DNA of 63,230 nt, filler included, from Reticulomyxa filosa (Eukaryota; Protista; Foraminifera): the NCBI GenBank assembly GCA_000512085.1. It is 19 parts of 19 records of this genome, joined end to end, with 100 filler letters (N's around TTAATTAATTAA, not from the genome) between each part and the next. Parts side by side here need not be neighbours in the genome. Positions count along the whole stretch, not along the records: positions 13,025 to 18,781 come from ASPP01005866.1; 18 more parts are not named here. The stretch is one strand, 5' to 3'. Positions 1 to 63,230 of the stretch are shown piece after piece (within the stretch, counting starts at the first letter, position 1; the number at the start of each line of letters is the position of its first letter). The notes under the pieces are model-generated. The model was not told the origin of the DNA, ran no database searches, and worked only from the letters and a program-made list of their open reading frames with translations. The translations under genes were made by a program, and so were the position numbers.

Positions 1-308
1 GACAATATGCATATCTACATATCAAAATTTGTTAAGAAAACAAATACTTTGTCTTCATTTTATATCTTTCATCTTGTCAATCTCATTTATTATTTATTTC
101 AAAAAACTATCACAGAAAAATAAAAGATAATTAATACATATTTACAAAAAGATAGTATGCTATTATGTGTGCAAAACCACTCTTTATTACTTATGTATAT
201 ATGATATATTTACGCAATTTTTTTTTGTATGTTGTTTTTTAAATCAAAAATTCCGACGAGTTTTTTTTTAAACCGAATCTGCAAGTGATAAATAATACAA
301 ACAACATG

Positions 309-1140
309 CTAATGAATTCGATGCGCACATTGCATTTCCAACAGCGAAGTGGCAATGGTAATATTAACCCTTGGATGATCAAGGCGAACCTTCGTACATA
401 TATCTAGCAACGATGATGAACAACAAAGGTTTTGGAATTGATGGAAACTTAACCATTGCAAGATAACCACAACAGCATCAAAGGTATAATCAATATCAAC
501 AATATGAGATTGCAATGAAATATTATGCAGCCAAAGTGTCATTATCCACTCCACATGCCTTTTACAATGCACATAGACATATACACGTATCACTGCAGTA
601 TTATCCGGCGAACAGACTAACTGAACTGCTCCAGTTTAAACAAAGTGTGTCAGTCCTTTGAACCAGCGGCTCATCGGAACGAATCAGTCTAATGCCTTTA
701 CTGCTACTGCTGTGCGCTCACCAAACAATGCAAATTTTGCAATAAGCAAAGTCTCACAGATAGGTTCGCTCAATAAAAAGACCCATATGAAAACGACTGT
801 GACGACGGACGCAATCGCAACGGTGATCAAGATACAGTCAAAGACGACTATGGTAATATTGAACTCAATGTCTTTTGTAAACGAAGTAATTAAAACATCG
901 GGGACGGGATTGCTACGACTGATGACTGCACCTCCAGCTATGATTGCAACCAGCATTGGTTTCATTTCGGACACACAGGGCACTCGCAAAGATATCGAAT
1001 CAACAAGTGCGGTGAGGCTTATCAAAGCAAATATCGCCTTATTGTATGGATACAACAAACGCAACTCCAATAAGCCCGCTTTAATCGCTGATCTCGTGCG
1101 CAACTAGTACGGCAATTACATCATTCAAGCGATTACCAAA
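309..1140 (-). pseudogene. Decayed multi-pass membrane protein, possibly a cation:proton antiporter remnant
   Basis: Hydrophobic ORF 684-1103 (EMKPMLVAIIAGGAVISRS...IVVFDCIL) loosely resembles Na+/H+ antiporter helices. It is flanked by in-frame stops. Family call is weak. Confidence 0.25.
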
Positions 1141-3169
1141 GTTAGTATGTGCAGAGAACATAAAAATTATCGCGACGATTTAATTGAGCAAATATAGATT
1201 AATGTTTTCAAAACTGACTTGATCAAGTATCAATAGTCAAATGGATCAGCTCAACGAGTATGTAAACGCACAACGCTAAGCAACGAAAGAAAAAACAAAA
1301 AACACAATGCCTTTATTCCATTTTTTAAATATATATCAAAATAGTTATGCCAAATACATCAATTAAAAATATTGAACATTAGCCAAGCATACATACAAAT
1401 GATATATCAAAACTTTGACACAGAAAATGTAACATATTCAATAATAAATTATGTCATAAATAATTACTGGCAAAATATCAACCCACAAATGTACACTATA
1501 AAAATATTCACTAGGTCAATATTTTCATATAAAATTTACATTTGACCTACAACAACATATTGACAACAATGAACAAGACAAATTATTACAAAAAATATTT
1601 ATCACAAGAGACCAAACAAAATTAAATAAAGTAATAAAGTTAATCAATAATAAATTTCTTTCTTCAAGTTTGTTTTTTATTATAAACTATAAAATGAATT
1701 ACGATGCTTTGCACTTTCTCACCGCATAACAAAATTCAGACAATAAAAAAAATATTGTTTCAGATAGTTAAAGAGAAAACTTCCTAGTAAAAAAGAAAGA
1801 GAACAGATTGAATTTATCCGAAAATCAAGCTTTGTCATAACCCCAATTGTACTGATCCAAACAATGATCATTTTGTAAACGACGTTCCCCAAGGACAATC
1901 TACACAGTGAAAAAAAACAAATATCGAATAAATTCTGTCATTAAAAAACAGATACAGTATAAACAACCTTATGCAAAGGGTTTATCAAAAATAACAAATT
2001 TCCAGACAGAATAAATTAAAAAACGAATGGTAAATCAACAAATGGAAAGTATTGGTTAGTTTGTATCTTATTTACGTACTACGTGTTTCAAATATTATAA
2101 ACCAAGTAATTAACAATGGCAATACTATATGATAAAATAACAATAACAATAATAACAAAATTTCAAACTTTGAAACAAAAAGGCCAGCTCACTTCAACTA
2201 ATGGCAAAAAAGTTTGAATGATAAATTATTTATTATTCCAAAGAATATTTGTTTTGCCAAATCAGTGAAAGGTGTACCAAAATATCACAAAGGCTTGTTT
2301 GTGGGTTGATACTTGATAGATTTGCTTTTGTGATCCAAAAGAATATCCATCCCTTCAAAATTCGTGTTCGATTTAGCTATTCGCTTGAATACAATCCACA
2401 TCACTTCCATCATTCCAAACGTAATATCATTGTTTGTTCCAAATTGCAATACAGAGAATTCATACCGTTGTCCCCTCTTTTGTTCATAATTTATCTGCAT
2501 TTCAGTGTTCAAAAGATTGTTGCTATTATAATTATCGTTCTGATTATCATCAAAAATGAGATGCACCGATAACTAATGTAATGATAGAATGCATAAGACT
2601 TGAAACATTAAGGCAGGATATACTAAAAATAAAACAAGTAGATGATATACAAATGACAATAAAGAATCTACAAGCTTTCTGTCAAAGAGCGTTTGATAAG
2701 TCTATATAAATAAAAAGAATAATTGTAAAGAGTATTTGAGAATTGCATTAAATGAAAATAAAGTGATGTTACTAATGAGACCAATGCATTCAATAACTCA
2801 ATTTTTGCAGCACTGCCTTGCGGCCGACTGGTTTGATAGGCGAAATACTTCAAAATCTAAACTAGTTGCATAATCTGGTTCATAGATTTGCATTTTATGT
2901 AATGTCTTTTTTTCTGTAATTTGTCACTGTAACTGATCCCTCCAAAACTTTTATCTAATGAATATCCACCAATCACACAATACGCAAGTTACGTATCTTC
3001 GACGATTTCAGAAACATTGACAGATTTTTAAGACTGCTGAAAGTACTACACCATCTCGTTTTTTTTTTAGAAGGGTTAAATTTTTCGTAATAAAAAAAAA
3101 AAAAACTATTAAAGAATGATCATGGTAAGATCTTTTTTCTGTGCATTGTCTTTTTTTCCCTAAAAAAAA

Positions 3170-4092
3170 AGCTGTTTGCGCTGACGTAGACATCAGAAGA
3201 AAGCACAAACATAGGACAATATGCCAATATTGAATGAGTTGAACGCCCGAATGTGCGACTTGAGACGATTGAACGAACTATTTTACAAGCCATGGCGAAA
3301 CGAAGCAAAAGCGACACGAAAAAAGCAAGCGATGTGCGACACAAGTTGTTGGATGAGGTGATATCACGCAACAATAAATTTCTATTCAGTTTGCAGAAGC
3401 TAGCTGCCTCACTTATTAGTTAAAAACAAAAACAGGACAACTATTTTCTTCTTTGATGATTCGATTCTTTGTTCATGATCTTGCTTGATAGAAACTGAAA
3501 CTAATGAACAAACTCACGTGGTCGACGACTGACTATGCCCGAAATGCTGTCGAATTTTTGTCCGATTCGATCATATGACGTTCAAGCATTCCACCATTTT
3601 CACCATCGCCCACTGTAGTATGTAGTTGATATGCACTTTGTCATTTATTTACAAAATAGATAAAATTGTATGTAGGGACATTATAAATGCAATAAGAAAA
3701 AAAAGGCTGTAAATGTGCCAATTGACACTTGAGCGGCAGGCATTGACAGCCAATATGTCATGGGGTAATACACTCCAATAATATGCTACACGAGACAGGG
3801 GATCTGTTTGTTGCAAACGCAGCTTGAACCAACAGTGGTACAAGATCAAGTTGAAAGATGGCAAAAAGGATTACATTTGCGCGGCTTGCATAACCAAAGC
3901 AGCGAAGAATTGAACAGCGGAGACATCGCGGAAGCAAACATCGCTTTTGCCAAAGTCGTAACAAATAATGTTTTGCGAGTGCGTGTCGAGTCAGTCGGCG
4001 AACATCACATAGTGTAAGAGCTTCAATGCCAAGTTTTGGGGCATTGCAATTGGCAGTCACTTGGACTACTTGGACAAAGTGTGCAAATGGTA
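3170..4092 (+). pseudogene. Decayed gene with RhoGEF(DH)-like and LIM-like fragments
   Basis: Frame-broken peptides RHKLLDEVISRNNKFLFSLQKL and GQLFSSL (DH-like), and SVCCKRSLNQQWYKIKLKDGKKDYICAAC (LIM-like), with many stops. Confidence 0.3.
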
Positions 4093-4192
4093 NNNNNNNN
4101 NNNNNNNNNNNNNNNNNNNNNNNNNNNNNNNNNNNNTTAATTAATTAANNNNNNNNNNNNNNNNNNNNNNNNNNNNNNNNNNNNNNNNNNNN
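4093..4192. other. Artificial contig spacer N44-TTAATTAATTAA-N44 (first of 18)
   Basis: The same 100-nt linker, with stops in all six frames, starts at 4093, 5712, 7503, 12925, 18782, 20126, 22537, 23654, 31752, 33481, 36431, 37890, 41711, 43609, 47559, 50243, 57664 and 61940. Genes are truncated at the linkers. Confidence 0.98.
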
Positions 4193-4649
4193 AGATTGTT
4201 GGGTGTTGGTCATGATTGCTATCACATGTGGTACGATTTGAACCTGTCAATATCCTTTGCCCAATGGACTTCCATTGAGTACACTCTTTCCACTTTTCTC
4301 TCAATTGTCGCAGTCCTTCCATTTGCCTTGGCAATTGCCCTGCAAACGCAACTTCCTCTCGCACTCCTCCAACACACACTCCCATGTCTTGCTTTCTGTC
4401 TCTTTGTCTTCGACTTTGCTCAATCCAATGCGACGTCGCTTCAAATTCTCAAATCGTTGCTTTTTTTTTTTTTTTTACGTTTTGCTTTGTTTTGCTGTCT
4501 CTCATGTTCATTCACAAATACACCGTCACTGGCTCAGAGGACGTTACTTGTTTTCGCAAACTCAGTCGGTCTGATTGCCGCTTTTTACGTGTGCTTTCCA
4601 TGTCCAATCCTTTTTGAAAGTCCCGCTTCAGTGCCAGAGCCGAAAACAT
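4193..4649 (-). CDS. Importin-alpha-like protein, N-terminal IBB domain (3' truncated; one frameshift)
   Basis: ATG 4649, GT-AG intron 4547-4460. Spliced peptide MFSALALKRDFQKGLDMESTRKKRQSDRLSLRKQQRFENLKRRRI matches the IBB pattern (RRRR...LRK.KR...L.KRR). Confidence 0.65.
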
Positions 4650-5079
4650 TGTCCGAAATGTTTTCACTATTTTTCAGCTAATACAAATGATAATGTTGCA
4701 AGAGAGTTTTTTCAATGAGTTGAATACTAAGCACTAACATTTGTTTTTAGAAAACTTGGAGGTATTGACAGGGTATAATTAAAAAAACAAAACCAGAGTA
4801 CAATAAATAATTGTAAATAATGATCTCATGTTTCCCTATATTAAAACGAAATAAATCAAATTTACGTACGATCCAATGATTGTGTATTTTTCTGCTTATA
4901 ACGAGCAAGTTTTTTTTTAAAAATGCCATTATTGACATTACAAGTTTGTGACTTTTTATTTTTCTCAAAGAAAGTGCATTAGAATTGCACATATCATTTT
5001 TTTTAATAATTTGCTTGGGCGAAACTGAAGCCAATCATGAAAGGGAATACAGGCCTAGAAGAAACGAATAGGAAAAAAA

Positions 5080-5641
5080 TTAAGATTGATAAGACAGACA
5101 TTGGACAAGAATGTCCCAACTATTCCTCTGTGTTTTGTTTTCAATTTGTTTTTGTTTATCTTGAGCATTTTCAGCACCGTCAAATGTTTCACTTTCGCCA
5201 GAGTTAGCAGCGTAAACAGGATCCCAGATCCACAAGTCTACGAAAAAAAAAAATTTTTTTTTAGTTGTGGGAAAGATGTTATATAGCAAAGAGCCTTTAT
5301 GGAATAGATAAAACATGCATATATATATATATGCATATATGTATATATATATATAATATGCATAAACTGGTCATCCATTTTTCAGTTCCGTGTAAGGGCG
5401 GCTCAGCTCGATGCAAAGTGGTGGCGTCGACATTTCCATCTTCTAAGAGATCATAGAAGAACATGATATTGCCCTTTCCCGGATGCAAGCCAAAATAGCC
5501 GCGTTCATCGAGACAAGACGAATGGGCCTCGGGGAAGCTGGTGTTGCCCCCTCCGAACGGTACTTCGTTCAGATACATCAAAAAGGTGATGAAGCGATTG
5601 TTCACATTGTCATTGAAATAGTCCACATGCGACTGTTGCAA
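5080..5641 (-). CDS. Prolyl 4-hydroxylase alpha-type 2OG-Fe(II) dioxygenase, C-terminal part
   Basis: HVD...RFITFLMYLNEV..GGNTSFP...PGKGNIMFFY...TLHRAEP...EKWMT(intron)NLWIWDP: HxD...H iron triad and the 2OG-binding Lys. Confidence 0.9.
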
Positions 5642-5811
5642 AAGTAGATTATTGTTGCTGTTGGTTATTTTTTTTTTTTTAACATTTTTTTTTTTTTTTT
5701 TTTTTTTTTTTNNNNNNNNNNNNNNNNNNNNNNNNNNNNNNNNNNNNNNNNNNNNTTAATTAATTAANNNNNNNNNNNNNNNNNNNNNNNNNNNNNNNNN
5801 NNNNNNNNNNN

Positions 5812-7271
5812 CTTGGCAATTTGAATGGACAGGAATTCTTTAAATGGCATGCCACTCGTCCAACTAAATGAAAATGACAATTGATCTTTGGAATAGGCTT
5901 TTCCAAAGAAACAAATGGCTCCAATTGCGTAGCCTCTGTTCGAACATGGTCTCATATTAAAGGCATCGCTGTCAATCGTCCGTGGGCAGAATCCAATGGT
6001 ATTTTCAGTAAATAATATTGTCACATTTTCTTTCTTCACTACCAATGTTTTTTTTCTTTTTGTTATACAGGTTCATCTTCCATACTGTTTTTTTTGCACG
6101 TATTCGATCTCTTTACCACTCGACCATTAAAGCATCATGCTGCAAGATTTCAATTTCGCATATTGCCCTTTTTTATTTGGATCACTACATTGGAGATTGC
6201 TTTTGTGCAAAATACCACGTACATATGATACACTAAACAACATTGTTTCGCATATGCTTCAATCTTTTGCGTTTGCATCCAACGAATATAGTCTTGGTCA
6301 CAAAAACAAATTAATTATAAATAATAATAAGTATATATATACAAATATACATATGTATTTATATATTTGATATTTATTATTACAAACAGGTATAACATAA
6401 AACCAAATGCCAACAGTTTCATTATTGCCAGTTGCTTCTGTTGTTCCAATAACATCAAAATAAGGAACTCCATTAACACTGCCGTCGATTGCATGTGACT
6501 CCATCGGTCCAACTTGACTACAGTCATCATATATTGAAAAATCCAAGTCCAGAAACGAATAAATACAGTCTTTGCATTGGCTGTTCACACTTACGATCAC
6601 TTTCTTTTCCATTTCAACTTCGAGTTCCTCCAATCTTTTATGTGATTTTGTCGACCGGAGCAAATAACAAATATAACATCAACAATGTCGTCTCATTGTC
6701 GAGAACGACATAACATTTTCTTTGAACCATGCGCTCATGCGCATATCACCGTTTTTTTTTTCCATTTTTTCTACTTTTTTTCTTTTCTTTTTTTTTTTTC
6801 TTCTTTTTTTCTTTTTTTCTTTTTTTCTTTTTTTCCTCTTTTTTCTTTTTTTTTCATTTTTTTTCTTAATATCATTTTTTTCTTTTTCCAACATTTTTTT
6901 TGTCATTTTTTCTTTTTTTTATTTATCATTTCTTTTTTTCTTTCATTTTTCCAACAAAATTTTCACCAATTTCCCACTTTTTTCCCTTTCAACATTTTTT
7001 CCCTTTCAACATTTTTTCCCAATTCCTATACCTCAAATAGAAATAAAATAAATAAACAAAAAAACTTTACAAAATGTTCTTGATCTTGTTTCCTGTACAC
7101 ACAACCACAAATCAAAACAACTTTTTTTTTTTCAATGAAAAAACAAAAACATACTTTTGCTGTGGAGCCAAAAGCTCCAATTCCAAATAATCTATTTTGT
7201 GTGTCTTTTGTCATTGTGATGGGACACATAGATTTTTTTTTATGGGGGCGTGCCTGTTTACAAGCACACAA
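5812..7271 (-). other. Fragmented hypothetical gene with a degenerate EGF-like segment and a K/E-rich low-complexity tract
   Basis: ORF pieces at 7026-7271, 6298-6663 and 5812-6045. RPCSNRGYAIGAICFFGKAYS resembles an EGF repeat that has lost cysteines. Confidence 0.25.
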
Positions 7272-8901
7272 ATGTTTAATTTAAAAAAATTTAAAAAAAT
7301 TAAAAAAATGCAAACTCTTTTATTTATTTTTGAATACGGGGTGGCTTCAACCCCAAAGTTTGTTGATTATGGGGACGGGGGCATTACGTATACTTTTTTT
7401 TTTTGAACACAGGTTGATGCTGTTCAAAAAACAAAGTTAATTTTGTTAAAATATATATATGTATATAAATATTAGCAAACCTTTTGTACTCCTTTCGGAG
7501 ACNNNNNNNNNNNNNNNNNNNNNNNNNNNNNNNNNNNNNNNNNNNNTTAATTAATTAANNNNNNNNNNNNNNNNNNNNNNNNNNNNNNNNNNNNNNNNNN
7601 NNTTTTTTTTTTCTCCTAAATTTGATGGTGGCCAAGAAAAAAAAAACCACTCCGTTAAGATAGAAAAGAGAGATGTACTTTCAACCCAACAATTTTAACG
7701 TTTTACATTTTTTCTTTCTGTCAACCAATCAATAACTAAATTCACTTCTTTTTTTTATTTGTTCAATGTTTAATATTGCATCAGGAAAAAAAAAAAAAAC
7801 ACAATGAAATAAGACATAAATAACTTTGATGTTATATTCTTGTAGACGTCCTCACTTTTGTTTTAAATTTTTCTTCATTTTGTGTTTTCTTTTTTTCCTT
7901 GTGTTGCTAAGTTGTTTTCCCTTTTTCCTTCTTGAAGTGATTCTCTTTTTTTCTTTTTTTTTTTTTGACCGACCTGTCATTGTAAAATAAAAACTCCATA
8001 ACACTAATGTCTTTTTTTTTCTGTTTCTCCTTGGTTCTCTTATTTAGAGCAAATAAATATCTCTTTGGTGTGACTAGTGTTTCATTTTTATTATTTTTGT
8101 TTGGTTTTCGTTTTTTGCGTCACAATACGCAAAGCCGAAATATCTAGAGGAAAATTATTTTCAAAAAAAAATGGAATATTTTTGTTATATTATTGTTATT
8201 AATTTATTGTTGGTTGTTTTTGTTTTGTCAAATTCTACCTACAATTTGTATGCTAGTTTTGGTTATTTTTCTTGCACCTCCCAAGGAAAAAAAAAATTGT
8301 TTCTTTTTTTTTCTGTTATTGGGCTGTGTGGTCACAGTTTTGTTATTACGTGAAGAGTGTTCATTGAAAAAAAGATTCAGGTCTTTTTTTTATTGGTGTA
8401 TCAAATCTTAAAATGTAACTATTATAATGATGTTGTATTTCTAGTTTGACTGCCAGAGTTTACCAGAAATCATTGAATGGGTGTTGAACGACTTGACAAA
8501 CAAGCAGAGCTGTTGAAACGTGTATTGTGGTTATTTTGGCTGTATCCCTCGCAAAGTTATCGCATCCTCAGTGCCGTTTATTCCACTAATAATGCACTAG
8601 CTTCGTATATTGACAAGTTTGGGTTGACGATATCATTTTGATGTTTTTTTGTTAGAAACCAAAAGAGCATTTGGATACGAACACAGGAATATCCCAAATC
8701 AAGGGATACAAATGCTTGTTGAGCAAAAGAGGATATTTTCATAATATTTGTTTTCTTAGCTTACACGTTATTAAGAGAAAAATTCCTTCATGATCATAAT
8801 TTTCCTGGATTAACTTTCTTTCTAAAGGAAGAGTGTTTAAGTTAGAAATTTCAAAAACAAGGGATCTTTCCAGGAGAAGGGAAAAAAACTTGCAAACTAT
8901 C

Positions 8902-10082
8902 ATGACCGCCCTGCACGAAACAGAAACATTGGCCTTACCATTTTTAGATGTTACATTACCTGATAACAAAATATTTTCAAAGATTGAGCAGGCATCTAAT
9001 ATAGCAAAAGCCAATTTTTTGGTTTCATTTGAGTCGGACTTGATAATAATAAAGGAAAGGGACATACCATTTCTGGCAAGACTAGCAAAGAACTTGTCAC
9101 AAAAAGGTGAAAAGCTATCTCAGGCGAAAGTGGACACGAACAATCCAGCGACTTCCAAATCAGTGCAAGAGGCTCCAAAAAGCAGCGACCCTTTTATGCC
9201 GCCATTTGCACATGGAAGTCACGTGTGCGACTTGAATAGGACGCATCGTTTGTTATTGAATAAGTTTAACGTTGTGAGTAACCACATTGTAGTTGTGACA
9301 CAAAAATATGAGTCCCAGCACGACCCTCTTACATTGGCAGATGCGCAAGTAATGCTGGATCTTTTGAGATCAGCCGATTATCTATTGTTTTTCAACGGCG
9401 GTGTTAACAGTGGCGCCTCGCAGCCACATAAGCATATCCAAGGCATCCCAAGAGGGATCTCATCACACGAACTGCCCATTGACTTGTGTTTGTTCGATTC
9501 CAAAGGAAAGCACAGTCACCCCAATAAAATCCAAGTCAATTTTTTTGCAGAGCTTTATCCGTTTATTCATTGCAGTTATTTCTTTGGAAAAAACGCCCTT
9601 GACAATGTCAGTGGGAAGTCATTGTTGGAATTGTACTTACAAATGATTGAGCAAACAAAACTTACCATTAAACAGTCAAATGATGTCTCTGTTCAAAAAG
9701 TTATTGCCATTGGAGAAACCCATCATCATCTTTCGCTTGGAAAAAAAAAAACAACAAAACATACATACATGCACATATACATATACATACACACATGAAC
9801 ACTTTTATGTTTTCACTCGATGCAACTTCATAGTGTCTGAAAGATGACTTATTTTCGTACAATTTGTTAATGACCAGAGAATACATCCTGATTTTTCCTC
9901 GTCGACATGAGAGCTATGTCGACCAAGACACTGCTGTGGAAATATCTGTTAACTCACTGGGCTTTGCCGGAACTTTCTTTTGCAAATCAGAACAAAGTTT
10001 GCAAGTTCTAAAAAAAGTCGGTCCACTGACTGTTCTGAAGGGTGTAGGCTGTCCAATCGCTGTTGTCAAATCCGATTTGTAA
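8902..10082 (+). CDS. ATP adenylyltransferase / Ap4A phosphorylase (Apa2-like, HIT superfamily)
   Basis: DPFMPP, LLNKFNV, FFNGGVNSGASQPHKHIQ (HxHxQ). After an intron (~9700-9834) come SYNLLMTREY...PRR and VNSLGFAG. Confidence 0.92.
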
Positions 10083-10455
10083 ATTTTGAAAACCATTCGT
10101 TTGCTTTATTTCAATCTTTTTTTTTTTCCAGTCGCTTATCACATTTTTCATTTGGCATTATATTGCACTTTACAATTGTCCATGCTAACCAAACAAAATA
10201 AGAGTGATTTTGCAACGAATCCACACGCAAAAACAAGTATCAGTGTCTCAAGACGGCTCCTTAATTTTATTGGCAGCCTTTAAATTGTTGCGTATGAAAT
10301 GCTATGCAAACATAAGGAAATAAAGCCAAAAAATTTCCATTATATGATAAATCATTGTTTTTTGAAAGCTCCTTATGCAAGTCAAAGTTGCCGGCAAAAA
10401 AAAACATCAGCTTACAAAATCAACATTTTTTTAATAGTTGAAACGGTTGTATTGT

Positions 10456-11447
10456 TTATTGTTGGTCAGTTTGTTCCTCTGGTTGTCCTTGTTGTTCTTG
10501 ATCCTTCTGTTCTTGAACTTCTTGTACTTGATCTTTTTGCTCTAGGTCTTCTTGCTCTAGGTCTTCTTGCTCTAGATCTTCTTGCTCTAGATCTTCTTGC
10601 TCTAGATATTCTTGTCCAGAATTTGACGAACTCGAATTAATTTCTTCATTTTCATCGTCTTCGACTGGCTGAGCAGACGGAATGTCATTGAAAAGGGGTC
10701 GTATGTCCGCAGGCATAACATCAAGCTGTCTTTTCCATTTTCTGGGATTGATTTCTGGTTTTTCATAGATGGGTCTTTCAAAGTGATGCAACATTGAAGC
10801 CAAAACTTTGACAATTCCAGGTTCTTCCAACAATTCGGTCAATAATGTGATCAATTCTTTTTTGGAAGCCACATGTTTTAAAAAACCATCTTTCCGTCCA
10901 GCCCCCATCGTGTAACGTCATCGTTTCGATTTTGTCACTTTTTTTTTTTAATCTTAATTTAATGTGCTGAAACACAATACACGAATACGTATGATATCAT
11001 GCAAAAAAAAAAAAAAGCCGTGTACCTGTACACACCAGGCTTATCCATTTGAATTTTGTACCCATCGGATTGGATGATCCCTGTATTCTGAGAAGGCTCC
11101 ACACAACAAAATCCCAGAGCTATAAATTGGTACGCATTTGAGTGCATGTCGTAGTCATAGTAAAAGCCTCGCAATAACTCCATTGCTTGCATGCCCACGT
11201 TCGCTCGCAGTTCCGGCCAGTCTTCTGGCGCCTTTAGCAGCCGCCATTCGTGAAACCCTTCGAAAGAAAACGGTGGACCGCTCTCTCTAGTAGACTTGAA
11301 ATTAGAACCATCAATTACAATTTCAAAAAGGACATCATGTTTTGGATCTTCCCAATATCCTTCATATCGTCCGAAAGGCAATTCAATATCACTTTTAGAG
11401 ATGGAAAATGCCATTTTTGCCCTTTTCTTATTACAAGCAGCACTCAC
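10456..11447 (-). CDS. Hypothetical two-exon protein with an acidic (LEQED)n tail
   Basis: ORFs 10959-11447 and 10456-10908 are separated by an intron-like T-rich stretch. No family recognised. Confidence 0.6.
10535..10612. repeat. 15-bp coding minisatellite (cttcttgctctagRt)n encoding LEQED
   Basis: About five tandem units are visible. Confidence 0.85.
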
Positions 11448-12254
11448 CCAAAAGGAGCACGTTGCGTGGTACAGCTCAATAACGCACGTATTTCAAGACT
11501 TTAATTTTTTAATTATTGTGCTCTGCTATATATTTACAGAAATTAATTAAACTTTTTTTAAAAATTAAACAGAAAACAAAAAGAAAAGGAAACCACCAAG
11601 CAAAAAATGCAGTTAATATCTGCATTATTTTTTCGCCATTGACGTCGCAGGGGTTATAATAAACCTTCAATAATCGTAATTTCCGTCTTTTCAACGTTTG
11701 TTAATTTATATTTTACTTTTCAGTTTTATAACACTCAAACTTTCCTGACACTCGCGGACTCAACAAGAATGAAACAAGCAGTTGAGTAGAGTAAATGAGG
11801 AGTTTTGGAAAGATAGCCTATAACGTGAGGCAAGCCACTGTTGCTTTATTTTATTTTTTGCTTCTGTGGAAATGTTGCTCAAAGGAATACGTGTTTCATA
11901 CTACACCTTCAAAGTGGATAAATTCTTTGGAGAAATAAGCGAAAAAATGAGTGCAAAAAAATTTCTCTTTATTTATGGTTTTTCTTAGTATCTGGTTCAA
12001 CTGTTCTTTTTTTTTAAAATTTATTTACACACAATGCAACTTTGCTCTATCTAATAAATGATTCTTGTGGTAATGTTAGTTTTTTCTGTAAGCTCTGAGA
12101 CCCTCGTTTTTGGTTTATTTTTTTAGTTTTTGCAGTGGTAACAGTAATCAATTTTTTTTAGTTTATAAAAAAACAAAGCCTACACAGGGAGCCAAAGCTT
12201 GTGTTCTTTTTTTAAAATTAATCTTTGTTTTTTTAATCTCAACAAAAAATAAAC

Positions 12255-12924
12255 ATGAGTTCAAGTGAAAACGAAAGATCAGTAGACGAACCACAAAAAA
12301 AGATAATGTTTGCAAAGACGTACCGTAGTGTTACAGTGAGCAACAGCGAAGATAAAGAGGTGAGCCAGTACTTGAGAGAGTCATTAAAGCTAACAGAAGG
12401 GCAAGTGGAATCGCAAAGTAGCGATAATAAAGTGCTTAAAGACTTGAGAACAGAAGTAATACCAGCGCCAACAACAACAGCAATAACAACAGCAATAACA
12501 ACAACAGCAACAACAACGGATATTCCCGAATGGACGGATGAGATAGACCGCTTTCATAACTTCAAGACGGACAAGCAAATATCACCAACGTCGATGATTA
12601 AGAGCGTGAAGGAGATTCTTGTGTCGCTTCAGTCTGGATATGACTCGAATCCAGACTCACTTACGTATATCCTCGAGGGTAATTGCTTTTATTGTAAGAT
12701 CACTTTGGACGAGTTCAAGACGTGCGAGTTCAGTATCACCGTGTTTCGATACAAAGACGGCCTATGTTTGCTAGACGTGCAAGAGTTATTCGGAGAGCAC
12801 TTCACTTTCAGTGCTTTTTTAGAGAGTTTTAAAAATGATTTGCGAAAATCGGAACTGGTCTCTATTCCACAGCCGACACAGGTTACCCCCTTTTTTTTGG
12901 TCTTTTCTCCCCCTTTTTTTTTTT
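12255..12924 (+). CDS. KA1 / AMPK-family C-terminal-like domain protein (3' truncated)
   Basis: FKTDKQISPTSMIKSVKEIL...CEFSITVFRYKDGLCLLDVQELFGEHFTFSAFLESFKNDL follows the KA1/CIPK C-terminal pattern. No kinase domain lies between the ATG and this domain. Confidence 0.55.
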
Positions 12925-13024
12925 NNNNNNNNNNNNNNNNNNNNNNNNNNNNNNNNNNNNNNNNNNNNTTAATTAATTAANNNNNNNNNNNNNNNNNNNN
13001 NNNNNNNNNNNNNNNNNNNNNNNN

Positions 13025-13120
13025 TCTCTATCTCTATCTCTATCTCTATCTCTATCTCTATCTCTGTCTTTATCTCTGTCTCTGTCTTTGTCTCTATCTC
13101 TATCTCTATCTCTGTCTTTA
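13025..13120. repeat. (TCTCTA/TCTCTG)n hexamer repeat encoding (DR)n
   Basis: Tandem hexamers run to the contig end. Confidence 0.9.
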
Positions 13121-15418
13121 TTTCTGTTCCATGTGTTCAAAGATGGCTCATGACCGATCACATTGGGCTGCATAAAGTGATCATCTCTGGAGTGCAATGT
13201 GCTTACAGGTAGGTGATTGACAACTATTCTATCTAATTGTGGAGGAAGCGGATGCAAAGGCACGTTATCTCTGGACCATTGCCGGTCAGGCTCCTGAATT
13301 CCATAAGAATATGGGCGGAATTCATATGCTCGAAAATGATAAAAGCTTGGCATATTGTAACTTTGAGACAGAGACAGGGACGAAGGTGGAGGAGGCGGAG
13401 GAAGAGAGAAAGAAAGATGAAGAGGGGGCAAAGGAACAAGTGGAAGAGGTAGAGAAGTGTGAAGAGGGAACATGGCATCACTTATCGTTCTGGGTTGTTC
13501 ATACCGATTCAACTCAGGTCGTTCATCACTGTTATTTCCATTAGTCGTTCTTCTCTGTGTCTTTTTATCGTCATCCAGGGATCGATCTGGCGACCTTCTA
13601 TGCATGCGATCAGGCGTAAATCGATCCCTATGTCTATCAAAAGCATGACGTATTGGTGGTAAGGAATAACGTCGTTCTCGCATTGTATTATTTGGTGATG
13701 ATAATCTATCCGTGTGTGCTCGGCCTTTTCCATTGCGTCGATGTATTGACTCAGTTTCTTTTTTTGGTAACTTTTCGCGGTTCAACTTTTTGAGATTTTT
13801 TTTGTTGAAGCGAGAACGACCACCTCTTCTCGTTATCTTAGCTATAATTCGATCCCATTTGAGCTTGTTATTTCGAGTCGCACGTCCGCGGATACGGCCA
13901 AATCGCACATGGCCTCGATTGTTGTTGCCATAGCTTGAATTGTCTATTTCTTGATAAATGATATATCCGTTCCCAATTGGCGTATACACTAATGACAAAC
14001 GAGAAAATTTCTTTATAAACGATAACATGTCCAAAAAACCGTATTCCTTAATGTCTAATATCTCATTGAACTCTTTGTAGTACAAGTCTTCAAATGCGTC
14101 TTTTTCTATTTCTTTATACTTTTGCATCATCCTCAGCACATTCCGGTGAACTTTTCGAAATTTGTTTGATGCGAATACACTTTTGCCAAATGGATATCTC
14201 ATATTGGATGTAGGCCTTAATTTCAATTTTGATTTAACCATTGTTTTGGATTTAGATCTGGATATAGATTGGGAAGGTTTAACTCTCGATTTAGAGTTGG
14301 ATTTGGATTTCGATTTGGATCTTGATTTTGATTTTGATTTGGATTTCGATTTGGATTTTGATTTTGATTTTGATTTTGAGTTTGATCTTGATCTTGGTGT
14401 AGATTTTGGTGTTAGAACCAGATGGTAATTTGAGTTTTCAACCGATATGACCTCGCTCATAGACGGATAATGTTGATTTGCGTTGATGAAATTGATGTCT
14501 TTGGTTTCATCCGATGGATCAGAAGTGTTCGATGGTGCGGACAAAAATTGGATCCAAAATTTACGATGAAACAACTCTTGAGAACATTTGCCCTGATCGC
14601 GATTGGGGCACTGTCCATGCTCCACCCAATGTTGACACTCCACGCCGTCATGGAAGTATTTGCATTCTCGAAAATTGGTGCATTGATTGTCCTTTATCCA
14701 TTCTGGGCATTCATTGATTTCTACCTGTGGCAATATATGTATGAGCATGTATGAAAAAGACAAACTCCAGCGCGCGTTTCTTTTTTGTTTGTTTTTTTTT
14801 TTTTTTTTTTTTTTTCTATTCACAAATACATACAGGTTGAACGCCGATATGTGACAAAATCTTTTTTTCAATAGGCTTTGTTGGCGGTTGTGTAGTGGAG
14901 ATATCTTCCTTCTTGACAATAATGAAGCCATTGTCAGAACCGTCATTGGATTCCACTGCTTCACTGTTGTCATGTGTTTGATCTTCTTTTTTTAGTTTGC
15001 TTGCAGTTGTACTCGTTTTGTGCTTCTTTATTTTCAGTTGATCTTCTTGGACTATTTTTTGTGCAGCTGGTGTCATTGGTATTGAGTTGCTTTGTACATG
15101 ATCTGTTGTACTATTTCCATTTTCTATCGATTCCGTCTTGATACTATTATTCTTATGTTCGAACCCATCGTCTGTCAGTTCGCCACTTTCCGATTTTTCT
15201 CCATCCATTGCCATTTGCTTTCCTTTTTTTTTTTTTTTTTTTGTGGTCATTGCTAAGAGAATCAAAATAATTGACTTTAATGCAAAGTAAGACTCAAAAC
15301 AAATTATTAGAATGTTAAGATATGCATATATGTTTATATATAACTCAGGCCCCAAAGTCTGAGGGTCCACTTCACATTCACTTTTAATGTTTCCTTGTTC
15401 ACTTGTGTTGGCATCCAT
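13025..15418 (-). CDS. CCCH zinc finger + LOTUS/OST-HTH domain protein with SK, RG and DR low-complexity regions (3' truncated)
   Basis: Three exons from ATG 15418. Two CCCH fingers (CPEWIKDNQCTNFRECKYFH; CQHWVEHGQCPNRDQGKCSQELFH, ~14560-14715). LOTUS-type helix-turn-helix VLRMMQKY...FEDLYYKEFNEILDIKEYGFLDMLSFIKKF (~13985-14165). Confidence 0.8.
14290..14396. repeat. (GATTTT/GATTTG)n hexamer repeat encoding (SK)n
   Basis: Visible tandem hexamers inside the LOTUS gene. Confidence 0.85.
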
Positions 15419-17575
15419 TCTGTTCGTCCGAAACCATATTATGTTTTGGAGGAGCACCCATCCAAAGTCCATGCGATGTTAAGACAAGCGACAAAAGCCA
15501 CCAATGCCAACAATTGTTGTTGACGAACATCCAAATGATGAAGCCATAAATCATGACACATAAAAGTAAGGTCAGTAATTAATCCAAAAAAATTTTAAAA
15601 AAGCAAGTTCCAATTCGATATATCCCAATTCGATTGTAAAACAAAACAATCGATCCAATAGATTGTTGTATTTTGTTTGATTTGATTTTGTGTTCCGCCG
15701 TGGTGGATTGTTTGGTTGAAGTTAAAGAGGAGGAACAACGGCGTAGGAGCAAATTGTGACATTGATCCAATGTTTTCCACCAAAACAACAGACAATCAAA
15801 AAAACACAATGCAGTTCTTGTGAGTCACAGATCATAAGGCATTCCACCAATAAATGTTTGTGCTTGTTGTTATCTCCTCATTTTTTTTTTCCTCCCCTTT
15901 CGCTGAACGTAAGTAGTCGTCGGCAGACACCAATCAAATTCCATTTGACACATTCAGAACAAAAAAAAAAAAAAAAAAAATGTCCATTTTTAGCAAAATG
16001 TCCTCATAAAAAAAAACAACAATTTTGCTATCGCAAAAACGCATGTTACATACCCAACAAAAAAAAAATGTTAACCTTAGTTTTTTTTACTTCTTTGTAA
16101 TTGTAGGGAGACATTTGGAAAGTTTTTTTCCTTTCACAAAAAATTCCAAAACAAAAACATATTTATCTTGTGCACAGACCTTGAAACTATGTTTCTTAAA
16201 AAGTAATTTTTAAAAAAAGGAGAGTTTACGTGCAAAAACAACTCACATGGAATTAGAATACGAGACATTGCCCGATTTGTTATCGTTCTGATGTGTCAAA
16301 AAATCCGGTGTTGATGTCATTCAATGATAAAATTATTGCTTCTGTTTTGAAAGCGAAATCAAAAATACAGTGTTGGACAATCCAATGGTGTCTTTGTTAC
16401 AAACAGTCTTTTCAATGATACCCTTGTTTGTTCACTCTTTTCCAATCAAGCCAACCCCAATTAGTGCGTTAAAAAGCCAAGAATGTATTCCAATTTCTAA
16501 CTTTTCCAAAAGATTTTAAAAAAGGATATTATCCTATGATGACAAGCCCAAGCCAGTTTTAAAAAAAACTTACTAAGATTTGCCGTTTCTTTGTCTTTTG
16601 TTTATCAATAACCTACCGGAGTAGTGTTGCTTTTGTTTTCTAATAAATACCTCTAAAACAATTGGGACGATTTTATTTGGCAATAAACATACAGTGAAAA
16701 GGCAAATTTTTTCAATTCTAAATCCGTTGTCGACGTTACAAATTTGTTGTTTTTTTCTCCTTTTTTTGTAAGAGTGCGTTTCTCTTTTTTTTAAGTGTGT
16801 ACGATGTCGCCATGTTTGTCGAGTTCAATTTCAAACATTTTCATCTGCTGAATGTGACAACGAAAAATTCAGCAGGCAACAGAGTGAAAGTATACGTACA
16901 ACCTCAATCAGTTGTTAATATCATGTGAAGTTTCTTTTATTGTGTCATTTGACTTTACTATTTATTGTTACACCATATTACTTTACCACAACAAATGAAA
17001 AACAAGCAAAAGTAGTTAAAATTAGATTCAAAATTTGAACACTAACAAGATTCTAAAAACACTGGAAAGACAACTAAATTGCAAATGAAGTGAAATATTT
17101 GTTATCTTGTTGATATGAAAAAAAAACATTTGTTTGCAGAATATGAAATAGAATGACATTTGGGAATATTATTATGTTCTGCTGAAATTCATTAATCCCA
17201 AACATGAATAAAACCATCATATAAACCATAACGCAAATTAATATCATAAATATGAAATATGATAATTTGTTTATTTTTAATTGTAAAAATTAAAAAAAGA
17301 ATTCAATCATTTTGTTGATTGCTTCCTTTATTGTTCAAATGTAATTGTTCAATGAATTATTTGTTATTAATCTCATAAACAAACACTTGGACAGATAATA
17401 TTATATTCCTTAATTCATTTGATTCATATTTTACACTTCTAATCCAAGCTTCATGTTCTTTAAATATAATCTTCAAAATCATATACTTTGCCAACAAGGG
17501 TAAGTCACCCAGAAACGGTTTGAAGTTTGAAAGCCTCAGCTGAAAAAATTTCTGACAAATTGTTCATAATCTCAG

Positions 17576-18683
17576 ATGTCACAAGAGAAAGATGTACAAC
17601 TCCTCAATACCTATTTCAATTATGCCGAAGATCTAGAAATATTCACTCAAGGTGACTACGACAATTTAGACACACTCGCCGAAGGTGATGAAAACAAAAT
17701 GGAAGTAGATCAAAACGAACAAAAAGAAGGAAGCTTGGAGGCATTTCAAGATGAAGGTAAAGATGCTCTTGGTAAAGATGCTCTTGGTACCATAGACGAC
17801 GATAAAATTACAACAAATTACTTCAATGTGACGATTGCAAAGGATTTCGATATTATTGAATACAGTGTCACGGTACGTTTCTTTTCTTTTTGTCCGGTTG
17901 AGCCAGTTGCATTACCAAGAAAAAGGAGAAGTTGATTTTATGTTGTATTTTTGTTGCACTATTAGTTTGATCCTGATATCGCAGTAGAAAATGTAAGAAA
18001 GAGACAGATAATCTTTGAGGGGTTAGTTATACGTTGCTTTTTTTTTTTTTGGTTGAGAAAAGACTGACTCACTCTTAAAGCCGGAGGGGGGAAAAAAAGA
18101 TGCACAGAGGTGAGCATATATTTCGAACAATGCTTCTTCGTTAATACTGTAGTATTTGCAAGAAAAAAAGAAAAAAAGGACGTTGATACAAAATCGACGG
18201 ATATTGAAGTATATTCGGCAGATGGTGATTATAAGGTCACCTTACATTTGTTTTTTTTTGGGAGGGGGGGAGAGATATGAGAAACAAATCTTTTTTTTTT
18301 TTTATAAAAAAAAAAAAAGAATGGTATTAAAAGAAAATAAAAAAAGATATGTAGAAATGGATGAACACAAAAGATGCCAATTGATATGTGCAATATTATG
18401 TAGCGTGATCAAGCCATGGTATAATATCAAAGTCGATACGATCGTGGGCATTAAATCCGAAAAGACAACAAGACAAGGACACGGTCGTGAAGGAGAGGCG
18501 ATAAGTCGCAATTGCAAGGCGACTCATTTGGACTTTTTTACAAACGCAGATTTCGAGAATCGGTTGCGATTGTTCTTTCACGACGAAAGTCATCCTTTCC
18601 TTGCGGGAGCTCCCAAGGGTTGGTCTCACTCTTATAAGCAGTGGATTGAAGCTGCGCAACAGGTTGTTGTCACCATTAACCAG
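17576..18683 (+). CDS. Piwi/Argonaute family protein, N domain + linker L1 (3' truncated at contig end)
   Basis: Exons ~17576-17872, 17966-18021, 18100-~18249 and 18320-18683 give ITTNYFNVTIAKDFDIIEYSVT|FDPDIAVENVRKRQIIFEG|C...CFFVNTVVFARKK...RCQLICAILCSVIK...KGWSHSYKQWIEAAQQVVVTINQ. These blocks are collinear with Piwi motifs TNHFRL/YQYHIDYNP/FDGTILF/QFYNIIFRRLLK/PGFTTSILQYE. The exon 3/4 junction is uncertain. Confidence 0.7.
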
Positions 18684-18881
18684 GTATATAAACACATGTG
18701 CAATTTATCTATTTGTATTCTATTAACAAGTTAGAGTAAAAAAAAAAAAAAAAAACGTGAAAGGAGAAACCAAATGTTTTANNNNNNNNNNNNNNNNNNN
18801 NNNNNNNNNNNNNNNNNNNNNNNNNTTAATTAATTAANNNNNNNNNNNNNNNNNNNNNNNNNNNNNNNNNNNNNNNNNNNN

Positions 18882-18930
<49 letters not shown>

Positions 18931-20091
18931 CATTGCCATTGTCTTCATAATTTGTCAAACTCGAATAATCATTTAGATCGTCCTCTGAATTACAAGACAT
19001 TCCAGACAGTGGAGTTACACAGCTGCTACTGCGAGAGGAAACGAGTGTAGCAAAAGAATCATCATTTCGAATAGGTTCACTTTTCACATTGGTGTGCGTG
19101 TATATGTGCGTGTATGTGTGTAGGAGAAGTAAATTTTTTCTTCCTCCCCCCAAATCTTCTCCTTCTATCACCTCTCATTGATAAACTTTGGTTTGGCGAA
19201 TTGAGATGCAGCAGGAGAAATTGGAGGGTTCCGGGAACGTTCTCGGTTGATGGTAATAGAATGGAGAGCGGGCGGACCACATCCACTGTTTTTGTGCATT
19301 ATCTTTGCTTTTGTTTGGTTATTGGTGGTACCTTTTTGTTTTTTGCTGCCATTTGGCAAATCCGAATTCTTGTTGTTTTTTTGCTTTTTTTTCTCACTGT
19401 TTATTTTGTTGTTTCTGGTCGCTCTTTCTTTTTCATCATCACTACCGTCATTATTCCCTTCTTCTCCTTCCTTTCCTTCTTCCTCTTCTTCTTCTTCTTC
19501 TTCGTCTTCTCCTTCTTCTTCTATCAATAGGGTTGTAGTCCCAGCATTTGCATCAGTGTACGGTTTTGTGGAAAGAGAAGTAGAAGACGAAGTCATGTGG
19601 ACAAGAACAGGTATCATTGGGGATGATGGACTGCCGACTAATAACATTGGCCCATTACAATCTGTTGTGTCTGTCATTTTTGTTAACTCTAATTTTTCGC
19701 ATAATTTTCGATGCTCTTTATTTTCACTCTCATTTCTATTTCCACTTTCTGTTATGTCTTCTTCTTCTTCTTCTTCTTCTCCCTTGGATTTCTTTTCTTT
19801 TGTCGCTTTTTTTATCGCTGTGTCGTTGATCAGCACTTCACTTTTCTCCATGTTCAGAGACTTTGTTGGCGTCACAGTCGCATGTTGCTTTACATCTTGT
19901 GCTTTTGGCGTGGTCACAACTTCTTCTTTTGAATCCGTGCCGTTTTCATTTACAAATCTGTTCGCCACTACTGTGTTTCCAATGGTTTTTGTTCGATCTG
20001 GTTTTTCTTTTTCACTTGATGACAAAGCGTTCTTCATTTTGCTAGTGGTTTCATTCTTTGAACGTTTTTGCGGTGTCGATTGATTGTATCC

Positions 20092-20123
<32 letters not shown>

Positions 20124-20125
20124 TA
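18882..20125 (-). CDS. Internal fragment of a low-complexity (E/K/N/S-rich) hypothetical protein
   Basis: ORF 19168-20037 plus a downstream exon. Both contig ends lie in (AAT)n poly-Asn tracts. Confidence 0.55.
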
Positions 20126-20512
20126 NNNNNNNNNNNNNNNNNNNNNNNNNNNNNNNNNNNNNNNNNNNNTTAATTAATTAANNNNNNNNNNNNNNNNNNN
20201 NNNNNNNNNNNNNNNNNNNNNNNNNAAAATGATATTTAAAAACTACACGATTCGTAGATATTTTTTTAATTAAAAAAATTTTGATTAAATGTTGTTTTTT
20301 CATGGAGAAACCAATCATTTCTATAAGGTGGCATTTTAGGTTTCAACTTTCTTTTTTATCTTACTGTAATTATTTAAAGATGAACAACAACTGCACAGTT
20401 TATTTTAAAATTACTCTACCCGTTTTGTAATATGAAATAAATTAAGGTAAATTAAAACACATCCAACACATATTAAATATTTTATCTTTTTATAAGTTGG
20501 GCATCATATACA

Positions 20513-20732
20513 TGTAGGAACAGCGAGCTAGACTAAGTGTAATACGAAAGGAACTTGGTTCCGAAAACCAATTTCAGTAAAGAGGAAATAAATTGACAAT
20601 AATTACAACAAAATTAAGAAAGAGTAAAAAGAAACAATGCAAAATTGAGTTGTGTTGTGAAGAAGATTTTAACTCACCGGGGCTCTTCCGTTCCTTGATA
20701 CTTAGAAGGTCGTAATATGGCCTTCTCCTACA
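20513..20732 (+). mobile_element. 220-bp element with TGTAGGA...TCCTACA termini and 4-bp TSD (TACA): solo LTR or Ginger-like non-autonomous element
   Basis: 7-bp perfect inverted termini, TACA directly on both sides, and a homologous copy at 34368-34601 on another contig. Confidence 0.65.
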
Positions 20733-21014
20733 TACATTTATCAGAGACCTAATTAAAAAAAACAACATAAACAGCTTCAAGATGTTAAATAAATCAGCAA
20801 AATGTGTAAATGTTTGAAAAAACAAAAAATACAAGAACTGCTAATTGGATTTTTTTTTGGTGAAAGTTGAGTTCTATGAAATATATTTTTAAAAAGGTGC
20901 TTGCGTTATAATGGAAAAATTTCTATCACATTATACTCCTTTAGAAACTATATTCATCCAATTTTGAATTTCCAAAAAAAGAAAAAAAGATATTTCTATT
21001 TGAGTTAGGTCTTG

Positions 21015-21778
21015 CTATCCCCATATTCTAATTGTTGCATCAGAAGAACAAGATACAACAATATTTCCATCTGATGATATATCAATACCTATTATTGAAC
21101 CAACATGTCCTTTTAATTGTTGGAGTTGAGAAGTTGCATGTCCAGAAATAGTTTAGAGTGAGAATTTCTAATTCTCGCTTGCAAATGCAAACAGGTTGAA
21201 AAAAGGACAAATAATAAATGATGATTGATTTTTGTAAGTTTGGATTTATTTTTGAACAGTAAAATATTCAAATAGGAAGTTTTTCTGCTTTAAATAAAAA
21301 TAAAGAGAGCTACATTCTTCATTTAATTATCCATTTATCAAAAAAAAAAGATTTCCAAAAATAATAATTTTACCATACTAAGTATTTGTACCCTTTTTTT
21401 TAGAAATTATTTCTTGAAAACTACAAATATTCAACTTCATAACAATTGTCAATATTCAAAAAGTAGTGTAGCATGAAGACAAATTAGTGATTTAACAGAT
21501 TTGCATAAGATAATTTGAACAAGAGCAGAAGATATCAAATGAAACTGAAATCACATGTAATCACTCCAGATGTTTTTTCATCAAAGGGAAATTAAAAGAT
21601 TTAATTGATATGTAACATGAAACAAAAATATGTTTGATTGTATGACATGATTAACAAATAATGAACTGTTAAAAAATGAAATTCGAATCCAATGATGAAT
21701 AACAAATTTTATTTCAAAGATAAAATTAGGTTGAATCGATGATTTGATCAAATTATTATCAAATATATTTAAATGCAA
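21015..21778 (-). pseudogene. Decayed WD40-repeat gene of the expanded lineage-specific family
   Basis: LQQLKGHVGSIGIDISSDGNIVVSCSSDATIRIWG* (terminal WD repeat) and an upstream EIKFVIHHWIRI motif. The sequence between them is broken. Confidence 0.65.
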
Positions 21779-22636
21779 TAAAGTCCAAAAAAATTAAATC
21801 TTTTATTATAAAATTTTCAAATTTTTTAAAATAGTTTGAGAGAATATTGATTGATAATTTCATAAAAAAATAACACAACTTAAACTTTGTAAATGAAAAG
21901 TCTAATCAAATATAAACACTTTAATTTCTATCTAAAGATACTTAAAATACAGAAAGTGAATAATACGGATATTTATAAATTTAAAATATAATAAAACGTT
22001 TAATATAAGATCCAATCTTATAGAAATAATTGATTTTTTCCATAATAAATCAAAATTAGTTTTGTGATTTTTTAAAGTACTTTCTTCAAAAAGAAATAAT
22101 TAAAGAAGACAAAGATCTAATGAAAAGTACCACTTACATATGCTTAATAGATGTAAAACAGTATTATAATATTTCGAAACATACTTTTAAATTCAGCCTG
22201 TTGTCTCAGAATAACTCAAATTACAAAAAATCAATATTCCTGTTTGCAAAGAATGAAGTTTAAACAAAGCGAATTTTTGATGAAATAGTATTAACTATGA
22301 TATGTCTCTAATCAAAAAGCAAAACGATAACGATTATAACAACTTCGGTGCAATAATATAATTGAATGATCAATGCAATATTTTTGAATTTGCAATTTGA
22401 TTTTTTATATTGATCGCACAATAATTGATGAGAATTGATTTCGAAACAACGGAGTAAAAAAAAATAAAAGTACAGAAGGACTGAACGTGTTAGACAAAAA
22501 GTATTTATATAGAGTTTTTTTTGTTATAATTACTTTNNNNNNNNNNNNNNNNNNNNNNNNNNNNNNNNNNNNNNNNNNNNTTAATTAATTAANNNNNNNN
22601 NNNNNNNNNNNNNNNNNNNNNNNNNNNNNNNNNNNN

Positions 22637-23653
22637 AACCCAGCATCGATAAAAACAGGACAAGAGATTTACAACAAAATGGTTTCCCTGTTAAGGAAGC
22701 ATCTCTTCAAAATATTCACTTTCATTGAGAAATAGCAATTATGTGGGAATAACAAATGACCGCTGTTACATTTGATCATGGTTGGAAATAACCAATCCCC
22801 GAAATAACCAGCTTGCTGCATCATTCCCACTGAACGATTTACGTTTATTGCGCGTGCAATAACATTGATATTGCAAATGCAAATAATATTTAACAATAGT
22901 TGTTTCATACCTTGTCAAATTACCAGAGAGTATTAACAAAAAAAAATGCTAAGAGATCTGTTGATAAACATTTCGATAAATAGTTTCCATTTGTACGAGA
23001 TGCTTCGGAAGCCAAAGTGAATAACCACGCGACAAAGTGGTCATGGCTCGAAACTGATGCAATGGCGTGGTTAGACTTGTTTCATATCGACAAACGGAAT
23101 TTGTCTTTGTCACATCAATTTTGAACGACGGATTGTAATCTGCGTTTTCACAAACACCAATTCTCGGAATATGATTTAGCATCATTGCCCATTGAGAACG
23201 TGGGATCACAAAATCACAACTCTTCAATACCACCCATCGCAATTCATGCCCTCCCAAAAAATTGCAAATTGACTTTTGCAAAAAAAAAACAAACAATAGC
23301 AAAATATAAATGTAAATATTGCAACGTATACATACTCAACTGTGATGATATCAACAGGCAAGTAACTTGGAAAGCATTCATTTAGAACAAGGTCAGTCTG
23401 ATTTATATCAAATGACCAAATGGGAGAGACAATGGGTTTTGACGCTTGTGCTTCAAAGCAACCACTCAATACTTCCCACACGCGATGGGCCAGAAAATAC
23501 AGACTTTTTGTCGAATCTGTTGGCACAAACAAATGCCTAAGTTTTATTGAGATTATGCGTCCATCAGCTACTATCGACCAACTGTCCCTTGCAAATGGAA
23601 ATATTACATACGTTCGACGTTCTTGTCCTATTATTTTCAAGTTAATATCGACA
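22637..23653 (-). CDS. Hypothetical protein fragment (about 3 exons)
   Basis: Consecutive minus-strand ORFs 23224-23640, 22949-23302 and 22669-22908, separated by intron-like T-rich tracts. No family recognised. Confidence 0.4.
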
Positions 23654-23758
23654 NNNNNNNNNNNNNNNNNNNNNNNNNNNNNNNNNNNNNNNNNNNNTTA
23701 ATTAATTAANNNNNNNNNNNNNNNNNNNNNNNNNNNNNNNNNNNNNNNNNNNNTATAC

Positions 23759-23791
<33 letters not shown>

Positions 23792-23841
23792 TATATAAAT
23801 ATTTGTTTATATGTATTAATATATATGTGATATGTATTCAC

Positions 23842-24626
23842 CTGTCCAAATTTTAATGGTGTTATCGTAACTACCGGTAATCAACCAATCTTCGGAGGGG
23901 TGCCATATTGCACATTTGACATCTCCGGCATGTTCGCGAAGGACTGATAACACCTCGAACTCGAACGTGTTTTCGTCCATTTCCCATATCCACACGCTTT
24001 TATCACGACTGCAACTGGCCAGTAAATTTCCACTGGTATTCCAACTAAGCGATTTGATTTCACTTTTATTTCCTTCCAACATTTCTACGCATTCGAATTC
24101 GATCTCATTATTTGAGCCCAGCGATTTTCTCAATGTGTCACTTTTTTTTACTCTCTTTTTTTTTTCATTTTTTTTTATCGCCACCTTCTTCTTCTTCTTC
24201 TTCTTCTTGTTCTTCTGCTTCTTCTTCTCTTTCTTCATTGTTTGGAGATGAATCCGCCATCACCTTCCAAATTCCAATACTCCCATCGAAACATGCGCTC
24301 GCGAACATTCGATCGTTGGGATTCCACGCCACACATCTCACCGTTCGTGTGTGTGCGTCCAACACTTGCGTGCAACGATACGTGTAAGGGAAATGCACGT
24401 CTGCTTCTTGTGCTACTTTCTTCTCCTTGTCCACTTTTGAGTCTATCACTTCTTTGTATTGCTTTATCCACACTCGTATTGATTTGTCGCCTGAACAGCT
24501 GAGTAATATTTGACGAGAGGGAGACCAACACACACACCACACACGATCTTCGTGACCCTCCAGTGTATCCAAGAGAGTCAATGTCCCCAAATTTTTTTTT
24601 ACTTGCTCATTTTCTATCTCAGCCAT
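23842..24626 (-). CDS. CIAO1: Cytosolic Fe-S protein assembly WD40 protein CIAO1/Cia1 (3' truncated)
   Basis: LEGHEDRVWCVCW, HTRTVRCVAW, ASACFD, LASCSRDKSVWIWE, HAGDVKCAIWHP, SYDNTIKIW. An apparent frameshift falls in A/T homopolymers near 24165. Confidence 0.9.
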
Positions 24627-25172
24627 TTTCTTTCTTTATGTGATGTAGGGTTAAAGTACCCTTTTCTAATTTTTTTTTTTTTTCCACTAAACAACGAGAG
24701 TAGTTAAACTGTTTTTTTAAAAAATATAACACTACCAAATTTGGTAGTGTTACAAACTACACAAAACAAAGATATTTTTTGTAAAAGGGTTGACATAATG
24801 AAATACAAAATGAATGAAGCGGCGGCGATAGCAACAACTACACGTATTTGGAATTTTAAAATTTTTTTTCTAATCTAGCCTCTTTATATTAAAGATGGAA
24901 AAAGCGCATGTCTTTTGTGTTACGTGTTACTTTGGTAGAATAATATCGTCACAGCTCCATGAAAAATGAACTTTAATAGTTTGATTGCAATAACTTTTTT
25001 AAGTTTTGCTGTAATTTGTTTTATTTGTGTCAGTGCCTTTTCTTGATAGTTTCAACAGTTCTTGAGTTGACAACTTTCTTTTTTTTTTGAAAAAAGCAGT
25101 ACTCAAGGTGTCCTGTAAGAATACGTGTCCCTACTAAAAAAAAATCTTCAACATTTTCAAATTGTTTTGGAA

Positions 25173-26349
25173 ATGCTACAGCAAAACTCGTTATTGGGTC
25201 AAACCCATCAAATTCAAACGATCATGCCTTACACTTTTACTACAGGGGAGCTTGATTCACTACGAGGAAAGCTCCAACTGGCTGAACAGCATTCCAAAAA
25301 TTCACAATCAATCCTTCAGCTATCCTTGAATGAGATCCGAACCCTTCAAAAAATGATAGACATGACCTATTTACAAGGCCTCAGGTTTTTTTTTGAACGT
25401 CGATTTTGCGTTAAAAAAACAGAAACAAAAAAAAAAGGGTTCCTTCTGGTAGGAAAAAACTGTCCAAAATTAAAAACCAAGTAAAGGGAGAAAAAAAAAA
25501 AAAAATAGTGGTTCAAATGTGTTACCTTCGATTCAACACGAAATGAATCCTTCGATGGGCATAAAATCAGGTGGCAACAGCGCAACACCTCCGAGCAACT
25601 ATGTTTGCCATAAATGTGGTATTCCAGGGCATTACGTTCATGACTGTCCGAACGTAAGTGGCCGGGGTCCACCTCCAGAAAACTATGTGTGCCGTAAATG
25701 CAACATTTCAGGTGCAAACATCGATTTATGTGTTTGTTTGTAAGCATGTGCTTGTATCCCATTTTCATTAATTTTTTTATTTTTTTTTTATTTTTTTTAT
25801 TTTTTGGAAAGAGGTGTTTAAATAAACTTTTGGTAATTAATAAAAAAAAAAAAAAGGTCATTGGATTCAAGAGTGCCCCTTGGGAAATCAACAAGATTAC
25901 AGTAAACCACCTCCTCCTGGATATTGCTGCCATCGTTGTGGAGTACCTGGGCATTGGATCAAAAACTGCCCAACTAATAATAACACCCTCGAGGGCAATG
26001 GTGGCAGTAATCAAAGAGACAGGGATCCATCTGACTATGGCCAAAGCAAGAAAATGTCTCTTCCTCAGTCCAACTTGCAGCAAATGACCACGTTGACCAA
26101 CAACGGGGGTTATTTGGACAACGACAACAAAGATACGGACCTCAATGCTGGTCTAACAGTCACACAAGGTTAGTTTGTTTTTTTTTATATACTTTATTAT
26201 TATATTATTTTATTAGTTTCATTACTAAAGGAGAGGAGAGAGGAAAGTGTCTCTTTCAATATTATACGTATTTTGTCGTGTGCTGTATTATAGGTTTATC
26301 AGACACTGGAGAACAACAGAAAACAGAAAAATCACTTGACGAACACTAA
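25173..26349 (+). CDS. Coiled-coil + three RBBP6/Mpe1-type CCHC zinc knuckles
   Basis: PPSNYVCHKCGIPGHYVHDCP; PPPENYVCRKCNISG|HWIQECP (spliced); PPPPGYCCHRCGVPGHWIKNCPTN. Last exon ends TAA 26347-26349. Confidence 0.8.
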
Positions 26350-28104
26350 AAGACAAAAAAAAAATCAAACCAAAATATATCAAAACAAAATAAAAAGCAA
26401 TTTTTTTTTCTTTTAAAAATGAAAACTTAAAAGCACGTAGATGTTTTTATTTTATTTTTTTGCGTTTTCTAGGAATTCAAATTTTTTCTTTTTTTTTTTG
26501 TTTTATGTTGAGGACAAGGGAAAAAAAAAGACTTTTAAAGACACAGGTTTTGTTGGATCGAACAACACTTTCGATAGTCCATTTTTCTCAATTTGCTTGA
26601 GGTATGCTTGTTGTGAATGCCACACTGGTTTTTTTGGTTTATAAAGTTTTGCCACTTTTTATTACAAGACATAACGCATTTTTGTCAGTGCAGTTACAAC
26701 GGTGTTGTGACTTTTTTGTTTGTTTTGTTTTTGTTTTTTGTTTTAATTTTGTTCATTTTCAATTATCGGCTTGTTTGTTCTTCGTCCTTCGTTCGTTTGA
26801 TTTCTTATTTGTTCGTTGATCATTATTGTTGTTTGTCCATACGTCTCATGTTTGTTGTTTTATTTTTTTGTTTTGTTTTTGAAATTTTAGTGTTCGTTTT
26901 GCTGTTTTAATAACAAAAGGAAATTGATTTTTTTTATGTTTTGATTTTTTTTTCGTTCTTTGTTTCAAAGAATTTGTTTACTACGTGTGAAGGCAACACC
27001 AGACAATCTGTTTTCTGAAATTAAAAGTTTTTATGTCTTGAATTTTTTTTCAACTACTTTTTCTGGATTATGCTCTTTTCAAAAAAAGTTTATTGTCTCT
27101 TATTTCATTAATACTGACCAAGAGATTGAGAACAACACGTTATCAAGTAAATCAACAACTCTACAAAAAAGGGATCTAAAAACGAAGCAATTTGTATAAA
27201 AACACTTGTCACAATATAACTTTATTGAAAAAGTTGTTTTTATTTGACAGGAAAATTTTGACAAAAACTCGAAATTAAAGGAATAGGTTCCGCCGACATA
27301 ATGATGCTGGCAGAATTGATTATTTATATTTCTGTTTCCCCCAAAATTTGCCTGTAATTACTTGTTTAATGTTTTGTTCAATTTTTTTGTTATTTTTATT
27401 TGAAATTTTTAAAATTTTCTTGTCACGTTTTTTATGCTATTCTATTAAGAATGTTTGTTTAACTTTTGATGGCGTATCTAAAATAAATTTTATTTGTCAT
27501 TGTACAACTGTCTCTATTTGGCTCAATTTTATTATTAATCCAAATGACTATTATTATTTTTTACAAAATGTGTGGCAAGTACAGCATTACATTTCATGTT
27601 TGTCAATAAAAACTGTATATCTACAGTTAACATCTTTATTCCAATTAAATAAATTTCATCTGTGTGTTGCATGAGATTGTCATTTGCAGAAATTGTAATA
27701 TAAAAGATTCTCTTGAGTAAAAATTTTTAAAAAATTAAATGAGAAAAAAATAAAAGAATCAGAAAATTGAAGAAATGACAAAAATATCATTAAAAAAGAT
27801 TCAAGATTATCTTTAAACTTTGCCAGTAACAGTAGTCATTGCCCTACAATACTCGTTAAATGTAATATGAAACAATTTTGTACTAAGGTTGTTTCAATTA
27901 AATTTAATGAATAGCTGATTATAAAAAGTGCTATAATACTGCCGTCACAGGGAAATATTTTATATTTTTTTGCTTTTATGTAAACAATGCAATTAAATAC
28001 GTTGTGAGTCAACCACCAAAGAGGATCGAATTTTTTGACTAAAAAAGGAAGTTTGTTGGTTCATTTTTTTGTAGTAATAAATAAGTGTCTGTTAACACAC
28101 AATC

Positions 28105-28627
28105 ATGGCCACTGGAATTCAAGATCTGATGAAAGCAGAAAAAGACGCTTCTGATATCGTCAACGAAGTTAAACAATTGTCAAGGAACACACAAACAAAG
28201 AACACTGACAAAGGAAAAAAATTAACAACAAATGAAAAAAAAAGGCCAGAAAACAAAGAAACCAGAAATTGAAAACTGCAAAAACTGAGGCTCAAGATGA
28301 AATCAAATCTCTTAAGTTTTGTTTTTTTTTATGATCCTTAGCGGCCATATTTGACTATCATCTTTTGGGGTCCACACCACAAAAAAAACTGATACTAACA
28401 GAGACCAAAGAGAAGAGGAATTGAACCAATTTAAACGCAAATTGAAAGAATCAGACACAAGCGCAAAAGATTTGGAGAAACAAACGCAAGAAGACATTGC
28501 CAAATTAAAAGTACATTTTGAAAAAAATGTGGACGAAGTAATTGAATTGTTGTTGAAGAAAGTGGAACATGTAGACTTGACCGTGCCAGATGCCTACAGA
28601 CAAGGCGCAAATCACTCATACACTTAA
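28105..28627 (+). CDS. VMA10: V-type ATPase subunit G
   Basis: Three exons: MATGIQDLMKAEKDASDIVNE|ARKQRNQKLKTAKTEAQDEIK...EEELNQFK...NVDEVIELLLKKVEHVD. Confidence 0.9.
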
Positions 28628-29819
28628 ATGAAAAGTTTTTGATGCTGTTCTCCCTGTGAGTAATGGTGTTTTGATTTTTGTTGTTTCTGTTTTTTGTTCA
28701 TGGGAACGTGTTTCCTTGCTTACTTGTTTTCATGGTGGTTATAAAGCTTTGGCCCCATTGATTATTGATGCCCATAAAATGCAGAACTTTACGTGGCTTC
28801 ATCCTACGTTTTTTTTTAATTTCACCAGTCGATCCTAACAAAAATTTCTCGCCCGAAGTTCACACAAAACTGAACTTTTTCGTGTTGACAATTTTTTTTC
28901 ATTTTGTCCCCTGATGCTAAAAAAGTCTTATGATTCGTGCAACATCAATAGTCTACTTATTTACAAGGTTTTGATTAGTTATAAATAATTATGACAAACA
29001 ATAATTCATGTTACCCTACATTATTTCTTTTGGATTTGAATGTATGACAGAAAATGACCATTTAACTTTGTAGATTTCCCAGAAGTTTTTGTATAATTAA
29101 AAAACATCAACACGTGCAAAATTTCAAAAGAACGACAAAGATAGATTTGCTTTCAATAGTAGAAGCTCATTCACATTGAAAATATGTTGGAGTAACACTC
29201 ATGAATAAAAAGTAACATCCAAACGTCTTAATTGCATATAGTGGTGGGGATAACTTGGATTAGCAGCCAAGAGAGCAAGAAAAAAAGTATATTGAGATGA
29301 AAAGAAACGAGAGTCAAAACAACTGCTAAGTTGGGTTTATCCCCCTTCTTCCCTCACATAAAATAATGTTAATAAAAAACAAAACAATAAAAACCCAAGC
29401 ACCAATTCAAAACATTCGACCGAAAAAAAAAACTAAAAAGAGTCAGAAACAGTGTGAATCGTGGGAACTTCTCCACAGTAATTTTATATTGACTTGATGA
29501 ATTGAAGTTCTGTCATTATTTTTGTGTCTTTTTCTCTCCTCTCTTTCTCTTGCTCTCCACCAAAAACATAACTTCGGATGAACAAACATAATTTGACAAA
29601 CAAACAAAAAAGAAAAAAAATAAAATAAAGGAATATATTTTGAATTTACGAATACAAATCTTGTACGCATTAATTTTCATCTCCTAAAAACTGAAATCAA
29701 AGCAAGAGAACCAGAAAGAAATATAAACGGCATTTTCATAGCACATGCCTTTCTCTTGTCACTTCCCTTTCGTCTGTTGTTGCATACATTTTAGAGTGGA
29801 CTAGGCAAACGGAACACAA

Positions 29820-30973
29820 TTAAATGGACTTGACCGATTGGTAGGTCGGATGACAATCATAAACAAGAGTTCGGTCTACGTCAGTGTGACATAAGGAGCA
29901 TTTCGTTTTATCAGAAAGGCAGTCATTGCACAACACGTGACCACACCTAATTATTTATTTACTTATTTATTTGTGTCAATCCAAAAACAAAGATTACAAA
30001 AGGGACAAATTAAAAACTTTTTTTTTTTTTTTGGAGTGTATGGTTTTTTTTTTTTTTTTATATATTTTTGTTGTTATTATTCGAAACGGCATTAATAATT
30101 GCATTATAGACTGAGATAGCATTTGACAGCCCTCACAGGAACTTTTTTTAGGATTTTGAACATCTTTTTGATGGAGTGTGTCGTTTATATCATTGGTCGA
30201 TTGAGATGGCAAGTGCAAAGAAATATTGAGGGGAAATGTGTCGGCGATCTCGCGCTCGTCGTCAGTGTCAATGTCCAAAGGCTCGTTGTCATTGCTACTT
30301 TGCACCGCTGGTGGAGACAAATGTTTTAAAAAGTGCGGTTCGTTGTCGGCTCCGGACCACAACAAAAGGTCTTTTTCCAAATGCAAAGGGTGATAATGGC
30401 TGTGCTGGTCCGCGGACTGGTAGTGGTAATCGTGAGCGGCTGTGACATGATTGTGTCCAGCCCAATACGAACAGGCATTGACATGCGACGCCTTCGCGTA
30501 TGCAACGCTGTTATCGTACAAGTTCCCATTGGCCCGATTATACGTCCCGATCCATTGTTTCGGCATGTGCGTCTCATTTCCATTGTAATGATAAGAAATG
30601 TCGACATACGATCTTACTTCAAATGGTATCCATTGTCGCATTTGTGTTTGTGTTTGTGTTTGTGATTGTGTTTGTCTTTGTCCTTCTTCATCACGCTCTT
30701 CTTCTCTTTCTCCTCCTTGCTTTTCATGATTAATACATCCTTTAGTGTTTGTATATGCTTGAAGACTCTGTTTTCCGGACACCTTTCCTGGCATGAGCTC
30801 TTGCTCTGGCACTGGTGACGGAGTGAACTTTTGTTTGTCAATTTGAAACTGAACAAACTTGTGATCAACAGGATAATGAGCACTACCGCTACTACCACCA
30901 TTATCACCACCACCGCCGACTTGTAATAAAGACTTACTAAGTCTAGCGTCATACACAATGAGTGGAGTAGCAA

Positions 30974-31018
<45 letters not shown>

Positions 31019-31630
31019 GAAAAGTATACGTATTAGATCGACGAGGGAAAGGCGAACGAATGTCAGCTTCGCCATGGGCATGAGTGCAATAAAAACCCCA
31101 TTTGCAACAGTTGCCCGACGGATTGGTGAAGTTGGTGCACATTGACGTTTTATAAATGTTGGGATGATACATTTGCTCCAATATGGTATGCGAATATGGA
31201 CATCGATCGCCATTGACGCAGCGACTCTGCGGTAGCCATTTGACACTTCCAAAAGGCTTGACCTGTGGACAGGCTTCTTCGGAATACGCGAACAATGGCC
31301 CGGTGCCGGGATTGCGGCGTCTCTCGCCTTCGTGGTGGTACAACTCACATGTCACTTTCTCCGGACAATTGCGACGGAACGGACAAGGATACACTTTGTA
31401 GCGAAATAAAAAAAAGCACATGTTTTCATTGCGTGTCGAAAACGGACTAATCCAGGTCTTCCTTGATGCGTTCTTGCAATTCAATCGCTCGTCCTGTTTC
31501 TCTGTTATATCATTCGTACTCCATTTTTGCAATGACTCCAGTTTTTGGATACTCTCGTCGTCGAACTCGTTCATGTGCAGCATTGCTGGTTGCGTTTCGC
31601 TTTGTTCTAGGTATGATTCGAGCGTGCCTA
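29820..31630 (-). CDS. Unkempt-like tandem CCCH protein with C-terminal RING finger (5' truncated)
   Basis: YKVYPCP...CELYHHEGERRRNP...YSEEACP...CVNGDRCPYSHTILEQMYHPNIYKTSMC...CKWGFYCTHAHG. A last exon not in the ORF track (29946-29820) completes CEGC...LMP|CGHVLCNDCLSDKTKCSLCH. Confidence 0.85.
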
Positions 31631-31717
31631 TTTTGTGTATGTGAATAGGGAAAGAGAAGGGGAGGGGGAAGGGCAAAGGGGTTTGTTTTCCAGTACTTAT
31701 CTATCTATTTTTTGGTC

Positions 31718-31751
<34 letters not shown>

Positions 31752-31851
31752 NNNNNNNNNNNNNNNNNNNNNNNNNNNNNNNNNNNNNNNNNNNNTTAAT
31801 TAATTAANNNNNNNNNNNNNNNNNNNNNNNNNNNNNNNNNNNNNNNNNNNN

Positions 31852-32144
31852 AAACGAGAGCTGCTAACTGGTTGAAATTATTGAGTGAGCCATTGATTCA
31901 TGGTGGAAAAGAAAAAGAATACTACTTTGGAAACAAAGTCTCTTATGCTGACTTAGCTGTCACAATTTTCTTGGAAATAATTGAATATTTCTTAGGTAAA
32001 AAATACGAAGAATTTGTCAGCAAACCTTTCCATGCCTTGCACCACTTGCGTGAAAGAGTTGAAAAGAGACCTAACATCCACAAGTTCTTGGAGGATAGAA
32101 AGAAAAACAAACGTGCTATTTATGGAACACCTTGGTTCAATTAG
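31852..32144 (+). CDS. Glutathione S-transferase, C-terminal part
   Basis: YYFGNKVSYADLAV (N-capping box) and LRERVEKRPNIHKFLEDR, typical of sigma/alpha-like GST C-termini. Confidence 0.88.
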
Positions 32145-32498
32145 TTGCATTCTTTGCTTGCTACTTTTTTATTTTTAGGATTTTACTTTGAACTCTTCAA
32201 TTTATTTTACCAATGTGATTATCCACCAATCTTTTCAGGTGGATAATACATTCATTAAATTTTATGGTTGACGTTCGCATTTTTATTTGTCGCTTTTTTT
32301 GTTCATTACTCCGCTCCCAAAACTAATGCTCGACCAAAAAAATCATAATTCAATGAAAAATATTTCGAATTATTTTAAAGTAGCTCTTTTTGTTGCGGAA
32401 AACAACAGGTTGTCATCAAAACTGACTGCTCCCTTTTACTAAAACTACAGACTTCAAATTTTTTTTTGTTCTACAAACTCTTTAAAAACAGTGAAATA

Positions 32499-32930
32499 AT
32501 GGGACATATGCCTGCACGTTTGCCTGCAGATGGGGCTAGAGCTACACCCAGCGAACCATGGAAAATTACTGTGGAAGACGGTGCCGGAAACGTGTTCACG
32601 TTGCAGTATCCTGCAACGCCACATTTTTTTTATCGAGGAATACGTCCCGAAGAAAGCTCTAGTGGAGAGTACGACGGAGGACCTGATAGCGAATATACAG
32701 GCAATGGTGTCGAAGAGTGTCAAGAATGGAAGAATTTGGCCCTTGCAGTACTTAATGATTCTAAAAACCATCAGGAAGTACGGCCTAAAGGCGTATGGGT
32801 CGTTAGTGACGGTAAGCGACAATGTAATGTAAATCAGGGGGAAGCATTTGACGAACTAGCCAAAAAGCTTGAACAAGTAAGGTTAAAAGCAAAAGAGCGA
32901 CCAAGGAACAAATCGAATGAAACGATTTAA
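32499..32930 (+). CDS. Small intronless hypothetical protein
   Basis: Clean 143-codon ORF, more GC-rich than its flanks; DGAGNVF...IRPEESSSGEYDGG motif. Confidence 0.65.
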   Translation: MGHMPARLPADGARATPSEPWKITVEDGAGNVFTLQYPATPHFFYRGIRPEESSSGEYDGGPDSEYTGNGVEECQEWKNLALAVLNDSKNHQEVRPKGVWVVSDGKRQCNVNQGEAFDELAKKLEQVRLKAKERPRNKSNETI

Positions 32931-33705
32931 CAGTTATGCCGTATATTTTATTTGTTTTACCATTTGCAACTTTAATAATCTTTTTTTCCAAAATTTAATG
33001 ATAATAGAATTAAAAAGGTAAAAACAAAATGTAATTTGAAAATGCTTTTCAAGATGTCATTTTGTTAAATAAAATTGAATAAACATCAGAAATCAATTTT
33101 TTGACGCCCCATTTTTACATTTTTTTGCAACACCTTCACAGCTTTTGTTGGTCAGTTTTCGATTGTAATTTCTAATCACACCAATAAACATCACTTTTTA
33201 TTGAAGAAAAAAAAAAAGAAAAAAGAAATTTGTTTATAAAAAGATCAGTCCCTCAGAATAGCAAATCATGAAAGGATCACTATTGTAATTGGTCATCTTT
33301 TGCAGTTTTTTTTTGTTTTCTTTTCAAGCTTAACTTTATATTATTTGCCAGGCTTTTCACTGTACAATTTATGCGCACGCTTTCTATTATGAACAACAAA
33401 AACAAACAAGTACGACATAAAAATTAGAATGCAGTTTTGTCTCGGTCACAACAAACAAAACTTGCTCATTCGGGCGCATANNNNNNNNNNNNNNNNNNNN
33501 NNNNNNNNNNNNNNNNNNNNNNNNTTAATTAATTAANNNNNNNNNNNNNNNNNNNNNNNNNNNNNNNNNNNNNNNNNNNNAATGGAGAGACTTTTGCGTC
33601 GTCAAGCCTCTCTTTTGTCAGCTGTGGCGTTTTTATTACTTGTTTGCAGTTTTTGTTGTTGTAGATGCATATTTTGTTGGTGTTTTCTTGTGTTCGCAGT
33701 TTTAT

Positions 33706-34020
33706 TTAAACCATATACATTTTGTTAACCTTGGGCTTTTCTTTCTGAATTTTTCCTGTTTTGATTTCCACGTAATATGGCTGGCCATAATTATCTAATT
33801 CTCTGGTCCATCCCTCAGGCAATTCTGAATAAGAACGTTCACGTTGAAGAGATGACATCACACTTTGATATATTGCGATTAATATCAATGCAGCTGGTCC
33901 CTTGTCAGGTAAACACGTACTTGCCGCAGCAATTGTGCCACATTCTTACCAATGCATCTCATCCAACAGATATTTGTAATAGGTCATACATCTGAAAAGT
34001 GTAAGCTCTTTGCATTTGCA
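33706..34020 (-). pseudogene. WW-domain-containing gene fragment with a decayed upstream part
   Basis: LPEGWTRELDNYGQPYYVEIKTGKIQKEKP is a WW domain lacking the second Trp. The upstream Cys-containing sequence is broken by stops. Confidence 0.5.
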
Positions 34021-34367
34021 AAACAAAAAATACAGATTTAATCATCTCATTTTTTCGATGATAGTGTTCAAAAATTACGTGTAAATATATAAACTGCTAG
34101 TGGATACAGCTATCCTTTTAAAAGAAATTCAAAGATACAGTAAACTACGGAAATATTGTATTAATTTTGCCAAATTTTTTGATATCAAAAGCGGTAGGGC
34201 TTTACCCTACACAGCATCAATGACTATAATTCTAATAAAATGATATAACTTACTTCTTAATAAAATCAATCAATGCTTATTTCAATGATAAAGATTGTCA
34301 ATTTTTATTGTTACAACGTCAAATTGTATGAACCATTTTAAATATGAGGTAACACCAAATGTATAAG

Positions 34368-34601
34368 TGTAAGGGAAAGGGTAATGCCCTACCAACGTTA
34401 CAAAGTGAGAAAGAACTTGAATCTTTTTTACTAAAACTTTCTCCTTTTTCACTTCTACCAAAAAGTTTTCTTGTTTTTTTATTTTCATTCTTGCATTGTG
34501 TTTTGTGAATTATTTTTACTTGATTATTTCGTTTTACTGAAATTTTGTTTCTTGAACAAAGTTCCTCGTATTACACTTAGTCGTAACTCACTGCTCCTAC
34601 A
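34368..34601 (-). mobile_element. Second, diverged copy of the TGTAGGA element
   Basis: The reverse complement begins tgtaggagcagtgagttacgactaagtgtaatacgaggaactttgttc...aatttcagtaaa, matching ~20513-20585, and ends ...ccttaca. Confidence 0.6.
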
Positions 34602-35480
34602 AGTCTGAGCCTAGGGACTTTTTTCCCCAAAAACTTACTTATTACTTTCGTTTTTGTTTGGTTATTTTCGTTATTTAAACTCCTTGTTTGCTAACATCTC
34701 CCAAAGGAATAATCAGTCGTAACTTCTCCTTAGCAGAGATCTTAGCAGCTCTACACAAGTTTGACAAATCACATTAAATAGTACATGGCACGCATAAAAA
34801 CAAAAAAAACTGTATATTGTTCTTGCTAACATTATGCACAAAAGTAATAATAAAATATTAATTGAATAAAGAACCAACATGTTTGACTTACAAATTAAAA
34901 AAAAAGTATATACATTTAACTTGTAGTGTGAGTCAGTAAGTTATACTTCACGATTTGTGCTAGTATATCGAATTAATGTCTTTATTATGATTTAGCTAAA
35001 TCAATATCAATTTTTATTAAGAAACAAATTACTTTCAAGTAATCTAAACAAAAGCAAAAAATAGTTAATTTGTATGCTAAATTTTATCTATCACTTCGAA
35101 TGTATTCTGTTCGTTATTTTGCTTCTATTTTTCTGTTATTCTCTTATTCAATTTTTGCTGTCGCTTTCATTGCAGTCACGAAAACTAACAAATGTTGATT
35201 TATTTAATTGATTTTTGTTTTCAACATGAAACTACACACGTGTTGACTTAATGGTCAATTTTTTCTTTAATTTTACAGTGTAGTTCTTGGATAGCGTTAC
35301 TACAGCTTACAGATTTGCATCGAGTAGGACGTTTAACAAGCAAAAATTTCGAAAGATTTTGCTCTGTATAAAGTTACAAACTTATTTTTAAAAAAATATC
35401 ACTGTTTTTTTTTTGGACCTTTTTGGTTTTTTCCCACAGATAAAATTAGCTTTACCCCTTCCAGAGTATAGCAAGTTGGG

Positions 35481-36430
35481 ATGGGGAATTTTTGTATTGG
35501 TAGCACTTCTCTTCCCGATCAAATTCATGAACGAATGGCGAGTAGGCATATCCAGGCCTACATTAAAGACCACGAAAAACAGCAGGAACGAGAAAAATGG
35601 TTGTTGCTATTGGGTACAGGAAGTAGTGGCAAGTCAACCCTCTTCAAAGAGTTGCGTTTGATTGACGGACATCGCTTTCAAGACCGGGAAAAGATCAAGC
35701 ACAAGCAAATTATTCGAAAGAATATGGTATCAGGAATGATTGCCTTGTTGCAAAAGTCTTTAGTTTTGCCGACATTAGTTGAACCATACACTTTTTTTGT
35801 TGGCAGGTCGAACAAAAACATTAGGACTGATTTCCAACCTTTTCAAAAAAAAAAAAAAAAAAAACCAGAAATTGTACGAAGGGAACCCCCAAAAATATGA
35901 GGACTGCAGAGTGGACGTTGAAGACAAAGAGATCATGACCAACATTGATGTGGTTCTGAGTTTTTCCAAGGAAGACTTCGACAATGAAGACGAGATTGAC
36001 GAAGTAAGACTGGAGAAACTGGGAAACGCTATTGAATTTTTGTGGACGTTGTACCCAATCAAACATACTTTGCGCCAAAGAACTGGGTACACAGATGTTT
36101 CTATTTTGAACGCGAGGACTGGAAAAGGGGAGGGGAGGGAATAGAGGAGGAGGGGAGAGGAGATAAAGGAAAGTGAAAAGGTAAAAAAAAAAAAAAAAAA
36201 AAGAAAAGAATTTCTCTCTCTTTTAATATCATCAAACATACGAAAGGGGGAAGATCGGGCTGCATGTATTTATAGGCATCGCTACTTTCCGGACAACTTG
36301 GAGCACTTTTTGCAAAAGGCGAAACAAATAATGGTACAAGATTACATGCCGGACAATGACGACATATTGAGGACGAGAAACGAAACCAATGGAATAGAAG
36401 AATTAGTGAGTGTCAACAACAACAAATATA
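35481..36430 (+). CDS. Heterotrimeric G-protein alpha subunit (3' truncated)
   Basis: MGNFC lipidation motif, LLLLGTGSSGKSTLFK P-loop, helical domain, and YMPDNDDILRTRNETNGIEE switch I. Two introns. Confidence 0.93.
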
Positions 36431-36530
36431 NNNNNNNNNNNNNNNNNNNNNNNNNNNNNNNNNNNNNNNNNNNNTTAATTAATTAANNNNNNNNNNNNNN
36501 NNNNNNNNNNNNNNNNNNNNNNNNNNNNNN

Positions 36531-36790
36531 TTGTTGTTGTTGTTGTTGTTGTTGTTGTTATTGTTGTTAAGATTATGCGTGACGCTATTTGCACTGATTA
36601 CGCCTTTGCCTTTTTCGTACCATTGAATATATGCTTGCAGTTGCTTGATCTGCTTTTGCATCCTGCGGTTACTGGCTCGTAATTGGCTATTCTCCAGTAT
36701 CACCGCAGGCAGATTCTGATCCAATTCTTTCATATCATCTGCTGATATCACTTCCAATCCATTCATAAGGTTCTGTTGTTACATCCCCCC
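36531..36790 (-). CDS. Coiled-coil hypothetical protein fragment running into poly-Asn
   Basis: ENSQLRASNRRMQKQIKQLQAYI heptad pattern; truncated at the linker. Confidence 0.45.
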
Positions 36791-37356
36791 CCAAAAAATT
36801 TTTTTTGTTTGTGGGTATATGTTTCTTTAAACGTAGAGGGGAGGAAAAAAAGTACTTCTTGTACGTCTTGTTATTACAATGTTTGCACAGATAAATTATA
36901 TTGTTTTGGGAAGTAGTCCTGCAGATATAGCCTCACCTTATCATTTTTTGAAGATTGAAACATGTCCATACTTATCCAATTTTTTTGAGTGTTATCTCCC
37001 GAGTAATATACTTCCGATGAAAAGGTAACATATCACCACTGACTATTCGATATTCTCTTTTAAATTGCAAATTTGTTATTCACTCTTCTAATCTTAAATT
37101 ATTCCACTGTTATTTTACCGTCAAAAAATAATGTTTACTTCAAATTTAAGACTTACATCTGATTATGACAGTACTTTAGCACACAAAACACTCTTTTTTT
37201 TTTAAGCTCATTTGATACTACAAACAATGGACACCAACGAAGTTGTGGAAAAGTGCTGCCATAAACGTACGTTAGAGGCTTAGTCTCACAAAGGAGTAAA
37301 GGGCGGGGATAACCAAGCGTAACATTTTTAATAGAAAGAGCTGTGTTTAATATATG

Positions 37357-37820
37357 ATGGCCCAACAAAATGGGACAGATACTGAATCCAGTAATGAGAA
37401 TTTATTTGATCTGACGAAATCTCAAAAAGGAGTGTTAATTCGACATGCTCACGGGTCCCAACTTCGGGCGAACCCGTCCAACCACCAATGCATCGACCAT
37501 AAAGGTGGCCAAGGCGATTGGAGCAAATGGAACGTTTATTTTGAAAAGGGCAGCAACGACGTGGTATTGATAAAAAAATGCACACAAAAAAGATAGTTTT
37601 TGCATACGCATACACAGCGAACCCTCAATCAAAAAAAAAAATGTGTGATTGTTTCATTTGCAGGTGCTTATACAAAACCAGAAAACTGGAAAATATCTAA
37701 CCATCGACAAAAAAATGACTGAGTTCATAGTAGATAGCGAGGGTTTAAATAATTATTGCCGTTTCCGGCTCCATCACAACGCCGAAGGGTTGACACAAAT
37801 CGAATCATTGGCCTTTCCAG
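37357..37820 (+). CDS. Fascin-like beta-trefoil protein (3' truncated)
   Basis: IDHKGGQGDWSKWNV...|VLIQNQKTGKYLTID...CRFRLHH...IESLAFPG, a beta-trefoil actin-crosslinking repeat pattern. One intron. Confidence 0.55.
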
Positions 37821-37989
37821 GTGTGTAGCAAACGAAACGTTCCCTTTTTTTTTTTTTTTTTTTTGAGAAAAAAACAGCACAGACACTACNNNNNNNNNNN
37901 NNNNNNNNNNNNNNNNNNNNNNNNNNNNNNNNNTTAATTAATTAANNNNNNNNNNNNNNNNNNNNNNNNNNNNNNNNNNNNNNNNNNNN

Positions 37990-38125
37990 CTCTATTCACA
38001 TTCACTTTTGTTTCCTCACTACCAGTAATAAAAGCCACGTCACTGAATTTAGGTTCAGTTATTAATCTCTGCAAATTTTTTCGTTGTTCAGATTGCATAT
38101 CCATTGTATAGTCCATCGGCATCAT
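37990..38125 (-). CDS. BTB/POZ domain protein, N-terminus
   Basis: NLQRLITEPKFSDVAFITGSEETKVNVNR matches the BTB start (SDV.F.VG....+..HR). Confidence 0.7.
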
Positions 38126-38399
38126 CAGGTAAGAATCTGTCAAAGAGGTTTTTACTTTAATGAAGCCAATAAAAGCAAAAACCCTCTGACACATTTTTTC
38201 TTGAAAAATCGGAAGGTAAGCCTCACAAAAAAGAATACGAAACAATAACTTGCGTCACACAAAGCGGCACCACTTCAAACTCCAAAGAGTCAAAAAATAA
38301 TTCCTCAAACATCATTATCAATTTCGAACCAATTTTTTTTGGATGTAATAACCAAAATGAAGGAGGTGAGCAATGTTCTCAAAACATCCCACCATCAAA

Positions 38400-39416
38400 A
38401 TAATGTTATAGTAAAGGGTCTTGAAGTATTATTTTTCCTTTGGACTTCCACAGTTGATGTGTAGTTCTTCCTTTCTGCAACAATGCCCGGAAGGGAAGCA
38501 ACAAGAGGATAAATAAACGAAGAAAAAGAAAAGCGTAAACATTATTGATTGTCTCAAATATCATGTAGTATTTCTTAGGAAATGTAGATAACAATCTTTT
38601 TATAACAATCAATGAGTCTCTTTTCTAATTTGGATAGTATTACAACTACTTTACGTAGTTTTTGTTGAAGTCTATTATCTTCACAACTTTCAAAATTGCC
38701 ATCGAAAGTTCCAAGGATTGTATTGAATTCTGTCAAATTTAAATGGAATTTGTTTGCTCTTTCAAAATATTCATCGCTTCACTCATAGCCTCTTTAATGA
38801 ACCCAGTTTGGGATCTAATTTTAATGTCAGTTCATGTTTAAACTCGGGCTCTAACTTTGAAAAACAACTGAGCAATGCTTGTCTGGCATCAAAAAGCGTC
38901 ATCAAGCAATACAAACTCTTTTGCATAAAAACTCTTCGGGATCCTCTTAATGGCTTAAAATGGGATATCCATCGCTCAAAGCCTCGACTTCGAGATTAAG
39001 TAATTCTGGAATATGATCTTCTGCTTCCACAGTTTGAGATTCGGATTTCTTCTATTATTTTATTCACCTCTCTTTTTTTCATATGAGGAAACTTAAGAAA
39101 GAAAAAAAAACGAGCTTCTTTGTCTTTACATCCATGATACAATTTGAATTGCACATTCGAATGCCTCTTTCAACAAGGCTGGCTTAATTTTCGCTTCGGA
39201 TACCTGGCCTTTGAACAGCAAATCGAAACTTTTTTTGCTGATAAATACAACGTATCGAAGGCTGGCAATGCTGAGATGATCCCATGTTCGTTCTGAATTT
39301 TGATCAGCAAATTCCCCATTGATCACTCTTTCGATCAATTGTATTTCCTCATCGATATCCCCTTTTTGGACGTACTTATCTCCAAATGCTTCTTTCCAAC
39401 GAAAAAACGTACCCAC
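38400..39416 (-). pseudogene. Decayed fragment of a large unidentified protein
   Basis: 96-aa open piece (39126-39416) followed by frame-broken coding-like sequence. Confidence 0.35.
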
Positions 39417-39850
39417 CCCAATTGTTTCATCCGATGAGCACCGATAGGATCATATTGTCGTCCGAAGAAAATTGGGAATAGTTAATCCAATCTGAATGTC
39501 CTTTCATAATTTGGATTTGTTTTCCAGATTTTATATCCCATATTCGGATTGTATTATCAAAGGAAGAGGAAACAATTTTGGTACCATCTCATGAAAATTT
39601 TGCATTTTCCACATGGCGTGAATGACCTCGGAATACTTTTAATAATTTAAAATATTTAGCCTATGGAATATTGATTGTCAAAATCATGATTTTATATATA
39701 AAACATGAATGATTGTAATCATTCCACACAAAGTCTTTAGCACTAAACATATCGGGCAATGATTGCTGATAAATCATCAAACCATCCAAAATCAACAGAT
39801 ACCAACCGGAGCCAATGGTCTAGAATTAGTTTAGTCTCTTTTTCACTCTG
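39417..39850 (-). pseudogene. WD40-repeat pseudogene
   Basis: LILDHWLRLVSVDFGWFDDLSAIIARY|KYFKLLKVFRGHSRHVENAKFS*DGTKIVSSSFDNTIRIWDIKSGKQIQIMKGHSDW. In-frame TGA at 39589-39591 and a frameshift near 39440. Confidence 0.8.
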
Positions 39851-41829
39851 TTATTTGTTCATTCAATATGTTCGTAGATTTGGAATTGCTTTTTTTTTTT
39901 TTAATCTGTTGTGTACTTTATTTATTTATTTATTTTTTTTTGTAGAAATCAAATATATTGCCTGTAATCTTCTTGAGGAAGAATCCCTTTCAATTTGGTC
40001 TTGTATGTTCATTCCTCCATGAAGCTTAATACAGCTAGTTGAAATATATATTCTCACTTCAGATTTTGCTAAGGAAAGGCAATAATAGCTATATTTGCCA
40101 TGTAGTTTCTGTTCGTTTTGTTTTGAATTATTTTGTAACTAGGAATTATCTATACATCTGAAATGCGAATTAAAATCAAATGAACAAAAAAATTCGATTA
40201 TTCACGTACCGTTTTAGACGTAAGAGTACACGTCAAACTATTATCATTGTCAACATCACGGTTTTTAATGCTCATTGTCTTTTCGCACACTCGCAGTTCT
40301 GTTGTCATGGTATGTTCAAAGGAATGCCCTCTTTTGTCTAATGAGCAAAGAAGAGAAAAGGAAAAAAAATTATACTCATTTGAAGCCAATCTTCATTTTT
40401 AAATTAAAAAACTCAAGGACAACATTTGAACTTGCTTTATTTTGTTTTACAGCGACCAAAATAAAAGCTTCAAAGAGTTCCTTTCTTCAAATGAAGAGAA
40501 ATAGAAGTATTACTTGAACATCTTTGTTTTAGATTTAGACAAATGATAAAATTATAACATTAACAAAAAAAAATATATTGAAACATTTTCATTTGTTAAT
40601 CAATTGAATATATTCAATTTTATTATATCACAAGTTTGTCATTATTTATTTTAAATAATTAAAGATAATAAAAGTATTTTATAAAAAAAAAAAGTAAAAA
40701 AAGCAAGATGAGTAGTATACATAGAAAAGTATTGGTCATATATTATTCTCAAAATTTACTACATAAAGATAAGTCGTCATTGGAAACATATTGTTTGTTA
40801 TTGTGATTACAACATTTCTCTGTCAATGTGTTCAATAGCAAAAATAACAATATACGTAATAAAAGATTGTAGTTTTGGACATAATAACATTACAAACTTG
40901 AAAAGTAGTCACAATTTGATAAAATCTCGCTTTGTTACAAGATGTTAAGTGACCATTACAACGTAAGTCTATTAAAGTAAATGATTGAAACATAATTGCT
41001 ATTTTAATCTAAATTGAAAGTGGCATCAAAATGGAGTCAATGTAACATTTATGATATTCCAAAATATACATAAATATAATAACAAAAATAGTTTCATTTG
41101 TGACTGCTATGAAATCATTTTAATTTCAATGCTATGACTAGTTCACAATCGAAAATACACAGTATTATCATTTATTGAAACAACTGCAGAACATTCGACT
41201 TTATCAACATCATCATGTTTAATATATGCTCTCAAGTGGAAAGGAACAACACAAATTATTAATCGCTGTCATCTGTTTGCAATATGATTTGTATCTTGTT
41301 GTTTAGAGTCAAGTTAGTGTTTTATTTCATAATGGAGAAATGGAGTTATATGAGATTAACTGCATTTATATGAAGAGTTATTTATCATGTGTTATCATTC
41401 CAATGTTATAATCACCTATTGTAACGACATGACGTTGGTCAATGATAGATACAATCAATTAATTATTTACTCAATATCATATATGAAATATTTTAATTTT
41501 AAATATATATTGATATATCAAAGCAATTTAATTTATTAATGAACATAAATTAATTGTTATGACATTAGAGTGACTTAAAAAGGCTCTCTTTTTATTTCCC
41601 AAGTTTTGACACTTTAATCTCATTGAAGAAAGAAAAAAGTAAGTTGTCCTTCATAAAAGGATAAAACTTTAATGGTTCATTGTCACATCTCTTCTCAATG
41701 TTAAAAAATCNNNNNNNNNNNNNNNNNNNNNNNNNNNNNNNNNNNNNNNNNNNNTTAATTAATTAANNNNNNNNNNNNNNNNNNNNNNNNNNNNNNNNNN
41801 NNNNNNNNNNATACATTTCAATTTATTAA

Positions 41830-42095
41830 GCACGATAATTTACCAATTGCTAGTAGGAAAAGATAATAAAAATGAAATATTATTAACTCACATGAAGACA
41901 AAAGTTTGTGTATGGGATCCTTCACTATTGGTAATAATTTTATTTTAAATATATTTAATTGTATACAACTAATTGATAAATAATAAACAGTCTAAAAATG
42001 ATATAAAGTATATTATTCAAAATTGGACTCGAAATTCAGAAATAATGTTTGGATGGATTGATGATTTTGATAAAATTATTATAAAATACAATAAA
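41830..42095 (+). pseudogene. C-terminal end of a Kelch-repeat family gene (probably decayed)
   Basis: GKDNKNEILLTHMKTKVCVWDPSLL|intron|SKNDIKYIIQNWTRNSEIMFGWIDDFDKIIIKY. Kelch assignment rests on my recollection of this foraminiferal family. Confidence 0.5.
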
Positions 42096-42479
42096 ATGAA
42101 TAAGAAGCAAAATTAGGATATCTGTAAATGTACAACCTTTAAATATGGTTTTGATGTTGATCTTTTTTTACAAATCCAAGCCTTTCCATTTCAAACAAAA
42201 ATAGTTCTGACGAATAAGTTCTTCAAATATAATATGAATAATATTGAGCTAAGCAAAAAAAAAATGTCTCAAATTTGACTCGCTTTTATCCATTTTTTCT
42301 ATCCTTTTCGCTATTTACATTTTTTTTACAATAATCAAGTGATCAAGTGCAATATAAATAAGATTTAAATCAATAGAACGATTCCACATTGTACTTATTT
42401 GCATAATTTGTTGAATATATTGATCATATTGTATTGATGTCAATAATATCATTTGTGTATGCTCATCTTCACTATTTAT

Positions 42480-43308
42480 TTTTGCATTCCACACATATTT
42501 TCATCATTAAGAAAATATATGTTTGATTTTGCAAATAAAATTTCACGTTTATATTTAAATGGATATATCCAAGATCTGATCTTCTCATAGAAGGATGAAA
42601 ATGTAAAAATACATCCTTGATCACTTCTATACATTTGTGCAATTTGAATATCATCAAAAAATATTTATATGATTTATGGAAAAATCCTTGTTTTATTTCT
42701 TTCATATTCTCTAATCTTATTCCTTTCAATCTACAATATAATTCTATTTCATTTTCCTTTTTCTTCTTTCATGTGAATGAAGTATCATGATAGCTTGTTT
42801 TAAATAAAAATCCAAATAAGACCATAAATGATATCTAAATTGTATTTAATCATGATTTACCACAATATAATAAAATTGCACAAATATGAAATAATTGAAG
42901 TGGATATCCCACTTGTTTATGAATATCATCAATTCATTTAATATTGTTAATATTTTATTATTTAATATTAATTCATTTGGATTTTTTTGATTAAAGTGAA
43001 TTTATTGTTTGATTGTTTCTTCACCTGTTAATAATATCTTTTTAGAAATTAAATCATACAAATAACCATTGTTTATTAATTTATGAAATAGTTTCTGTAA
43101 CTCCAACAATTCATACTTTTTTATTTTGTTGAAATCATTAAAATCTCTATAAAAAGCATTTCACTATGAAGAAAGAGGTTCATCCACAAAAATTTCCAAA
43201 ATAGAGATGTTCTAGAAAGTGTCAAGCTCTGCTTGTTGCAAATGAATGATTAGCAAAAAAACTTCCATTTTCATCTCCAGTGATATCCTTTTCAATTTTT
43301 CGTTCCAT
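42480..43308 (-). pseudogene. Decayed ADP-ribosyltransferase(ART)-fold family gene
   Basis: Frame-broken peptides IHKQVGYPLQLFHICAILLYCGKS, ELYCRLKGIRLENMKEIKQGFF, DDIQIAQMYRSDQGCI, LHFHPSMRRS and SWIYPFKYKREILFAKS follow R-S-E ART motif order. Confidence 0.55.
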
Positions 43309-44979
43309 TTAATGACAAGCTTGCTGCAATCACAAAGTTAATCTTGAAGTTTACAATTATATTCAATTCATCCAGCATTGTTTGTATAAGGACTTGGATC
43401 TTCTCATTTTTCTTCAAAAAAAAAAAATCATAAAAAATATTTGAAGTTCACCTTTAAAACCTTTTTCAAACTAAAGACTCAAGAAAGTTTTTATTAAAAA
43501 AGTAAGACTAATGTTGTTAGTTGAAGCAGAGAGAAAAGAAGAAAACAAAGAAAACAAAAGGATAATCTTTTCCTTTTCAAACTGTTACAGTAAAGATTGG
43601 GCTTCATTNNNNNNNNNNNNNNNNNNNNNNNNNNNNNNNNNNNNNNNNNNNNTTAATTAATTAANNNNNNNNNNNNNNNNNNNNNNNNNNNNNNNNNNNN
43701 NNNNNNNNGCAGTTTTTTTTGCAATCTACTGTAGTCTTCAAGTTATTTGAACTTAAAATGTTTTTCGTTAGTGTTAATGCTATTTTTCTTTGGATCAATT
43801 TGCTAGCAAAATTGTCTGCTTCACTGGCCAAGTCCTTACGTCGAGTATTTTCAAATGTTGTTGCATTGTCAGTATATGCTGGAACAACGACTTGATCTAG
43901 TCAATATTTGCGCAAGTATTGCAAATGATGCAAATATAGACTGCATGCACTCAACAAAGTACTATACAATCGCACTCGTGCTTCTACTAACTGTCAATCC
44001 GCATCTTTCAAGATCACGTCATTTGCCGAACGACACTAGTTCAAGCTTGACTGTCAATTTCACAACGATCACTTTGGGTGCATTCAACTCATATTGCAGA
44101 CCCATTATTGCGTCCACAGTATCGGCACATCACACTCCAACTGCATACATTCACAATCCTTCTGTGTTGTGCGTGTGATTGTATGTATGTATCATTGATC
44201 ATCATGGAAACGCGTAGTTATCCATAATATTGTGTTTGATGATCACGCTTCCTGGCTTCCAGAAACAAATACTGTATTTGTTCGCTGATGTCGCCAAAAA
44301 GTCGTTTACTTATACATTATTTTTACTTGCTACTTCCATGTCCGCTTTCGCTCCTTCGTGCGCCTGGATCAGGTGATCGCAGTTGATGCAGTCCGCTTGA
44401 CATAAATTGCAATACTGCCATTTGTGCTGTCGAATCTTGCATTGTCACTGTGCCCTTCAAATGACCATAACGACTTTACAGAATCTTCTATGTCAATGAC
44501 AATTGCCGACGTAAAACATATAAATTTGACAACAGCTTCACATACGGCACTCCGATTTGTCGCGCTACTATATCATGTGGAACATATCTTCGCTTCAAAA
44601 GGCCAGCCCGAAGCCCTAGTCTTAACATGATTATGTCAAAACAGAACTAGTTGTTTTTTTAATGACATGTTCCCATCAGTAGTTTTTTTTTGAACTTTCT
44701 ATGTTTTAGTTAAAAATTGAATTGCATAATATGAAACTGTCAATCAAAAAATTTATTTAAATTTACAAGAAAAAAAGTATGTACCGTTTAAATTGATTAG
44801 TGTGTCTGATTTGTTGATGATACTACAGTTTGAATCAAACCAATTCAACGATCTGTTTTTTTGACCGTCTTTTGCAGTTGTTTTAATCATCGTCAATCTG
44901 TTTTTATTGTTTTCTTCAAAAAAATGAAACTAGAAAGAACAAAAGTGTTGAAATACAAATTAAAAACGAGGAGAAATGT

Positions 44980-46421
44980 CTATGAAAACGTACAACGATG
45001 ATGTAAAAATTTCTCAAATAAAAGTATAAATTGTTCAGCCTCTATCCCGTTTGCCCTCGCATTTTGCAAGGAGCATTCTTTAAGAAGTTCCAAAAAGAAA
45101 TTAATTTTGTTTATTTTCTGGCTGTTATTCTGACAAGTGATTTTTGATTGGTTGTCACGAAATACGGAGGAAAGCAGCTTGTTTTTGGAAATGAAGCATA
45201 TTTTTAAAAAGCGATTCCATTGATTGTAAATATCTTTGTTATCGGTTTCAAACTTACGTAAAAAAAAAGTTTAGAGTCACGCTTTGGAACCAATCGAATG
45301 ACAGTCGATTGGACTTTGGGCATTGGTTGAAAGTGCTCTGGGCCGACATCGAACAGCCTCTCCACAAAGCAATGGCTTTGTGTATTAACACTGATTTGGG
45401 AATAGTGTTTGCTTCCAGGTTTGCAAATCAATCTGTCCACAAATTCCCTTTGAAACATTAGCACCGCAGATCTGCATTTGTTGTCCAGATCGCAACACAG
45501 AGCCCCGATTCACTCCAAACAAAACACGTACACACTCCAAACAAACATAGCACTCGTCTCAACTTGAACTGAGGATATTGCAGCAACTTTACCATCAATG
45601 GAGTAGATATGCTGTACGGGACATTCGCAAGCACATGATCGACCGCAGGCACGTTAATGTCCAATATACTTGCATTTATGAAATGTACTTTATCTTGGAG
45701 TCTGTTAAAATTCCATTTTGATACACAAATATAAATACATATACAAACATATATATACATATATGTATATATATGTTTGTATATGTATATAATGATGAGA
45801 CAACCATTAACTTTGTATTGGCCAATTTTTTTTGTAATACACTTATTAAAACGGAGTCGATATCGACGGCATACACCTTGATTTCGTTAGTGATCAAGAC
45901 AATGTCCATTTTAACTATTTGTTCTTTTTTTAAAAGAAAAAAAAAAGTAAAGACGCAACTTTGTGACACTCTGGGGCAAGCTTCAAAGTTAAATTGCCTG
46001 AACCGCAACCAATTTCTAATACTGTGTCTGTTGGTTGCAATTGTGCCTACGTGCAATTTTTTTTTTTTAAAAAAAAAAAAAAAGGTGTCTGTTCTTCATC
46101 GAAAAAAAATTATACGTTTTTCTTTGCATGTTTACAATTCCCAAAACTTGTTGCACAATGTTTGTCAATATTTGATTGGATACTAGCACATGCTGGCTTT
46201 TGGTTTTTTCTTTTTTTCATTTTTTTTTTGGAAAAACAGCAATGCAGCACATGTTCATTGTTTTGTTAACCAGCTTATGCACTCAAATGTTTCCAACCTA
46301 ACAGTCCCTCGGGCAGTACCAAGTCGTGCTGTTTTGTCTGAAGAGGATTAGAAAATCTTCTTAATCCTATCCAACTCGTTGAGACAAGTGGTCGTGGAAA
46401 CAATCTTTTCAACCGAAACAT
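44980..46421 (-). CDS. DIM1: Dim1/KsgA rRNA adenine N6-dimethyltransferase with a probable mitochondrial presequence
   Basis: Multi-exon gene: QHVLVSNQIL, DTVLEIGCGSGNLT, VYAVDID, LANVPYSIS, SAVLMFQREFVDRL, FQPMPKVQSTVIRL, ICFISKNK...FEKFLHHRCTFS*. Confidence 0.85.
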
Positions 46422-47041
46422 TTAAACGAAACAAGGAAATGTTGGATGATGCAGAATAAAGAATTTTTTAAGGGCACATCACTTCAAAATTTCAACAAAG
46501 TGTACGCCAGTTACCTAAAGTGTTTTGCTTTTTTCTTCTTTAGTGGAAAGGGGCACAGAATAGTTAAGTTATAATGAATATCGCTCCAGAAGATACATTC
46601 TAGTCGAGGAGCACATTGCTTAAATAGTGCAAGTCATTTTATAAAAAACAAAAGTGAAGAGTTATATTTGTTTTTAAATGTTGCAAAAAAATTTAGTAGA
46701 AAACATCATTATTTCGATCTTTTGTTTTTATTTCCTTTCAATCTATTGAGAAGATTACTAGTAATTATCTAATGCACTCCAAAACAAGTTTTGGTGGTTT
46801 GTTTGGACTTTGTGCTCAAACTATAACTTAATATTAAAAAAAATCACAGCCCGCTCCAGAACTTACCTGTTCAGTTTTAACAAAGAGCCTTTTTAGAAAA
46901 AAAAAACTAAGCCAAAAAAAGGACAGCATTTTTTCCAATAAATAAATAATCCTTGTATCCTCAGGCCAAGCTTTAAATAATTTATTTTGAGTGCTTTAAT
47001 AGGACCACTGTCTACAATTTTTCTCTTTGAATTTGCACATA

Positions 47042-47523
47042 ATGGCGATGAAACGTGACTAGTTTCGTGCACCAGAAAAGGAAGGGGGGGCGGGGGGAGA
47101 GTGAAGGGGGCGTAAGTTTGAAGAACAGAAGCATATGAATGTTTGTATCTGATTGACAGTGATTATCTCTTCAAACTCGTGTTGATTGGCGACAGTGGAG
47201 TGGGAAAGTCGTGTCTGTTGTTGCGATTTGCAGTTAGTTTGTGCTCTGTTGGAAACATGTTTTTTTTTTAAATTTGTTTGTTTTGAACATTTGATGTGTC
47301 AACGTTTGTATGCTCTTCTTTTTCTTTTTCTTTTTCTTTCAAACTATTTGTGTGTATGTACATATACATACATATGTATATATACATATATATATATACA
47401 TATATACATATATGTATATGTATGTAGGATGACAGTTTCACTGACAGTTACATCAGTACCATTGGTGTGGACTTTCGATTTCGAACGGTGATAGTCGACA
47501 ACAAGAGCGTGAAATTGCAAATT
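47042..47523 (+). CDS. RAB1A: Rab1-family GTPase, Rab1A-type paralogue (3' truncated)
   Basis: Three exons: [63 protein letters not shown]. Confidence 0.9.
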
Positions 47524-47679
47524 GTTTAAAAGTTTTTTTTTAAAAAAAAAAAAAAAAANNNNNNNNNNNNNNNNNNNNNNNNNNNNNNNNNNNNNNNNNN
47601 NNTTAATTAATTAANNNNNNNNNNNNNNNNNNNNNNNNNNNNNNNNNNNNNNNNNNNNTTTTTTTTTTGTTTGAATGAA

Positions 47680-49586
47680 AGTAATACCTCATATATTTAA
47701 GTTGCTTGAACGAAACAGCCAATTGCTTTAACGTAGGATTTTGCTGCACTTTTTCGGGGTTAAACATGGCAATCGAAATGCAAGGTACGTCAAACATTTG
47801 ATCCAGGTATCGCTTTGCCATTTTGCAAACTTTGGCAGGCCGGCAATCCAACTCGTGCAAAACGCGGTGAGGGATTATGGCTCTCTCCAACATGTGACAT
47901 TCGTCGCAATGAAGCAAACCTGTGAAACGACAGTAGTGGTACTTGGCTCGTCGAAAGAAATTCAACGTCAACGAACAACTGCAAGTCGCACATTGAAAAT
48001 TTTGACTTTGAACAATCTCTCATTATCTCTGGGAGGCAAAGGAGTTACTCGATACTCGATTTCAAAGCCTGCATTTCCCACAAAAGGATGAATTTTTTTT
48101 TTATTTTCGAGATTTTTATATATATAAAAAAAAAAAAAATGCTCAGCCCCCTTTTCAAAAGCTTACCAGAAATCCATGTAATTTTGTCCTGGCCCGTAGC
48201 GTTGAGCTGGTTACAGACAAGCGGTGGTAATTTGGAAAGTTCGTGACTGGGAGCGGGAGCAGTGGGAACGCTGTCGCTTATGGAGATATTGCGATTGGAT
48301 CTTGTCGGTCTGTTCTGTTCAATCTTGGATTTACATTGCAGTATGTTTTCCATATTTGTATTTATATTTGTATTTATATCTGTATTTGCATTTGCATTTG
48401 CATTTGCAGTTGAAGTTGTAAGTGTAGGAGCATCAGACCCGTTGATGTGTGCATCAGGAATGATAGAAGCAGAGTTGGTATGAGTGAGGTCCTCGCGTGT
48501 AGGGTGGACACGTTATCTGCAGAGACGTTCACGTCGCCGGGATGTTTGGAGGAACAACTGTCGTTGTTGGACGCGTCGTCAGCAGGCAAAGGAGAGAGGG
48601 ATTGTACCTTTTGCACGACCTGATCTTGGTAGCATGTCTCTTCCGCTATGTCTGTCTGTGTCATAGTCATCGTCGTAGTAGTAGTAGTAGTAGTAGTAGT
48701 GATAATAGAAGTAGTAATGGTCGTACTTGCTGTTGTGTCAACACTTTGTTCGTCAGATTCCACTTTCTCTTTCTCTTCTTCTTTTTCTTTCTCTTTTTTT
48801 TTCTTTTTCTTTTTCTTGTTCTTGCTCTTGTTCTTTTTCTTCTTTTTTTCGGTCTTTCGTTGTGCTTGTGATCATCATTTAAACATAGCGCGCTACAGCC
48901 ATTGGCAGCCTCGTTCACATTCGTGTGCGACGATGCACTTGCTTTTTGGTCGCACGTTTTGTCATTATTCGTGTCACCCTTTGCATTCTCTTCCCTTTTT
49001 TTTTTTTTCAGTTGTATGTTTTAATTAAAGGTGCATTGATAAAAAAACGTCTTTGGCAAAGTACTTTAAAAAAAAAAAAAAAAAAGAAGGAAACGAGAGT
49101 TAACAGTCTATTATCATTATGTTGTTGTTGTTGTTGTTGTTATTATTATTATTATTATCACCTTTTGCACATTGGCAAGGGAGAGAAAGGAGGCAAGCAA
49201 AAATAATTTGCAAAAAAAAAACATACGTAGTGACATTGGTCTGCGGAAGTATTGCGTGTTGGACAGAAAGAGAAGGATCAAGGTTTGGGTCACTGTGATT
49301 TGATTTGGATTGATGTTTCAATTTCTTTTTGATTTTTTTTTTGTTGCATTGGTATTATTGTTATTGTTATTGTTATTATTATTATTATTATTATTACTGT
49401 GATTGTCACCATGGCTGGTATCACTTTTGGTTGGTCCCTCTTTTATCTTTTTTTTCAATTTCTTTTTTTTCACAGTTTTGATTGGTTCTACTTTCTCTTC
49501 GTTCCCAGCAGCACCTTCTTCCTCTTCTTCGTTTTCATTTGCCATCTTGCTTCCATCACCGTCACTTGCATTGCTCATTTTTTTGA

Positions 49587-49620
<34 letters not shown>

Positions 49621-50150
49621 GTTATTATGATTGTCATTTCATGGCAATCGTCATTACACGAATTGACATCATGACAATAAATACTTGCTTGTCATTGGCT
49701 TCATGGAAAGGTTTGTTTTGCATTGCCCAATGGGAGTCGAACTGCGGTACATGATGTTCATCCACGACGATGATATCGGCTCGATTGAGCAAAGGGTCGC
49801 TGAGTGACAGTTCAAAGTGCACTTGTTGTTCAAACAAATGGCTTTGCTCTTGCAACTGCTCAATCAGTATCACGCGATGATTGTGATGTGACAAGATCCC
49901 ATAGTCTTCGTAAAAGGTTTTCACAACATCCATGTTCGATGTCAACAGTTCCAAATATCGCAATAGCATTTTGCTTCGTAAGCTTTGTCGGAGAAACGCC
50001 CTCCCTTTCCCAATCTCCTGCAACGTGTCCATTCCATTTATTATCGCAATGTCCTCCTGCAATTTCTCTATCCATTTGTTCCCGGCTGGTTCCTTGCCTT
50101 TCTTTAGTTCCTTCGCCGACTCACATACAAACGTCCACAACGTCGTAGTT
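47680..50150 (-). CDS. RUN domain + Rubicon-homology (DUF4206) protein, Rubicon/PLEKHM1-like (both ends truncated)
   Basis: RUN: WTFV...GKGRAFLRQSL...LLRYLELL...FYEDYGIL. RH: QCATC...YCRFTGLLHCDECHMLERAIIPHRVLHELDCRPAKVCKMA. Long low-complexity linker. Confidence 0.85.
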
Positions 50151-50587
50151 TTTCGGAGTTTATTTGCTAGTTTTTCATTTTATTCATTCATTCGTTCATT
50201 TTTTTTTTTTTTTTTTTTTTTTTTTTGTGGGTGTTTTTTTTTNNNNNNNNNNNNNNNNNNNNNNNNNNNNNNNNNNNNNNNNNNNNTTAATTAATTAANN
50301 NNNNNNNNNNNNNNNNNNNNNNNNNNNNNNNNNNNNNNNNNNGTGTTACTACAAAAAAAAATCCTTGAAAATGCTGCATCTAAAAAGACCCCATATATCA
50401 ATCCTACATTCAATGAGCACACTTTTGGCGAGAGGTGCGGATGGCCTTTTCAGTCAGCATATCAGCCACTTACGACAACCTACCAGGGCGTCAAGTGGAA
50501 TTTATGTAACTTGATTAGCATTTTGTGCAACTTCAAGCGGTAAATCGGGTAGTGATGTTGTGGATCGGGAGGCTTGAGTGGTGGGCG

Positions 50588-50645
50588 GGTGTTCTGCATC
50601 ACTTGATGATACAATTCGGTTTTGGAATATTCGATTAAGCATTGA
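50588..50645 (+). pseudogene. Terminal WD40 repeat remnant
   Basis: CSASLDDTIRFWNIR. Confidence 0.45.
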
Positions 50646-51132
50646 ATTTATAAATTTATACCAGAAATAACAAATTTTCATTGCATTACAATTTTCATTC
50701 ATTTATATTATCATTCAAAACCTCTATATGTTTCATCATCAATTTATGATTATACTTTGCAAAAAAAAAACAATATCTTTCACTATTTGCGATCTTTAAA
50801 TTATGTTAGTTAAAAATGATGATTCAAATAGTTTCAGTTAAAAAAACTTTTGCGATTCTTTAGACATTATATATTTCATTACTAAATTTAATTAATAATT
50901 ATTTTTAAACAATAAAAATAAATTTTCATTTTTAAAGTAAAAAAATCAAAAGGTTTTTTTTAAAAAAAAAAATCATCATATCATTTTTATCGAATCAAAC
51001 GAGAATGCGATCGTTTTTACTGCATTTCATTAGAATTTTTCTGCAGAAAAAGTATTTGTCGGTTTTTTGTCAAACAGTGGACTTTTAAATCTGGGTTTTT
51101 ATGCTAAATGAAACCTTATTTATGCATAAAAC

Positions 51133-51251
51133 AAAAATTAAGTTTGAAATAACTCCATCGACAAAAACAGAATAAAAAAAAATGTTGTGCCGGCGAATAT
51201 ATTTTGTTTTATTTTCTGTTTTTCAATGGAGTTATTTCAAACTTAATTTTT
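51133..51251. repeat. 119-nt fold-back with perfect 26-bp terminal inverted repeats
   Basis: aaaaattaagtttgaaataactccat (51133-51158) is the exact reverse complement of 51226-51251. The inner arms are also partly complementary. Confidence 0.85.
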
Positions 51252-52108
51252 TATATTTTTTTTGATATAATGCTTTAATTTGATGCATTTTGTTTTGTTT
51301 TTTTTTTGTAGTTTTACTTTTTTTTAATTACGAAATGTAGAGTTTATAAATATTTTACATATTTGACAGAAATGTAGTCATGTTTGATATTATTCGATTT
51401 ATTGTGATAAATTTTTTATTATTATTATGTCGTGTTACATTTTTTTATTGGAAAGGTTGTTTAAGTGGTGTTTTTTTTCTGTTTTTCAAAAGTGAATAAA
51501 CATGAAAGCAGCATCAATTAAAGATTGTAGTGATCGTTTAATTGATAGAATTTATTTGACAAAATAGTAATGAAACAATTTTTTTTTGTTTTTTGTGTTA
51601 AAGTGTTTTTGATAACTTTTGTATGGAGAAAAAAGTTTAAATAATTTCATTTTACGTCTAATAAAATCTTAAGTGCAAAAATTAAAAGATGTTGAAAGAA
51701 TGACTAGGTTAACGCAAAAAGCTCATTTCAATTTTTATCGTTGAAAATTGGTTTGTAAATTAAAAATTTAATTAGGATGGATTTATAATTTTGACAAACT
51801 TATTATGAATTATGTTAGTTCTTTTGTTTTTGTTCATTCAATGACTTGTTATTATTTATGTTAATATTCCATACATGCTTCCAAGGGTGATCTTTATTTA
51901 ATTTGATATCGAAAAAATTGATGCATTTGTTTTTGTTAAGAAAAAGAAACAGTACAATTAAAACGTTATGCTTTACAAATGAAATATTTTTTAAAAACAC
52001 AATCTTAAGAAAAAATTAAAAGATATATCTTAGTTTCAAAAACTTTGAATAAACAGTTTTGCAATAACATCATTTTAATCTAAGGATTATACAAACAATG
52101 TTTCTATT

Positions 52109-55100
52109 CTATGACTCCGTACGACTGACCCAATATGCATTCAAGTTATCATGTTTTTTGAAATTGACAAGGATGTCTTTACATTTTGCTTTAGTTTGTG
52201 GACAAGCTTTGAGCCAAGCCAAACGCAAAGTGATAGAAAAGTGTATGTTAGTTGATTAATATATATGTATATGTACCTAAAATGGAATTTGGAAGACATT
52301 TTCCTTCCAATTGAAGTGCATGATTTAAAGCATTTCCAAAGATATGAAATCTTAAACAAGAACGACCTAGAATACAGCCTAACACATGCCCATGTGCAAT
52401 ACCAACCCGAATATTGATATTAACAGGATTTGATACAATTTCAGTTTGAAATATGTTCTGAATTCGGTAATCTTTCAATTGGATATGCATGTTTACCACA
52501 TTCAGAGCAAATTTGATCACACGTTCAGCGCATCCCCCAAATGATACACAAATATATGCATCCCTTTATACAAACATGTGCGATTTAATTCAAAAAAAGT
52601 AATCTAATAAAAAAAAAAAAAAAGCTAACCCAATTGTTTCAATCTTTTCAACATTGAATTGAACAGCAAACTGATCATATCTTGAATAGAAATAATGCAA
52701 CAATGATACGATGAATGAAGGATCTAATGTAGATGACAGTTCAGTAAAGCCTATGAGATCGGACTGAAAGACAGTGGCAGACCGGAATCGTCGTTTTAGA
52801 AAACTTTTGTTTCGCTCGAACATTGACTTGTACAACAATTGCTTAGCAACAAATAATGGCAACAACACCGACATTGACTGTTCTCTATCCTTTCTCGACT
52901 TTTCAATTGCCTCATCATACACAATATTTCTTCGACTTTCTTTTTCCTGCTTATATCCAACTATCATACTTACCAAGAATACTAATATGTCAATGGCAAA
53001 AGTAGAAATGTCCACTATACGTCATATAATTTATTTGTTTATATTTAAATACACATAAATAAATATATATTAGTATCAACTGGAATTATAAATGATACAA
53101 TTATTATAAATAAAAGCAGCCAAAATAATGGAGGAAAATGATACTTCGAAAAAGCGGAAAGGGAAAACGCTGAAAGATAATATATAAAAAATGTTAGCGA
53201 TGAATCTACCGAACAAGCGATTGGTCTTGGCGGTGACATAGTTGATACCTAATACGTGGAGCCAAAAGAAGACATACACGACAATCATGCGCCGATAAAA
53301 CAGTACGCGTTGCTGTCGGCCGTGACAGAATATGCGAAATGCAAATTTGCAAGAGAAGAACAAACGACACAACCGCTTCCATTAGCAACAGAACTACTAA
53401 TATCGGTTGGATGCGACCAAATGGAGGTGGTGTCCCTTTGTAACTGATGTCCTCATACTCGTTGTTGTCATGTGGCATGTGTTTCCTTATCGTTATTACA
53501 TTCAGCAACAGCAACATGTTGAATGTCCACAGCGATATTTGCAATTGACTGTAATTTCGCAAATGCATGTTTATTAATTTCATTTGATATATCTCCTCCA
53601 GCTTGAATTCTTTGCTTATTTTTTTAAAGAAAAGTTAATAACGATTTTTTTTAAAAAAAAAAAGAAAAGCAAATTTAAAGACTTGATTTGTGAATTTGAA
53701 AATTGACGGTGAGCGGTGACGTCATTTGATAAAATTGATAATTTAGATCTGGGCTTGACCCTAACAAAAAGTTTAACCAACATTGTACAAAACGTACTAT
53801 CTATGTAAGAGCACTTTTGCTTCGGAAAACGCAGCGTGAATGCGCTGGCATGAGTATCTTCAGAATTTAGAAACTGATAAAAGTTCATTTCTAATAAATT
53901 CGCATTATTCGTTGTTTTATGTGTGATATGTCTTTTTATCCATGATGACGTTGACGATGTGTTTTCATTATCTTCATCTTTTTATTCAAAAGAAAAAAAC
54001 GTTATCAAAAGGCATTGTTTGTTCGTGTTTATAAGTATATACATATGCGTATAGTATTATAACTTAGTCCACGCACAATGTATGTGCAAATATTTCCTTT
54101 CCCTTTCATTGGAATATCGCCTCGAATAAGCCAATCAAATGATTCCGAAACTCCGCCAAAATCTGACAAACACAAAAGTAAATATATACTTTTTTTTTAT
54201 TTATTTATTTGATAGAAGAATGTATTTATTGTGATGTACAAACTATATGTTTGCTTTGTGGCTTGTATGCATCCTTCCAATCCAGTCGTACACACACGAG
54301 ACGCAGTGTTGACAGTATCACCGAAAATTCGAAAGAATTTTCGTGTTGTTCCAATGATTGTCCCCATCACTGGACCAGTGTGAATTCCCATTGTCAATTC
54401 ACTTTGCACATGTGATTTCGCATTAACTTTGTTCAAGATTCGACGAAATCTTAATCCCAAACGAAGTACTTTTTTGTTGTTGCATTCACTTGTTTTTTTT
54501 TTTCAATGTAAAAAAAATCAAATAGTTAAAATATAGTTCAAAACTTGCTTCAGCATGGTTGAAAGACTTGTCTGACGACATTATACCACCACATACAAGA
54601 TACGTATTTCCAACATGCTCAATTTTGACTACATCAAATTCCCATTGTTCAATTTCTTTTATTTTTTTACATCAGCGTGTCAAAGTACAAGACATAAAGT
54701 TGACATGCAAGATTTTTAAAAAAAGGTGGGAAAAAAAAAGTTCATCTTAGTTGAACTTAAAGAAAAAAAAGTATTCTTAACCTTTATCAAAGTTTATGAC
54801 AAGTTGATGCAAAACTTCCACAAAAGAGGAGTTGTCCTTAATTTTTTCCATAGTAACTTTGTCGTAAAAGGTGAAATAAACAAAACCAATGGTCACGTCT
54901 CTTGTGTAAATAGGAACATCCCCTCTAAGTAAAATTTGTTCTGTAACTGGAGCTGGCATTAAGCTGTTCATAATACGGGCATGTTCTTTTCTTTCCACAT
55001 GCAATCGTGCACGATTAGATACATCGTCAATCATTGTGCACAATTGTTGTTTGGTAGTAAAATAAAAGCTATTTGTCATTGACACAATTCCGCAATTGAA

Positions 55101-56729
55101 TACAATGCATGAATATAAAATATCGTTCCATGTAACTCTATCGTCCTTATCAGCAGCTATTTTGGTAAAATATAATATATTTGCAGTTATTATAATTGTT
55201 ACGTTTCGATATTTTAAATATTTAAATTGGTACCACAAATATGATAAAAATAATAATGAATGAATCAATAGCGTGTCTTGTAATCTGATTTAAAACAAAC
55301 AATCACTTTCAAAATTTATAAACAGTCCAAAAGATAAACAGAATGCTCATTTTTTTGCTTTAACTGAAAAATATGTCCCATGTAAAGACTAACAATTACC
55401 ACTCTCAGTGCTGAGCAGAATAAATAAAACCAAAAGGCATTCTCTGCAGCTTGTAGAGGTAATTGAGATTCAACAAGAACATTTAAATTATCTTCATCTT
55501 TGTTTTCTTTTTTCTTTCTTTTTTGTTCCGGTTTAATCCGTTTTTCAACTGCAAAGTGTTCTTTTTTTTTGTATATAGTTTTGATAAATAGAATAAGCAG
55601 CATATTGATGCGCATCCGCACATAGCAGTGGTATAGCTAGATTGTCCATCATTTCAAAACAACAAATAAATGGTTTTGTGGAGATTTTAAAGATAAAATA
55701 TGCAAAATTTTTTTAGTCATAATTGCAAATGTAGAAACTATTCAACTTTATTGTCTTAAGTAAAATGTTGTCAATAGTAGGGTCAATTTTTCCTAAGATC
55801 CAAGGCACATCCGCTAATGTTAACATGAATGCCAAATATAATTTAAATTTTAAATTGAATGCAAAAAATAATTGACAATACTTTTCGTTATCGAGTATAT
55901 TTGGATCATTTTTCCATTGGGAATCATTTTGAAAGCATGTGCTGATATGTTGTTCGTTTATTAAATCGACTAAACTTTGTCTCGTTTTGAAAAAAATATT
56001 TGGTTTAGCCCTGTGCAATATAGCTGAAGCTTTTTCGTCTTCTACGTTGGTTAATACTGAAGTGCGAGTTTCCTTTATTTTTATTTTTTTAAAAAGTGAA
56101 AGAGGGGCTATGCAATTACAATACTTTTTTTAAAAAATTCTCCAGCGTCGAAGGACATGTGTAAAACAAAAAAAGAGTTAAAGATTGACGAAACTATTTC
56201 TTTCTTTTGTGTTTTGTAGTCGTCAGAGTTTTTGTGTTCCAAACTCTCGTCGTTCGTAGAAACAGTAGACACTTGTGACGGCTCTGTGCCATCGTTTAAC
56301 AACGTATTTGAATACTGTTTTTTGAGTGTAGTGCATGTTTGAACTACTTTTTCTGCTAAAGGCTGCTCCCACATTGTCTTTTTACTTTTTTTATAGTGCA
56401 AAAAATGAAAAAACTCGGAAGCTAATTCTTTTGTTGCAAATGTACACATACTATATCTCTATGGCAACAGATGTTTGCTTTGATGAAATGACTGCGCTTT
56501 TGGACGAATTAATGCGTGGTTTTTTTCTACTTTTAACTGTGGCCACACATGGGAGTGTATCATCTGAAAATCTTCTTAAAGTTAATGAGATGTTAGCCAT
56601 GCTATTATGAAATTTTTCTTGATTTTTTTGGCTACAATGCATTTTATTATGTTGATCTCCATCGCCATCGCGTACTGCTACACAATGCATAGATGGCAAA
56701 TTTGGCGAACATACGATATCGCTTATCAT
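52109..56729 (-). CDS. Membrane class III nucleotide cyclase with two TM blocks and two catalytic domains, probably guanylyl cyclase
   Basis: Many exons. Domain 1: KIEHVGNTY, MGIHTGPVMGTIIG, RIFGDTVNTASRV, PMKGKG. Domain 2: FQSDLIGFTELS, EKIETIG|DAY, IRVGIAHG, HIFGNALNHA. Stop TAG 52109-52111. Confidence 0.9.
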
Positions 56730-57218
56730 TTTTTTAAAAGTCAAATTTTTTTAAAACGTTTTGTCACGACATCATGAATGCTGCTCTACTCTTTCAAAAC
56801 AAAAAGTAAAATATTTGTTTGGAAACATTTAAACCAAAGTGTCATTAAAAAAAAAACAAAATAAAGAATTTTTACTGACTCTAAATTATGTAAATTAAGT
56901 TTTTTAAATGTATGCATTATTCCTCACTATACACTAGTAATATCGTTTTTGAAAAGAAATTTTTTTACCGTATATGAATATTATCGCAATTATGTTTAAA
57001 GATATTTGCACTTTTTTTGTTTTGCCATCACTGCAAGACGGCCTTGGAATTTTTGTGGTTTAAGCGTTCGTTTTGTGTCAGAGAACTTTTTTTGCGTGTT
57101 TCTCCTTCCATCTTAATTTTACTGAATAAATCATCCAGTTAAAATCATAAAAACAAAGAGATTCTTGTATTCATTCACATAAAATTGAAACCTAAACATA
57201 ACGAAAGGATACTTTATA

Positions 57219-57663
57219 ATGACGAAAAACCCAGAAGAGGTGGCACTATGCTGCAAATACCACCGTGGGTCATTGGTGTTGCAAGGGAGATATATGGAAG
57301 AAAATTCGAGCACAAACAAAGTAAAAAAAAAAAGTGTGAGATTGAATTTTTTTTTTAATAAAATTGGCAAAGCACCAACAGTTTGAAAGTGAGTCTGGCA
57401 ACCTCAAAAAAAAAAAAAAATACATCATACAAATATGTGTACACATAAATAAGTCGTTAACACAAACAATTGTTCCAAGTTATTGCCAAGAGAACCGAGT
57501 AAAGAGAGACGGAGAATATTATCACCTAACAGTGATTTACTCTGAAGAGTTGAAAGCTGTGCAAGATTCGCTGTCAAAAAATAGCGAAACCAAAGCCATG
57601 TGCAAAAGCAAGCCAGATTGTATTCAATATTTAATTGACAGCTGTCACAAAGTTTTTTTCAAA
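57219..57663 (+). CDS. 2H phosphoesterase of the Swiss-army-knife RNA-repair type, N-terminus (3' truncated)
   Basis: MTKNPEE...RGSLVLQGRYMEE|...QENRVKRDGEYYHLTVIYSEE contains the first HxT motif in the RDG..HIT context. Confidence 0.55.
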
Positions 57664-57763
57664 NNNNNNNNNNNNNNNNNNNNNNNNNNNNNNNNNNNNN
57701 NNNNNNNTTAATTAATTAANNNNNNNNNNNNNNNNNNNNNNNNNNNNNNNNNNNNNNNNNNNN

Positions 57764-59116
57764 TAACCACAATAATAACCATAATAATAATCATAACAAT
57801 AATCATGACAATGAAAACAAACAAAAAGAAAAAGAAATAGAAAAAGAAAAAAAGCCATCAAAACAAATACAATTAATGAAATTTCAATCGTTTGGAAATG
57901 ATAGCAGAAAACTCTTATCTCCGACTTCGAGTGTCTCCTCCAGTGTGGATTGTCCAGCCTCTGTCTTTGGTTTTGGCTCAGTCAAGCTGAAGACGGAAAT
58001 GGGATCATTGTCACCAACCCCAGCCCCTGGCATTCGTCGTAGCTTTGATTCGATGGACGAAGATTACAAACTGAGTGATGAAAATGAAGATAACGAAGAG
58101 AAAAGCACAGAGACGAAGCTCGTCGATGATGAAAGCAATCCTTCTCCATCTGTTACACCAGTACCTACTTCAAAAACAAACAGAACCGATTCCAATGATT
58201 TGAATTTCGATTTTTTTGAAAGTCATTTGAATTCCGGCAAATTTAAAAAAAAAATGACCAATGAATTATTTTCCATTCACAACAAATCCATCACTTCATT
58301 TCATCCCTATCCTTGTCCTCATTCTCAGTCTCATCTCCATCCTCATCCCTATCCTTATTCATCTCAACAACCATCATTTGACTTAGATGAACTGTGTACT
58401 CCACCTCCCTCGGCTTCCACCTCCACTTCCATTTCTATTCCAGTGTCCACTACTTCTGTCACCGCCTCCGCTACTGCCTCCAATCGATGTTCCGCCTCGT
58501 CTGCAAGGGAAAAATTACCTTTGCACTTCAACTTCAATGAAAAAGATTAATTGATGCCATTTCCAACTTGGACGTATCCAAAATTGATCGACAACGCGTT
58601 TGTAAGTCCTTTGTTCCGAACGACAAAAGCTCACATCATGGAGTTTGGCCAATGATTTTGCCTTTGAAACAAAAAATTAAAAAGCTAAGACTAATTAAAC
58701 AACTTTGATACGCACAATAAATAACATATTGTTTGCTTTGAATTTTAAAATAAAGATTGGATCCTGGCGAAATCAGCCAGAATAAAAGATACAACAATGT
58801 TAACAATAACAAAACACGAAATGACACTCATGAAAATCAAAGTCAAAATAACAATAAAAAGTATAAAAATCACACACTATCAATCCGAGATTTACCAAGA
58901 TATCGAAATACAATTTACGAGTGTCTATCTACCAATGATGGCCAGAATAATTCAAACGACAACATTTCCAAAACACTTACTACTTCACACATCCGCACTA
59001 ATTCCTCTGCTCGTCATCGGAAGAAAAGCACCAGTGAAAAAAACTTGAGAGAGATCAATCATTTTAACAACAATATATTTGGAGATAAACATAACCCAAG
59101 TCAATCAAACAATTAA
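57764..59116 (+). CDS. C-terminal low-complexity (S/P/N-rich) part of a hypothetical protein
   Basis: ORFs 57876-58550 and 58757-59116; no domain recognised. Confidence 0.45.
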
Positions 59117-60277
59117 CATAACAATGTGTAACCTCTTTTGTTTTGCTGTTCATTCAATTTGCTTGTTTGTTTGTTTTGACAATAACCATGCCTCTTATAT
59201 TATCCTTGCAAAGAGAAAGGAAACACAGTGCATCGACGTCGTAATAGCAGTGGCTTGGAAATGACCTATCAAAGCACAAACAATCGCAGTACTTAAAACC
59301 GCACTTGTTTTGCATTAATAATTATCTTTCGCCAAATCAATGTTTTTTTTATTGTTTGTTAATTTTTTTTTCAATATTTTTTGTACTTGTGCGCCTGTAT
59401 CTTGTAAATTACACATATCTCTTTTTTCTCTTTGAATGCTTTGAAGGAAGATAAGTACTGAAGGAGGTTATTGACAGAGCTAATGTTAGACTTATCTATC
59501 CATGTTGCTTTGTTTTGTTTGCTTTGGATTTGAAACTATTAGATGAGTGCGTGTGTCATTGTCTTGGTTGTTCTTGCTTTTGTTTTTCCTCCCACACTTC
59601 TTTGCTTACACTGTGCGTTTCACGGACGGTGAATTTCAGAGAGTGTTTGTATTGACTTTTGTTTTGTTTAATTTTTCGTTATTCATTGTGCGTTATGTGA
59701 AGTTGTTGGGTGAAATAATGGTGTGACGTGGCACAAATATGATCAATACGTTGTTTTTGTTCGCAACAAATATTCCGTATGTCGATCTCTATTTTACTTG
59801 TGACTTGTAATATGACTTTTTCTCCTTCCTTTCTCTTATATCTTTCCACAAAGTATGTATAAAAATTCTTGCAAATGTATCAAGCTTCAAATAAGAAAAT
59901 AAAAATAACAAACGTTTTTGCTGATACAATATTAGAACACTTTCACTACTTTTTGAACAACTGCCGGTGGAAATAGTGAAATTAATAAAGATTGCTAAAA
60001 TGTTTCATTTTTAGTGTTCGTTTACTAAACGTTTTTCTATGATATTACAATGAAACTCAGCTTTTTGTTTTTAAAATTTAAATCGGACCGTCTAAAACCT
60101 GGCTTTTCGAAGGGTGTGCATTTTAGATGCAGAAATGAAATTAATAGTGAAAAAAAGATCAATTGATGTTGGAGGCGATTTTTGTGTGATTCGAATTAGA
60201 ATTTTGTTCTTCAAGTCGCCTCTTGAAAACACTTGAATTTACACACAACACATAATTTTCCTTGAAGTGTGCGCAGA

Positions 60278-61731
60278 TCAATGAATTGGTATTTTCCACA
60301 GCAATCCTTGGTCATTGAATCGCAGCCCTTGACATAACAAATTCATATCACACAACGCAAAATGCTAAATCAATATGAAAGATTGATTTCAAAAAAGTAA
60401 AATTTAAAAGTATACCTCTGTCAAAATCAGAAATAGTTTGAATGTCGTCATCTTGGAGCTGAATGCTCAATATATCAAGGTTTTCTTTCAATCGGTCCGA
60501 ATGAACAGTTTTTGGAATAACGGCGATATTCCGAACATTAACAGACCAAGCCAAAACGATTTGTGCTGGAGTTTTGTTATGCTTTTTGGCGATATTCGTG
60601 ATTTCTTCAGTTTCCAGCAAATTTGGTAATTTTGAATAAATTGCCCAATTTTCGTATGACGGACTTCCCAAACTCGAATATCCAGTGACTTGAATGCCCT
60701 GATTGTGTTATTTTTTGTTGTTAAGAGTAAATTAAAAACTAAAAGCAAAAGATATGAATTAATAAGTTAAAGACTTTGTCTTGGCATAAATCCACCAAAA
60801 AATTTTGTGGTAAATAAGGATGGACTTCTATTTGATTCACGCAAATGGGTTTTTTAGCGACTTTACTTAATTCCCAAATAAGCGAGGTAGAGACTATTAT
60901 TTTCATTTTATTTAGTTGTTTGCATAGTTGTATTTTTTAATGTAAAAAAAACAAAACAGTTTGAAACGCCAATCCCCTTTGTCAATCCTTGATCGACTAA
61001 GTCTTCCATGGCTTTCCAAGTTTCAAGCACTGTAACTTTTTCTTGGTAGTTTTTGAAATCGGGATTGAAATCTTCTGGATAGTCTCCGTCGTCTTTACGA
61101 CGATTTGGCCTTTTCAATTTCAAACAAACACAAACATAAAGAAAAAACTATTCTTTATTTTCTATATTACCATGCCACTGGAAAATGCATCAAATACAAA
61201 TCCAAGTGTTTTAATTGCAAATCGCGTAGTGTTCTTTGAATTGCTGGTTTTACGTCTTTCTATGTACACATTTGTAGCAACAATTAAAAATGAAACAACA
61301 AAAAGTCACAAACATTTTTTGACGCAATTTTGCGACACTATGTCTCGGTTTTCTTCATCTCTATTCTCCTTACTCTTAAACACGAAAAAGAACTGGGTGA
61401 TGATCGGTATTCCACAATTTGGAGGTGACAAATATCTCATCACGTTTTACCATACTTTCAACGTTCAATGCATGATGCAACGCTTTGCCAACCGTTTTTT
61501 CATTTCGGTAAATTGCAGCACAATCAATCAATCCATACCCAGCTTTGATGGCATTTAACACTGCATTTTCAGCTGCATTTTCTGGAATTTTCCATGTCCC
61601 AAAGCCCACCTATACATTTCAACCTCAATAACGTCAAATCAAGGGAAAAGGAACTGTTGTTGAAGTTCAACTTTTGGCATAAGGGCTCCATTCAGCAACC
61701 GAAGACTATTTGCAGAAGTTATACGTGACAT
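60278..61731 (-). CDS. Aldo-keto reductase (aldose/xylose reductase-like)
   Basis: LNGALMPK|VGFGTW, IDCAAIYRNE, FVTSKLWNTDH, DLYLMHFP, WKAMEDLVDQGLTKGIGVSN, NQIEVHPYL, VIPKT...RLKEN. D-Y-K-H tetrad present; several introns. Confidence 0.95.
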
Positions 61732-62039
61732 CTTCTAACACAATTAATGCTTATTAATTTAAGTTTTTCAAAAATATCATTGATAATTTTTAGGTTCACA
61801 AGCACCAAAAGCTGGAATAAATTACATTTTTGAGCAATTCAACAAACGTTTTAATATTGTAAGATTTTCTAAAATTTTGATTTTATTTATTTTTTAAACG
61901 TGTAATTAACTCATTTATTTTATTTAAATGAATACAATTNNNNNNNNNNNNNNNNNNNNNNNNNNNNNNNNNNNNNNNNNNNNTTAATTAATTAANNNNN
62001 NNNNNNNNNNNNNNNNNNNNNNNNNNNNNNNNNNNNNNN

Positions 62040-63230
62040 CAGGTCTACCAGGTTGCTGTCTGGTTGCAGCGTGGCGCGTGGCTGCAGGCGCGGGCGGGCG
62101 TCGGGGTGGCGGTAGTCGCTTGCCGGCAGGATGCTGGCCAGGTCGTGGCTAAGCAGCGGGAAGTCGGCATTCTCAAAGCCAGGCCGGCAGTAGGCCGGTT
62201 TTTTGCCCAGCCAGGCGGCCAGGCTGTGCTGCAGGATAAGCAGGTTCTGCTGCGCGTAAGGCGCTGGCCAGTGGCGCCGTACGCGGCCGGCCAGCTGATC
62301 AGCGAGCGCATCGAGGACGGTTCGGCAATGGCCCAGTCATAACTGTGGTCGCGGCCCATTCGCTGACCGGCGACGACAGCACGATGAACAGGTGATCGTC
62401 TGCCGTGGTGGCGTCCAGCTGCCGGCGGATGTCGGGCAGCTCGAACAGGGCTTGCGCGTCGTGGCGGCTCAGCGCGGCATCCAGCCGCCGCTCGATGGCG
62501 GAACGTAACAAAAGCGGGTACTGCGAATGGTAGACGCACAGCTGGATGTGCTTGCCGGCAGGCACGTCTTGCGCATACAGCGCACGCGCCAGCGGGTAGA
62601 TCTTGTCGATATGCGCCAGGCGGACAAGGCCGATGCTGACGCGCTTGCCGCTGTCGGGTCAACATTGTGGTTGGTCGCATGCAGCTGTAAGGCGTGGTCA
62701 CGCAGCAGGCTGGCCAACGGGGCAAACAGCTCGGCCTCATTGCGTGGTACACCGCTTAGCGGTAACAACGCCGCGGTACGCCGTGGCGGCTGGCTGGCCA
62801 GCCATTGGCTGCGCTTGCCGGCAAAGGTCTGGTGTTGTTGCTGGAAGCTGGCGCTGTCGACACAGTCGGCCGCGTGGCAGTGGTTCTCGTCTACCCACAG
62901 GCAGCAGATATCTAGCGGCAAGCCGGGTTGGCCGCGGTGCTGCTGGTATTGGCCACGGCCAGCCAGATAGGCATCGAACAAACATTGCAGCAGCGCCGGC
63001 GGCAAGGTGGCGGACGACAGCAGCACCCGGCTGCCCAGCAAGCCTGCCCAGTACACCAGCCGGGTCAGCGCCGGCAGGTCTTCTACCGAGAAGTCGTCCG
63101 GCTCGTCCAGTACCAGGTCGGAGCTCATCAGGCGCAGCATGGGGGCAATTTGCCGGCCACCGCGCGTGCTTTCGGTGGCGGGGGTCAGGTGGTCGATGGT
63201 GCACACCAGCAACGGCGCGGCCAACAGCGC
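62040..63230 (-). CDS. cas3: Bacterial type I-F CRISPR-associated helicase Cas3 (Cas2-3), internal fragment with three frameshifts
   Basis: APLLVCTIDHLTPATESTRGGRQIAPMLRLMSSDLVLDEPDDF, LLSSATLPPAL, GKRVSIGLVRLAHI, LCVYHSQYPLLLRSAIE, GRDHSYDWAIAEPSSMRSLI-QLAGRVRRH. GC-rich and intronless. Confidence 0.93.

What the first reader, a model, noticed from the sequence alone, without database searches (positions are those of the whole stretch)
13025..18781. Head-to-head Piwi-like gene and CCCH-LOTUS gene: candidate protist piRNA/nuage-like module
Seen: on one uninterrupted contig, a minus-strand CCCH+LOTUS gene (ATG 15418) and a plus-strand gene (ATG 17576) diverge across ~2.15 kb. The second splices into a Piwi/Argonaute N+L1 region that the ORF track hides. 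Established: LOTUS/OST-HTH proteins (Tejas/TDRD5, Tapas/TDRD7, Oskar, MARF1) act with Piwi proteins and Vasa-type helicases in animal germ granules. Inference: this may be a co-regulated small-RNA silencing pair in a rhizarian genome rich in decayed gene copies. I do not know of such a linkage being described. The adjacency could be chance.
Basis: partly seen in the sequence, partly recalled or inferred. Interest (0 to 1): 0.78.

Follow-up and report, generated by a model that had tools for sequence, protein, structure and literature searches.

The report
Argonaute fragment beside CCCH-LOTUS gene
On one short contig, the 5' part of a divergent Argonaute-family (probably Piwi-like) gene points away from a gene for a CCCH zinc-finger protein with a likely LOTUS domain; both look like ordinary RNA-handling genes, and nothing found here shows that they work together, so the pairing is most likely chance.

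Summary
The layout is real: one gap-free 5,757-bp contig, two divergent intron-containing genes, ATGs 2,157 bp apart, both cut by contig ends. Spliced exons 1-3 of the plus gene match an Argonaute N domain (30-32 bits on a profile of 37 Piwi proteins; 0 of 2,000 shuffles reach it). The claimed L1 is not supported, PAZ/MID/PIWI are not on the contig, and the clade is unresolved (leans Piwi; AU p=0.39 for joining Ago). The minus gene has one canonical and one variant CCCH finger, a sub-threshold OST-HTH match (E 0.001) predicted as a winged helix, and SK and RD repeats. CCCH+LOTUS is a known architecture (plant AtC3H18) that needs no Piwi. Two features that tie LOTUS proteins to Piwi in animal nuage are not seen: the Argonaute's 79-residue N-terminus has no arginine, and no Vasa-binding helix or Tudor domain is evident. 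No relative, RNA run or synteny evidence could be obtained. Verdict: two new members of known families; the module is an untested hypothesis (about 15%).

The parts
13025..18781 (.). Single contig between N44-TTAATTAATTAA-N44 spacers; both genes run off its ends
13027..14724 (-). Large last sequenced exon of the CCCH-LOTUS gene (566 aa, open to the contig end, no stop codon seen)
14650..14709 (-). CCCH finger 1, canonical C-x8-C-x5-C-x3-H
   Evidence: sequence; Pfam zf-CCCH_DUS3L E 0.0043, below cut-off
14566..14637 (-). CCCH-like finger 2, variant C-x8-C-x7-C-x5-H
   Evidence: zf-CCCH E 0.33
14206..14403 (-). Ser/Lys/Arg dipeptide repeat region
   Evidence: (RSRP, E 0.012, compositional)
13969..14160 (-). 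Likely OST-HTH/LOTUS domain, apparently of the minimal type
   Evidence: Pfam E 0.001, 19.3 bits, cut-off 23.8; Atlas 0.87; winged-helix model pLDDT 66
13027..13119 (-). RD/KD dipeptide repeat (hexamer microsatellite) at which the contig breaks
14725..14833 (-). Predicted intron, GTATGT...CACAG, 109 nt, phase 0 on both sides
14834..15472 (-). 5' coding region of the CCCH-LOTUS gene (acidic, low complexity); start codon and first intron uncertain
15419..17575 (.). Divergent intergenic region, 2,157 bp; no Rfam match at gathering score; CCAAT cluster 15501-16494; possible 5' UTR intron 17500-17575
17576..17872 (+). Argonaute-family gene exon 1: 79-residue acidic, arginine-free N-terminus, then the first strands of the N domain
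   Evidence: Pfam ArgoN E 0.015-0.027
17873..17965 (+). Intron 1, 93 nt, GT...AG; used by all 15 top-scoring splice paths
17966..18021 (+). Exon 2 (N domain), 3' end approximate
18100..18249 (+). Exon 3 (N domain), both ends approximate
18347..18683 (+). Exon 4, open and GC-richer than the introns; 5' end uncertain; no family match, L1 identity unsupported; donor at 18684
18764..18781 (+). Possible 6-codon stub of exon 5 after an 80-nt intron, at the contig end
   Evidence: inference from splice signals

Best explanation
Two divergent genes share one short contig: the 5' part of an Argonaute-family gene (probably Piwi-like) and a CCCH zinc-finger gene with a likely minimal LOTUS domain, and they are most likely chance neighbours with separate jobs. 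The plus gene would encode a small-RNA-guided silencing protein whose PAZ, MID and PIWI domains are predicted to lie beyond the contig end (N domain shown; rest inferred from family architecture). The minus gene would encode an RNA-binding scaffold: CCCH fingers and LOTUS bind mRNA, and the SK, R-rich and RD repeats promote assembly into RNP granules, as in plant AtC3H18 (motifs shown; function inferred from PMC9335048 and PMC7498356). Each is probably transcribed from its own promoter within the 2.16-kb gap.
For: N domain: 30-32 bits spliced against 11-13 for exon 1, collinear over three exons, beyond 0 of 2,000 shuffles; hhalign 82.5% to the Piwi alignment, 7.2% to the Ago alignment; the 7 best of 51 pairwise references are Piwi. 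Full-length Piwi references also score below the ArgoN cut-off (17-27 bits in 4 of 4), so the weak Pfam hit is expected. LOTUS: Pfam E 0.001, Atlas top rows OST-HTH, three helices plus a hairpin, MARF1/TDRD5/TDRD7/Oskar LOTUS chains among the Z 5.0-5.5 ties. Against an animal-type link: 0 Arg in the 79-residue N-terminus, whereas 22 of 32 reference Piwis with a 40+ residue N-terminus have 3 or more RG/GR; polar, Gly/Asn-rich sequence after the wing; eLOTUS reported only in animals; CCCH-OST-HTH fusions already known. A second CCCH gene lies in the same window. The only 2 reference Piwi loci whose upstream DNA was examined have long divergent ORFs without a LOTUS match.
Against: For this exact pair chance adjacency is rare per genome: 0.0003-0.015 under assumed family sizes, so the coincidence is not trivial. 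Both gene types have life-cycle roles in protists: PIWI is up-regulated at Zerfall in Allogromia and a LOTUS gene determines maleness in Plasmodium. The gap holds a strand-biased CCAAT cluster. 'Chance' rests on absence of evidence: no relatives, RNA or synteny were available. The LOTUS match is below the Pfam cut-off, and the Argonaute is known from its N domain only.
Confidence: 0.7

Rival explanations
1. The two genes are a co-regulated small-RNA granule module: a shared upstream region switches both on at one life-cycle stage, and the CCCH-LOTUS protein nucleates a granule, through RNA and its repeats rather than through Vasa or Tudor contacts, that concentrates the Piwi-like protein.
For: Head-to-head on one contig with no detected gene or structured RNA between; low per-genome chance for this exact pair; Piwi lean; PIWI up-regulated at Zerfall in a foraminiferan; 11 CCAAT on one strand in 1 kb, the highest count in the window; the OST-HTH paper proposes protist nuage-like RNPs.
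Against: ATGs 2,157 bp apart, five times the median intergenic distance tabulated for the one foraminiferan draft genome (426 bp; a yardstick only); no Arg in the N-terminus; no eLOTUS helix or Tudor domain evident; with 50-200 silencing-related genes, 0.06-1.0 adjacent pairs per genome are expected by chance (assumed sizes), and the scan covers very many windows; the CCAAT motif was picked after looking.
Confidence: 0.15
2. The plus gene is a decayed copy, or carries an Argonaute-like N domain on a protein that is not a full Argonaute, so there is no working silencing effector here.
For: Similarity stops at the end of the N domain; exon 4 matches nothing. The stop-free joins of exons 3 and 4 need weak donors, and a reading with a one-base shift at the better-looking intron scores about as well (29.0-32.6 against 29.4-33.5 bits). 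Long end branch, 22% best identity.
Against: Stop-free GT-AG paths exist through all four exons with introns of 70-97 nt; exon 4 is an open, GC-richer stretch ending in a donor; homopolymer-rich introns make assembly slips plausible; the L1-sized position holds a G-W-x-x-S-Y stretch that aligns weakly with the Ago L1 (not significant).
Confidence: 0.12
3. The winged helix in the minus gene is not a LOTUS domain, and the protein is an SR-like nuclear RNA-processing factor, which removes the premise of the pairing.
For: OST-HTH is below its cut-off; no PDB sequence match to a LOTUS chain; the best structural matches are other winged helices (Nse1, Z 8.1-8.4); SK/SR and RD repeats are typical of splicing factors (recalled).
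Against: OST-HTH is the best Pfam family and spans model positions 5-68 of 71; 10 of the 10 best Atlas hits with a family share its family or clan; CCCH next to OST-HTH is a known combination.
Confidence: 0.08

Closest known systems
Eukaryotic Argonaute family, PIWI clade (ciliate and animal Piwi proteins; references L003-L122, two checked against PDB)
   Same: N-domain motifs in order over exons 1-3; best pairwise hits and best profile are Piwi.
   Different: Only the N domain is recognisable; about 50 extra residues follow it and L1 is not detected; acidic, arginine-free N-terminus; 22% best identity; clade not resolved.
Plant CCCH-LOTUS(-RRM) proteins such as AtC3H18 (PMC9335048, passages read)
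   Same: CCCH finger followed by LOTUS and low-complexity regions; in AtC3H18 the LOTUS domain targets mRNP granules.
   Different: Two fingers, SK and RD repeats, no RRM detected in the sequenced part; no sequence relative found.
Animal eLOTUS nuage proteins Tejas/TDRD5, Tapas/TDRD7, Oskar (PMC5458760, passages read)
   Same: Likely LOTUS winged helix with disordered regions.
   Different: No Tudor domain in the sequenced part, no evident C-terminal Vasa-binding helix, CCCH fingers present; in that paper LOTUS binds Vasa, and the link to Piwi is indirect.
Plasmodium md1 (PMC7616090, passages read)
   Same: Protist LOTUS protein with a proposed germ-granule-like role.
   Different: Plasmodium falciparum has lost RNAi (PMC13547706, passage read), so this LOTUS role runs without Piwi; different domain partners.

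Membership tests
Argonaute family | N domain | tested here: met
   30-32 bits on a 37-protein Piwi N-L1 profile, 13-19 on a 14-protein Ago profile; 0 of 2,000 shuffles; Pfam ArgoN only 15-16 bits on unspliced pieces
Argonaute family | L1 linker after the N domain | tested here: inconclusive
   No score on the Piwi L1 profile; -1.3 bits on the Ago L1 profile, 262 of 1,000 shuffles as high; a divergent L1 is not excluded
Argonaute family | PAZ, MID and PIWI domains, catalytic tetrad | not testable with these tools
   Contig ends at 18781; no genome held; no other Piwi-like stretch among 2,027 six-frame segments of the window (next best 4.2 bits)
PIWI clade | Groups with PIWI to the exclusion of AGO | tested here: inconclusive
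   Outside the 100/100 Ago clade but unplaced; AU p 0.386 for query plus Ago (16 of 37 Piwi and 6 of 14 Ago rows). 36.2 bits on the Piwi N profile lies within the range of true Agos (29.9-54.6) and below all left-out Piwis (47.9-130.2). No protist Ago was in the reference set.
Animal-type Piwi-Tudor nuage link | Arginine-rich (RG/RA) Piwi N-terminus bound by Tudor domains | tested here: not met
   0 Arg in 79 residues before the N domain, upstream frame closed with or without the 5' intron; feature as described in PMC2848206
OST-HTH/LOTUS (PF12872) | Profile score above the curated cut-off | tested here: inconclusive
   19.3 bits against 23.8, E 0.001, near full model length; Atlas 0.87, a lead only
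OST-HTH/LOTUS (PF12872) | Winged helix-turn-helix fold | tested here: met
   Single-sequence model pLDDT 66, three main helices plus hairpin; matches are winged helices, LOTUS chains tied at Z 5.0-5.5; the fold is not specific to LOTUS
eLOTUS (Vasa-binding) subclass | C-terminal extension helix after the wing | tested here: inconclusive
   Sequence after the wing is polar and Gly/Asn-rich; the model ends 9 residues after the wing at pLDDT 38; the helix is disordered without Vasa, so absence cannot be shown
TDRD5/TDRD7-like proteins | Tudor domain in the same protein | tested here: inconclusive
   None in the two sequenced parts, but the C-terminus is cut by the contig end
CCCH zinc-finger proteins | C-x7/8-C-x5-C-x3-H motif | tested here: met
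   One canonical and one variant motif; Pfam hits below cut-off
Co-regulated head-to-head gene pair | Divergent orientation with no gene between | tested here: met
   the short intergenic ORFs were inspected by eye, not scanned against Pfam
Co-regulated head-to-head gene pair | Close transcription starts, co-expression, conserved linkage | not testable with these tools
   No RNA holder listed; no relatives found; no eukaryotic genome collection

The most novel reading that the evidence does not exclude
A foraminiferan-like protist keeps a Piwi-like Argonaute and a CCCH-LOTUS granule scaffold under one shared promoter: a Tudor- and Vasa-independent, RNA-nucleated nuage-like module for life-cycle genome control, which would push the LOTUS-Piwi partnership back beyond animals.
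Probability: 0.15. Interest if true: 0.75.

Novelty: new member of a known kind. Interest (0 to 1): 0.27.

Why it matters
RNAi in Rhizaria is barely described: the one study read found only AGO-clade proteins in Plasmodiophora and no sign of piRNAs (PMC13547706), and a preprint reports PIWI up-regulated during nuclear breakdown in Allogromia. A divergent, arginine-free Argonaute and a protist CCCH-LOTUS gene are useful additions to that catalogue. Only if the linkage proved conserved and co-expressed would it bear on whether LOTUS-Piwi granules predate animals.

Tried and rejected
Exon 4 found no relative: word search 0 of 25 candidates, HMMER over 1.84 billion representatives 0 at E 0.001, PDB nothing meaningful, Atlas best 0.76, model pLDDT 43.5 and not searched. 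The CCCH-LOTUS region gave 5 low-complexity hits with 5% coverage or less. Reading the frame of exons 1-3 unspliced added nothing to exon 1. Viral contigs: two matches in phage genes, off-frame chance hits, and none for the Ago motif. No LOTUS-like match in 3,722 segments of 121 reference loci (best E 1.5; single-sequence search, mostly transcripts, weak test). Foldseek had no match at E 0.001; the wide structural search never ran. The SNORD24 match was rejected (28.1 bits against 41, no D box). A complex prediction was not run: LOTUS is reported to bind Vasa or RNA, not Piwi, and the Argonaute is mostly missing. Earlier findings: none in 3 look-ups. Paper searches listed no description of a Piwi-LOTUS gene linkage (listings only; the library lacks most subscription papers).
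Full report
Setting. The window is 19 short contigs joined by N44-TTAATTAATTAA-N44 spacers, so only 13025-18781 (5,757 bp, 35% GC) is true context. No genome is held. Contig sizes, GC and 70-110 nt introns resemble a fragmented foraminiferan draft, but the organism was not established; the figures tabulated for Reticulomyxa filosa in PMC13746701 (39,965 genes, introns 87 bp, median intergenic distance 426 bp; passages read) serve only as a yardstick.

Plus gene, what is shown. ATG 17576 is the first in-frame start with or without a possible 5' intron at 17500-17575. Exon 1 alone gives ArgoN at E 0.015-0.027, 15-16 bits; 4 of 4 full-length Piwi references also stay under that family's cut-off. 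One Ago locus gave 120 Ago proteins, of which 88 could be cut and 14 were kept as non-redundant, animals and two plants only. Spliced models score 30-32 bits on the Piwi profile against 11-13 for exon 1, aligning in order through exons 1-3. Of 20,853 stop-free splice paths, 93 reach 25 bits; the 786 that use intron 17873-17965 peak at 31.9, the rest at 24.0. No whole shuffle (max 8.6) and no shuffle of the part after exon 1 (max 25.5) reached 30.2, of 2,000 each. The Argonaute N domain is therefore real.

Plus gene, what is not shown. Shuffling exon 4 leaves the score unchanged (mean 29.7; 556 of 2,000 as high), L1-only profiles give nothing, and exon 4 has no relative anywhere searched. A stretch at its end aligns loosely with the Ago L1 in hhalign but without significance. 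The exon 3-4 junction is ambiguous: stop-free joins use weak donors and a one-base-shift reading scores alike. PAZ, MID and PIWI would lie past the contig end; nothing else in the window resembles them.

Clade. For Piwi: 30-32 against 13-19 bits, the 7 best of 51 pairwise hits, hhalign 82.5% against 7.2%, and a position outside the Ago clade. Against calling it: the Piwi profile is the broader one, true Agos score 29.9-54.6 on it and left-out Piwis 47.9-130.2, with the query at 36.2 (the query took part in that alignment, so the figure may be a little high); the AU test does not reject query plus Ago (p 0.386; 23 of 52 rows); no protist Ago was available, although AGO-clade proteins are known in Rhizaria (PMC13547706, passages and supplement search). 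I put Piwi-like at about two in three.

Minus gene. An exon open from 14724 to the contig end (566 aa) follows a phase-consistent 109-nt intron. It holds a canonical C-x8-C-x5-C-x3-H finger and a variant, an SK/SR repeat, an OST-HTH match over model positions 5-68 of 71 at E 0.001, 19.3 bits, cut-off 23.8, then R-rich and P-rich tracts and an RD repeat where the contig breaks. The Atlas ranks OST-HTH clusters first (0.87, a lead). A single-sequence model (pLDDT 66) is a winged helix; Foldseek finds only winged helices, none at E 0.001, and in the second look MARF1, TDRD5, TDRD7 and Oskar LOTUS chains tie at Z 5.0-5.5 below Nse1 at 8.1-8.4. LOTUS is likely (about 85-90%), not proven. The start is uncertain: the open frame has ATGs at 15472, 15418 and 15250, and the donor at 15344 is out of phase with the 15418 frame for every acceptor found.

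Does the pair form a module? In animals the LOTUS domain binds Vasa through a C-terminal helix that MARF1-type domains lack and that non-animal domains appear to lack (PMC5458760, passages; PMC7498356, abstract and section 22), while Tudor domains bind methylated arginines on Piwi (PMC2848206, passages). Here the Argonaute N-terminus has no arginine in 79 residues, against 3 or more RG/GR in 22 of 32 references (3 have none; some reference N-termini may include untranslated sequence); no Tudor domain is seen in the sequenced parts, and the sequence after the wing is polar. CCCH-OST-HTH fusions were described in 2010; AtC3H18 has CCCH, LOTUS and RRM and enters mRNP granules (PMC9335048, passages); Plasmodium uses a LOTUS gene for male fate (PMC7616090, passages) in a genus cited as lacking RNAi. 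So the architecture does not imply Piwi. On the other side, Allogromia up-regulates PIWI at Zerfall (bioRxiv 10.64898/2026.10.21.760831, passages; 'LOTUS' does not occur in its main text, supplements unseen), so a stage-specific pair is biologically plausible.

Chance. With assumed family sizes (2-10 Argonautes, 3-30 LOTUS genes, 39,965 genes) the exact pair is adjacent with probability 0.0003-0.015 per genome; but any two of 50-200 silencing-related genes give 0.06-1.0 adjacent pairs per genome, and such a pair would have been flagged equally. These are arithmetic on assumptions, not measurements. An Unkempt-like CCCH gene in the same window shows such RNA-binding genes are not scarce. The gap is 2,157 bp; no Rfam family reaches its threshold. 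It holds 11 CCAAT on the plus strand within 1 kb, none on the minus strand there (0 of 1,000 local shuffles, 4 of 1,000 for the whole gap; motif chosen after looking); this lies nearer the LOTUS gene and is one-directional, so it does not by itself indicate a shared promoter. Synteny and co-expression could not be tested.

Verdict. Observation partly confirmed; interpretation partly supported. Two new, divergent members of known families; functional linkage about 15%. Paper searches (listings only) showed no report of such a linkage.

Noticed in passing
window 15501-16494: 11 CCAAT on the + strand and none on the - strand in 1 kb, the highest 1-kb count in the window; possible promoter or 5' UTR element upstream of the CCCH-LOTUS gene; motif chosen after looking.
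   Followed up: partly
window 17080-17138 (+): Weak SNORD24 match, 28.1 bits against a gathering score of 41, without a D box; probably chance in AT-rich DNA.
   Followed up: yes
window 17500-17575 (+) and 15420 (-): Both candidate start codons sit right after a CAG acceptor-like site, suggesting 5' UTR introns in both genes.
   Followed up: partly
window 29997-31700 (-): Unkempt-like CCCH zinc-finger gene, Pfam zf-CCCH_UNK E 9e-12.
   Followed up: no
window 62040-63230: Last contig has 66% GC and a Cas3-like C-terminal match (E 1.6e-7): likely bacterial DNA in the assembly.
   Followed up: no
window 8800-9795 (+): Ap4A phosphorylase N-terminal domain, E 7e-36, in a long uninterrupted frame.
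   Followed up: no
window 23819-24635, 35472-35897, 45461-45886, 47660-50179, 52593-53021, 60351-60707, 5300-5710: Ordinary eukaryotic genes on other contigs: WD40 repeat, G-alpha, rRNA adenine dimethylase, RUN plus Rubicon-homology, nucleotide cyclase, aldo-keto reductase, 2OG-Fe(II) oxygenase.
   Followed up: no
L013 847-2070 (-) and L070 4056-6164 (-): Two intronless Piwi loci from metagenomes each have a long divergent ORF upstream without a LOTUS match; they look like an aminotransferase and an adducin (recalled, not tested).
   Followed up: partly
L123 1-4630: A contig filed under a bacterial MAG holds an intron-containing Argonaute whose nearest named relatives are coral proteins: eukaryotic contamination of that MAG.
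   Followed up: partly
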